A DNA stretch of 63,027 nucleotides, the filler included, from Choristocarpus tenellus KU-1152 (taxonomy: Eukaryota; Protista; Phaeophyceae): assembly GCA_964200185.2 (NCBI GenBank). It is 12 parts of 12 records of this genome, joined end to end, with 100 filler letters (N's around TTAATTAATTAA, not from the genome) between each part and the next. Parts side by side here need not be neighbours in the genome. Positions count along the whole stretch, not along the records: positions 40,006 to 42,839 come from CAXNAD020024339.1; positions 42,940 to 49,722 come from CAXNAD020007362.1; positions 49,823 to 52,522 come from CAXNAD020025532.1; positions 52,623 to 55,426 come from CAXNAD020024603.1; positions 55,527 to 63,027 come from CAXNAD020006060.1; 7 more parts are not named here. The stretch is one strand, 5' to 3'. Made by a program: the position numbers and the translations under genes. The notes under the pieces were generated by a model. The model worked only from the letters and a program-made list of their open reading frames with translations. It searched no databases and was not told the origin of the DNA. This document shows positions 1-63,027 of this stretch, piece by piece; the first letter of the stretch is position 1, and each line of letters opens with the position of its first letter.

Positions 1-13
1 CGAAAAAAAAAAG

Positions 14-440
14 GTTTAAGGAGGTTACCGGGCGCTACCCCTTGCACATCACGGTGGTGGACTACGACTTCAAGCGAAAGCGATTCGAGACTGTGCACAG
101 GAAGGCGTTGAGAATCTCCTCTTCAAACTTCGAATACCTCGGGATCCACCCGGGAGGATTATTTGACGGGGATGCTGCGGAGACTGGGGAGCTCGAGAAC
201 TCGCTTAAGCCCTTCAGGATTGATCCTTACGGCTGCCACAGTGAAGTTCTCCAATCCAAGAGGGAGGAGAGGAACCCGTACAGACGGACGCCTCCATACC
301 AGATCTCCTGCCCAGAAATGAGGCCATTGCTTGAGTGGTGTGGGCCTGAATTTTATTCGGGTGAGGTACCCTGGGATACAGCGAAAGAAGGGAAAATCAG
401 GAAGGCGGTGGATGTCGTTGCGAGCAGCAATGGAGGCTAG
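14..440 (+). CDS. Last exon of a DUF218/YOR238W-like (S. pombe C57A10.07-like) conserved protein
   Basis: After AG at 12-13 the frame reads (R)FKEVTGRYPLHITVVDYDFKRKRFETVHRKAL...FRIDPYGC...RNPYRRTPPYQISCPEM...EVPW to TAG at 440. The GxYPxxITVVxYDFKxxRF, DPYGC, RxPxxRxxPYxxxCPE and terminal PW motifs are typical of this family. Confidence 0.8.
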
Positions 441-823
441 TGGGCTAAAGGGGTTGACTTTGAATAAAATGAACGAACGGCAAGATAGGGAAGGGTCACG
501 GGGGCTCTGATTGTGTGTGAACCTTCAAAGTAGAGATTAAGACTGTGGTAAGATGTTCTTACGCCCGGTTCTGGGGTTAACGACTCTGGTTTTTAAGTGG
601 CGTTCAGGTTAGACTTTTACGGTGGAATTGGTTTGGGAGGGAGGCCGTGGTGTGGTGGCTTCTTGATGGCGACCCCGTGGCCAGAATGGCGGGAAGGCGT
701 GGGTGGGTTAGGGTTAGGGTTGATAGTTATTTGTGCTTGTTGTGAGAAAAGAAATTGCTTGTGCGTGACAATGATTGATGTGTGGAAGGTTTCGTCCTTT
801 TGATTAACAAGTGAAATCTCAAG

Positions 824-877
824 GTGTTTGTGTGTGTGTGCGCGCGCGCGCGCGTGTGTGTGTCTGTGTGCGTGTGT
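824..877. repeat. (GT)n-(GC)n-(GT)n alternating purine-pyrimidine microsatellite
   Basis: gtgtgtgtgtgtgcgcgcgcgcgcgcgtgtgtgtgtctgtgtgcgtgtgt read directly. Confidence 0.9.
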
Positions 878-3706
878 TTTGTTATGCAGTGACTGAGTGG
901 ATTTGGATGTACACAATGTTGGGGGGGGGTTGGCAAGGGAGTGAAGTGGGTCTCTCTGGTAGTGGGGTTGTGTGGTGTTGTTTGTGTCTGGTGAAACTGA
1001 GCTCTTCTCTTTTCTGGGTTTTATTGGTAACCACCGATTTTGATTACTTTGTAAGTGTTTATATGTGCATGAAGCAAATGAAATAATCTGTTCTGCATTG
1101 CAGAACAACATTGTAGTAAGTTGAGGCATTAAAAGGGTGTGTATTTTTTGTTGGTATTATTCACAACATATGCTAGAGATCATGAAACGGCTTTCACAGG
1201 CTGGAATTTGCGGATCCCTTGAATGTTGTTGGTATATCCCTGATGCTCAAGGATGATCTTGCAAGACTCTGGCTGTGAGAAGTAGCTGTTTAGAGGGGGG
1301 ATGAGATGTCTTTGTTGCCCTGACTTTCCTGCAATTTCCTTGGATCTGTAGATCTGCTGGCCTGCTTGGGCTAACACCATGCAAGGTGTGCACCAGGTTG
1401 AGCATAGAAGGGTATTTCAATGTTCAAGTTTCCATCAACACAAAAAAAATATTGGAACAACTTTCTCAGAAGACAACTGACATAGCATTGTCGTACATGC
1501 TTCATACCACTTCATCCTCCTCATGTGAGCAGGAATATGTAACCACCAGAGCTGAAGAGAAAACTATTTGGGACTAGGGATTGAAACCCACAGACAGAGA
1601 CGATCCGTTTTGTGTTAGGGGGTGATGAAAATGCTATAGGCCGAAATATGTGGTTCTACACTGCTGAAGATGACTGGACCTAACTCTTGAATAGGGGCGT
1701 TATAAACAGCAGTTTTTTTTTGTGGAGTGTGGAGTGTGTCGAGTAAAGCAAAGAATAATTTTGTAGTTAGTGTTCACACTGTTGTAAGAGTGTAAGGGAT
1801 AAGAAAAGGGCATAAGAGCTTTGTTCCACATACGGCAATCAACAATATCTTAATGTTTTTTGTCAGATACTATTTACTAGAATTAACAACTGGTGTTGTT
1901 ACATACATTTTTGATATTTTGTAGCTCAGGTCGAGTTGGTGCTGACACATAGAGCTCTGCACCAAGCAGGGAAGAGTACTCCATTTTAAGTTAGGAAGGA
2001 GGTCGGAAATTGACAAGGCAGTGTGTACGAGGGTGGGGTGTAAGTGAGGAAAGAGTTCAGGAGTCGTTCAGGCTCACTGTCCCAGTGTTTTCATGTTGTA
2101 CCGATGATCAATCATCTCTATTACCACACTCTGACATCAATACTACTCCAATGTTGTGGTCGAGGACGAGTGGGGCGGCTCAAAATAGTTTACTTTTGGG
2201 GGGGATGACAGGGCCTTTTGGGTGGACATTGGATTTTGTAGCTAGTAGTTACTGTGCATAGTATTTCTATCAGGGAGGAATCAGCAGGATGAAGAATGTG
2301 AAGGGGGGGCTCTCATTAGTTGGCTATTGTTCACGTTTTTGTACTTCGAAAGAAACCCTCGGAAGTATTCATGCGTATCATGTCGAAGTAATTTTTTCCT
2401 CGTACGTAGCATATGTAGTGTCTACAGTGCACAATGAGCCACCGTAACTCTTGTTTAGCTCTTGTTGTGCGCTCAGTATTTGAGTAAAGTGCTGTAGACA
2501 GTGAATGGGGTATACGGTATTTCTGTAACTGTTCAAACGTATCGTGTATGGGATTTTGCCATACATGCGTGGTATTGAGTACGTACCACATATATCTGTA
2601 AAACAGAAGTATTGCACGTCTTTGCAGCATTGTATTTATTTGGTCTGCTTGCTTTTCTGCACCCATCGCACTCAACGGCAAAGTACAACAACGCTAAATA
2701 AATTAGAAGCGCAAACAAAAAAGTAGCATGGTGAATTTGAAGGCCTTTATCGTAAGGAAATAAATTAATATGTCCCTGGCCTCGTTTGATGTATGCTTCT
2801 TGTCCTCCTCATAATAACAGGAACAACCGCAAAATGTCCTTGGGCACGATAAAACGCGAAGAAAGCACTTCCTCCTGTTATTTATCGCTCATGATTGTTC
2901 CTCCTCTTGTTAACTCATTATTTCCCGTAACATAGAACTAAGGATTATTATTGTAGTATTATTGTAGTATTATTGTAGTCTGCGGTTGTACTTGTCTCGT
3001 CATGTCTGGGTTAGTGGAGGGCTCATTGGACCTTGGTGCAGTTTTTTATTGTGTGAAATGGAGCTGGGTTCAGTGTTTTCTGGTACAGATAGAGATACCT
3101 CTTTTGACAAGCAATATTCCTTCCGTTCTTTGGTCTCTTTGTGATTTGTTATCCCTTACCATGCATGGACCCCGAGAAGAGTGGAACGTGTCAGTATTAT
3201 AGAACAGATATTATCGAGTTGTCAGTATTATAGTGTTGCATAAGGAAGTAGCAGTGAGTGGTTTCTCAAATAATGTTGTTTTACAGAAAAGGTGGTCTAG
3301 ATATTGATCAACTCCGAGGACATTATTGACTCTTCGTGGTAGTCGATCAACTTCGAGAAGACAGTTGCATGAGCTCCATTGATGAGCAATCTTGACATTT
3401 TCTTCTTACAATGAATTCGAAGCCGACACTATCTCAAATCTCTGACCTCGGATTTCCCTTCCAAACTTGAAATACTGTATAGTTTGATAAGATATCCGTA
3501 TTGATTACACAACGAAAGAGTTCATTCTTGAACAAACAACCTATAACACCCTCTCGGCAAAGTTGAGGATGGAGCATTTTATGGAGGATGAGTTTGACCC
3601 AAAATGGTGCGCGGAAAGTGCCCGTTTTTTTTTTTTTTTTTAAATGTTTCTGTAATTTTTTAGGGTCCCTTTTTTAATTGGAATTGATGGCGTAGGTGGT
3701 ATTTGG

Positions 3707-3806
3707 NNNNNNNNNNNNNNNNNNNNNNNNNNNNNNNNNNNNNNNNNNNNTTAATTAATTAANNNNNNNNNNNNNNNNNNNNNNNNNNNNNNNNNNNNNN
3801 NNNNNN
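3707..3806. other. Artificial contig linker (N44-TTAATTAATTAA-N44). Same linker at 7231-7330, 10319-10418, 15388-15487, 24296-24395, 27605-27704, 39906-40005, 42840-42939, 49723-49822, 52523-52622 and 55427-55526
   Basis: Identical 100-nt spacer with stops in all six frames, repeated 11 times. Confidence 0.99.
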
Positions 3807-6800
3807 GTGGTAGTAGGACAGTGTGTGAGGGGCGGCAGTGATTTCGTTTGATCATCGTGCACATGTATGCCTGCGTTGGATTGCTTGCTTGAATAATTAG
3901 TGCCGTCGTTGGAGTCGTTTGACTGTCGATGGTGGAGGTGGTAGAAAAAAATAGTACTTCGATGTAGTTCCTTTCGGGGAGGCGTTTCGTTGTCATTATG
4001 GATGGTCGACTGAGTGAGAAGAAGTGTTACTTTCCCATATTATTAAATTGTTTATCAATTATTGCTATTGTCGCCAGGTAGTAGAAGAAGCTAACGCTGA
4101 GTGCTTATAAGTGTTGACATTATGTGATGATCGACCTCTTTCTACGAATATGTCAGTCATGCCCGAATTATCGTTTGTTTGTTTGTTGCGATCTGCCGCC
4201 CCTCCCACCCCCTATGTGTTGGACTATCCCACACTGGACCCACGGCTTTTATGGTGCTTTTATGTGGGTGAGATGAGCCTAAACAACCATTACTATTCTA
4301 CAGTGTGGGGTTTGTAATCGTCAACACTAATTTACTATGAATAACTTATTTACTTGTCTTGTCTTAAGTATAGAAAGTGTATCTTGAACATGATATACAA
4401 ACCAATCAACACTATGAGTCAGTACATATAATATATCTGTCACTGGCTCTCCATTCTATTATCTAATCCACCGGTGGTGTCTATGTGTATCAGCAGCACT
4501 ATCTACGAACAACATGTTTGTAGAGTGAACGATGTCATTAATATGATCCACTCAAGTTTCAAAAAAATAATACCAGGAAGGCTATCGATAAAATGTCTTA
4601 ACATGACTAGGGCCACAAAAAAACCTCGTGCAGATTCAAATACGGTCAAATCCACGCTGGTCCGTCCTGTTCATGTGGCCAACTGTGGACATCCTAAATG
4701 CATGACTCAGCGAGACACCCTGCACTACCCACCCGTTGTAACTCAGAGGTAGCTCTACAAGTTACCATGTCTTACAATTCAGTTACGGGTACGGCAAATA
4801 ATAATAAATACGCCAAGATGTTTTTACTACCATACACATTCTCTACCTTGACCTACACACTACATAATGATATGACTCACATCATACATTCATATCAGTG
4901 GAACGAGTGAATCCTGCTCACGGTATACGCGATCTGCCCATATTGTGGTCACAAAAGATTCTAGTCAGTCAGGCCATACATGTTTCAACGTGGTCTGTAC
5001 TGCATACTGCATTTAAGCACAAAACGTTTTCAGCGCATTCCTAGCATGTGCTTCAGAGTGTATGTATTTATCCAATGTGACGGCCAGAACCACATGCCGC
5101 TTGATAGTACTATCACCATTGTTTGGCTGGGGTGTTCAAGGTGTAACACCCCTCCTAGCTGTACCCTACACCTGGAATTGGCACTAGATACACACAATTA
5201 TTTAATTAGACAACAGTCACGGTGATTAACAACCCTCAATAAAATAACTGATGCACAATAGGACATAGAGATTCACTAGATAAAAGTCCACGTCAGCAGA
5301 TGGGTAGAAGAGTCTTCACAAAGTAAGCATGACCTGGTTCCTTCCTCTCTTGAGACGAACGGATGACCAGTCAGCCATACTGGAGACAACACTTCTTAAA
5401 ATCGACTTTCTAGACAAAGAAAGCACCACCCAATAACCCAGAAATACTCTAATACGGTACATATCCCTACACAAGCGTATGATGCTGCCAAACCTACACA
5501 TTTATGACCATCCTCTCTTCTATTTTACACCTTAACAACAAAAATCAATTGTACGCACTAAGAAAAATAGGCACAGCACACAACCTTGCTGAACAAGATG
5601 GTATCAATCGACTCCGAGAGGTACATTTGTTGTTGCCCTAGTCTCTCTTCTGCTTGTCCCTGTTCTCCTTCTCTGTCTGACGGTTAGGCCCACCACTCCC
5701 CCAAATGTCATCAACCAAAGAGGACGAGGTCAGAGTTCTGGGTCTAAGTCCTCCAAGGTCACAACGCTCTAAAGATGGGGCGACAAGCCTGACTGACTTC
5801 AGCCCTCCCACATGACGCTCCCCCAACTCCTCTGACAGTGATCTATCATCAATCCTCTTCCTCTTGGTTGACTGATCAGAAGAGGATCCTTCAATTCGAC
5901 AGGACCACTGGGGCAATGGTGGTGGATGGAAGCTCCAAGGATTCTGTTGGTGGGTGGGAAAGGTAACGCATCCTGTTTTTTACTTCGCCCAGAGGAAGAA
6001 ACTGCAGAAGTGAGAAACCAAGGAGTCGGGACGTTTGAGGTCAGGGTCATACCCACTTTGCTGAACAACAAAGTGATATAGAGTGCTATCGGTGCTTCTG
6101 TTTGAATAGGCAGTTGGTACTGTTGAATATGGTGTCACATTTGCTCTGTGCTGGTTTGATGTTCGAAACAGCTCTAGATTATAGTTTCCAATCTAGGAGG
6201 CTATTCACATCTGGCAAGCTATGCTACCAGAAGATCTTCCATCGTTAAATGTTGAAGTTTCTCTTGAAAATGACTGCAATATTTGCTAGGCAGTCGTGTG
6301 ATGTCAACTGGCAAAATACTCGTTATGTTGTAGGACAAAAATAAAGTATCACACGATGTCCATATCATAAACATAACAACATAAACATAAGTACTTGAGA
6401 TACACATGGAAATATTCTTGATGTGCACTAAGTGTGCTGTATTTATTCCGCTTTGATCTCACGTCCCACTCGTCATCCTTGTAAAGAACAAAGTGCTTGC
6501 CTGAGATCGGCTCAAACACCTGGAGAGGTACGGGCACCAAAACATCATTTCAAAATGAGAAGGGTTTGGGACAAGAGATGCGTAGGAAACGTCCGGCAGG
6601 AAAACATGCCTACCACCTTATCACCAGAAAGCATAATACATTTTCTAGTAATTAAAACTTAGACACTAGAGTCCTCATGGAAATTGAATAAAATTCATGC
6701 TTCCCCTACCTCTGAGAGCACCTCTGTGGTAGTGACACGGGGTAGAAAATATGCAAACAAGCAAAAAATACGTGGTATCTTCTGTGCAACGATCTCCTCT

Positions 6801-7207
6801 CCTGCGATTACGTTGCACTTGGCTTATGATTGTAGAGTTTACTTTGTGTGCCCTAGTAAGATCAAATAATAATTTTCATCATTTTATGGTGCTCACCTAG
6901 ATATATGGAAGTGAACAAGCACTTTTGTGTTGTTTGATGCTCTGGGCATATACAAATATATACATATATATATATGTACTACCCATTGTCTCTCCACTTA
7001 AATAGCATGATATATATTTGTTAAAGGCGTTGAAAGATCAGCAACCTTCGAGAGGGAATTGATGGAAAGGAACACTGTTGCTCACCTTGGACAGGGTGAC
7101 CTATCACATAACACCACGTGTTATCTTACCTTTTTCATGACGAAGCAATGTTCGGACAGACTTTATTGGAGTAAATGAATCTGAAATTTGCTGTGGCAAT
7201 GGGCAAT

Positions 7208-7230
7208 GGCCCAAAGTATCTGGCGGGGGG
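7208..7230. mobile_element. MITE terminal inverted repeat, truncated by contig end
   Basis: ggcccaaagtatctggcgggggg matches the TIR of the complete copies at 43736 and 49828. Confidence 0.75.
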
Positions 7231-7381
7231 NNNNNNNNNNNNNNNNNNNNNNNNNNNNNNNNNNNNNNNNNNNNTTAATTAATTAANNNNNNNNNNNNNN
7301 NNNNNNNNNNNNNNNNNNNNNNNNNNNNNNGCCACCCTTGCCTGAGTGAAACACGCCGCCACAGAATCATACGATTCACAT

Positions 7382-7432
7382 TGGCGACACCGGTGAGATT
7401 CGAACTCACGCGTGCAAAGCACACAAACTTAG
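7382..7432 (-). pseudogene. Isolated 3' half of a tRNA-Ser (probably GCT) with encoded CCA
   Basis: Minus strand: CT-AA-GTTTGT (anticodon arm 3' side), GTGC-TTT-GCAC long variable arm, GTGAG-TTCGAAT-CTCAC T arm, CGGTGTC acceptor strand, G73, CCA. No matching 5' half found in the contig. Confidence 0.75.
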
Positions 7433-10163
7433 TATTTTATACACACATACATATTCCAAACATATGCATAGTTTTCATTGGTTTTCCCCCTGACACATCT
7501 GCAAAATGTCAGAGGGCATAATAATAAAATATACTATTCGAGAAGAGTGTAAAATATAAAATAGGAGGCATGGTCATAATAACGTCGCTTATCTGAGTGC
7601 AAAATTTATTTGACCTGACCGATCATAGATAAATGTGTTCGATGCCCATGGCTTACTCAACAAGAACAGGGCCACTACCCAGCAATGCACAACAACGTTC
7701 GAAAATGGATGAGTCCGTGACCATCACTAACTCAACATGACCAGGCCACAGTCCAGCCCCAGGTCACATCCCTGACAGTGGACATGCTAACTGCCCCACT
7801 GTTAAAAAAACCCTTCGATTCCAAGCTATTTTCACGGATATCTATATCAGATATAGCTTGGATGATGCAGGAAGTTTAACGGATTGTACACCTGCATCAT
7901 CCTGCACTATCCTCTATATGCCTATACCACAAATACGCCAGACCAAGATCAGGTGTAATCTTTGTACCCGGTCTGAACGGGAAATCCGTACGATACAATT
8001 CATTGCAGTGCAACAGTGGTCAGTAGGTAGTATGAGAAAGTATAGCAGTGCAATGTGTATAGGCATATAAAAGGTATAGAAAAGTGTGTATGTGTAGTGC
8101 CTGTAATGGCGGGTTGGGATATATCATCCTCGGGCAATGAGTAAATAAAGAGAATAATAAATATCCCCCTGAGATAAAGGCCCTTGCATCGAGATTGGTC
8201 CCTTCAAACCTCAATGTGAGGACCTTCACTTCAGAGAGAGGGAGATCTAGTGTTCTTTTGAGAATGTCAGAGCAACTCAATAACACCGTGACACATAGAA
8301 GTGGACACGGAATCATAGAGAAATTTGGTCATCTAGAAGAGCACCTATTCCAGGCAAGGTCTAGCGCGAATATTTGAAGAGAGTCTCAATGGAAGAAATG
8401 AAAAAGCCCGAGGACACTCAGGCAGAGGGCGAGTTGAGGGACTTTGTGGACTGTTCCACCATAGCACCACCCAAGCCTGGACGAACAAAGCCTGAACGAA
8501 AGATAGATGGGGGGTTGTGTGCTGGAGAGAAGGGTAAAGGTAAGGAGAATTTGGTCACTTCATATACTGATGCTGGAAGTTTAAGTTCAGTCTCATCTTC
8601 CACATTGACGACGAGGAAAAAGGCTATCCCCGCTTCTTTTGGTCACAAGTCAGAGGTTTGGAGACCCAGGTTCCGAGTCTGTTGTCTGTGAGTGGCGGAG
8701 GGGGTAGAAAGTGGGATGAGCTGTAACTGAAAAGGAAGTTCTGCCACGAGGAGAGGATAAAGTACATTGCATGTCCTCTTAGTTCTTCCTTCGTTGTTAC
8801 AACAGGATGATAAGTCTTCGCGGGTGTGTGTAGATTTCCTGCTCGCAAATGAAAAACAAGACTAGGAATGGGTAGCCTACATGAGACCACAAAATCAGAT
8901 ACTATAGACAAAGCTCCATCACTAGAGTGTGTGGACAACATGCTTAGGATTTTTGCTTCGTGGTCGTTCGTGTTAAATCAGGAAGAGAGATACCATATAA
9001 CTATTATTTTCGGAATGACCTTGCAAAGTCTTCCACTTGACATATTCCTAGGCTATATGTAAAATGTTCTTTGGTGCGAAAATAACTCAACGCCCTCGCC
9101 CCCCACATCACAACCATCAATCACCCCAAACGTTCTGATATCTGAATTCCGTTGGTGTCAAATTGCTAACAATTCGAGGTCAGCTATACGTACGAGATTT
9201 GGGTTTTTGAAACACAAATCGGTGCGTTTCATCCGGATCTATCCAGGCATCTCAAAAAGCAAATAAAAAATGTAGATTGCACAAATAGTATACTTCAAAA
9301 TCAATAATAAGCATTATTTCAAAAAGCGATTAATAAATTAGGTTCCACAAATAAATATACTCTACTTCCACAGTACTTTTATCCTCAGGTAATTATAGTG
9401 TACTGAAGTCAGACCATAGCAAACAGGTTTGTATTGCTCTCCCTTATTGTGGAGGCAATGGGCATGGTGTGAGGAGGTTTGGTAGACTGAAATTTAAGGA
9501 TAGATGTGTTGCTTTTGAATCATAAAACGACGGAAAGTTTCACGGTGAGTGCCGAGCGTATCATTGTGTGGGATCTGTCTTTTGACACAATTAGTTGTGG
9601 CCATAGGATAGAAAGCATCGATGTTTGATAGCAGTTGTGATGAATTCATCTTATTGGGTGAATACGTTGTGTTGTGACTCGGCAAAGGTAGCAATCTTTT
9701 GTGTGTTGTTGAGAGAGGGCCGCTGATGTTTTTGACGGTCTCTCGCGGTTGTAGAGAGTACAGGTTTATTGCAATGGGCAACAAATTGCATTCCAGAGGC
9801 TTGACGTGATTTGCTAAAGTGGTGTGAGTAATGTATTTCTCGCCTTCAACTACTCTAGTGCGTTCTTCTCTGTGGAATGTATGTAAAACAATAGGTTCAC
9901 AATATCCCATTGATTTGGCACACTGCTTGCCTGAACATGCTACCGGTGTGAGCTTGTGAGTATGTGATAAAGGACACACTGCACTGAGAAGAGTTTACAA
10001 AACCTAATGAGGCGTATGTCCATATATTGCCTTCCATTATGATGGTTTAGGAATCACTAAGCACAACAGCTTCTGTCTTCTATTGTTACCTCAAAGTGAT
10101 TACAAGGGTAACTCTCTTCTGCTCAAGAATTCTGGACTGGCTATCAAGACAAGACAAATATTT

Positions 10164-10318
10164 GGCTCAAGGTATCTTGGGGGGGTAGTGACTTTCCATT
10201 TGGGGCCAATTTTTTTATGTCGCGATTTTTGTGTGATTTGGTTGCATACGTCTGATGGATAATATAAGCGTACTGTTCCTGGTTGTGACCAAAATGTCCA
10301 CCCCGGTGTAGTCCCCCC
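10164..10318. mobile_element. MITE copy, truncated at contig end
   Basis: TIR ggctcaaggtatcttggggggg plus internal atgtcgcgatttt...gatggataat...ggtgtag core shared with the other copies. Confidence 0.85.
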
Positions 10319-10448
10319 NNNNNNNNNNNNNNNNNNNNNNNNNNNNNNNNNNNNNNNNNNNNTTAATTAATTAANNNNNNNNNNNNNNNNNNNNNNNNNN
10401 NNNNNNNNNNNNNNNNNNCCCTCCCCTCCCCTCCCCTCCCCCAATCAC

Positions 10449-13400
10449 CTTGCGCAGCTCTTCAATCTGCTCATCAGTCGGCCACGATGGTTTCTCACCA
10501 GGTGCATGAGGAGCAGTGTACAGACCTTCATCCACATACACACCACCCTCCCCCTCTCCCACTGCCATACCATTCTCCTGCCCAGCTCCAGAGCCTGCTA
10601 CAGGGCCTGCTACAGGCCGTAATGAAGCCCCCTTCAGAATATTCATGGCCCTCTTCTTGTTGTGCTCACTGAGACGTCGAAGCATGATGACCCGGTTGCG
10701 CCCTGTCAAGCACTGGTGACCAGAGTCCACTGTACCATGCCCATCTTGGTGGAAATGGGTCATGCTTCATGTACAGTGCCATACATGTGTTCATGAGTGC
10801 CAGTCACAGAAAGATGAGAGGGAAAGGGGAACATGGGAAGAGGAAGGGTGAGGACATAGGGAGGGGAGTATATGGGGGAAAAAATGAGTGAATGCCTACA
10901 TGCTTTATAGGAATGGAACCCTCAACTCTCCAACTAGTCATCCCAGGCACTGGACAGAGGACATGCAACAATGCATCTATCAGTATCATATCAAGATGTT
11001 ACATTGCATTGTATACATTGTACTCTTTTCTCAACCACCTGCCCTCTCCCTTGTATTCTGGTCAAACTTTAACAAACTTTAACAGTAAGAACCAAAGAGA
11101 AAATTCAACATGTATGAAGATGATATGATAAGAACTTCATCAACCAACAAAGGCCTAAATGCAGCAGTGCACAACTATAATACTTGCCACACACACACAC
11201 ACACACAGCATTTGATCCTAATCCTGCCACCAACATCTCATAAATTTAAGCACTACTTGATAATCTCTTACAAGTTTTATGGCAGAAGTTGGACCAGACA
11301 CACATGATCTTTTAAATGAAAACAGATCAGGCTCCTAAATGTTTTAATTTTGACTTTTGACTTTTGAACAGCTGAATGACCTCCATCATGTCACCAGTAG
11401 AACCTTCATGTAGGTACGCGGTCAATCCCCAATGCAAACCAACCCTGTCTGACTCAAACACGATCACTCACACACACACCTATATAGCCCCAGATTTTTG
11501 CTCATCAAAAATATATAATGAGGAGTTCCAAACCAGACCAAGATTCAAAATGCAAACAGCCACACCAAAAAAAATTAATGCATACTTAATATACATATTA
11601 CCTAACCCAATGCAGCTCCAATTATTGTCTTCTTTACAGCTAAACCCTAACCCTAACCCACCTCCCAGGAGGAGTGATGTACAGGTTGGGCCCCATGAAC
11701 GGCCTCCCCTCAGTGGGTACATACTGCAGAGCACAATTTTCCCCACCAGGAAAGAGGTCCAGCTTGAAGTTTCGAGCAAAGTCACCAGCACACTCAGGGA
11801 GATACCTAATGGCCAATATCACCAGATGTCGTCAAACACAGCTCTAAATACATATGGTAGGCATTGTATCATGGTGGCGACCAGTAAGGGTGTTGTGAGG
11901 TCAGAACTAAGACCTAGCTAGACCTTCTGTAGCACTTTAATTCCATGGGGAAACATGATGCACATGAAGTATACCCTGTACACACAATTCCTGTCTGACT
12001 ACCACAAGACCTATCATTGCAACTTCCCAAATGTCTACCGATAAGCACATTGTTTGCACCAATAATAAATATACCGTACTGTATTGTGCTGTCTAAAGTC
12101 TACAAACAACAGCAAATTCTTTCATATTTAAGCCTTGATCTTCACTGCCTTGCTTGGCACCACTGACGCCATGGAGCAGAGTCATGGGCACCAATCTTGA
12201 AAGGGAAGTACAGGAGAGGTAGTGTACCTCAATTTGACACTGCATCTTTCCAACAGGACATTTTTCTCAACCAGTGATGAAACGTACATTGGTCTAAGGC
12301 AAGAATTTACAAGGGTCCTACAAGAGATCCTTGCCCCATGTGCATTAAACCTTTCTTATGTATGTCAATCAAAAGTCAACAAAAGCAAATTAAACCCACA
12401 TACTCTTGACACAAACACAAGGAACTAAACACAGACTGCTATTTCCATCCCTGACTCAGGAAACATCCACATATTTTTTACATTATCCATAGCTACAGTA
12501 ACCCTAAACCCTAGACAAAACCAAACTGAACACAAAATGAAAATAAGTACTAATAAAACATGAAAACAATAGTATAGGGTCACCAGTTGCTGGAAAGTTC
12601 GCAGTGTGAACACCAAACACTGGGAGCTCATAAAACATAAGATAGTAAAGAGAGTATGTGCATTGGAAAATGGTCCAAAACAACAACCAGTTGTCAGGTG
12701 GAAACGAGTCCAAATAATTTTACCCAATCAATATCTGCATGATAGGTACTACAGCTTCAGTACAGAAAATAAAAATAACAAAAACAGCTTACATTGTCAG
12801 AGAATGTTTCTTAGTCAATCAGTTCATATATACTTCAAAGTATGGCAAAAAGAGTTCAAAATAAATCAACAATGAATGAACAACATCCACTGCAAGAAAA
12901 GATCACAACAGTAGAAGGGCCTTGGTCAGTCAAAGAGAGCCAGTTGGCTGTGGCACACATTATACCAATGTAGCACTTTCCACGACAATCACGCCCTAAC
13001 TCTAACCTTCCAAATCAAACATGTACCAAAGTAGGTACGGTTAGGGACTGCAAGGATCCTGATGAGAACAGAAGGCCTTTCTCCTCCAATGCCATCTCAA
13101 CATAAAACACCCGTGATACACATCATTTCCACAGCATATGCAATATTTGCACATACCTACCAAATTTACCTCACCAAGCCCCTTGCCCTTTGACATGTGC
13201 AATGGTCGTATCATGTCCCTGGTAACTCTTTTGGGGCACACTTGCACAAGATATTACAACAAAGCAGTGTGGTACATGCGATAGATCACTGCCTGAGAAA
13301 GAAAAAAAAATCACAATTACAACCCGTTGGGGTCACATCAGGCAAGTGATACTAGGATAGACACCCATTATGCAAATAAAGTCCACAACATACTCAAGGA

Positions 13401-15198
13401 CACAAGACGTAAGGTAGGGGTCAATTAATTCTTATTATTCTTTCGCAAAAAAGATGAGGTGCACCTTTTGTTATCAATTTTTTTTTGATAACAATACATT
13501 CTTCCCCCCACCCCCTCTCCCCACTTCACCTTGATATGTCCATGTCTGTGAGGTAGATCACCTCGTCCTCCAAAGGGATGTTGACAAGGTTGCCTGACAT
13601 ATTTTTAACTGCAATCTCTGATGCAGACGGTCTCCCATCTGCACGGCACCGAATTGCCTCTGCCCGGGCATTCAGATACCTTCCAGTACAATTTTCAAAG
13701 AGAGGTCCAGGTTTGGGATGGGGGAGGGTGAGGGAGGGAGTGAAGAGGTAGGGCCAAAGACAAAGGCTGCCTGTTGTTATGTATCCATGTGAGTTGAGTC
13801 CAGCAATCTTATGACTCAAATTGTTTAGTTGGCACCCGAGGGGTACATGGACACTTCTTTCCTATGTCAATCAATCACTATGATCCTCGCACTATATTGC
13901 CTTGGAAGGCATGCATTCATGCGGATGGGGGAAGGAGGGGCTTGGGGTAGGATCTCTCACCGAACATAATCACCAATCGTCATCGATGTCCAGGCATCCT
14001 CAGCTTTTGCCACTTCTACAAAGGCGTTCTTTGCTTCTTGCCACACAAACCTGCGCAGGGAATGGTACCTGCAGTGACAACATGTGGTCGCAAGGGTCTT
14101 GAATATTCTTGTATTTCTTCACAAAGATAAGAAAGGAGAACTTACAAGGATATAAAGCATGGCTAGACTTGATATCTCAGAATATTATTCATTTCCCACG
14201 CCCGACCGACCAACAGGTTGGGACAGTTGGGGATGGTATCGGATAACATTGAAGGTATGAAAGGAGAGATGTTTGCGGGGAAGGTCAATGCAATGCAGAA
14301 TTGCCCTTGATAAAAATATTTAAAGCATACGAAGCATACGCGATATGTTTTGCAACCTCGAACCCAAGGTTGGGCACACCCCAGCTATCTGCCGACTAAA
14401 CACCTATTTGTCCCAACAACCGACCCACATCAAATGACCACATCGCTCGGCCAAGTATGGAGTCGACCATAAGTGGGATTGAAGCCTGCTCGCCAGTCCA
14501 CGGATAATCACCGTCACATCTGGTTCTTCGAAACGTTCCAGCAGATACCTCTTGTCGACATCACTCACAACGCTTCAAACGAGTGACAATGCGAGGAAGG
14601 ACAACACAGTTGGGTGAGGGAGATAATGAAGTAGACATTGTTTCTATGTTGTATGGAAGCAGTAATGTCAACCGACACCACGAGGCTGACTCGAACTAAA
14701 ATGGATAGTGGTTCAGGACTCTCTACGCCCCGTTGTTGTGGCCAACCCATCGCTGAGGATACAATATCTCAACTACAAGTTGTACACAAATGGGTGTATC
14801 CAATAATCATAAACATGAGGCACCTATCCTTCGTGAGATCCACACGGACCACCTGCGACTCAGTGTCGAAAGTGTATGACGACCTAGAAATAGAAGGTGG
14901 CTTCGGAATGGGGCGGGGATTCGGCGGTGACGTGTCTTGATCATCCATTACCTCGACTCTTGTGTCGAGAACAGTTGATAGATACTGTATTATGATATGT
15001 TTTCTGAACATATTTTGATGGAAGCGGGGTTTGTACCACCAATGATATGGCGTCCTCGGTATCCAATGTTTTTGTTGTGAATGGTGCATTATGTACGAAT
15101 TGTGGATGTTCCAACCCATTTAACACCCGATTTCTTTTCAGGGAATTCCCCCTTATACGACCCACGTGATAAACCTCTGGACGAGGTTTAGTTTTCAT
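10449..15198 (-). CDS. JmjC-domain 2-oxoglutarate/Fe(II) dioxygenase (putative histone demethylase), partial. Exons 15198-15037, 14984-14824, 14572-14429, 14068-13961, 13679-13530, 11805-11662, 10764-10449
   Basis: Phase-compatible GT-AG splicing gives one ORF: ...SYTFDTESQVVRVDLTKDSVVSDVDKRYLLERFEEPDVTVIIRGLASRLQSHLWSTPYL...IYLTDMDISRYLPECAGDFARNFKLDLFPGGENCALQYVPTEGRPFMGPNLYITPPGSMTHFHQDGHGTVDSGHQCLTGRNRVIMLRRL... It has the HxD iron motif after GPNLYITPPG. The 3' end lies beyond the contig and the start codon is uncertain. Confidence 0.85.
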
Positions 15199-15521
15199 AT
15201 GGATTGGTAGGTGTGCAAAGTTTGAGGTGGTAATGTGTGATGACTATGAAGGACCACTAATGCAAGGTCGACAAAGTCTCATTTGATTGGGTTCAAATAC
15301 CTCATGAAACTGTCAAAGTGGGTGTTTATTGGGACACCTAGGACGAAGGCCCCCTATTGTTCGGGCGCTCGCTCATCCCGTCATTACNNNNNNNNNNNNN
15401 NNNNNNNNNNNNNNNNNNNNNNNNNNNNNNNTTAATTAATTAANNNNNNNNNNNNNNNNNNNNNNNNNNNNNNNNNNNNNNNNNNNNGGGGTGAGGGTCT
15501 CATTCTGAGGTCAATACGCAC

Positions 15522-16469
15522 CTTCTTCAACTGCTCGAAGGCATGACTTGCCCGATCTCTGGTCTTCTCCACAATGTGGTGCTCCTCATCCAAGTGTTTC
15601 GCTCTTTCCAATGTGGTCTTCAAACCCTGGGCAATCTGTCAAGAAGAAAGGGCGACAATAGGATTTAACAAAGCAGATAGTAGATAATGAAATATTGATG
15701 AACATTGTTTTGACTTGATGAGATGCACGCATATCACTGCACACACATCGTTCGAAGCTTACTAGTTCGATATGCTTGATAACTGCTCTCCAAGGACCCC
15801 CCCTCGACTTATATCTACTGGAAAATTTCTCAACCGGGATCCCCCCACTAGGTGATAACCTCCATATGCACATGCAGCTGGGATGTTATGAGACTTCACA
15901 TGAAGCAGAACTCCTTTCAGATATTTTCTTTGCAACAACCTATTTATTTCATGCCACAGTAGTGAACAACACTTAATAAAACAATACCACCTCATGATCA
16001 GGTGGGAAACAACCTTGTCCGTGAAGGCGTAGCGCTGGTTGACCTCATTTCCCCGCTCGAAGGCTGCCAAGGCCATCCTTCCCGATGATCTTGCCAATTC
16101 GCCGCCCTGTGCAGCACGTGGGGGGTTTGAGGAGTTCGGAAGGACGGTGGCAGATGGGAGGGAGGGAGGGACGATTGGGAGAGTGGCATATGAAGCACGA
16201 AGGGCAATCGCATATTGGCGTTATATGCTTCGCGCATTTAATCCACATGACACAGAGGACTGTAGAATTCAAGTGGAAATATTGCGAGCGTCCATCAAGC
16301 GAGATCTCACCGAATGCTCTCCTGTTGCAGCGAGTCCCATCGCCCCTAGCCCCAACCCCACACTAATCAAAGGGTTCTTGAATACCACCTGCCCAGCGGT
16401 AGCTCCAACCACACCTGCCCCTACCACAACTCCAAAAGGAGGATTTGGCTCCGTCGGTAACGATGACAT
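15522..16469 (-). CDS. Small Gly/Ala-rich hydrophobic-hairpin plus amphipathic-helix protein of unknown function, partial. Exons 16469-16311, 16106-16014, 15626-15522
   Basis: Three phase-0 GT-AG exons: MSSLPTEPNPPFGVVVGAGVVGATAGQVVFKNPLISVGLGLGAMGLAATGEHS|GGELARSSGRMALAAFERGNEVNQRYAFTDK|GLKTTLERAKHLDEEHHIVEKTRDRASHAFEQLKK. Confidence 0.7.
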
Positions 16470-16750
16470 CCCTGTGACGTGTAGAAGACAAGACGCTGCT
16501 ATAGATGGTTAAGATGGTTTGGTACTTCCAACTTTCAACTCTTGTTTGTCAAACAGGGAGAAAATCGGAGGGTTCGAAATTGCATTTCGAAACATCTAAG
16601 TAAGACAACACTAAGACTTGGGAGAGAAAGAGAAAGATAAGCCAGCATAGAAAAACATTACCAGGTCTGACTCAACTATTATCACCTTAGCGCGTGCCTC
16701 TGTACCTACTTGGGTGATTCGCCAGTGACGGATTTAATCTTCACTGTACC
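16470..16750. promoter_or_regulatory. Probable bidirectional promoter region
   Basis: 281 bp between divergent ATGs at 16469 (-) and 16751 (+). No specific motif identified. Confidence 0.5.
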
Positions 16751-19654
16751 ATGCAGGTGGGATTTGAGAGGGTGAAGGCTTAACAGGGAGGATTTCTCTA
16801 GGACTTGTCGCTCGTATGACTCTGAACTTAATGATCTTATAATGTAGATCGATGGCATCTATCGCTGCCACCACTTGCGTTCTCTGAAAGTTATTTTCAC
16901 TTTTGTTAAAGAACTTTGAATCTGAAGATTTATTGTCTCACTCCCTACTTCGGTCTTTTGGCTTCCCCCCCCCCCCTCTTCGCAGATCTGGATCAAGACA
17001 CTCACCGGACGAAAGGTGAGTTATCAATGGTTTATGTACATATATATGTATATATATATTTGACCCCAAATGCAAGATAGTTGACTGATGAATTCGACCT
17101 TTTTATTGGATTGACCACGCAACTTTCTATGCAGTCTGTAATTGGGTTGAGCGGTTTCCCCCCTCTTCTCTTATTACGGTGTTTTAATATTTTCTGATTG
17201 GTTTGGTTACGCTAGGTAGATCCTAGTTCAACTAATTTCATCTGACATCTAGTTGGCTGATCTGAACGTGTGCTGTGTTACAAGGAACATGCCATATCAA
17301 GTACTCACGGCTTAGGTGTGAATCCAACACTAGTCGAGAGGGGTCAACCCACTTTGACCACCTAAAACCCCATGAAATCAGCTGCAGCTGTTACCGCTAC
17401 AAATGTCGCCACCTTCATTGCGACCGTCACTATCATCAACACTTACACCACCACAAGAAGTGACAAGCCCACCTTGTTCAGCACGTCTCGCCCCCCCTCA
17501 TCAAACCCTATCACAGCAACAATACAACTTTGAACCCGACCACCTGGTCTCCATGGTGAAGCAGGCTTTGCAGGAGAAGGAGGGAATCCAGGTGTGACAT
17601 ATGTTTGTGGCTAGGAGTGTAAATGAGATAGATTATTCTGGACTGAAAGTGTCGATGTTACCACAACCTGTATGATCTGATTGAGTTCAAGAAGACACTT
17701 TGGTTGGTCCCCAACCCCTCTCCGCAGCACTATCCACTCCTGATGTAGCCACTGCATTTGTGTAGATTTTATGTTAGTTGTGCTGTGGGCGATCTCTGCT
17801 TGTGCAAAGGAACTAAGATTTTAAGGTTAGAAGGTCCCTATACTCCCCCCGACTTGCCCATCCTAGGGGGTGGGCAATCAAATTTTATGTTGAGAAGAGA
17901 AAGTGGATATAAGAATAGTAATAAATGCAGATCGAGGGAAGAAATCCTTTGCAGTGAAATTTGTACCTCTACCGCTGTGGATCAAGGTGCGCCTCCTGCT
18001 ATTCACTTGATTCTTAAATCTGCATCCCAAACACAAATCTGCTCTTACAAGTGTGCCCTGCCTTATGTCAACCACTTTTGACGGGTGCAGTGGTTACCCT
18101 TCCCCGGGTTATTGTTGCCCTTAGTACATTCAGTAATAATGATTCTTTTTCAGTTGTCCAAGGAACATCCTATCTTGGACATAGTGTGGAGACACTGCAC
18201 AAAAGCCATGTGAACCAGGAGTGAGGTGTTGCAGTTCCAACTGTGAAATGGTGAACGACATGTCATGAACCCTCTGCACCTCCTCCCTAGCCCCAGTCAC
18301 ATGCCTACATCCTGTTGCGGATGAGGGGTCGATTCAGGTTGATCCTGCATGTTCTGATCCCTACAAGTGTATTCTATGTAGGTTTGCTTTCCTTACAGTA
18401 CCATGTGGATTTTTTTTTTTTTGTTCTTGGCCTGTATGAGAAGGATGTCAGGGAAACAAAGCTCACTGGAAGCTATGCAATTTTGCTGAATTTAGTTATC
18501 ATCCACCAATTGGCGTTTTTACTGCTGCACCAAGTTATTGCTTGTGAGATGATGCTTCTCTTTCAACCACCCTCTAATCTTTGCGTTGTTCCTCTTGGGA
18601 GCAGTTTGTCGTGATTGGTCAGTGATTGAGTATGTAATTTTATTCTTTCAGGGTTTCCAAGAGAACTAAATCTTTTTCCAACTGTTTTCCAGTCGATATG
18701 TATATCTGATAAGTGTTTTGGAAGGGTTTTTGTTTTGTTTTGAGACTTGGTCTCTACCAACTTGGTGTACAGACTTTACTCGCCATTTGTGAGGAACCAA
18801 TCACGCCTGCTTTTTTTGCAAATAATTCGGATCATAAAACAATAGATGACCCTGGCATCCTTCCCATCACATCCCAGACTGCAATGTTGGTCTACTGAAG
18901 AACTTCTGAAAATATAAAATCAAAGTAGCATTACAGTAGAACAAAAAACATTGCACCATTTGACACAAGTGACAGAATAATATTTGGCAAGTGTGCTGTG
19001 GCCCTTGATATTCTGATGCAATGATCTGGTCTTGTCCGTGCAATTTGGTTCTATGTGTCTTGGGCTTCTCTACCTGCTTAGTAAGTTGAAATGCTGGATA
19101 TCTGGGAATCTTTAAGGTGTGTATGTAGTGGGCACACAGTATGACTTGACTCTTGCAACAAGACTGATTTTATCCTTAAGGTCCTGCTTTGAAATATCTG
19201 CAGTGCCTTGTTCGAGGTAAAGGACGTGCCACTCCTGCTTGATCACTCACTCGTGGCAACATTGTGTTGTTCTTTTGGCAACATCGCTGTACATCCATCA
19301 TCCACGATGTAGTGGAGATTGTATTCCGTTGCCCTACATGTGGCTGAGTGTTCTTCCATCTCACACCTCTTCCTTCTTTATACAGTCCTGTACCGATTTT
19401 GACAACGTGTGTTCCCAAGCTCCACAGTCCTCAATCGCAGGCAATATTCCCTGCTACAGACCCATTATTCTGACATTACACTCCCACTCCTCTTTTATTA
19501 TGCGTACTTATTTTGTCCTGTGATGAAGGTCGACCAGATACGACTAATCTACAGTGGCAAGCAATTGGCAGACGACCACACCCTCGCTGACTACAATGTT
19601 GGGGCTGGGGGCACCATCCACATGGTGCTTCAGCTGCGAGGGGGATCCTGCTAA
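16751..19654 (+). CDS. NEDD8: NEDD8/Rub1-like ubiquitin-like modifier, complete. Exons 16751-16756, 16986-17015, 17517-17591, 19529-19654
   Basis: Spliced product [78 protein letters not shown]: exactly 76 aa to the diglycine plus a 2-aa tail. RLIYSGKQ and EKEGI are NEDD8-type. All introns are GT-AG, phase 0. Confidence 0.88.
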
Positions 19655-22600
19655 AATGTGACTTGCTTATGGCGCTGTCTAGGCCCAGAGCTTGTGCAAA
19701 TGCCCTAGAGCCTGTTTGCGCAAATCCGCAGTGGTTTTGGTTCAATAGTAATAGACCATCTTCCCCCCACCCTCCCCCTTCCCACCCATTGTGGTGGATT
19801 TTTTTCTGTTGATGTTGGCGCTAAAAATTTTTGGTCACGGCCTGAGAACATGTTACTTTGTTACTAGACATGAGCACTCACTTTTAGAAAGTGAAATGGG
19901 AGGTGTGAAAGGGCTCAAGTTCCACTTGGATAGTAAAGCATTGGGAAGGTGTGTAGAAGGCATGATTAGTTTGTGGTCACGTTATCTGTACATGGGCCAG
20001 CAGGGTCCAGCGTACAGGTGAGCTTGAGCAATAGGAGAACTGGGAGCCATTCTACTCCATATTTTTCCCCTTTACCATCCATGTACTCCCTATTGTGGTG
20101 GAACTTACCAGGCTTCGTTTGGCGGGTCCTGCATTTGTTTAGCCTGCATTTAAAAGTTGATGCGCATGCCATACTGTCAATCCTTCAGAGGGAGGATGGA
20201 GAGGTGAATCCCTCAATCTCTCATGTGCACCTTAACCAAATAGAGTTGATCTCTTGCACCCCTACCCCATGCCCCATCTATTTGCTAGTCCCTGCTCTTA
20301 CGGAGGCTTGGACTTGAGTCTTCGTATTGACTGCTGCTGATGATGCTGCAGCTGCTGCGAATTATCCATTCTTTTATGTTTGTCTAGGGAGAACTGAATC
20401 TGCTGGGTGGAATCTGGCTTGGCGCCATTCATCCAGAGCGGTAGGATTCAGTACCCCTGTCTGGAAGAGGAAATTATGTGGATTGTCTGTCTCAGAAACA
20501 CAGGTCTAGGGCTTGTGGGTCAGTTGATGTAGCCATCTTCCATGCATCCAGTATAAACAGTGCAACATATAATATATATTGTGTTGTGACACTGTAGCAG
20601 ATAAATGTGTTTGGCAAGGCAAATGATGCCTAGGATGCCTGCCTTGCTTTATGATTTCTGCAGGGCTTAATGTGAGTGGACATGGCTAGGACCTAGTGGG
20701 AATGTAGTTTATCAGTAGAGTAGTATTGATTCTCTCCCACTTTTCACACTCTTGCTTTGGTGCAACCTTGAACAGTGCCTGGGAGACCACTGAGCAAGCA
20801 GCTGTACTACAGTGCATCTGTTGCTAATACCAGCATGCCGATGGAGCCTTGAGTTTGTTCACAATAGGAATGAGGCACATTTTCTTTGACAGAGTACCCT
20901 ATCATTTCTAGCGAGTGTGCTTATTGTACCCCAGGTGGTGCAGCCACACCTGTACTTTGCGATCCTTTTCTGTCACAATGCTGCTTCTCATGCAGATGTT
21001 TTGTATGTTTCTCGTCATATGTTCATTGGGATGCAGATTTCAAATCTCCAGCAGACAATTAAGGTGTTAGACATCAAAGCGATGAGAAATATGACAAGGA
21101 TCAAACGTGTCATTTCCATGTCAAAGAAGTAAAGTTAGCATATCTTGATTGAGTCTGCAGACAGATCTAAAGTATTTGCAGAAAGTCCATGTGAGCAAAG
21201 TTGATTGAAGGATGAAATATAATGTGATGTATCAACAACAGCATATCAAGGAATGTAAATCAAATAATATTTTAATAAGACAATAAGAGAGAGAGAGAGA
21301 GAAGTTTGTTGCTGTTTGTAATTACTACATCAACCGAATTTCCACAGATAAAGGCTGTCATGCTGTGCGATCTATCAAAGCTTCAGGTATGAGAGAGGGA
21401 ACCTCACAGAGAGTAGTGTTGTTTTCGTGCTATTAGTCGTACCTCACAAAAGAGAGATGTTGGGGTATTTCACCCCCTTTATTTACTTCATCGTTCACAC
21501 AACTACTACTACTACTACCATTTACTATGCTTCAAGAAGGTACTACTCTTCACAGAAGCATCAGCTCATTCTGCATGGATGGGCCTCTCTGAACGATCAA
21601 ACCTTTCCATCTGATGGTGGGGAATTTCTGTTGGTGAAAATTACTCAGTCGTCAGTGCAATCGAAATTGATTTTTTGATCTTCTTGGACTTGCTTTTATC
21701 ATGGTAATAGCTCCCCTACCTGCTACAGAGCATGTTTTGAAGTATCTAACCTTGGCTCTCAACATGACATACAAAAGTTAACTTTGCAATATCACATTCA
21801 TGAAAAGTGCACTTCGATGCATGATGTCGTTAGTGTGTACGAAACAATGCGTTACTGGTTGGAAGGCAAACAATGATATTTTCTTTTAGTAGTAGTAGTA
21901 GTAGTAATATCTACTCGATTGCACTTAGAGAGTGGTGGTACCGAATGTATGAGGTGTGGTAATTCACATTTCTGAGGTCGATGAAAAAAAAAATGGTACT
22001 CCATTGTCATCAAGTCTATTTTGGTGTTTTAACTAGTGGTGCGTAGTAAGTACTATTGTATACTCCATGATTTACTGTTGGTACAACGCTTTTCTGGTGA
22101 AATTTTTGAGATCACAGGATTCACGCATTTCTTCATGTGGTAATGACGAGAGGATGTTGTTCATCTTTGTTCCAGTTCATAATTTAGAAAAATAAACTAA
22201 AATTACACTGTGTTAAGGAATAAAAGGGGGAGATTTGAGGCAAATCAAAATTGACCCGCTAGACAATACACACAAACACACAAGGAAATACTTTGCCTGA
22301 AGCATTGACAAGAACTAAGTTTAACAAAACTTCTCTCACTTGGAACTACAAGAAAGATAAGGAAAGCCCCAAGTAACGTAAAACTAGTCAACTACCAACT
22401 TCAACAGTCAAAAGAGAAGAAGACTGCATCTACTTGCTGAATATCTGGCAAATCATAGCTAAATACAGAGCACGCATACTATCCAATCAAGTTTTTGAAG
22501 GGACAAAAAATGATGGGAGAAGAGGGGAAGAAACTTATTTGACCCACAACGTTGAAACTTGAACCCACCACGCAAGTCAAATCCACCCACCACAATACAC

Positions 22601-22749
22601 ACACAGACGAGGGACAACTGGAGTGTGATGGTACCCCCCCCTTGTCCAACACACTCAATGTGATGATAGAAAACAGAATCTTTCACAATCCAACCTCAGC
22701 AACCCGACCTCACTAAACTACAGCTGTGCAAAACACTATAAAGTAGTCC

Positions 22750-23850
22750 GGCACATGCGTTTTTCTTCTTTTGGTTCACACTATCATACCTATCTCCGCA
22801 ACTCATCATAAAGTGATCACTACTTCTAATATGAGATCATCCTCATCCAACCTCTTTTTTCTCCTCACTACCAGACTACCAATTATCATCAACATGGTGA
22901 ATCTGATATTCATCCATGTAACTCCTTGTCTTGCATTTTGTCTTCGTAAGCCTCTCCGTAAGAATTACCACCCCAAGGTGCAACAAAGCTACAAAAAGGG
23001 GTATAAACGATATGTACTGTACCTGGGTATGTCACATTGCTCGATCAACGCAATCTCCTCAACCAATACCGTAGCTACATACACACAACTATTACTCTAA
23101 CAAACCACTAGTCAAGACCCCCCTTGGTACACTGATACCTTTATTGTACACAAGCAAACCCCATGCGTGAGTCTCTCTACTCATCATCCAACAAAAACAT
23201 CCACAAGTAGTCACCGAGGATGCAACCAATCAAACACAAAAGTATGGAGCTTAGATAAGGAATAGGCCTCACTCAAGGTGGGAGGATGAGGTACACATCA
23301 AAGAGTGGATCTGCAACCACACTCAAGCAGCAAAAATAACCCGAAAACCTGTCACTTCCCCACCGAACAGGACTACCTTCCACCCTCTCTTCTCGTCCCA
23401 ACAAGAATCTCTCCACAAATGGGATTGATCATATGTTTACATGAATAAAAATCGTAACTAGTTGCTATAACGTACAAAATTTCAAAAACCCTTCTGTTCA
23501 GCTGTGCAGTATTGTGGACTGACTGCAAACTGCAATTTGTCTCCTCTACTTCACACCTCTGGAGAAAATATCAAACAACAAACGTTTGGGACACTTTTGT
23601 AGAGAGAAAAACAAACATGCAAAAATATCCTTGTACAGAATGCAGATGAAACCTGCACTGGTTAGGGACAGCCAACACACCTCCCTCAAATATGGATCTT
23701 GCCCACATCAACAACACACAAGACAACCCCTGCAACGATACCTCCATTCTCTAAAACACACCCACTCTTATCCCTCCTTCTACATAAATAAAGCCTCCAA
23801 CGTGGAGCATGCTCGTGGTAGAAAGGCGCAAGTAATCTCAAAACTACTAC
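22750..23850 (+). mobile_element. Highly decayed Penelope-like retroelement (RT C-terminus plus GIY-YIG remnants)
   Basis: Frameshifted remnants in the expected order: KRYVLY (RYVDD-like), NLLNQYRSYIHTTITL (FLxxLNSxHxxIxFT-like), HKQT...STHHP (YRKxT...SxHP-like), KYPCTEC-DETCTG (YKIPCxxCxxxYIG-like). Many stops; boundaries approximate. Confidence 0.4.
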
Positions 23851-24220
23851 ATTAATAATAACTGCTTGAGAATCAACAAGAGAGGGGAGGGAGACGAGAG
23901 CAGCATTGCAAGGCTCTAGGTATTGATTGATCGATCAATCCACGGAATTGTGCTCATCCCGTGTTCCGCATCCCAGCAGCAATACCATTCATAGTAAGAA
24001 TAAGGGCATCCTGCAGCTTCTGCTCCTCCTGTTGAGATGAGAACTCTCCCGTACGGAGGCGCTGAAGAATGTGTGCCTTGAAAGACAAGCAAAAAACGTA
24101 ACAACTTGTGTGTAAGTGTTTCGTGTGTTGTGTATGTGTCTGTGGTCAAGTACATACTGTGCAATATAGACTGATAGTCTGTATGGTTTATACGCATTTA
24201 GTGAACACCACTAGACAACT

Positions 24221-24295
24221 GGAATGTTGGCTAAGTGGAACAAGTGGCATCGACTTCTGTTAGTGTGTGTGAAGTAATGAGTTCGAATCTCATAT
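24221..24295 (+). pseudogene. tRNA-like sequence (tRNA pseudogene or SINE head), cut by contig end
   Basis: A box TGGCTAAGTGG at 24228-24238 and a perfect T arm ATGAG-TTCGAAT-CTCAT at 24277-24293 with tRNA spacing. The anticodon arm does not pair. Confidence 0.5.
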
Positions 24296-27200
24296 NNNNN
24301 NNNNNNNNNNNNNNNNNNNNNNNNNNNNNNNNNNNNNNNTTAATTAATTAANNNNNNNNNNNNNNNNNNNNNNNNNNNNNNNNNNNNNNNNNNNNCATAG
24401 TATGCTCCATCCTCAATTTTTTTTTTTTTTTGCTCACTGGAATGTCCCTCACAACTATCCATCACTACTGACTGAGACGGTACTGTACAAGTGTTCCTTG
24501 TTTGTCCCTAGTCTCTGCCTAGGTACACACAACTATTAATATTATCAGTAGTACCACCAACGCCACGGGGTAGTTCACAACCGCTCATAGAAATTTGTAA
24601 ACAAGCTTGGATGAGAGTCAATTTTAGGGCTACTATTGTGAGGTACCATGACTCGCCCCCCAACCATTGTATACAGAAGGAGGTAGAAATGAGGACAAGG
24701 TGCAGCGTCTGAAAGGAAGATTTTCATTAACTTCGTTTGGAAGCCAATGTGGAGGCACATGCTGTGTGGCTGAGACCTCTCGCAGGAAGGCCCACATTCT
24801 TGAAGAAAGGCCTCAACCAGTGGATTCGTGTATAATACAGTCTCAGTCATCCTATATTTTGTGAAAGGCAATAATTTCAGCATCCTACAAACACAGGCAT
24901 TATATAGTGTACCAGTGTTGTAGACCTCTTGGGGAAAAAAAGGCTGAATATAGATCATGTGGCGTTGTTGAATGTTATGAATTGACAGATTATTTTCTTC
25001 AATATTTCAAGTCTGACGAGGACCATCCCAACCCATCATACTACACACCGCCCTACTTCTCATCATGTTATGTCTTAGCCCATTCAAAGCGGTGATCTAC
25101 AACCTCAATTCATTGGAATGTACGGGTGGGTTCAAATCCAGTCGGGGTCAGATTTTTTTGTGAGGGAAATCTGGTTTCTTCTTCGATGAACCACCAATGC
25201 ACCAAGCACGACAACAACACACAGAAGGCACACATAGCCGTACCCACCTATCTGTCAGTGACTCACTAGAACCAACCGCAATAAAGAGCAAAAAGTATGA
25301 CTAAATGAATTGTGCCGGCAAGACTTCATTGCATGTGAGCGAGGATTTGAGGGAGAGAGCAGAGTGACAAGTGGTGTGATGGCTGAACCCAATACACGAG
25401 AAAAATGTAAGGCAAGCACGGGGCCTGCAAGTAGTCATAGTGCAACGAATAATGGTTTGTTGATCATAGGCTACGAGAAGTTGTGCAGTGTGTATAAACC
25501 TCTCTCTTGATCACATGAGTATAACATTGGGTGCAAGATGGACACACATGTTTAATAGCAAGCAGTACGACTAAAAACAATTTTTAAAAAGCACTACAAT
25601 GATTGGAGAACAAAAACTGAAGAAATTGTACTCTACATATTAGTACCTCAACATCATACACACTATTTTGGAATGCAACTGACTGTCCAGGAAGTCAAGA
25701 TAACGGTAGTAGTAAGAGGCTACACATTGCTTCCTAGTAAATCACTCCGTAGTTACATCATTGTAAGCAAGTTGATACAGTATCATCGCGACAACTGTCA
25801 AAGGGCGTGCAAATCTTCCAGAAACAACTACTGGTAGTGTGCATCAAGATGAAACCAAGACATAATTTGAATTTACCCTCGAAATCATAATCAATGCTAC
25901 TGTTGTCTGACAGCATTGGTACACAATATCTTATCGCCAAAGTTTTGAATGAGGTCAACAGGAAGTGTGAATACTTTTGACACAACTCTTAGCCCATAAC
26001 AACCGAGAAAGTTGGGATTTTGCTGTCTAGTATCATGTACCTCTAGACACAGTGAAACCATAGTCGTGCTCAAAGTGGTGATATCAATGAAAAAGAAAGA
26101 GCAATAGATCTTTGCGTAATATAACCCTGTAGAGCTAATACTTGGTCAGCATCAGGCAGCAGAAGGTCTTGGACAAGTAAGCTGTTGGAAAATATCTTAT
26201 ATTAAAAAAAGAGTGTGGGAATGATGCACCAAACAGAGCATAGCACAACTGCCAACAAAGCCTTCCATTGCACACAACACGGGGCGGGGGGGGTCTAAAC
26301 AAGGCCACAAGGGTGATACATACATCCATCCACATATATAAAACTATCATAACTCCCCCTCTTCCACAGACAGGCACACACTCATAGAGCACCTCTTGAA
26401 GTGAAATAATTGGCTGAGTACATGTATAACATGGGGTTGCATAACAACCAGACAAGGCATAGTACGACCAATCAAACTTTGTTCATTATACTTAACGAGC
26501 CAATCATACAGAAGGGCACTTATTGCACTCGTTCTTGCTTCAAGGCACACAATACAACACATCACAATAATATCCAAACACAGCTACCCTAGCTCTGCCC
26601 TCCCAAACGCCATCCCTTCCACCTACTGCTCTTTACAAGGTCAATGCAAACACACACATAACCAACAACAGAATATTCAACAAACCTCCAAACGTGCTGT
26701 ATCCACAGGACAGCGATGGAGGAATTAAATATGAAACGGACGCACGATGCCATTATCAGAGACAAAGAAAAAAATGCCATTCAGCTCCATGCCACAATAG
26801 CTAGCCCTGCCTCATTTACCTACATCGGATCGCGCCGGAGAATGCCTCCAAGCTCGCTGCAAACAAAAAAACCCTTTGAAAGTAGAAGTATAACATACTT
26901 AGTGTTGAAAACGCTCAGCGGTGTCTTGTCTATGGGACAGTACATGATAACAGCATCATCAATATGTTTTCCATTGCATTAACAGATGTATTCCCCCATA
27001 CACTCCCATCATACTTGCTACATACTATATAGCCAACCACTGCTTCTTATTATTCATGGAAGCAATCAATTCGCCAATTGATTGCTTCCCAATTTTTTGG
27101 CCATTAACCAACAGTAAAACCTCAACGCTTCGAACTGGGATGACTGCTTCTATAGCAGGACAAGACATGATCCGTGAAAGACAACATCTATCAAAAAGAA

Positions 27201-27704
27201 CGACCATAAACCATAATAATAGCACAGAGCACAACTCAGCTCAGATCAGCTCCCTCTGCCTTTGGTCCAAGATTTGGAAGGTTGCTACAATCCACCACAG
27301 AATAGAAACCACCATCCCCAACATGTATCCCAAGGATTACCATATAAAAAGGTAGACTTTTCGTCACAGCAGCAAGAGCAGCCAGCAGGGAGCAGGCAGC
27401 ACTAGCGTGAACTGAAATGATCCCCCCACCCCCTCCAAAACCATCCCCATGGGGAGGAAAAAACTTGACTATGGATGAGGTTCGAGCAAGAGGGGAGGGA
27501 TAATACTCATGGTATGAGGCAGAATCAATCATAGCGCCACAGGGTTCGATTGCTTGACATGAGCTCGCTGCCGTTGCATCCATGAACCACCCCCTGCCCC
27601 CACCNNNNNNNNNNNNNNNNNNNNNNNNNNNNNNNNNNNNNNNNNNNNTTAATTAATTAANNNNNNNNNNNNNNNNNNNNNNNNNNNNNNNNNNNNNNNN
27701 NNNN

Positions 27705-28747
27705 CCCGCTCCTGAAGTCCCTCTACCCGTCACCGCCTGGCCAGTTGCTGCACCTGGACACCCACAGGTTGCAAACTGAATGTATCCTAATGGGTGAATG
27801 TGATATCTATGTGTCTCTGTGCAAATCATTTTTCTCTTACTAAAGATAATGTGATCCCTCACCCCTCAATATATTGCTTTGTTATTCATCCATCATGGCA
27901 TGAGGCAGGTGCCTGGCCATGGTATGCCTGGCTGGAATGGGGGGAACTATGGGGGGATGGGTACAGCAGGCCCTGCAGCTTCTGGCCAACAAGGTGGTTA
28001 CAGGGGGCCAGAGCATGGGGTGAGGCCAGACACGCCTCCTCCGGAGTACTCTGTGCATGACCCCAAGTATGATATCCCTTCACCTCCCAGGACCCAGCCT
28101 TCGTTTCGAATGACTGATGTGGGGAATATTCCAGCTGCCCCTGGGTGAGGATCTATGAATTTACTAAAGTCTCTCTTGATGGTGAAGGAGTTGTTGCCTT
28201 TGTTACACAAGGCAACTAGCAGTTGTCAGATATTTCGAGAAGGACAGATGGTCAGGGAAGGAGAAGATGTTAGAAGGGGAGGGTGGGGCAAGTGTACTGC
28301 TGATAAAAGTTTGCGGGAAATGTGGTGTGGGTCAGGGGCAGGTTATTTTGCTTGAAGAGGTTGAACAAAAGCCCATTCCTTTCTTATAGAAGAGGAGGAA
28401 CCCAAGGGGAGTTGGTGTCATTCAGGGCCTCAGACCCCTCCCCCAAGGGCTTTGAGCTTTGGTATTGCCAACTGGTGGTTTGTAGTCCTGATTCGCCCGA
28501 TTTCATTTCTAACTGTGGCCCCCCAATCCTTTGGAACTCCCCTGCACCACCCCTTTGCATGCTGTATTTCAATCACAGGCATGAGGACACTCCCCCACGT
28601 TCAGGAGGTGGGATGGGTTACAGACCACCTGGGAGATTTAATGGTGCAATTGGGGGCGTAGGTGGTGTTGGCGATGGAGGTCACGGTGGGGGTGGAGAAC
28701 AGGCTGAAGACCTTGCAGCTAGACTGGAGAGACTCCGTAACGGATAA
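27705..28747 (+). CDS. 3' part of an IST1-like / ESCRT-III-associated protein. Exons <27705-27767, 27909-28144, 28579-28747
   Basis: Phase-compatible exons encode a Pro/Gly-rich tail (PPPEY, DIPSPP, NIPAAP) ending in EDLAARLERLRNG*, a MIM1-type motif as found in IST1/CHMP proteins. Confidence 0.65.
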
Positions 28748-31399
28748 TGGGGGAGTACTGGTTGCCATGGTTAGAAAAAGGCATTTAGAGGGAAGATCAG
28801 GACAGGTATTGTGTACAAGAGGGGAGAGCTGTGTAATATTTTATGGGCATGTTGTGCATTGGGTGGTGAAGCCTTGGGTCATGCTGACTCCTCCAGAATG
28901 CTTTTTAATCCTGTGTGGTTTGTGTGTCAAGCAGAAGTGCTTTTCGCTAAGAGCTGTGCAGCTGTGTTGATTGCATAGTGTTCCACTAAGTTCCTCTGAC
29001 ATCTGATGGGACTTGATATGCCGTGTGGGATGTGGACCGGAGTGTACAAAGTCTTGAAACACACACTTACGGACATTGTGTTTGTGCATGTGTGTGTTTA
29101 TGTGTGTTGTTCTTGTAAGGGGGAGATATTTATGTTGCGTGATCATTTGTACTTCCCCTCTGTATAGTTGCCCGTTTATGAATTGATGCAGATTGAGGTG
29201 TACCCTTTCAATGTTTCTTGACCAGTGGGGGGGCTTTTGCATCGCAAGCACTGTATATCAGGATGCAGTCAGTGTATTAGTATTTTATTAGTTAATGGTC
29301 AACCAAATCACGTCCATTAAAATTCGAATTCCCCACTCAGGCGTGTTGTACCTGATACAGCCTGAATCAATGCATCCAGTCAAGCCAAGGAGGACATGAA
29401 GAAGTATAGTTTTAAGGTTCTTTTGGTAGTCATATTTGCTGTTCACTAACAGGACACGTACAGCTCTGCTCTTGGGAGCAGTTGCTTGCACTCGACCCTT
29501 CAGCTACTCTTCTAGGGGGTTTTTGTATTTATATTGTAACTTTCACGTGAAATGTTGATGTTTAGAAGGCACTTGCTATGTTGTTTGACATTGTTTTAAG
29601 TTACCCACGGTTGTATGACACGTGCCACACGCAATTTGTGATGTGTGATCACTATACCTTCCAGGCAGTGTGTATCACATGGCAGACCCTGAAGGAGACT
29701 TAACAATAGCTGGTAGAGAGCAAAGAACCATAGAAGGGCCGGGTGAAGGATGTTTGGCTAAACTTGTGAAGCCGTGATCTGTTGCTGTTTCATTGATCTA
29801 GGTGCTGATGTAGTGTCATTGCATTGAGATGGTCTGCATGTAAGATGTGAGTGAATGGTGATGCTTGTTGGCCATGTTTTGTGCAGGTTTGTGATTTCCT
29901 GGCATGTATACATCCTCCATTCTTGTGTTTTGAACAGGCAGAAACTGTAACACAATTAGAACTACAGTTGTAGTGGAAATCCATTGTAATGCATTCTTGT
30001 GGTGATGTGTGGGAACCTTATGAAGGAGATGTACATATTAGACTGGCGTTGATGACCACGCTATGAACAGAAAAAGGCACTGTTGTGAATCGAAAGAATT
30101 TATGAGCGGTAACTTGTATCGACTCTGATTGAGAGACAGGAGTAGTCAAGCCCCGCCAGCGTAGCGACCGTTTGCGTGAAAATAATCCGTTGGAAGTCTC
30201 CCCTAATAGTTTCGACTAATCGTGGATCAACTCGACAGTATTCCAGAAGGTAAGTTGTAGTTCTGTGTGTGACACTGTACTACTGCACAGTTTCCGTATT
30301 TATTTATAGAAGTGCTTAATGTATTAGGAAATCTAAGAGCAACATTTTCACAACCTGATGAGACATTTTACTACTTCATCTTCCTAACCTCTACCACTAA
30401 TATCTCGTATAGTGTTGACTGTGTTATTATTGTAGGAAGTGAAAATCGCTTTTTCTAATGTATAAAGTCTGTAGTACCACAATACTACAAGCTACTCAGA
30501 GTATTGTGTTCAGATCCAAATCAGCCTTTCCTGCTCAGCAGGACTACTTAGATCGATCTAGTCCGCAGCTTCAGAGCAAGCAAATCCCCTCAAGATGCAT
30601 CAATCAACTTCTTCTGCCGCAAATGACACCCAAAACTTTTATTTTGTACAAATTACGTGATAGAATATCAAAGTACCAACACGTAAATAAATGCTGCTGT
30701 GAGTAATACAGAATTTTCAAGCTCTAGCTTCTTTGGGGCAGGGTGATTGTTGTCTAAACAAAGTACACACGTAAAAGAAAGGCTTTCGAAGAGGTTTATT
30801 CTATTTGTTGTGGAGCAAGGAGCTCTACCAAACACTTGACGATCAGGAGGTGAGCTCTACATATTGATGTTCGAACATATGTACTAGTTGTGGTGGAGTT
30901 CTGTTCTTTGTTGTATCTAATGATGTACCTGTCTCCATTCTGAAGATGTCATTGACGAGAAGGGATGGGGTGGGCTTGGGATTGTTGCTCAAGACGTTCC
31001 AGCAAGGAAGAAAGAATACTTTAGATCGCCCCTCACAGTACCCACTCAAAACTTTGCGGAGTACATACACTCATCAACTCACCGCACTAATTCTTTCTCT
31101 CACGTCAAAATGAATAGACTTTGCTTTGTTCAGCCTTAGTTGCCCTGGATATTAACGTCAAGTAAATGCGGCTATCAGTTTAGAGTCATCCTAACTTAGA
31201 GGGGGGTCAATTGGTGGACCCTTTTGTGTACTTTGGGATTTTTAAAACCTTCTGCCTGACGCCTCATTTACATGCCTAAAACCTAGGTGACCCATTTTGG
31301 AGAATGTGTGTAGTTGTAAAAGGAAAATATTAATATTTGTTCACATCGTCAGCACAAAATATAAACATCCACAGTGCTAGGACCTCATATACGAGAAGG

Positions 31400-34200
31400 C
31401 CGTCACAGGGCCCCCAAACACTCAACTCCCCTCTCTATGATACCATGACCCTTGCTTCCTGATAGTCAACTCACTTGCCAGGAAATGAGGCCACTTTAGT
31501 TTGAGATGCTTGTCTTCAAGCTCCCAACAGAAAGCCCCTATCCCCCCAGGAAGGAAATTAATTGTGGCAGTCAAGGGAGAAGGCAACAGAGAAGTAGTCC
31601 AGGGGATAGCAGTACTGACATCCAGTAAAGTGAGAATTCATCAATGCTTTCCTTATCGTGACCTTCACATGTGCAAATAGCAATTCCCACCCTAGGCCCT
31701 TACGGCCTTCACCCCAGCCACACCCACTAGGCCATCACCACAGATATTGGTCATGAATGTGTGCCCAGGATCATCGCTGAGCTCTGGGAAGTGATCTATA
31801 CATCGTTGGATTCCCCCTCTAAGATACTTGGACTCAAACCCGTGGGAAGTCAAGCCCCTAAAGAACAAACAGGGCAAAACTCCTACCCTCTAAAATATAC
31901 TTTGGGTTCCATACACCCTCTGACTAGCATCAATATTTGGACTAGAAACTGGGGAGCACAAGATGGCAATTTATTTGACATTGGTGTTTCCAATGGCGTG
32001 GAGTGAACCCTACAGGACATTCACCTAGGCATGAGTTTGGGAAATGGGTCTTGAGTCTAGATGGGAAGAATGTATTCAACAGTGCGCGTTGCTGTGCCTT
32101 TATGGAGACCCTCCCAAAGGTCCTTCTGGGGCTCCTCCCATAAATGACAAAGGTCGATGGGGGGACTCGTTAGAGTCGCTCTTCCCTGTCAATGAAGGGA
32201 GGGTGAAAATCCTACTGTCCAGATCGGGAGTACAAGAGGTTGAGTCACTAGGCCCCATCCTGTTCTGTTTTGCCACCACCAAGGCGCTGAAGGGCCCTCA
32301 GACAACTTTTGGTCCCTAGGGGGTTCTCATCTCGCAGTTATTTGGGATTAATAATTTATCTCCACCTGAAGGATTGATGCTACAGACATAGGAGCATTCC
32401 AACAGCTCAAGGCGAATCTGCGGAGGTTAGGTTTGTTGTAAATTTAGAAAAGGCGTGCATGTCACCTCCTCAGGGTTACCAGGTTTGCAATCAGAGCTGG
32501 CTCTCCAGGCCTCAGCTGGCATCCGGCCTTGCCCCTGGCGCCAATGGTTTATTGCCTTGAGGGGTACTTGTAAAGCAAAGATGCTTCTCATCCAAGGCCA
32601 TATGGCAGGAGTAGTGGAAAGCTCTGAGTCACGAAACCTATCCACTCTCAGTGATTTTGTTGTCCAATGTCTGGTCCCTCTCTCCCTGTCTGGGCTACAT
32701 GGTGCAGGTCTCCCCACCATGACCAGCAAATTTCACCATAATAGGTGGACAACTCTTCTTTGCAGGCACTGAAGAGGATGATGGGGGTGGCAGACTTGAC
32801 TAAGGCAACGAAATACTTTGAAGGAGGGTGTGAAAGTAGGACTCTATACTTGGAGACACCACAGCAGGCCCAAGCTCATATGCCAACCTGTACAGGAGAT
32901 TAGATCTGTCCTCTACTATAAACACCAACATCCAGTATTTGTAGGACCAGAATTAAGCACCCTTTCCACCCTTCTAGCAAGGACAACAACGTGTTAATGG
33001 TGAGGAATTTGATGCGACCATCTGCTCCAGTCCAACAGCAGGTCAGCCTCTGGGAGCATCGATCCATGCATTTATAAGACCTGTTTGCACAACTTCCCAC
33101 TGAGAACCTGCAGGCGAAGATCATCGGCCAAGGCCGGGTAGGCTGGATGGAGTGCTACATTACCTCCAGCACAAGTTTCAGAAGTCAACACCCGGAGAGC
33201 ACATGATGCAAGAGGGACGCCAAGACGGACCCGACATGAGATCATCAGCGTCCACAATGGGCTCTGCTTGGATGCGTTCCACACTCAGCTGACAACCTTC
33301 CTGTGGACAACTACTCAACCCTTCAAACAAGCTAGGCCGATCCCACCCCCAGATTCTGAATTACAGTGAACTGGTTATTGGGGGTAGAGGAGGCACTGTC
33401 CAACTACTGACTAGTGGTTGGATGCAAAAGACGCGTGGATACTGAGCATACACACAACACTTGGCCTAGCACTGGGGGAGGAGAAGTGTCGCAGCACACA
33501 TCAATCAATGGTCAGGCAACTGGGCAATGTCTGCAGACCCGTGGATGGGCATCCCTTCTACCTTGGAGGATGGGAGTGCCTTCACCGTTGACAGGAAATA
33601 TCTGTTACGGATGTGGTATTCATGTTGGGGTAATATCCAACGCAGCTACTACTGCTGGTCCCTACTTGCAAAAAAGTCTCCTCCTAGATGTGACCTTCAT
33701 GGAAGTCAGTCCAAGTGGACAGCCACATTCAAGACGTTTCAATGAAAAAAAGAACACCTGGTCCTACAGTTGATGCCTCGAAGCGCAACTACCTCAAGGA
33801 ACCTTTTCACACTTCATTGTCGTTTTTCAACATATTTGTAAGCAGTAGCAATATTTGATCTGGCATCTCTGTACGAAAGCAGAGCAGTTCCTGGATGAGC
33901 TAGCTTGAGACTCGTGTAGTGGGCAGTAGGGGGCAGGCTAGCCGTTTAAGCTGGAAAGGAGAGGAATAGGCACACCTGCGACAGATTATGTCCACCACAG
34001 GACAGCATATCATTTAGCGATTTCAAGGCGCATATCATCACGGATTTTCAGCTAAAGACACCACACAAACTGTTGGGCAGGCTGGGACTCGACAGACTTG
34101 TGGGACTCTTCCTTTGTCTCTAGAATACCACTTTTAGGAGTAGTTTCACAGCTGTGAGTGTCACGGTTGGTTTATAAGGTATTCGCCGTACGCAATACGG
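31400..34200 (+). mobile_element. Decayed CRE-type non-LTR retrotransposon (RT plus restriction-like endonuclease)
   Basis: Frameshifted RT motifs in order: GVSNGVE, WVLSLDGKNVFNS (~32045), SRSGVQEVESLGPILFCF (GVQQGDPLGP-like, ~32220), LSLSGLHGAGLP. Then an RLE region: GIPSTLEDGSAFTVDRKYLLRM...KSLLLDVTF...EAQ. Boundaries approximate. Confidence 0.75.
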
Positions 34201-34736
34201 ACTTCTGGCAGCAGTGTTGGTTGTACATTGCCTTCTTTATATATATTGCTTCTTGTTCCCTACATGATCACATCTGCAAAACATCAGTTAGTATGGTATG
34301 TACTCGAGAGCATATAAATTCACATTATTTTTTGTATACACCCAACACCCATCATCACCATCTTCCCAAGGAAGAAGAGTTTGATTCGCTTTGTACTGCA
34401 GAGTATATATATTCACATCATTCTTTGTATACGCCGGACATCACCACCTCCTCGAGGAAGAAGAGTTATGTTCACTTCTGTCTTCTATGTTCAAGGTTGT
34501 GAGAGTGTAGCACGTGGCGAAAAGCCGGATCTAGATTTCGAACTCCTCCACGCCAAAACCATTGCACTTCATTGCTGCACTCTCTGAACCTTACCAGAGA
34601 AAAGTTGCCAACGCCATACAGCTATCCCTAGACCCCGACACGGTACATTTTCTGCCTTCTTAGATTTCGACATCTCCAGTAAACTGTTGCTGGTGTTGAT
34701 ACCTCTTTCACAAGGCCTCCAAACCCGCAAGTGATC

Positions 34737-37444
34737 ATGAAGGGTGGGATTAAGGTTGCAGTTCTAATGTGGGCATCATGCAAGGCCAACGCCTTTGCAC
34801 CGTCATTTTCTGGGAGTCCACTATCTAGGTAAGTAGTTCTGGTGATGATGTTTAGTTCCTTCGTGTTCTCGCTTATTCAAACTGTCATGGTGGAATAAGG
34901 ACCTTACTCAACCATCGTGCCCCATTCACCTCAGCTCCTTGCAGGACTGCAAAGGAGTAGAGGACCCACAACCTTACTTCCCCGTACGTTGCAAACATTT
35001 CTATTGTCCACATGTATTGTGGCGTTTTCGGGAGATGCGTCGCCGTTACCTCAGTTGCTTTTCAGTACTGGAGATGACCAAAGTGATTGATTCTCGTTAT
35101 GTGCATGTTTCTCGGACAGGACGATCAGCCGCAGGTCAGTTACAGCTCCTATCATGGCAATACCACTGGAGCTTGAGGGCCAGCTTGATGGAACCAAGTC
35201 ATGGGAAGTCGAGGTAAGGACCGATGATGCCTTCTGCTTTGGTACAATGAGGAGAAATATGTGTAGCATGATATCGATCGATATCGAAACAAATGTGTTG
35301 TGTACTGAAGTAGTTGCCGAGTACTTCAATTTTACCCATAGCTTATGCCGATCATTGGTCAACTCACGGTGACCTCCCCTATGCCATCCCCAACCTATAA
35401 CCCTCTCTTCGTGTACCCCTTTTGCAGCTGGAGATGGACGGCGTAACAAAGAAAGTGACCGTGCCAGAGGGCACATCCATCCTAGAGGCAGCTGAGATGG
35501 TAAGAAAACCAGGACATCTCCTTTGGACAGCATAAAACGCAACTACCGTTTCGTTGGTATTAAAGCTTATAGTACACGGCCATCCTAGTAGATGCCCTGG
35601 AAAGTGGGCAATCTGACTGGAGTCGAGTTGCACTCAAGGAATGCACGAGGATGTGCTGTATGAAATGAGCCTCAGGTTCTCTTGCACTAGTGTGCACAAA
35701 ATGCCAGGAACATCCTATTGATCTCTTCACTTTCAAAAGCAGCCAGATTTTGCTTCTTGTGTTTCTGTGGGAAGGGCAATGTCAGAGGGGACAAGGAGTT
35801 GTGAGATGGTCTGACCACTTGAACAGACCAAGTGATGATCATGAGTGTGTGCTGGGGATGCTGGCCTAGGACACAGAAAAGACATTGCAACACCTTGCTA
35901 TGGCAAAATTGACAAATCCTCAATACCGAGCACCCCCCTCTCCCTACTCCTGTTTACACCTCACTATATTCTTTGCCCATTGGGTTATCTCCATGTGGCA
36001 ACTATTACCTCATGATTCCATCCCTGTGGGTGCCCCACTCTGGACAGGATAATGGTATATATATATCTGTATCTTTTTGGCCAGCATAAGGTGTACAAAT
36101 CACTAAGAACTCCATGTATTTGTTACCATTGCGAAGTTACACGGTAGGCAAGCAAGTCACCCACAACTATCATTTGAGGTATTTTCAAGTTGTCACCAAC
36201 GGCCTTCACTCTAGAAGATTAACGTTTTCAAAATCCCACCACCATTGACGGGCCTAAATAAAATTTGGGATTTTTTCCAACAGTTCTCAACTTGCCACCC
36301 CCCCCCCCCCAGTGCTTCAGTGCACTGCCAAAATATGCTCTCTCTCTCTCACACCTCTCCTCCTTCCATGTGCTCCATTTTTGCGTGTTGTTCTTGTTAC
36401 GCTGACTACACCTCGAACCTTCCGGTGTGTGTGTGTGTGTGTTTTTTTGTTTTTTTTACGGCATGGGGTGTTCACTTCAACGATGCCAATTGGTTACAAA
36501 ACAGGTTTACGATGACCCTCCCAACTCGTGCCGCAATGGAGTCTGCACAACCTGTGCCGGCCTGATACAGGCAGGCACAGAAGGCGTGGGGGGGGACTTC
36601 ATCATCGCAGTCCATGCCCTTGGTCAGGAACAGCGGGATGAGGTGAGATGAATCCCGACGCGGCAAGGCAAAAGGCCAGATAAAAACAAAACGTAATGGA
36701 TTTCAAACCTGGCTCCTCCCTCGGCACTCTTCTTGGAACGTCTCGCTCCTTTCCTGTAGCTTCTCTTACGCCGTCCAACAATCCGTGAGTGCTGGAGATG
36801 TTAAAACGTGGAGATATTGATAAATGAAAAAAAATAATATTCAATACATTTTACAGCAGTAATTGTGTAAAAAAATACAATGATTGTATAGCTGGGAGTT
36901 GTAAACTTACCTACTGCAGGAGCGCAACTGTCCTGAACAATATTAACAGAACCCCCCCTCCCTTCCGCCACGCCCAGCCTGTTTGTACCTTTAAAAAAAA
37001 AATCTTATGACATGTACACGGTGTTGTCAATGCAGTAGCAGCTTAGACATTGATTGTCTGACACCATAAACATCAGCCCCCTCACATTCAGAAGATGGAG
37101 ATATTTTAATTGCCTCCGTTGATTTTGTGTGTACATATGTGGAGGGGTTATTGATTTTTCCTTTTGCTAGTCAACCGGCCACTTCCCCCCTAGCCCACAA
37201 AAATGTCCCTGAATATTTCGTCATACACTTCATCTATCTGGATCATCATTCCCGCCTTTTTCTGTGTTCTCTCTCTCTCTCTCTCCACCAGGGCTACACA
37301 CTTACTTGCCAGACTTACCCCTGTGGTCCAGGGCTCAAGGTACTCCTTAACCAATACGATACTGTCTATGGCAAGCAGTATGGTAAGTTTGAGGTGATGG
37401 AGAAGAAGAAATCAGAGCCCAAGAAAATGTTTGGCATTTTCTGA
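34737..37444 (+). CDS. Nucleus-encoded plastid-targeted [2Fe-2S] plant-type ferredoxin with C-terminal extension, complete. Exons 34737-34828, 35120-35213, 35428-35499, 36505-36642, 37292-37444
   Basis: MKGGIKVAVLMWASCKANA-FAPSF (heterokont ASAFAP-like signal cleavage site) and an Arg/Ser-rich transit peptide, then VTVPEGTSILEAAEM|VYDDPPNSCRNGVCTTCAG...GYTLTCQTYP (CX4CX2C...C). All introns are GT-AG and phase-compatible. Confidence 0.92.
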
Positions 37445-39740
37445 TGACTTGCTCCATAAGAAGAGAAAAATAGTCGTGTTTTGCATCAGCAAAGGCTTTC
37501 TCCTTGTGTACAGCTAGAAAGTTCGAGAGTGATCATTTCCCCTGCTTTCCACTTCGTGGTGGTCTTGTGCCAACTTGGGTCGAGTTGCTATGTCCTCTTC
37601 TCGTAAGATTTTCTCCAGAGCTATGCTTGCATTGCCACCGTAGCGATTGGAAGTTACTCTGTGGGTACTTTTCAGTTGGCCTGTGCTTTCATTCTTGTGT
37701 TGGGACTGCTGCTGTCTATCAGATTGCTGCTGAGTGAATCCTCACAGGTTTTGTGGCAACCCTCCGTTAGATTATATGTTGTAGAACGTTTGGTGGTGGC
37801 CCACAGTTGAGGGAACTTGGTTTGCTATTTGTCAGAAGAAAAAAAAAAGCGTGTTCAGGTATATAGATACACTAATGACTGTGATAAGGTCTCGCAACTG
37901 CAGCATTTAACACAGAACACATGTTCTTTTGGTATAGGGATCCTGCTGCAGTGAATGAGACTTGTAACAATCGCAGTTTCAACAGCGAGATTCATGTGTG
38001 GATGTGAGCACTAAACACAACCGTCAGGCTCCTTGCCTGAGCTGTCTGACGCCCCCTTTCCCAGGGCCTTCTGCCCTCGAAGCATGATGGAAGTATGTGG
38101 AGCGATGCAAAGATGATGTACCCACCGAATGAGGGCACTTATTTTTTTCCTATCAACGGAAACATAACTGAGCTGCACTTTTGATCACTTTTGTCCTGCC
38201 TAGTACAATGTGATACCTTTTATCTATTTTGTTTGCTACTGTGTGAAGAGTAGACGTGTGCATCTATATATACAATGTAGTTTTTCCTGAGGAGTCATGA
38301 CCCTGTGGTGCCCTGACGGTGCTCTCTCCTCGTCTTCTTCTTGCGGTCTGATGTAGTGGTAGTGTCCGATTTTGGATGAGTTGTATGATGTTTTGGACTG
38401 GATGGAAACGGAGAGATGTTCTAGAAGCCCTTGCTCCATGGTTAAGGATGAAGCATTGTGAAACAAGAGGGTGTGACTCTGTAGCTTTGTATCGCAGTGG
38501 GGCATGAGAAAACAGGTTTCTCACTGCCCTTCTGTCTTTCTGCACCATCTATTGTCTAGTTTGAAGATCAAATCTGTCTCAACATCTGGTGACTGTCTGG
38601 TGTGACTAGTCCTCTCATGTAAATGAGTTTGTTTGTCTGTCAAGTACTCTATCATGCACGCTTCCATGACCTAGTAACAAATGCGTAGATCCTGCTGTTG
38701 CTGGTGCGTTGAGCAAAAGCATGGCCGAACATGCATCCAACCTAACACCATCGTTAGGGAAGAGAGTGCAGTAGCTAGTGAAGCAGATTTGTCAGTGGTC
38801 TGTCAATTGTTACGACAAGCTGGGGATTCCCGTAGACTAGTTGGTGGATCGGTATGATGGTATATAAGTTATATCCCTAATGTACATGTATACCAGTGGT
38901 GTTGTGAGCTTACTGTCGTACTGTTATTGTTTTCTTTGCAGTCATACCGTGCTGCCGACTCCATGAACCACCTACTGCAACGTGTGTGCTTGTAGTCCTA
39001 ATGTCTATGATAGAGGGTTCAACACGGGGTATTTGAACTACTCTGGGCACTGCAATACTACGGTAGTGAGACGCCCCACCTTTGATTTAACAGGCGTAGT
39101 TGTCTTTCTTTCTGGGTTTTGTTTTTTCATCTTGATGCTGAGAAGAAACATAAAAAAGATTGTTTGAGATGGCATGTTACTTATTTAATGTAATCGTATG
39201 GACTGAATGTTGTTACCTTTTCCACCAATCAGATCAAGAGGTTATTTTTGTGATGTAAGACCTTTCTGTATTTTTCCTCATAGTGATCAGTTGCACACAG
39301 GAACTCACTTACAATAAGATTTACTTTTGTCTTGTTTTCAGCCGTGACCGCATCCCCATGCTCCAACCAAGCTCATACTCCGTAAAATAGTCATCGAGAG
39401 TTCTAGGGAGAGGGTTGTGCGAAGCACTCAAGAAGGTTTACCGCGTATTTACTATGTCATAAGTAAAAAATAATTGTGCTGATTGCTTGTTGAGAATTTT
39501 AGGATTCATCCTCCTGAGTGCCTTGGAAAAATGGAAGTGATATGAGCTTCCTACTTCATGATATTTTGTTTGAAGCAGTTGAACAGATGATCTAACCTAA
39601 TACTACTATTGTTATATACATGTACATTTACACCATGTACACAAGCAATAATCATGGATGGCAGTGCTTGATCTCTTGCCTCTCATTTCATACCACCACA
39701 ACATTGACAATATCAATGTATCATCATCATCATCCGTTCA

Positions 39741-39905
39741 GGCTCAAAGTATCTTGGGGTGTGTGGGGGGGTGGCGGCTGTCCAATCGGGGCCCTTTTTT
39801 TCATGTCGCGATTTTTGTCTGATTTGATTGTATTCATCAGATGGATAATGTAAGTGCACTTCTCCTGGTCAAGACCCGAATGGACACCCTGGTGTAGACC
39901 CCCCC
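39741..39905. mobile_element. MITE copy, truncated at contig end
   Basis: TIR ggctcaaagtatcttgggg plus the shared internal core. Confidence 0.85.
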
Positions 39906-40005
39906 NNNNNNNNNNNNNNNNNNNNNNNNNNNNNNNNNNNNNNNNNNNNTTAATTAATTAANNNNNNNNNNNNNNNNNNNNNNNNNNNNNNNNNNNNNNN
40001 NNNNN

Positions 40006-40032
40006 CCCCCCCCCTCCCTGATACTTTGGGTC
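40006..40032. mobile_element. MITE end inserted into ParB-element copy 1
   Basis: ccccctccctgatactttgggtc|att. The homologous site in copy 2 (52721-52730, tgttattcag) is empty. Confidence 0.75.
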
Positions 40033-40480
40033 ATTCAGCGGCCTGGCCTAATAATAAAACAAACAAGAACGCTTTTTATTGTTCGTGTATATACAGCACA
40101 GACACAGCATGTGGTTGCCCACGAAGGAGAGGGTTTGGTTCACAAAATGACACATCGTGCGTTTATTATCTCAGGCAACACCACAACGGTCCAGGGAAGG
40201 AGTGGACCTTACCCGCGAGAGGGGGGGGGGAGGGGGCATGATACTCAGCGGCCTGGCCTACCTTGTGCTGAAAGAAAAAACTGTTCACACTTCGTCTGTA
40301 CACATACATACTACATGGTCCCCGCTAATCAAGCATTTGGTTGACAGGGTTGCTAAACGCGGGATACTATCTGAACTTAGGTTGAATAGGAGGACACAGA
40401 GAGATCTTCACAACAGCTGTAACCCAACAAAGAGAAGTAGTAGAACGCCACCATCCCACCAACGTTGACAACTCCCTCAC

Positions 40481-41301
40481 CTTTTTGTACATTTTACGGA
40501 TCTCTGCTAGTGACACTTCTATCTTCTTCGTCTGGCGCTTGATAGCTTCTTCGAACTCGTGCTGAAAATATACCTTATCGTACTGCGTGCGCTCAACCAC
40601 ACTCTCGGTCGCGTCATTGAATGCTATAAGCGTGGCGATGCAGTGGGCGAACGGGGCAAGGGGTAGGTGGGAAGCGGTTCCGGGACACACGCGGCAGGCA
40701 GTAGTGAGCAAAATGTCGCTGCTGACAGAAAGACCACGAGGGATAAAAACGATCAACAACGAAAAGATCAACAACAGGCTGACTGACAATGAATCAAACA
40801 AAGGAAACACAGCAACAACTTGGTAGATCAGAAGAGTCATCCGGCGATCATGGAACAACAACAACACTCCATCACTCACCGTTGGCAATTAGCCTCTCTT
40901 CTGTTTGGTTGAACTCCATGTAGACCCGCATCATGAAAGCGCGTTCGTGATCAAACTCTCTCTTCAACACCGTTATTCTATGGTGTATGTCCAGTGTTCG
41001 TCCTTGAATGGCAAGCGCAGTGTCGGCGGTGAGCTGGTCCCCGTTGCCTAAGCAGTCTCGTTGGATAATGATGGACAGAGCAAACTGCTCCAGCCAGCCT
41101 TTTTCACGGATAGACTTGCTGACGCGCGCAAGGACGCACCATCTCTGTGCATGTGATGTTGCCGAGTTTCATTTTGTACATGCCGAGGTAGTGCTGTTCG
41201 AGGAGCGAGGACATGCCCTTCAGATTGCTGTCCGACGCTCTCGATCCATGGGCAGCGCCATTGGCGTGCAGGGAGGTCGTTGTTGAGCGAATGTTGGACA
41301 T
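40481..41301 (-). pseudogene. ParB/Srx-domain gene, copy 1. Exons 41301-40880 and 40623-40481; 17-nt deletion frameshift near 41130 and DGNHR>DIHHR
   Basis: SKSIREKGWLEQFALSIIIQ...TLDIHHRITVLK...ERLIAN|AFNDATESVVERTQYDKVYF...SLAEIRKMYKK. Donor GTGAGT and acceptor TAG are phase-compatible. Further candidate exons lie downstream. Confidence 0.72.
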
Positions 41302-41417
41302 GGCGAAGATTGGGAATGTGTGACGGGGATAGATAAGAAAGAGCTGCTGGTGGTATGTACGGAAGGGAAGGAATGGAAATGAGGAGTGAGGGCTGGGAGG
41401 TGCTGCTTTATTTCATC

Positions 41418-42385
41418 TGGTCCGTCGGTGCCCAAAGAACTCAGATTTCTCTTTCCGTTGATAACTGTGTTCCAAAAAGTATGAATATCGAACAGTATAC
41501 GATTTCATATTTAAAACAGATAGAGAGTATCAGTTTTTTGTGACCTTTTCGTTTCGGAAAATTTCAAACGTATTAGATCAACGAAGTATGTGGTTTGTAT
41601 TTTTATTTATTGAAATTACGAATATAATCGAATTTTTAATTTCCTAAAAACCAGAATACACGTATTTTCCGGATCATGGATTTTAGGCTGGTCCGACGGA
41701 TCGCTTGAACCTCGAAGTTCTCTTTCCGTTGATAATTGTATTTTTTTAAATATGAATGTCGAACAGTATACGATTTCATATTTCAAACAATTAGAGAGTA
41801 TCATTTTTTGTAACCTTTTCGTTTCGGAAAATTTCAATCGTATTAGATCAACGAAGTATGTGGTTTGTATTTTTATTTATTGAAATTACGAATATAATCA
41901 AATTTTTAATTTCTAAAAACCAGAATACACGTATTTTCCGGATCATGGATTTCAGGCTGGTCCAACGGATCACTCGAAACTCAAACATCGTTCATACGCC
42001 CGTCTTCAAATTCAATTCTATCGTGCCCAAGACCGCCTGTTGTCTGAGACCAGAGTAGAAACTAGTTTTTATTTAATCACAGCGAAAATAAATGTGTTTT
42101 CCATAACACGGATTTAATTCTGATCCGACGGATCACTTGAAACTCAAACATCGCACGCCCGGCTTCGAATTCAATTCTATCGTGCCCAAGGCCGACTGTT
42201 GCCTGAAACCAGATTAGAATCTAGTTTTTATTTCATCACAGCGAGAATAAATGCGTTTTCCAGAACACGGATTTCATTTTAGTCCGACGGGTCTCTTCAA
42301 ACTCAAACATCGTACACCTGGCTTTGAATTCAATTCACTCCTAGACCTTCTCACTGCCCAAGACCACCTGTTGCCCGAAAACACC
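41418..42385. repeat. Tandem arrays: two ~270-bp AT-rich units, then ~2.5 units of ~160 bp
   Basis: acgaagtatgtgg at 41581 and 41851 (period 270). aaactcaaacatcg near 41978, 42140 and 42299 (period ~160). Confidence 0.92.
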
Positions 42386-42839
42386 ATGTCAGTTGCTTCC
42401 ACAGCAAGGGGGTGGCTTTGTCACCTGCGTCGCCCCCTGCGTTGCCCCCTCATCAGTCCGCCAACAATGATGCGCTGGAGCTTTCTACCAATGACGCTTC
42501 AGCGACCAGCGCCAAGCTTCGCCGAGAATGAGCTGAACCCATCCCGGTCAACGAACAGGGTGACTGCTGCAAGCGCTTAGCCTGTGTGAAGAAGTTCGCG
42601 ACAGATAGCGAGTCCTTCCTTGCCCGCATGTTGGTCAAAGAGCAGGACATCATCCGGGCGTGTGAGAACCGCCGCGATTCGAAGCGCTTCGTTGGTGACT
42701 GTGTACCTGTCATTAAGTTGGGACCTGGAGCCGGATCTATGCTCGCGGCCAGCATTCCCGTATGTGCACAGTTTTTCAAGGCATCGTTCGGAATATCAAA
42801 TCATGTCATCGATGCTTGCAAAGGTACACCTAACGCAAG
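42386..42839 (+). pseudogene. N-terminus of a putative Sola/DUF7869-like DNA transposase (1-nt deletion near 42418, in-frame TGA near 42528), cut by contig end
   Basis: ...GDCCKRLACVKKFATD...IPVCAQFFKASFGISNHVIDACK. The CC-x3-C-x3-F ... VC-x2-FF-x3-FGIS pattern resembles the Cys-rich N-terminus of Sola-type/DUF7869 transposases. The catalytic domain is not in the window. Confidence 0.5.
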
Positions 42840-42939
42840 NNNNNNNNNNNNNNNNNNNNNNNNNNNNNNNNNNNNNNNNNNNNTTAATTAATTAANNNNN
42901 NNNNNNNNNNNNNNNNNNNNNNNNNNNNNNNNNNNNNNN

Positions 42940-43014
42940 CACACGTTTCCTGCTCAGGGTCCAAATGGACACCCTGGCGTAGACCCCCCCCCCCCCACAC
43001 AAATACTTTGAGCC
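42940..43014. mobile_element. MITE copy, truncated at contig start
   Basis: ggacaccctggcgtagacccccc...aaatactttgagcc matches the family end. Confidence 0.8.
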
Positions 43015-43023
43015 TTACTGGAA

Positions 43024-43054
43024 TTTTTTGTCGATTTATTTAAAGGGTTAGGGT
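43024..43054 (+). repeat. Interstitial telomere-like (TTAGGG)n, ~5 units. Shorter or degenerate tracts at ~705-722, 11641-11660, 52275-52288 and 59740-59850
   Basis: agggttagggttagggttagggttagggtta read directly. Confidence 0.85.
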
Positions 43055-43735
43055 TAGGGTTAGGGTTAGGGTTACCATATATAGATATGGCTATAGGTAC
43101 CTGCTTCTTTTGTATCAGGCATCTTGGTAGGTACTGATAGACCCGATAGGAAGAAGTGGAAAGGTGGCACAACTCAACACAAAAAGCAGGAAAAACGTTA
43201 CTAAATAATCACACTTCTTTGCCCTATACGAGCATAATGCTAGTCGCAAAGTAGGAACTACCTCGACTCACCAAAAAATTACGATCAACGCTCAGGAGAT
43301 CCAACACAAGCATAGTCTCACACCAGGGGTGAAAGAATTGTAAGGAAAATAGGAGTAAACATCGATGTATTCAACAGACCTAAGTGGATCTTTTGATCCT
43401 ATCTGCTGATTCGATTTTTTTGGAAGATGCCACCCTCTTTTTCGAACAATTATTAACAGCATATTAATTTGTCTTCATATAGAAGTACAATAGGAGATTG
43501 GGGTCTGGTAGTATAAGTAGTTTTCACAAGACAAGTACCTGCACAAACTTTATACTATAGTCGGACATTCCCTCCCTTTCCTTCTCTATTGTAAGTATCA
43601 GGTACCCTTTGGTCCATTTTTTTTCCTGAAGAGGGCAAAGTGTGTCGATTGAGTGATAGTGGACATTCCTTCACCGCACACAATGTTTACCCCAGTCATT
43701 ATACACCGATTGACTCAACAAGATGTTTTCAACAT

Positions 43736-43923
43736 AACCCAAAGTATCTTGGGGGGGGGGGGGGGGGGGGGGGTCTACACCAGCGTGTCCATTTGGGTCA
43801 TAACCAGGAAAAGTGTACTTTCATTATCCATCTGACGCATGCAACCAGATCGCCCAAAAATCGCGACATGAAAAAATTGTCTCCAAATGGATAGTCGCCA
43901 TCCCCCTCCAGATACTTTGAGCC
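43736..43923. mobile_element. Complete 188-bp MITE with TIRs and CAT target-site duplication
   Basis: cat|aacccaaagtatcttggggg...ccccctccagatactttgagcc|cat. Confidence 0.9.
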
Positions 43924-46744
43924 CATACGTTCCTACTTCTTCAATGTTGGCATCAACTTAGATATTCTTGCATGGGTAGTGTGTACTACGTATAGTATGA
44001 TGGTTTAACAGGACATTACATACAATACTTCCAAGTATGTGGATGTAATTTAATCTGCTGGCATCAACCTTTCTTTGGCGTCATTGAAGTACCCTCCAAC
44101 TTTTTTATAACTGTGTTCACTGCAGGGTGGCACCTGTTAAAAAAATCATGCCACAATCGTTGATGTACAAACGTCATACCGTGTCTTCAAAGCTCACCAT
44201 GAAGAGCCAACCCTAATACTTGTCACCGTGCACTATATCATTCCCCACACCCGTTGGTCCTCTTGATTGCAGATCACTTTGCATTTAAAACGTTTTTCAC
44301 TCTAGACCGTCCGACATTTAATGTTTAACCCTAGTTCCGTAATTTGTGAGCTGTCAAAACCAGTCAAGGAAGCTGTTGTTGCTCCCTAACTGTACAGCAG
44401 GAGGTATATCCTCTCTACTATGCCAAACTTACTGGACAATCATTCTCACTCTCCATGGATCAGGGTTTCATGTGAATGAAATTTGCTTCGTATTGAAAGC
44501 CCTAAGGTACAATTGCATAAAGAGGCTTTGCATAATTGTGGTGTTGAACCATCAGAGCTGTAGTATCCCAGTAAGGATCTCTGTGACCGCGTTCTGTTAC
44601 ATATCTTCCTAGCACTCTGGAGGGTCGTTTTGCACGATACATGGAAAAATGTTCGTGGCCTCTTCTACAGCCATAGTCTCCTGATGGGGCTTAGCTCTAT
44701 CTTGGGCATGGGAATGGGGGTGTCAGCAGAAGATTTCGAAAGCACCTTACATTCAAAAATGGTATACTATGGCTCTTCTTGAGTACATATCAATTGTTTT
44801 CCATTCTTTCAAATGAGGCGCAGTCTGACCAAATACAGAGGGACATACTTGCCTTCTTTCAACCACTTCACTTTGAGATTGTTTTGAAGAAGATTGCCGA
44901 AGAATCTGTTCAGATTGTGGGGTTTGAGGTGTGGTTGCATGCAAGCAGCTTACTTAGTAGTGAGCTTCAAGAATCACGAGCCAGCAAATAAATTGAACAC
45001 ACTTGCGCGCGCGCATGCATTTATGCACATGCAAAAATTGCGACACTCGATTCTCAGTCATTGCTCAAAATCCTTTTTGTGGTGTTCCAGAGTTGGTATG
45101 GTGAGTGTTTGCCTGGCTCGTGCTCAAGTGTAGCAACCCCGTTAGAGGTTTATTCCTCATTGATGAAGGATGGCGAAGGAGAACAAGGGGTGTACGGTGT
45201 GAAAATACCGGATGAGGAAAGGCAGGAAGGATCGACAACAGTGTCTGTATCCCACACTACGTTCCCTGAAAATCAAAAGTGAAGTTGAATTATAACATAC
45301 ACATCTTGACTGTACATGCCACAGAGATTAAGTTTTTGGAGTCTGCAGTGGGTTCTCTACATGTTTGTAATCTCATTTTGGCTCATAGAGCTTTATCTGT
45401 GTTGTATTTCTCCGAAAATAATGTGTGCATGATTTACCCCTCCCCACAGAACTTCTCTTGTGTTGGGGATGACCTCTATCATCACCAGAATTCAATAAGG
45501 CATCCTTTGAAAGAATTATGTGGATATCATATAATGTAACCAGACAAATGTTGCCTTGAAGAAATGTTTGTTGTAGTGACTTGGGTATGAGTCAATATGT
45601 GATTTGAGGACAGGAGAGAGGAGGATGATGTGAGATGTTGGAAGGCTTTCTTGGGAATCTCTGGTGGTTTTGTGGTGGTTTTGTGGTGGGTCTTGTCAGG
45701 GAACTGCCATGTTATTTATGGATGGAGTTCATTTAACCATTTACTACTATTGAAGCTCTTTAAATGTATTGGACGGACAAAAATAGATAGGTAGGTACCT
45801 ATCCCTATTCCTAACCCTAACTCTATAAGTTGGGGCATTTCCCTTGTTGTTCCAATCAATAAGAAAAGGTTGGGTGAAAGGTTTGATGAACTTCGTCAAT
45901 GGAGAACGTAAGGGATTTCGTCGTTTGGTGGATCCTTGTGAGTCATAGTTATATTATTGGAGTTACTCACCATCACGCGGCTATTCAACGATAACGTACA
46001 GAGGGAAACGTGTTAGTTGGTCGGGGTCTTGGTCAAGGTCTGAACGCTTTTTTTTTGTTGGGTTGAGTTTCATGGCAGGAAGGACATGAGGAGGTTGGAG
46101 GGGGGGAGACGTGATTAATCTTACGGGATGAGTGAGTACTTCAACCAGAGATAATGATCCATATCTAATTCAAACTCATAACACAGAACTCTTCAATTTC
46201 AATCTGTTTTTGTCGTAACCCATTAACCCACCGACTCAGTATGGATCAAGCACAGTTGAGCGATTGTAACAATTAGGTCGAAGATATATTTTGTATTTCT
46301 ATCAGGGTATTGTTGCGTATTTTTGTTTATAGAAACCTTCACTGTTGATTGGGTGATGATTCCAAAACATATTTTTCTTCTAAATCTTGAATAACGCCCA
46401 CTACAATTTCTGCCCCTCACGTTAAGGGTGACACCTTTTTGTGAGCTCCAAGGGTTTGATTTGTGTTTCCGCAAGTTTCAGCCTGCTCCTGAAAGCAGTC
46501 CATACTACCTTGATTCATATACCTAAGGTTTCAGAGAAGTGTGTAGTGTCACTGTTGCCAATCTTGGCATCTATCGTGTCTGTCGGTTTGTCTGAAAATC
46601 TGACGCCACCCTCCAACTTAAAATTATCCACAACTTCACCTGCCTCAAGGAGAGCGTTCATCGGTATACACAACATCATCTGCGCAAGTACAACGCTATC
46701 GGGGTTGTTCGACATATAAATTTATTGGGGAGGATAGGGGGAAC

Positions 46745-49261
46745 ATGGCGGACCAGGGTGGGACATGGCGTGAGGCGCATGGAGGGCCTGATGAACAGGG
46801 ACATTCCCTAGTGAATCGACGCATTCGTATCTGGTGGGATGGTGACTCCGCTTTCTACAATGCGGACGTCGTCGCGTAAGTGTGTGTTTAACTTTACTCG
46901 ATGTGCGCTCACGCTAAATCTTGTTTTGGGGTCTCCTCTTTACGTTCTAGTAGAATGATACCGAAGCGGGAAATGAGATTAATTGAGGGAGGAATTGCAC
47001 GCCAACATGTTGCAATTATTGCTATCCCCTGACACCCTCGAGCGCTATTTCTTGCACTATTCCTTTCTCAACCCTCATCCACATTGGCTTGCTCATGTTG
47101 AACTCTATTCATTTACTATTCGAATCTCCCTCCACGTGGTTCGTCTCTTACAATATGGTCCCATTCGACTTAGCTATGTCTCTGAGACGGGTAAGCACAA
47201 GGTGATCTACGTCGAGGACACGGACATATACGAGGAAGATCTTAGCCCCGGGAAACAGCGATGGGAGTTACTGGATGGGTCCGCGTCCCAAGAGCGCCGG
47301 GACCTACCTGGCCGTGCAGCGAAACCCACTAGCTTCAACGCGGCCCATTTTACGAGCCCCAGCAGCTCTGGGAAGAAGGCCACATATGCAGACATGGCCC
47401 TGGAAGTAAGTCTCAAGAACACGCGACTCGAATCCAAACATAGTTTGACTGATCTTTTGTGGATATCCTCCTACCAAGGACAATTTGACCTATTATCGCA
47501 ATTGTGTTTGTTCTTTTTCAAGAGTATTTTATACTAGGTAGTTGTCTTTAAATTGTGATGCCAACCTTTAGAGCCATACCTTGTTCGGAGCTTCTTGGGT
47601 TTTTTTGTAGTCTCCAATCCATCCTTTGGCACTTGTTGAATTGATTCAATTTGCTTAACATGTTAGCACACCCTCTGAAATTGAGTGTACAACATGGGGT
47701 GGGTACACTAAGGTTTCTGTTGTAAGGGAAAGAAGCAGTGCAAGCACTGCCTAGAGAGGTTGATGGGCCAAAGATTTTGCTCTGCCTTCGCCACCTTCCC
47801 AATGGAGTATATATAGATTGTTTCACTCTCAATGTCTATCTTCAGGCAGATTTTCCTTGTTACTTGTCCCTGACCCCATGATGCAGGGTTGCCAAATATT
47901 TTATTGGTTGGTAGACCTTACTCTTCTCATACACTTCTATCCTAATAGCCTCATCCCTGAACCCCCAAATTTTCTTCACCTCTCAACCCCAACCCCTTCA
48001 TGCCCCCAAGACATGCTGAAATTGCACACCTGACTCCTGCCCTATGGCCTGACCATTAATTGTTGGGGCTTGTCCTTGCTGATGCTTCTCTTGTGTATGG
48101 CCACCGCTTGTCAGGCCATTGCAGACATGAAGGACAAGAATGGTTCATCTCTCCCATCTATCCGCAAGTGGATCCAGAACAATTTTACTGAGACACGAGA
48201 GAAGCAGAAGGCCAGCTTCAACAGCCTTAGCATCAAGGTTTGCATCCTCTAGCCAAATGACCTGATCTTTTGTCCCAGCTCACTCCGACCTTGACCCGGC
48301 CTTTTATATTAGTCTGTATTCTTGTGTAGATTGTTGATGGTGTGATGCTCTACCTCCATTTGACCTCAGGATAAGAAACTAGTATTTTCTGCACATGTTG
48401 TGATAAAATCTATTAGCTCAAGCCCTGCTGTGAGAGTTACATGCTTCTTCTGGGATTGGTAATTCAAACTCCTAGGGTGCTCTGACCCCTCGTGTAGTTT
48501 GCTTTTGCACTTCCATTTCCTTCCATACCCTTGCGTTATTCTCTGAATCTTTGTCATCTCTGAATCCTTGCTGCTCCCTTGCTCCTTCACCACAGGCGTT
48601 GGCAAAGTTGGTGTCAGATGGTGTCCTTGAAAAGGTGAAGCACTCATTCCGATTGTCCCAGGACTACTTGCGGGAGGAGAAACGAAGGGAGAGGGAAGAG
48701 GCTAAGGCTAAGGGGGGCATAGCTTTGCTCAGACTTCAGGTAAAACTCTAGTGATGTCCCAACAAGCACATGATGGAAAGGGGAAGATGAGGAGTGGAGG
48801 GGTAGGGGTTAGGCATGGGAAGATTAAGGTGGATAGATGAGCGAAAGGTTGTGTGTGCTAGAGGAATTTTAATGGAGAGGTTGCTCCAAGATGAATATCA
48901 GAATGTTACTATCTCGCAAGTTGTTTTAGGTCGTTGACATGATAGTTGTGTTGGGGGTGTAGAGGGGTACCACCATATCAGCAAAATATTTTCTTCCGTC
49001 CAATTAATCAACGGTAGAGTCCTTCCAACTCAATCCTTGCTGTGATACCTCCCCCCCATTCCCCTTCAATCTTTGTATCTGGTTGTAGGTAACGGATGCG
49101 AAAGGGAAACATGGACCTGGACTTGGGATGGGATCTGGGGGGCAACGATCCAACATTCGTGGGCGAGGCCGGGGGGGAGGGGAAACATGGGAGGCCAACA
49201 AGCAGATGCGGCAGAACTATGAAAGGCGGATACAGAAGCGAAACGAATTCCTGTCAGAAAG
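46745..49261 (+). CDS. Chromatin protein with an N-terminal Tudor-like domain and a linker-histone H1/H5 globular (H15) domain, 5' part. Exons 46745-46875, 47174-47405, 48115-48237, 48596-48739, 49089-49261
   Basis: LVNRRIRIWWDGDSAFYNADVVAYVSETGKHKVIYVEDTDIYEEDL...RWELL resembles PDS5/MSH6-type Tudor. TYADMALEAIADMKDKNGSSLPSIRKWIQNNF...KALAKLVSDGVLEKVKHSFRLS is an H15 domain. All junctions are GT-AG and phase-compatible. Confidence 0.88.
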
Positions 49262-49827
49262 GTAAGCAAGAGTTGGTCTATGTGGTAATGGTGGAGCTAT
49301 ACACGCTCAGTGGGTCAGGGTATTTGTTGGCACTGCAAATGCAACTTCTTTAGGGGCAGGAAAAGTTTGCGAGATAAGGGTGGGCAAGGCAGCGTTGCAC
49401 TAAGGTTTGCTGCAGCACTGATGGGGCTTGTCTCAGGAACATGCTAACACAAGTATGGCAAAAGCCACCTTCTTTGGCTATGTGTATCATGCACCATTTT
49501 TCTCCTGTACCATTAGAGACACCTGCAGAGTTTTGTGTGCATTGGTGATGCTTTTGAACTGCTTCCCACTCCCCTCCTTTGCACCTCTTCCATTGTCCCC
49601 TTCTCTTGTATGCATCTACTCTACCCTCCTTTTCATGGATCTACTTGAAACACACTAGTTTCACCCCTCAGCTCCTTCCCCCCCCCCCCCCAAAACCACT
49701 CCCTACCGACCCTCCCCCCATCNNNNNNNNNNNNNNNNNNNNNNNNNNNNNNNNNNNNNNNNNNNNTTAATTAATTAANNNNNNNNNNNNNNNNNNNNNN
49801 NNNNNNNNNNNNNNNNNNNNNNCATGT

Positions 49828-50012
49828 GACTCAAAGCATCTAGGGGGGGGGGGGAGGGGGGATCAACACCAGAGTGCCCATTCGGGCCTTGGCCAGGAGA
49901 AGTGAGGATACATTATCCATCTGACGCATGCAACCAAATCACCCAAAAATCGTGACATGGAAAAATGGGCCCCAAATAGACAGCCACCGTCCCCCCCTAG
50001 ATACTTTGAGCC
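49828..50012. mobile_element. Complete 185-bp MITE with TIRs and TGT target-site duplication
   Basis: tgt|gactcaaagcatctagggggg...ccccccctagatactttgagcc|tgt. Confidence 0.9.
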
Positions 50013-52287
50013 TGTTCCTATCAAGCTCCAGAGTGTGACTCAAGCATGATAAAACAAAAAATCTTGAGTATATGAGAGTGTGCCCTAAGCTCCAATGAGC
50101 AAAAATACCGAGTCAGGGAAAGGTCACGGAAAATCGAGGACCGAGTATTTCTAAAACTTATTACTTGATGTGGCACTGTATAGATCTGGTGTCGATTTTA
50201 CTACTGACTATCGATCATCTATGCCCCCTACCATGTTGATTTTTCTTGAGGGATACTCCACTTCCTCGCACCTCATAATCTTCCAGTCCCACCTCGCACC
50301 CCTTCTATGCAAGATATATACTCCACTTCAGAGGCAAGATCCAAATACCCTATCTATCGCCCCATTCACAGCGATTTCATGTTGGCCGACGACAAACAGA
50401 TAGAGCCAAAAGAAAGTTATAAAACCGACCTGTCCATATGACAGTGTGGTAGTGCCGTAAATGGCTGCGACTGGAAAACGAACAAGATATGCCCTCTCTT
50501 TTCTATCTGTATCGGGTATGGGAGGGAGTCTTTACTAGCTGTGGGAACAACTAACGTATACAAATCAGAAGTAGGATGCTGCGTCTGGAAGAAGTAATCC
50601 TTATGGAGAGCTGAAAATCATGGCTGCGGTCAATATACGGTCGATTGTAGACTTCCACCATACCGTGCCACTTGTAATCGATGTATGATGTAGTACTAGC
50701 CTTGGTCATGGGAATTTCTCCTGCCAATAGAGGCCTACTTCAAATCTCAACATCGCTTAGGACTTTACGGCGAGGTTGTACGACTGGTGATCGGTGTTGG
50801 TACACGGTAGGTATATATTACATTCAAGACTTGTACGTAAACCACTAAGTCTCACTCCCATTGCATCATCATCAGAGCTTGTGCTTACCCACGACCTTCC
50901 ATCTGGTGCCCCCCATAGTACCATAACCCGATCACCTCCAATCCAATGGTATTTACAATAGTGGCCCTATTTTCAGTGGAAAAGGAAAACGTGGGGAAGA
51001 GGGGTACTACAAGGTGAATATTGGACATGGACCAATCCAGGGGGCGTCTATGATCAGGACACAGTGCGATGCTGCTTTACAGACAGAGCGACCACTTCCC
51101 CCTGTTTGATTTGACAGTTCTAGTCACGGTGCTTAGGAAGGAGACCCCTGTAAATTTGGAACTGTTTTGGGTCTCCATCAAGGTTTGGAATGAAGGTGAT
51201 TGAACATAGTATCGAACCGATCATTCAAGCCTAAGGGTGATAAGACCAGTCGCTCGAATTTGTCATAAAAACAAACAGATATGACATTTAAGTAAACTGA
51301 AAGGGAAGTAGTTGTAGGACAAACCCTGGTCCACAACACACAAAGTGATATATATTAATACGAAACTTACCCAACCCTGTCGTTTTACTCGTCTTCCGTT
51401 TCCAATATATGTGATCACCTCCTGTGTCGTCCAGCTGTGCAACCACACCATGCACGAGGGGTAGCATTTCCGTCCTGGACACCAAGGAATCAGCCTCCAC
51501 TCACAAACACACCCAAACACGTTTCTACTTCTATTTTTTAAAGTTTGAGGCCCTGAGACGTATCTTGTGGAAAGACATCGAACTTGAGGTTGAAGGGTTT
51601 CCGGGTAGATGCTTGTTCCCGTAAAATTCTTATTGTCTATTTATTCCAGAGTTGAATATACACTATTTAGAATATAGAGGTAGATCGATGTAGCACATAC
51701 ATTGGTCAAAAAGTGAAGCGAGAGGGAAGGCGTTTTGTCTCTTTATTGACGTTGGCTGTTGTGAGTCAGCGTTTTTGGTGACTGTTTCTGGAATGAATTT
51801 AGGGTTCAAACCCAGACTTTTCTTCTTAGAAAAGTGGTTCCATTATTTAATTCCATTTGGCAACCACAACATATTGTACACAGCTATTATACCTATAATA
51901 ATACTTGTTGAAAATGGTGGGGATATTTGGACGTACAATAACAAGGGACATAGGAGAAATACTTCAAAGAATGTTAAAATCATTCCTGTCGTTGTGATAG
52001 TGTCCAGATCGAGGGTAGAAAGTATACGTTGGTGTAGTTCGGTGTAGTTTGTGACCCCATTATGATGGTTAGGTGTGAGCAAGAACTTGGTCACTGTGCC
52101 CGCCTTGGGTAATGGAGGACCTGGTTTTTCTTCCTTATGTAATGAACGATTGTTGGCCTCCATTAACCAAGCATCCGGTTCTTTCTCTTGGTACAGTACC
52201 TACCCCGATTTTGTTCACCCATGGGTATGCCCGAAAAAGCGGCACACAATCTACATGGTATAATATCGATTTGCAGGGTTAGGGTTA

Positions 52288-52391
52288 GCTAGAATCAATC
52301 GTCGAAGCAACTAATTAATCGTGGTCAGCTGGGAAATCAATCATCGAAGCGACTGAATAATCGTGGCGAGCTGGGAAATCAATCGTAAGCT
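52288..52391 (+). repeat. ~41-bp tandem repeat, ~2.5 units
   Basis: agctgggaaatcaatcrtcgaagcractraataatcgtgg repeated, immediately after a TTAGGG tract. Confidence 0.8.
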
Positions 52392-53293
52392 TCATGGATA
52401 GGATGGAAACGATTACGAGCTCTTTTTTTTAACTCCCGCCTCGCCATAAGGAAGGAGAATACTGTATGCGCCTTTTACCTCAGAGTCTCTTCTGTCTTTC
52501 TAAAACATATTGTCGCTCTCCTNNNNNNNNNNNNNNNNNNNNNNNNNNNNNNNNNNNNNNNNNNNNTTAATTAATTAANNNNNNNNNNNNNNNNNNNNNN
52601 NNNNNNNNNNNNNNNNNNNNNNTTCGCGATGGGCAGAAAAGAAAAATATGATGCACCCAGCCAGCCAGGATGAGGCATTGTTATTACCACACCAACGGGG
52701 TATGTATGAGTGGGGAGGGGTGTTATTCAGCGGCCTGGCCTAATAATAAAACAAACAAGAACGCTTTTTATTGTTCGTGTGTAAGCAACACAGACACAGC
52801 ATGTGGTTGCCCACGAAGGAGAGGGTTTGGTTCACAAAATGACGCATCGTGTGTTTATTAATTCAGGCAACACCGCAACGGTTCGGGTAAGGAGTGAACC
52901 TTACCCGGGGGAGGGGGAGGGGGACGGGGTATGATACTCAGTGGCCTGGCCTATCTAGTGCTGAAAGAAGAAACTGTTCACTTTGTCTGTGATTTTGCAC
53001 ACACACATACTACATGATCACCCGAAAATCAAGCATTTGATTGACAGGGTTGCTAAACGCGGGATAACTATCTCAACTTAGGTTGAATAGGAGGACACAG
53101 AGAGATCCTCACAACAGCTGTAACCGAACAAGAGGAGGAGTAGAGTGCCACCATCCCACCAACGNNNNNNNNNNGAAAGGAGGATTGATGGGGCAGGATG
53201 GACGGGTCTGACACGTCAGGAGAAGGCGACACTTTGTTTTATCTCGGTAGGAGTAGAGTGCCACCATCCCACCAACGTTGACAACTCCCTCAC

Positions 53294-54193
53294 CATTGTG
53301 TACATTTTGCGGATCTCTGCTAGTGACACTTCTTTCTTCTTCGTCTGGTACTTGATAGCTTCTTGGAGCTCGTGCCGAAAATATACCTTATCGTACAGCG
53401 TGCGCTCAACCACACTCTCGGTCGCGTCATTGAATGCTATAAGCACGGCGGTGGAGTGGGCAAATAGGGCAAGGGGTAGGTGGGAAGCGATCACGGGACA
53501 CACGCGGCAGGCAGTAGTGAGCAACATGTTGCTGCTGACAGAAAGACCACAAGGGATAAAAAAGATCAACAACGAACAGATCAACAACGGGCTGACTGAC
53601 GATGAACCAAACAAAGGAAACACGGCAACAACTTGGTAGATCAGAAGAGTCATCAGGTGATCATGGAACAACGACAACACTCAACTTACTTAGTTGCTTA
53701 GTTGATCAGAAGAGTCAGGCGATGATGGAACAGCGACAACACTCCATCACCCACCATTGGCAATTAGCCTCTCTTCTGCTTGGTTGAACTCCATGGAGAC
53801 CCGCATCATGAAAGTGCGTTCGTGATCACTCTCTCTCTTCAACACCGTTATTCTATGGTTTCCGTCCAGTGTTTGTCCTTGAATGGCAAGCGCAGTGTCG
53901 GCGGTGAGCTGGTCCCCGTTGCCTAAGCAGTCTCGTTGGATGACGATGGATGGAGCAAACTACTCGAGCCAGCCTTTTTCACGGATAGACTTGCTGACGC
54001 GCGCAAGGCTATGCTCGCTCAGGGGACGCACCATCTCCGTGCATGTGATGTTGCGGAGTTTCATCTTGTACATGCCGAGGTAGTGCTGTTCGAGGAGCGA
54101 GGACATTGCCTTGGCATTGCTGTCCGACGCTCTCGATCTGTGGGCAGCGCCATTGGCGAGCAGGGGGGTCATTGTTGAGCGAATGTTGGACAT
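53294..54193 (-). pseudogene. ParB/Srx-domain gene, copy 2. Exons 54193-53755 and 53436-53294; one nonsense change (CAG>TAG at 53960-53962)
   Basis: VRPLSEHSLARVSKSIREKGWLE*FAPSIVIQRD...QTLDGNHRITVLKRE...ERLIAN|AFNDATESVVERTLYDKVYF. It shows the ParB-type R-x-L...SI-x-x-x-G-x-L-x-x-x-P, DGNHR and LxxN motifs. Confidence 0.78.
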
Positions 54194-54309
54194 GGCGAAG
54201 ATTGGGAAGGTGTGAAGGGGATAGATAAGAAAGAGCTGGTGGTGGTATGTGCGGAAGGGAAGGAATGGAAATGAGGAGTGAGGGCTGGGAGGTGCTGTTT
54301 TATTTCATC

Positions 54310-55384
54310 TGGTCGGTCGGTGCCCAAAGAACTCAGATTTCTCTTTCCATTGATAATTGTGTTCCAAAAAATATGAATATCGAACAGTATACAATTTCAT
54401 ATTTCAAACTGATAGAGAGTATCAGTTTTTTGTGACCTTTTCGTTTCGGAATATTTCAAACGTATTAGATCAACGAAGTATGCGGTTTGTATTTTTATTT
54501 GTTGATATTAAGAATAGAATATTATTTTTATATCATAAAAATCAGAATACACGTATTTTCAAGAACATGGATTTCAAGCTGGTTGGTCGGTCCCCAAAGA
54601 ACTCAGATTTCTCTTTCCGTTGATAATTGTGTTCCAAAAAATATGAATATCGAACAGTATACGATTTCATATTTAAAACAGATAGAGAGTATCAGTTTTT
54701 TGTGACCTTTTAGTTTCGGAACATTTGAAACGTATAAGATCAATTATGTGGTTTGTATTTTTATTTATTGATATTACGAATGTAATCGAATTCTTAATTT
54801 CTAAAAACCATAATGTACGTATTTTCCGGATCATGGATTTCAGGGTTATCCGACGGATCGCCCAAAATTCAAAGTTCGCTTTCCGTCAACATTTGTATTT
54901 TTTTTAAAGACAAATGTCGAACAATATAAGATTTTGTATTTAAAACAATTAGACGGTATCAGTTTTTTGTGACCTTTTAGTTTCGGAACTTTTGAAACGT
55001 ACAAGATCAATTAAGTATGTGCTTTGTACTTTTATTTATTGAAATTACGAATATAATCGAATTTTTAATTTCTAGGAACCATAATGCACGTATTTCCGGA
55101 TCATGGATTTCAGGGTGGTCGGACGAATCGCCTGAAACTCAAACATCGTTCATACGCCCGGCTTCGAATTCATTTCTATCGTGCCCAAGACCGACTGTTG
55201 CCTGAAACCAGATTAGAATCTATTTTTTATTTCATCACAGCGAGAATAAACGCGTTTTCCAGAACACGTATTTAATTCTGGTCCAATGGATCTCTTCAAA
55301 CTCAAACATCGTACGCCCGGCTTCAAATTCAATTCACTCCTAGACCTTCTCACTGCCCAAGACCGCCTGTTGCCCGAAAACACC
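54310..55384. repeat. Tandem arrays: three ~270-bp units, then ~1.5 units of ~160 bp
   Basis: ctctttccrttgataattg at 54341 and 54611 (period 270), a third unit from ~54846, and aaactcaaacatcg near 55135 and 55298. Confidence 0.92.
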
Positions 55385-55778
55385 ATGGCAGTTGCTCCCA
55401 CAGCAAGGGGGTGGCTATTTTCGCCTNNNNNNNNNNNNNNNNNNNNNNNNNNNNNNNNNNNNNNNNNNNNTTAATTAATTAANNNNNNNNNNNNNNNNNN
55501 NNNNNNNNNNNNNNNNNNNNNNNNNNGGGGGCCAGAGTAAGGACTAGCACTATTTTGCTCGCGAACATGAGTGTAGGGAAGATTACCTTCATAATTCAGA
55601 AACAAGAAACAACCGCTATTGTTCAGAGTACTACTGCAGGAGTTGAAGTTGGGTTTCAATGAACCGGCAAAATGCATACTATTGATGCACAAATCGCCCA
55701 ACGGTGAGGAAAATGACAAGAAAAAGGGATAATTTTATTTGGGCTCCTTTCTCCTATTTTCATCTGATGCTCGATTAC

Positions 55779-56675
55779 CTGATTACCATGTTCCGATCCA
55801 GGCGGTGAACGACTTCGACTGAAGGAAATGCTGCCATCACCCCTCCTGAAGTGCCGCACTCAACATCCAATACCTCTGTGCTGGTTTGCGTTGCAGGGGG
55901 GTGATTGAGTGGGCAGGGCGAATAGAGCGTGCATCCGACGTTTACTATATGTGCAATACTCTGGTAAACTTGACATTATTCCACTGTCTCGGACTGAGGT
56001 CAGACCTGGACGTTCTTGGGGTAGTCCTCAGTGGACAACGTTGAAAGTCCTACCTTGGTGATTGATGTTTCTCGCCTAGGAACGCATGTTAAACACATTA
56101 TATTTTGATGCCCATATTTCTCGGGGTGATTATTGACTGACTCTCCACTCACGTGGCGACTGAAATCGGTACTTCAGTGAGCTTGTAGAGGAAGGGGACA
56201 ACATAGTGGAATCCTGGTGCTTTCACTTCGTCCAGGAGACTCCCACCGAACCACAAAACTCCAACAGAGCCCTCACCAACAACCTGGAATGCTGATGCAG
56301 AGGGGAATGTGGACATCTTTTTATCAGATGTACTCGAACTGTACCAGTCCCCTGTCCGTTGATGGGTGAGAATTGGAAAAGGCTGAACCCTAAAATGTTG
56401 GCTAAGACTCAAGAATATCTCCGTGTTCATTTGGACTCCAAGAGAACTAGATATATTTCCAAACGCATTTCCAGTCGAGGGGCGAGAGGAGGTGAGGGCA
56501 TTGAAGAAAATAGTGTTACACAGCGCAGCAAATGAGATACCAAAGAATGCACTTCTTTGCTGTCTCGTCACAAATGTCTTCCCTGCCAACGCTTACAATA
56601 TGGGGATAGAAGGATGGGGACGAGAGCACAGACGACCCCCAAGGATCCCAGAATAACAAGAGCTCTCTGTGGCAT
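55779..56675 (-). CDS. Erlin-like SPFH/band-7 protein, 5' part. Exons 56675-56597, 56291-56153, 55880-55779 (or 55787)
   Basis: MPQRALVILGSLGVVCALVPILLSPY|SFQVVGEGSVGVLWFGGSLLDEVKAPGFHYVVPFLYKLTEVPISVAT|TEVLDVECGTSGGVMAAFPSVEVVHRL. It has an N-terminal TM anchor and the erlin hallmarks EGxVGVxxxGGxLL...PGFH and CGTSGGV. Confidence 0.88.
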
Positions 56676-57757
56676 AGTGTTGAAGTGTCCTTGAGCAACC
56701 TGGAGTTCACATGTAAAATCAAACACTCTTGTTGTCCAGGATTTGTTTTGGTGTTATGTATAAAATATTAGTGTGAGAGTCAAAATTGGGAATCTTAATA
56801 TTTTATTGCATTCAAGACTTGAGATTGAACACACACACCTTTAACTTATTTCCAGCTCCACGATACCCTGATCTTGGGCATCTCAGGGTAAAGAGTCAGC
56901 ATTCAGTATAACCTTCTAGGTGAGCAGTAGCCTTGTGAGGAAGTTTGGGACATGGTCTGGATCTAATATGCCGACCCAGGAGGGTAAATCGATTATGGAA
57001 GTAGTGTTTTGCTTCACCTTACGTCTGATTCCTCGTGGAGGTGCCTGAGCTTGCCAAGCTAGGTCATCCCTAGTAAATGCGCTCACCTCTAGTGCTAGTA
57101 GTATCTTCTCCTGATACTGTGCTTCTTTAACGGACTTGATATCCGGAGGTCTGATTCTTAGTGACCCACTGAAACGTATTGAAAGGTATTTTAACACTAT
57201 TGTTGTGTGTAACTCTCTCACTTGCACTGTCCTCCCTCCCTGCATTCTTATCTTCTACTAGTTGACTTCGTCCTGAAACCGAGATCAGCGTTAATAACAG
57301 CATCGGCATCGAGTAGTGCAAGCTCGCTCCTGGTAGACTTGTAGGCATCCCACCGTTAACCGACAACAGAAGCGAGGTACCTGACCCCATCTATGCCGCT
57401 TGGCTTGCCCCTGTGTTACCACAAGAAAGACCTGTCCAGGTTCATCTTGAAAGGATTTTCACTTCAGACGTGCACCCACGCTACCGTCTGTGCACTACCT
57501 GAAAGCAACCACATGTAGAGGGGGTTTATAGTAGTTCGTTGGAGCTCCAGGTACAGGCGACTCGTCTACCTTTCCCCAGAAGACCCGAGCTTTTAAGACA
57601 TCCAATCGAACGGGACAGACTCTGTCCGTCCAGGAACGGAGTGTGAGGATATTGTCGCCGGTGATTCCGATCGCAAGCTCGACTCCACGGTATAGCAAGG
57701 AGGTGGTTCAGTTACAGGTACGCTTAACTGCGAGAACGATTGTAAGACGTCGCAAAG

Positions 57758-60700
57758 ATGGATGGTGCTGCGAATGGGGATAAGGGTATGGCCGACCAGG
57801 AAAATTCTTCGCAGCAACATCAGCAATCCACGGAGCAGACACCTCGGCCACGGACAGAAGCAATTCCGAGGGGGCCAGAACATGCTAAGGCTTCTGTGAC
57901 TACCCTCTTGCCTGCTACAACCCCCCAAGTCCCTTTGTCCACATTGTTTAGCGCTGATAGGATTAAACGAACCCTTCCGAACCACGGGAGAAAGGGGGAA
58001 CGGTATCCCATTGAAGGGATGGGGCCAGCCCGGGAGCCGAGACGTGCATCAAGCTCACCCAAGGGACGCACAGTTGGCCCTGAGGCATGGGCTAGCCAGG
58101 GCTTGGCAGCAACTGCTGCAAGAAAGAGTAGGGCACACTCAACCAAGGCTGCTGGGAATGGGGACTTGAGGTGGGCCAAAGGGGTTGCTGGGGGAACGGG
58201 AAAGCAGGGGGAGACATTGGGGACAGCTGTTGAACAAGGGGAGGCAGGGGGTGGTGGGGCAGAAGGTGGTACAGGGGAAGGGGAAGGAGCTGACCCTGGA
58301 GTGTTGCCGCCTTCACTAGTGAAGTTAGACCCGAGAAAGGAAAAAGAGGCTGAGCTTCTCAAGACCATTACGGTGCGTTTTCCCCGTGTTTTTTCTCTAT
58401 TTGTTGAGTGTATTGGTCACAAGTGGGCTGTGTCCTAGTGGGTTGAGGGTGATGGAAGTACTGGTGTCTATCTATCTGGATGGGGCCTTTTTTGTCAGTT
58501 TCACAATTTATGTTGTAGGCTGCATACAAGGGAGTCTGCTACATCAACTTCTAGAGCTCGATGTAAATGACCAGTCTTTATATTGTCATGTTTTGGCTTT
58601 GTAAGTAGTGGTTTTTCTTACAGCAGTTTGTCCGTGATGGGTGAAATGTTGCAGTAGATTTTGTTATTATTATTATCATTATTGTTATTGTTGTCCTTAC
58701 TCCACTGGATATCCTTTCATTTATTCTGTGCTACAAACAACTATATTTTGTGGATGTGGTATGTCCTGGGTTGCAGCCTTAACCTCACATATATATATAT
58801 ATGTTTACATATTTTAATATCTGTTAAGTATTGAAAATGCGGCATGGATGCGTGCTGTTTGTAAAGTGCATAATGAAAAAAAGAAGTATGTGATGGCACT
58901 CTTTTTGTCACACAAAATTAATAAATATATCTAAACAACATTGGCACGTGCGTCATGGGGTGCAGATCACTCACATACTCGATATAGAGATCATCTTCTT
59001 GATGGTGAGAAACCTTTCTGTGGGATGTGGTTTGGCTGAGTGTGTATCCCAGTTAGGATTGCACCCTAACCAATGGAGAGGATATCTCAATGCTGTGTTT
59101 GTCATGGGTGTGGGTGACAAAATCTAGACCCCCCCTTTTTTTCTGTGAATGTTGAAGAACGGTATTGAGATGGAGTGTGTGTCATGTAGAGAGTTGGCAG
59201 TATGTAGTTGTTAGGGGGGTGTTTTTTGCACAATACTGCAGGTAGGCCTCTCAGACTTTGGGTGTCTGTTTCTTACAGTGAATATTTCTTGCCATAGGAT
59301 GTAGTATGTAGTATGTAGGTAGTATGCAGTGTCTAGTATGTAGTATGTAGTATATAGTATGTAGGTAGATAATATGTAGCTTATTCTTGCAATAGGGGTG
59401 TGTAGTATCTAGTATCTAGTGTGTAGTATATAGTTTGTAGTATGTAGTATATAGTATGCGGTATGCAGTTTTTTGTTGCAATAGGGGTATGTAGTTTGTA
59501 GTATCTAGTATGTAGTATGTGTTTATTCTTATGATAAGCGTATGTAGTATGTAGTGTGTAGGTAGTATTTAGTATGTAGTTTATTCTTATGATAGGGGTA
59601 TGTAGTATATATTATGTAGCGTGTAGTGCAGCAGTACTTGTTTGTGTAAGGTGTTAATACACTGAGGCTGTGTTAAAATAGGTGTAGGTCATTATTTCAA
59701 GTTTGTAAAGGACAAATCAGTGTGGTGAGGTTTGTATATAGGGTTAGAGTTGAGAGTTATGGATGTGGGTTGGGGCTTGGGTTAAGTGTTAGGGATGGGG
59801 TCAGGGTTTAAGATTAGGATTAGGGGTAGGGCTGAGAGTTAAGGGTTAGTGAGAGATTTCTATTGTGTTACGTAGACGTATGGAAGCACAAATAAACTAC
59901 GAAAGTTGCGGTAGGCTATGGAGAAATCACGCATACTTGTATGATACTTTTAAGCGCCTCTCAAGGTTTGGAGATCCTACCCTGTTCTTTTTTGTTTCTT
60001 TTTTTGGGGGGGGCTGTTGAAGACGTTTTGCTTCTTTCCAGTCTGTTGAAGCCAAGGGTGCGCGCTTTAAACAATGTGTGTGTTTGTGTGTGTGCAACTA
60101 ATGTGTGTGTGTGTGTTTGTGTGTGTACAACTAATGTGAGTGTGTGTGTTTGTGTGTGTACAACTAATGTGTGTGTGTGTGTTTGTGTGTGTACAACTAA
60201 TGTGTGTGTGTGCGGTAAAAATAAATAAGCCTGCTGTTCATTTGTCTGAAAGTATTTATATACATGTATATATATATATTAATATCTATTAATATATTGT
60301 AAGTACGACGAACGCCCTGTACCGTGCGCTTCCCGTAATTCAGGTACGAAGAATGACCTCGTGTATGCAACACCTTAGGAGATATTTAGGTTTTCGATCA
60401 AGGTTCAGATGTAGGGTTAGGGAAGAGGCAAGAGAAGGGGTTGTGTATTAAAGTTGAGTCAAAGTATCTTAGAGGGTTGAGCCGCGTCCATTTTGGGGGC
60501 CAAAACTCATTGTTGTGATTTTGGTGTAATTTTTTTGGCGATCATGTTTGGTAGTAAGTGTCGACGTCCTTGTTCCAGACACACCTGTTCATAACGTGCA
60601 CATTTTACCTACTCCAAAACATTTCAGAGCAGGAAAAGTGTCATTAAAAAAAAAAACGTGGGAAGCCAAGCCCCAAATGGATGAACAAGGCAAAACTCGT

Positions 60701-62957
60701 ACCCTAACCCTTAAGATACTTTCGCTCAGTGCTTGTGCACAATGCTGTTTAGCTGCTTATTGGTTCATGTTTGTGTTTTTGTGATAGAATTCATGCCGTG
60801 AAACTGTCGTTTTTTGAGGCGACCTTGTGCAGTCCTTCTGCTTAGTGGGTGTTCCAGGAAATTGTACGTAGATTGCTGGTTGGTGATTGGGTAGTGCCCT
60901 CGCTCCCCAAATCGCAACCACCATGGAGAGGCAGGATTATTACTTCGAAGTAACCTGTGTGTGACAATACTGCATGTATTATGTAGTAGTGCATAGTTTG
61001 AGGCGTTTCTATGTGTATTACTTGTAAGGCGTGATGGGTAAAGTTGTTTGAAGTATTCCATATGCGACAATACTATTTATTCATATGTGTGTAGTGTACT
61101 ATTGGCACATGCAAGTTGTGGTGTTTTTCCCATTGAGTATTCCAGCCATGCACCAGTCTGCTGTATGTATGTATGTATGTATGTATGTATGTATGTATGT
61201 ATTTATGTATGTATGTATGTATGTATGTATGTCCATATAAATTATATCCGATGATGCTGCAGTTGAAGCTGTCTCTGTGCGAATTGCTAATCAGCACAGC
61301 ATGCAGTCATTTCTAAGAGGACATGTGTGTGTACATTAGTTCTATTACAGATGTGTGACAATTGCTTTTATGTGTACTGAAAGGATGAACGATATTTAAC
61401 AGAATACACAACACACATACGTATATATTACTAGTAAGAGTCTTTGGCATTACAGCAGCAGTACAATTCTGGCAAAGGGTCTCATTTTTTCTAAAATTAT
61501 TAATGCGTTTCTGTGATTCTACATGTTGGGATATGGTGTGAAAAGCATTGAAGACATTGTGCTTGGTTCAGCCCCTCTCCCCTCATTATCTAGTGAATAT
61601 TACTCATCTGTACTCCTGAAATACATTATTGCTACTATGTTACATTGTTGTTATAGAAAACTTCACAACAATTGATGTTTTCAACTTTTTTCTTTTCTTA
61701 TGGAATGCCCATAACACAGGATACAAAAACAAACATAACACTATGTTAAGCCTATTACACTGGATACAAAGACAAACATAACACTATGTAGTGTGCAACA
61801 CTAAAGTCCAAAAAATATGTAACACTATGTTACGCCCATAATACTGAAGACAAAGACATACATAACACTGTGTAGTCCACAACACTCGAGTCTACAACAA
61901 ACGTAACACTATGTTGTGCGCAACACTAAAGTCCAAAACAATCATAACACTATGTTAAGACTGAAGGCAAAAACATACGTAACACTATGTAATCCACAAC
62001 ACTCAAGCCTATAGCAAACATAAAACTATGTAGTGCCTGCAATCCTCAAGTCCAAAGAAAACACGACCAAACCTTCTATGTAGTGAACACAACACTCTGG
62101 TGCAAATCATGCATGCATAACACTATGTAGTGCCTGTAACACTCTGGTGCAAAACACGCATATCACAATGTAGTGCCTGTAACACTCTGCTGCATAACAT
62201 ACATAACACTATGTAGCGCCTGTAATACTCTGGTGCAAAACACACATTGTAACACTCTGCTACATAACATTCGTAACACTATGTAGCGCCTGTAATACTC
62301 TGCTGCAAAACACACATATCACAATGTAGTGCCTGTAACACTCTGCTGCATAACATTCGTAACACTATGTAGTGCCTGTAACACTCTGGTGCATAACATA
62401 TGTAAAACTATGTAGTGCCTGTAACACTATGTAGTGCCTGTAACACTCTGCTGCAGAACATACATAACACTATGTAGTGCCTGGAACACTCTGCTGTAGA
62501 ATATACATAACACTATGTAGTGCCTGTAACACTCTGCTGTAAAACAGGCATAACACTACGTTATGTGCCCAACACAGTAAAAAATATTGAAATCTGCAAG
62601 TGTTACAAGAGTATATCGCCAGTGGTTTCTTGAGCACCACACACACGTCATACCTCACTCACTGCCGCCACATCCAATATCAAAACCACCTCTATTTTCT
62701 TGTCTCTCTCTCTCTCTCTCTCTCTCTCTGCTTTTGTGTATTTTTTGTACATTTTTTTTTCTTGTGCCCCGTTCCCCACCTTTGACTACCTATCCCATCG
62801 ATTAATTCCCCCCACCTATCCTCAGGAAATGTACACGCAGCTTCAGAATGTGAGAGACCAGCAAGAAGCCGCCAAGTGTATCATGGACCCAATACCTGGC
62901 GGGCCTGAGAGGTCTCGCATCATCCTTGTGTCTAGGAGGCTTCCTTTCAAGCTCAAG
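57758..62957 (+). CDS. 5' part of a probable trehalose-6-phosphate synthase (GT20) with a long disordered N-terminus. Exons 57758-58372 and 62826-62957
   Basis: A 205-codon low-complexity exon joins in phase 0 to EMYTQLQNVRDQQEAAKCIMDPIPGGPERSRIILVSRRLPFKLK. RIILVSRRLPF matches the R-l-i-v-V-s-n-RLP start of the GT20/TPS domain. The remainder is outside the window. Confidence 0.65.
59300..59630 (+). repeat. Degenerate (TAGTATG)n heptamer minisatellite with higher-order ttcttrcaataggggta blocks
   Basis: Read directly; intronic. Confidence 0.85.
60073..60212 (+). repeat. ~32-bp tandem repeat, (GT)n-acaactaat, ~4.5 units
   Basis: Read directly. Confidence 0.9.
60456..60727. mobile_element. ~270-bp longer relative of the MITE family
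   Basis: Ends gagtcaaagtatcttagaggg and cccttaagatactttcgctc. Internal gtccattttgggggcc / gccccaaatgga echo the short MITE. TSD unclear. Confidence 0.55.
61163..61232 (+). repeat. (ATGT)n microsatellite
   Basis: Read directly. Confidence 0.95.
61709..62565 (+). repeat. ~42-bp minisatellite (taacactatgtagtgcctgtaacactctgctgcataacataca), ~20 units
   Basis: Recurrent taacactatgt core; intronic. Confidence 0.92.
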
Positions 62958-63027
62958 GTTGGAGGTTTACATATTGTGTGTGTGTGTGTGTGTGTGTGTG
63001 TTGGAAGATTTTGTTTGGGGGGAGGGG

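Follow-up and report, generated by a model that had tools for sequence, protein, structure and literature searches.

In two contigs of the Choristocarpus tenellus window (the whole stretch of 63,027 nt analysed here, made up of 12 contigs with N-linkers between them), a spliced minus-strand gene, a tandem array of 270/160-bp units, and a Cys-rich plus-strand ORF are found in the same order. The best explanation, in which we place about even confidence, takes both copies for decayed pieces from the interior of a multi-copy element, likely a giant Sola-type DNA transposon of brown algae, with a spliced gene for a predicted ParB-fold protein that would bind the element's own array.

Shared layout of the two copies

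Copy 1 is located on the contig at 40006–42839 and copy 2 on that at 52623–55426. Their features are as follows.

40006..40032, no strand: one end of a short inverted-repeat insertion of a MITE-like family, in copy 1 intron 2 (shared terminal motif)
40033..40480, minus: copy 1 intron 2, partial (GT donor after 40481; 92% identical to copy 2)
40481..40623, minus: copy 1 exon 2, 143 nt (homology to the spliced Choristocarpus protein P0009)
40624..40879, minus: copy 1 intron 1, 256 nt, GT-AG, phase 1 (splice sites and X3 contig)
40880..41301, minus: copy 1 exon 1, predicted ParB/Srx-fold domain (family profile, E 6e-28)
41417..42385, no strand: copy 1 array, between two divergent start codons; two 270-bp and ~2.5 159-bp units
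42386..42839, plus: copy 1 Cys-rich ORF, disabled (frameshift and stop), reaching the contig end
52623..53293, minus: copy 2 intron 2, almost complete; 10 Ns fill a gap at 53165-53174 (X3 contigs)
53294..53436, minus: copy 2 exon 2, 143 nt (alignment, splice sites)
53437..53754, minus: copy 2 intron 1, 318 nt, with an internal duplication of ~60 nt (GT-AG, alignment to copy 1)
53755..54193, minus: copy 2 exon 1, predicted ParB/Srx-fold domain (91 homolog clusters)
54309..55384, no strand: copy 2 array; three 270-bp and ~1.5 160-bp units
55385..55426, plus: start of the copy 2 ORF, 14 codons up to the contig end (translation)

The shared layout had been proposed in a preliminary description, and the alignment bears it out over ~2.4 kb, with 91–96% identity by region (93.1% in exon 1, 91.0% in intron 1, 93.0% in exon 2, 92.4% in intron 2, and 91.1% in the first 270-bp unit). 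Both copies are disabled, by independent mutations. The pN/pS ratio between them is 0.78 (10 synonymous and 28 non-synonymous differences, p 0.30), and therefore no selection is visible between these two copies, the exons diverging about neutrally.

The high copy number suggested earlier is supported by the contigs placed on copy 1, which number 3943, 3139, and 527 in three runs of one study and are mostly 90–99% alike. The element is thus multi-copy, with many divergent variants. That the two contigs represent different alleles at a single host locus, or contamination from bacteria, has a negligible probability. That the window holds only two copies is the sole point in favor of this; the copies differ by 4–9% throughout, their arrays differ in copy number, they were disabled independently, thousands of variant contigs match copy 1, and splicing removes the introns.

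Positions 40033 and 52623 are not the ends of the element, in disagreement with the span of 40033..55426 given earlier. At 40033, copy 1 is interrupted by the short inverted-repeat insertion in intron 2; the terminal motif of this insertion, at 40006–40032, is that of the repeats at 43740–43920 and 49832–50009. At the counterpart of this cut site in copy 2, many contigs extend further left. Copy 2 itself is cut at 52623 by the end of its contig. Both element ends lie outside the two contigs, which contain neither terminal repeats nor target-site duplications nor a DDE domain.

Exons, introns, and splicing

The minus-strand gene starts with an ATG at 41301 in copy 1 and at 54193 in copy 2. In copy 1, exon 1 is frameshifted by a 17-nt deletion, and its DGNHR motif is altered. 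In copy 2, this motif is intact and a premature TAG is found at 53962-53960.

One contig of the public run X3 (depth 189.7) skips from 40623 to 40880, with CT..AC ends, which is exactly the intron expected at 40879-40624, and the exon 1–exon 2 junction in X3 contigs is located precisely at the predicted intron 1. Exon 2 of copy 1 shares 36 of 50 residues with P0009. By alignment A5, it encodes the Asn residue that follows the ParB core, together with the initial helices of a putative helix-turn-helix (HTH) region. X3 contigs also run from exon 2 into exon 3, revealing a second intron, and the loose ends at 52626 and 53300 lead, by hand translation, to the same exon 3 start. Position 52623 is the left end of the copy 2 contig, and directly past it come the intron 2 acceptor and exon 3. 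With exon 3 off the contig, the gene and the element extend past the window. The open spliced protein obtained earlier by merging the copies is therefore correct in its exon 1–exon 2 splice but incomplete, as intron 2 and exon 3 follow. Removal of both introns in X3 contigs supports canonical, spliceosomal introns, as was also held before in setting contamination aside. The intron position is common to members of the family.

Predicted ParB/Srx fold and the nucleotide pocket

The fold was assessed on models of two homologs, P0015 and P0096, rather than on the protein encoded in the window. The identity between P0015 and copy 2 exon 1 is 43%, and the P0015 model has a mean pLDDT of 82.9. The top Foldseek matches of this model are Noc, ParB-CDP, and PadC (E 1.8e-4 to 8.8e-4). 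With VIA-align, PadC has a Z score of 9.8 (rmsd 3.4, 122 aligned), Srx 9.3, and KorB 9.1; ranks 1–8 are all ParB/Srx-type chains (Z 7.3–9.8), and the next row has a Z score of 5.3. The P0096 model gives Z 11.0 against ParB-CDP (rmsd 2.3, 93 aligned). Moreover, the PHROG family phrog_1033, 'ParB-like partition protein', is matched by 20 of 72 family members, with a best E of 1.4e-6. An N-terminal ParB/Srx fold is thus predicted for the gene product, in agreement with the assignment first made from ParB motifs, which are indeed present in the merged protein.

The pocket residues are strongly conserved in the 72 homologs: R60 in 64, S73 in 63, G78 in 70, D114 in 70, G115 in 72, H117 in 71, and R118 in 67. 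N154 is invariant in the six rows of alignment A5. Box I (Arg, S-x4-G) and Box II (GxxR) are present in the family, kept in copy 2 and altered in copy 1. By spacing, the pocket residues match R54, S68, G73, R95, and N127 of M. xanthus ParB, whose roles have been described (PMC13229309). From these sequence comparisons, the phosphate- and base-binding motifs are conserved in the family. The CTP-hydrolysis residues appear to be absent: by motif spacing rather than superposition, the position of M. xanthus Q52 (family position 58) is occupied by L/M/S/Y/F in the 72 homologs, and that of E93 (family position 116) by N in 64 of them.

After the ParB domain, helices are modelled at 168–187, 199–208, and 216–229 (pLDDT 64–77). 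The HTH proposed earlier is weakly supported by the models: helices are predicted in the homologs, and residues 166–230 of P0096 match several TetR-type HTH domains with Z scores of 3.5–4.3, below the level where Z is informative. The recognition helix of such an HTH would be encoded by exon 3, off the contig.

Homologs of the gene

At 50% identity, the homologs of the gene fall into 91 clusters or more. Eight of the 30 clusters checked are named, all from brown algae, and they cover five brown-algal genera, which supports a protein family of brown algae. Most of the 72 homologs are only 20–40% identical to the first alignment row.

In BFVD, the structural neighbors are ParB-like proteins of phages and one protein each of two giant viruses, Cafeteria roenbergensis virus (E 9.8e-5) and Orpheovirus (E 7.7e-4). 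These neighbors would fit a gene for true partition or maintenance of a form that is viral or extrachromosomal, for example an endogenous segment of a giant virus or an excised circle. This is nonetheless very improbable, with no relatives of either the ParB-like gene or the plus-strand ORF found in IMG/VR contigs, none found in plasmids, and the introns being canonical spliceosomal ones. The fragments also show no ParA; by eye, the ParA-binding motif (L/F/I)G(K/R)G(L/F/I), as defined in PMC12704722, is not seen at the N-terminus in the exon 1 translations of the two copies.

Tandem array and plus-strand ORF

The array begins ~115 bp upstream of the ATG of the ParB-like gene in both copies. 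It contains 2.0 x 270 bp and 2.5 x 159 bp in copy 1, the units sharing a core of ~105 bp, and 3.1 x 270 bp plus a 159–163-bp repeat in copy 2. Palindromes exceed those in shuffled sequences in one of eight units only (1 of 200 shuffles, with overlapping matches double-counted). A 13-bp near-palindrome has four matches, all within the arrays, against 0.86 expected, the tandem copies being non-independent. No palindrome recurs across the introns and spacers, and a general enrichment of parS-like palindromes is not clear.

The plus-strand ORF of copy 1 had been described as a single open frame over 42386–42839. It is instead interrupted twice, by a frameshift of 1 nt near 42420 and by a stop codon at 42529–42531, is open from 42532, and leaves the contig after ~150 codons. 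Its proposed Sola/DUF7869 identity is not borne out by Pfam, PHROGs, NCBIfam, two homolog searches, or viral contigs, none of which gave a match. In Atlas it falls among nameless, arthropod-dominated clusters at 0.94–0.96, with low recognition (2154, below the benchmark of 2300). The ORF protein P0002 contains the motif CC-x3-C ... VC-x2-FF-x3-GIS, which we take to resemble the Cys-rich N-terminal region of Sola transposons. Judged by this motif, the ORF is likely the N-terminus of a transposase.

It is distinctly unlikely that the element is a non-autonomous or cargo repeat, with the ParB-fold gene a passenger without effect on it and the plus-strand ORF no transposase. The unmatched ORF, the disabling of both copies, and their near-neutral divergence fit such a repeat, and giant non-autonomous elements with unrelated genes are found in Ectocarpus (PMC12477816). 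Conservation of the pocket over homologs as divergent as these argues against it, as does the recurrence of ParB-fold genes on unrelated algal transposons.

Comparison with known systems

One of the closest described systems is Sola1-1_Ec32 of Ectocarpus, in which a gene of 1104 aa with ParB-like and N4C/N6A methyltransferase parts lies opposite the transposase; its termini are AACCG-CGGTT, and the target-site duplication of Ectocarpus Sola1/2 is 4-bp (Dinatale et al. 2025, PMC12477816). As in Sola1-1_Ec32, the host here is a brown alga, the ParB-like gene lies opposite a (here presumed) transposase, and the element is multi-copy and larger than the fragments in the window. There are two differences, the systems being compared by description. 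The available description of Sola1-1_Ec32 gives no intergenic tandem array (PMC12477816), and its methyltransferase is not seen in homologs of the present gene of up to 454 aa.

The latter bears on a somewhat unlikely alternative, that the ParB/HTH part is only the opening portion of a longer enzyme that modifies DNA, with a methyltransferase encoded in exons beyond the contig that would mark the element's DNA as in Sola1-1. The gene does continue off the contig, the host group and, if the plus-strand ORF is a transposase, the opposite-strand layout are the same, and the phage DNA-methyltransferase family phrog_498 is weakly matched by 6 of 72 members (best E 1.3e-4), P0096 matching the N-terminal part of that profile. 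On the other hand, the three longest homologs (454 aa, partial; 308 aa; 301 aa) have only helical sequence after the ParB domain, with no match to a methyltransferase domain, and a profile search of proteins of 528–2000 aa found no family member, a weak null. This alternative overlaps the best explanation and differs from it in what the loaded protein does.

PAG3 of the red-algal Plavaka (EnSpm) transposons in Bostrychia is also ParB-like and lies beside tandem arrays (10.1101/2025.02.11.637652). It has in common with the gene described here an N-terminal ParB-like domain, adjoining arrays, and the same self-binding hypothesis. In contrast, it has a putative 2OG oxygenase, a domain not seen in our longest homologs, and belongs to a three-gene cassette on Plavaka in a different host kingdom. 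The PAG3 arrays are described as inverted repeats, whereas palindromes are not clearly enriched here.

Bacterial ParB, Noc, KorB, and PadC share with the family the predicted fold (Z 9–11), counterparts of the base- and phosphate-binding residues, and a helical, possibly HTH, region. The counterparts of their hydrolytic Gln and Glu appear to be absent (DGNHR for GERR), and the gene here has introns and lacks the ParA motif. Nucleotide specificity is not predictable from the ParB-CTPase fold, and 17 of 28 ParB-fold proteins bound no NTP in a published test (PMC12704722).

Eukaryotic sulfiredoxin (Srx) also shares the predicted fold and the GxHR motif. Its catalytic Cys is within the GCHR motif, and this position is N in 64, A in 6, Y in 1, K in 1, and Cys in none of the 72 homologs. 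Moreover, the gene here has extra C-terminal helical domains and is multi-copy and mobile-like.

The element is a new member of an already published kind, ParB-like accessory genes on algal transposons. The preliminary description implied more novelty than is warranted, as both this kind of gene and the self-binding idea are already in the literature (PMC12477816; 10.1101/2025.02.11.637652).

Proposed function and implications

In the best explanation, that of a Sola-type transposon with a self-binding protein, the spliced accessory gene would encode a predicted ParB-fold nucleotide-binding domain and a predicted HTH. The protein would take CTP or ATP as its nucleotide, be loaded onto the tandem array of the element itself, and regulate the divergent gene, presumed to encode the element's transposase. 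By analogy, it may act like KorB or VirB, as a nucleotide-gated DNA binder, with a role in transcription control or in countering host silencing rather than in DNA segregation. Intact copies elsewhere in the genome would provide the protein in trans. A more specific version, tentative and rather unlikely, is that of a large, enzyme-less, Pfam-invisible, intron-conserved ParB-HTH family on brown-algal giant transposons, acting as nucleotide-gated clamps on their own arrays, a eukaryotic counterpart of KorB/VirB that would control the transposase or shield it from H3K79me2/small-RNA silencing.

The copies described here are dead fragments, and the concept, already published for other algal transposons, is itself a hypothesis there. 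ParB-type nucleotide switches are known as DNA clamps in prokaryotes, and among eukaryotic proteins of this fold the enzyme sulfiredoxin is the most common (PMC12704722). The finding adds breadth, through the number of homolog clusters and brown-algal genera, the common intron position, the spliced forms, and the conserved pocket. It also offers a test system, with a defined candidate target array and an adjoining gene. Ectocarpus has negligible 5mC and is without H3K9me/H3K27me3 (PMC12477816), and a transposon protein that binds its own element would therefore bear on the contest between transposon and host.

Layout of the two copies

The preliminary description had placed a ParB-like gene, a tandem array and a divergent ORF in the same layout on two of the 12 unrelated contigs, separated by N-linkers, that make up the 63-kb window. 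This layout is real and was well read. Self-BLAST and alignment find an identical order of parts in copy 1 (contig 40006–42839) and copy 2 (contig 52623–55426), with 91–96% identity in each part, coding and non-coding alike. The exons of the two copies differ by 10 synonymous and 28 non-synonymous changes (pN/pS 0.78, p 0.30), as expected of decaying copies. Copy 1 is truncated at a small inverted-repeat element within intron 2. An Rfam search gave no match, and 19 further ORFs of the window gave one sub-threshold match in Pfam.

Exons and introns of the minus-strand gene

Parts of the minus-strand gene, from alignment and translation
41301 (copy 1) and 54193 (copy 2), minus strand: start codon
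40880 (copy 1) and 53755 (copy 2), minus strand: end of exon 1, followed by a phase-1 GT-AG intron
40623–40481 (copy 1) and 53436–53294 (copy 2), minus strand: exon 2, with a second GT donor directly after it

Exon 1 carries a 17-nt deletion and an altered DGNHR motif in copy 1, and a premature TAG in copy 2. The intron predicted earlier at 40879–40624 is borne out by one contig assembled from the public sequencing run X3 (depth 189.7), which skips 40624–40879 exactly, with GT-AG ends; no joint skipping this segment is listed for the runs X1 and X2 of the same study. At the end of exon 2 of copy 2, two X3 contigs depart into sequence reading VGVTPP (translated by hand), and in another X3 contig this exon start follows a pyrimidine-rich acceptor just outside the left end of the copy 2 contig. 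This exon start agrees with the continuation in the spliced homologs. The joints beyond exon 2 indicate that the gene has at least three exons and that the element extends past both contigs. None of the runs containing the stretch is listed as RNA and the kind of X3 is unrecorded; the X3 contigs stem from the family, not necessarily from copies 1 and 2. The source of the spliced contigs is likely mRNA, or less probably a processed DNA copy.

Ratios of contig depth between the runs were dropped, as the exon bias seen in X3 is found in X2 too and the depth of contigs is no basis for ranking parts. At 53136–53277, in intron 2 of copy 2, a scaffold gap of 10 N has a 29-bp flank that is duplicated. 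An X3 contig skips from 53107 to 53249, overlapping this region, which suggests a local mis-join or insertion.

Homologs of the minus-strand protein

A search with exon 1 of copy 2 among 1.84 billion representatives gave 91 clusters at E <= 0.001. Eight of the 30 clusters looked up are named, all from brown algae (Choristocarpus 3, Sphacelaria 2, Pylaiella 1, Ascophyllum 1, Undaria 1), and the nearest homolog is from Choristocarpus (82% over 110 aa). Exons 1 and 2 are connected as predicted in five spliced homolog models, and exon 2 is 72% identical to the homolog P0009 over 50 aa. For the remaining matches, the gene calls are mostly unspliced. In the 72-row homolog alignment (A1), column 153 has E in 44 rows and K in 16, which corresponds to reading into the donor of the same phase-1 intron; the position of the intron is therefore likely common to the homologs.

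Pfam gave no ParB match for the pieces of the window. Sub-threshold matches among the 72 homologs are to GmrSD_N (4), DUF1015 (3), DUF3723 (2) and ddrB-ParB (1), as well as to DGQHR (6). The sub-threshold DUF3723 matches lie in residues 93–166 of the protein P0111 and in 2 of the 72 A1 members (E 0.04–0.06). A ParB-like PHROG family is matched by 20 of the 72 homologs, and sequence searches of the PDB found no ParB.

Predicted fold and nucleotide pocket

The assignment to the ParB/Srx fold was upheld by the models of two homologs. The P0015 model (pLDDT 82.9) has structural matches to Noc, ParB-CDP, PadC, KorB and sulfiredoxin, and the P0096 model (454 aa) superimposes on ParB-CDP with a Z score of 11.0 (rmsd 2.3, 93 residues). 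Judged by these predicted structures, the minus-strand protein belongs to the ParB/Srx fold superfamily. It is neither a canonical ParABS ParB nor a sulfiredoxin.

The most conserved columns contain an Arg, the S-I-x3-G-W-x5-P segment and DGNHR, together with the Asn of exon 2. In M. xanthus ParB, R54, R95 and N127 are described as phosphate-binding, S68 and G73 as base-binding, and Q52 and E93 as hydrolytic (PMC13229309). Judged by spacing, the family has counterparts of R54/R95/N127 and S68/G73, and none of Q52/E93 in the 72-row alignment. From this residue pattern, we infer that the protein would bind a nucleotide without canonical CTPase chemistry. The NTP specificity of ParB-fold proteins is described as not predictable, and 17 of 28 tested bound no NTP (PMC12704722).

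Three helices after the ParB domain of P0096 give weak alignments to HTH domains of the TetR type (Z at most 4.3), which is only suggestive of an HTH in the modeled protein. The rest of the model is helical, with low confidence for the most part, and no enzyme domain is seen in this remainder of the 454 residues.

Tandem array and plus-strand ORF

The array begins about 115 bp upstream of the minus-strand ATG, with 270-bp and then ~160-bp units that have a ~105-bp core in common. Its final partial unit reaches the plus-strand ATG (42386 in copy 1, 55385 in copy 2). A 13-bp near-palindrome has four matches in the window, all within the arrays, versus 0.86 expected, tandem copies not being independent. 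Palindrome counts are above those of shuffles in 1 of 8 array units; across the introns no recurring palindrome was found, and dispersed palindromes were looked for without success. The array is at most a candidate for a parS-like role.

In copy 1 the plus ORF is interrupted by a 1-nt frameshift and by a stop, and is open thereafter to the contig end. The open part (102 aa) has the pattern CC-x3-C ... VC-x2-FF-x3-GIS, which we take to resemble the N-termini of Sola transposases. The Sola/DUF7869 identity proposed earlier found no match in Pfam, PHROGs, NCBIfam, homolog searches or viral contigs. In the Atlas, only unnamed, arthropod-dominated clusters were found (0.94–0.96, recognition under the Atlas benchmark). 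The Ectocarpus table (PMC12477816) is one source of the Sola features used here; the available text of PMC5751038 gives no Sola N-terminal motif, and the literature searched has no mention of 'DUF7869'. The plus ORF is probably a transposase, with Sola the likely class.

Copy abundance and other repeats

The word shares of the stretch in the three public runs of one study are 0.20, 0.16 and 0.09. At 80% likeness, 3943, 3139 and 527 contigs of these runs lie on copy 1, mostly 90–99% alike, although such tallies are not copy numbers. These data point to an element present as many divergent copies. No related locus was found in the viral contigs, metagenome contigs or plasmids searched.

An abundant MITE-like family of ~190 bp carries CAAAGTATC and then a G-run at its inverted ends.

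Members of the MITE-like family
43735–43925 and 49827–50014: whole copies
7207–7230, 10163–10318, 39740–39905, 40006–40032 and 42940–43015: partial copies

Both whole copies show apparent target-site duplications of 3 bp (CAT and TGT), a length that would fit a Harbinger- or CACTA-like family. Its G/C runs are the break points of several contigs, and its terminal motif also occurs in longer or diverged elements at 60455–60728 and 31822–31910. A telomere-like TTAGGG repeat (43044–43074, 5.2 copies), internal to its contig, adjoins a MITE end. Complex satellites are found at 61700–62575 and 59295–59627, with 41–43-bp and 7/58-bp periods. The translation of an exon-like stretch at 62850–62970, which has no Pfam match, presumably resembles the N-terminus of trehalose-6-phosphate synthase.

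Comparison with other algal elements

The 21.5-kb Sola1-1 of Ectocarpus is described as carrying a 1104-aa ParB-like and methyltransferase gene opposite its transposase, with the proposal that this protein binds and modifies its own element (PMC12477816). PAG3 of Bostrychia, a ParB-like protein with a 2OG oxygenase, adjoins tandem arrays and comes with the same self-binding proposal (10.1101/2025.02.11.637652). Chlorophyte Dam methylases are reported to have a fused ParB-type HTH (PMC4738411). The literature search found ParB-like transposon genes in two algal papers only, those on Sola1-1 and PAG3.

Set beside these elements by their descriptions, the Choristocarpus element would work in a like manner, and the minus-strand family may be the same as one of those published. 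The element cannot yet be assigned to Sola or equated with the gene of Sola1-1. Very probably, the minus-strand gene is an accessory of a mobile repeat and encodes a ParB-fold protein. For the full mechanism, in which the protein would load itself on the array and control the divergent transposase, the chances appear evenly balanced. The feature adds to a recently described kind, the ParB-like genes on algal transposons.
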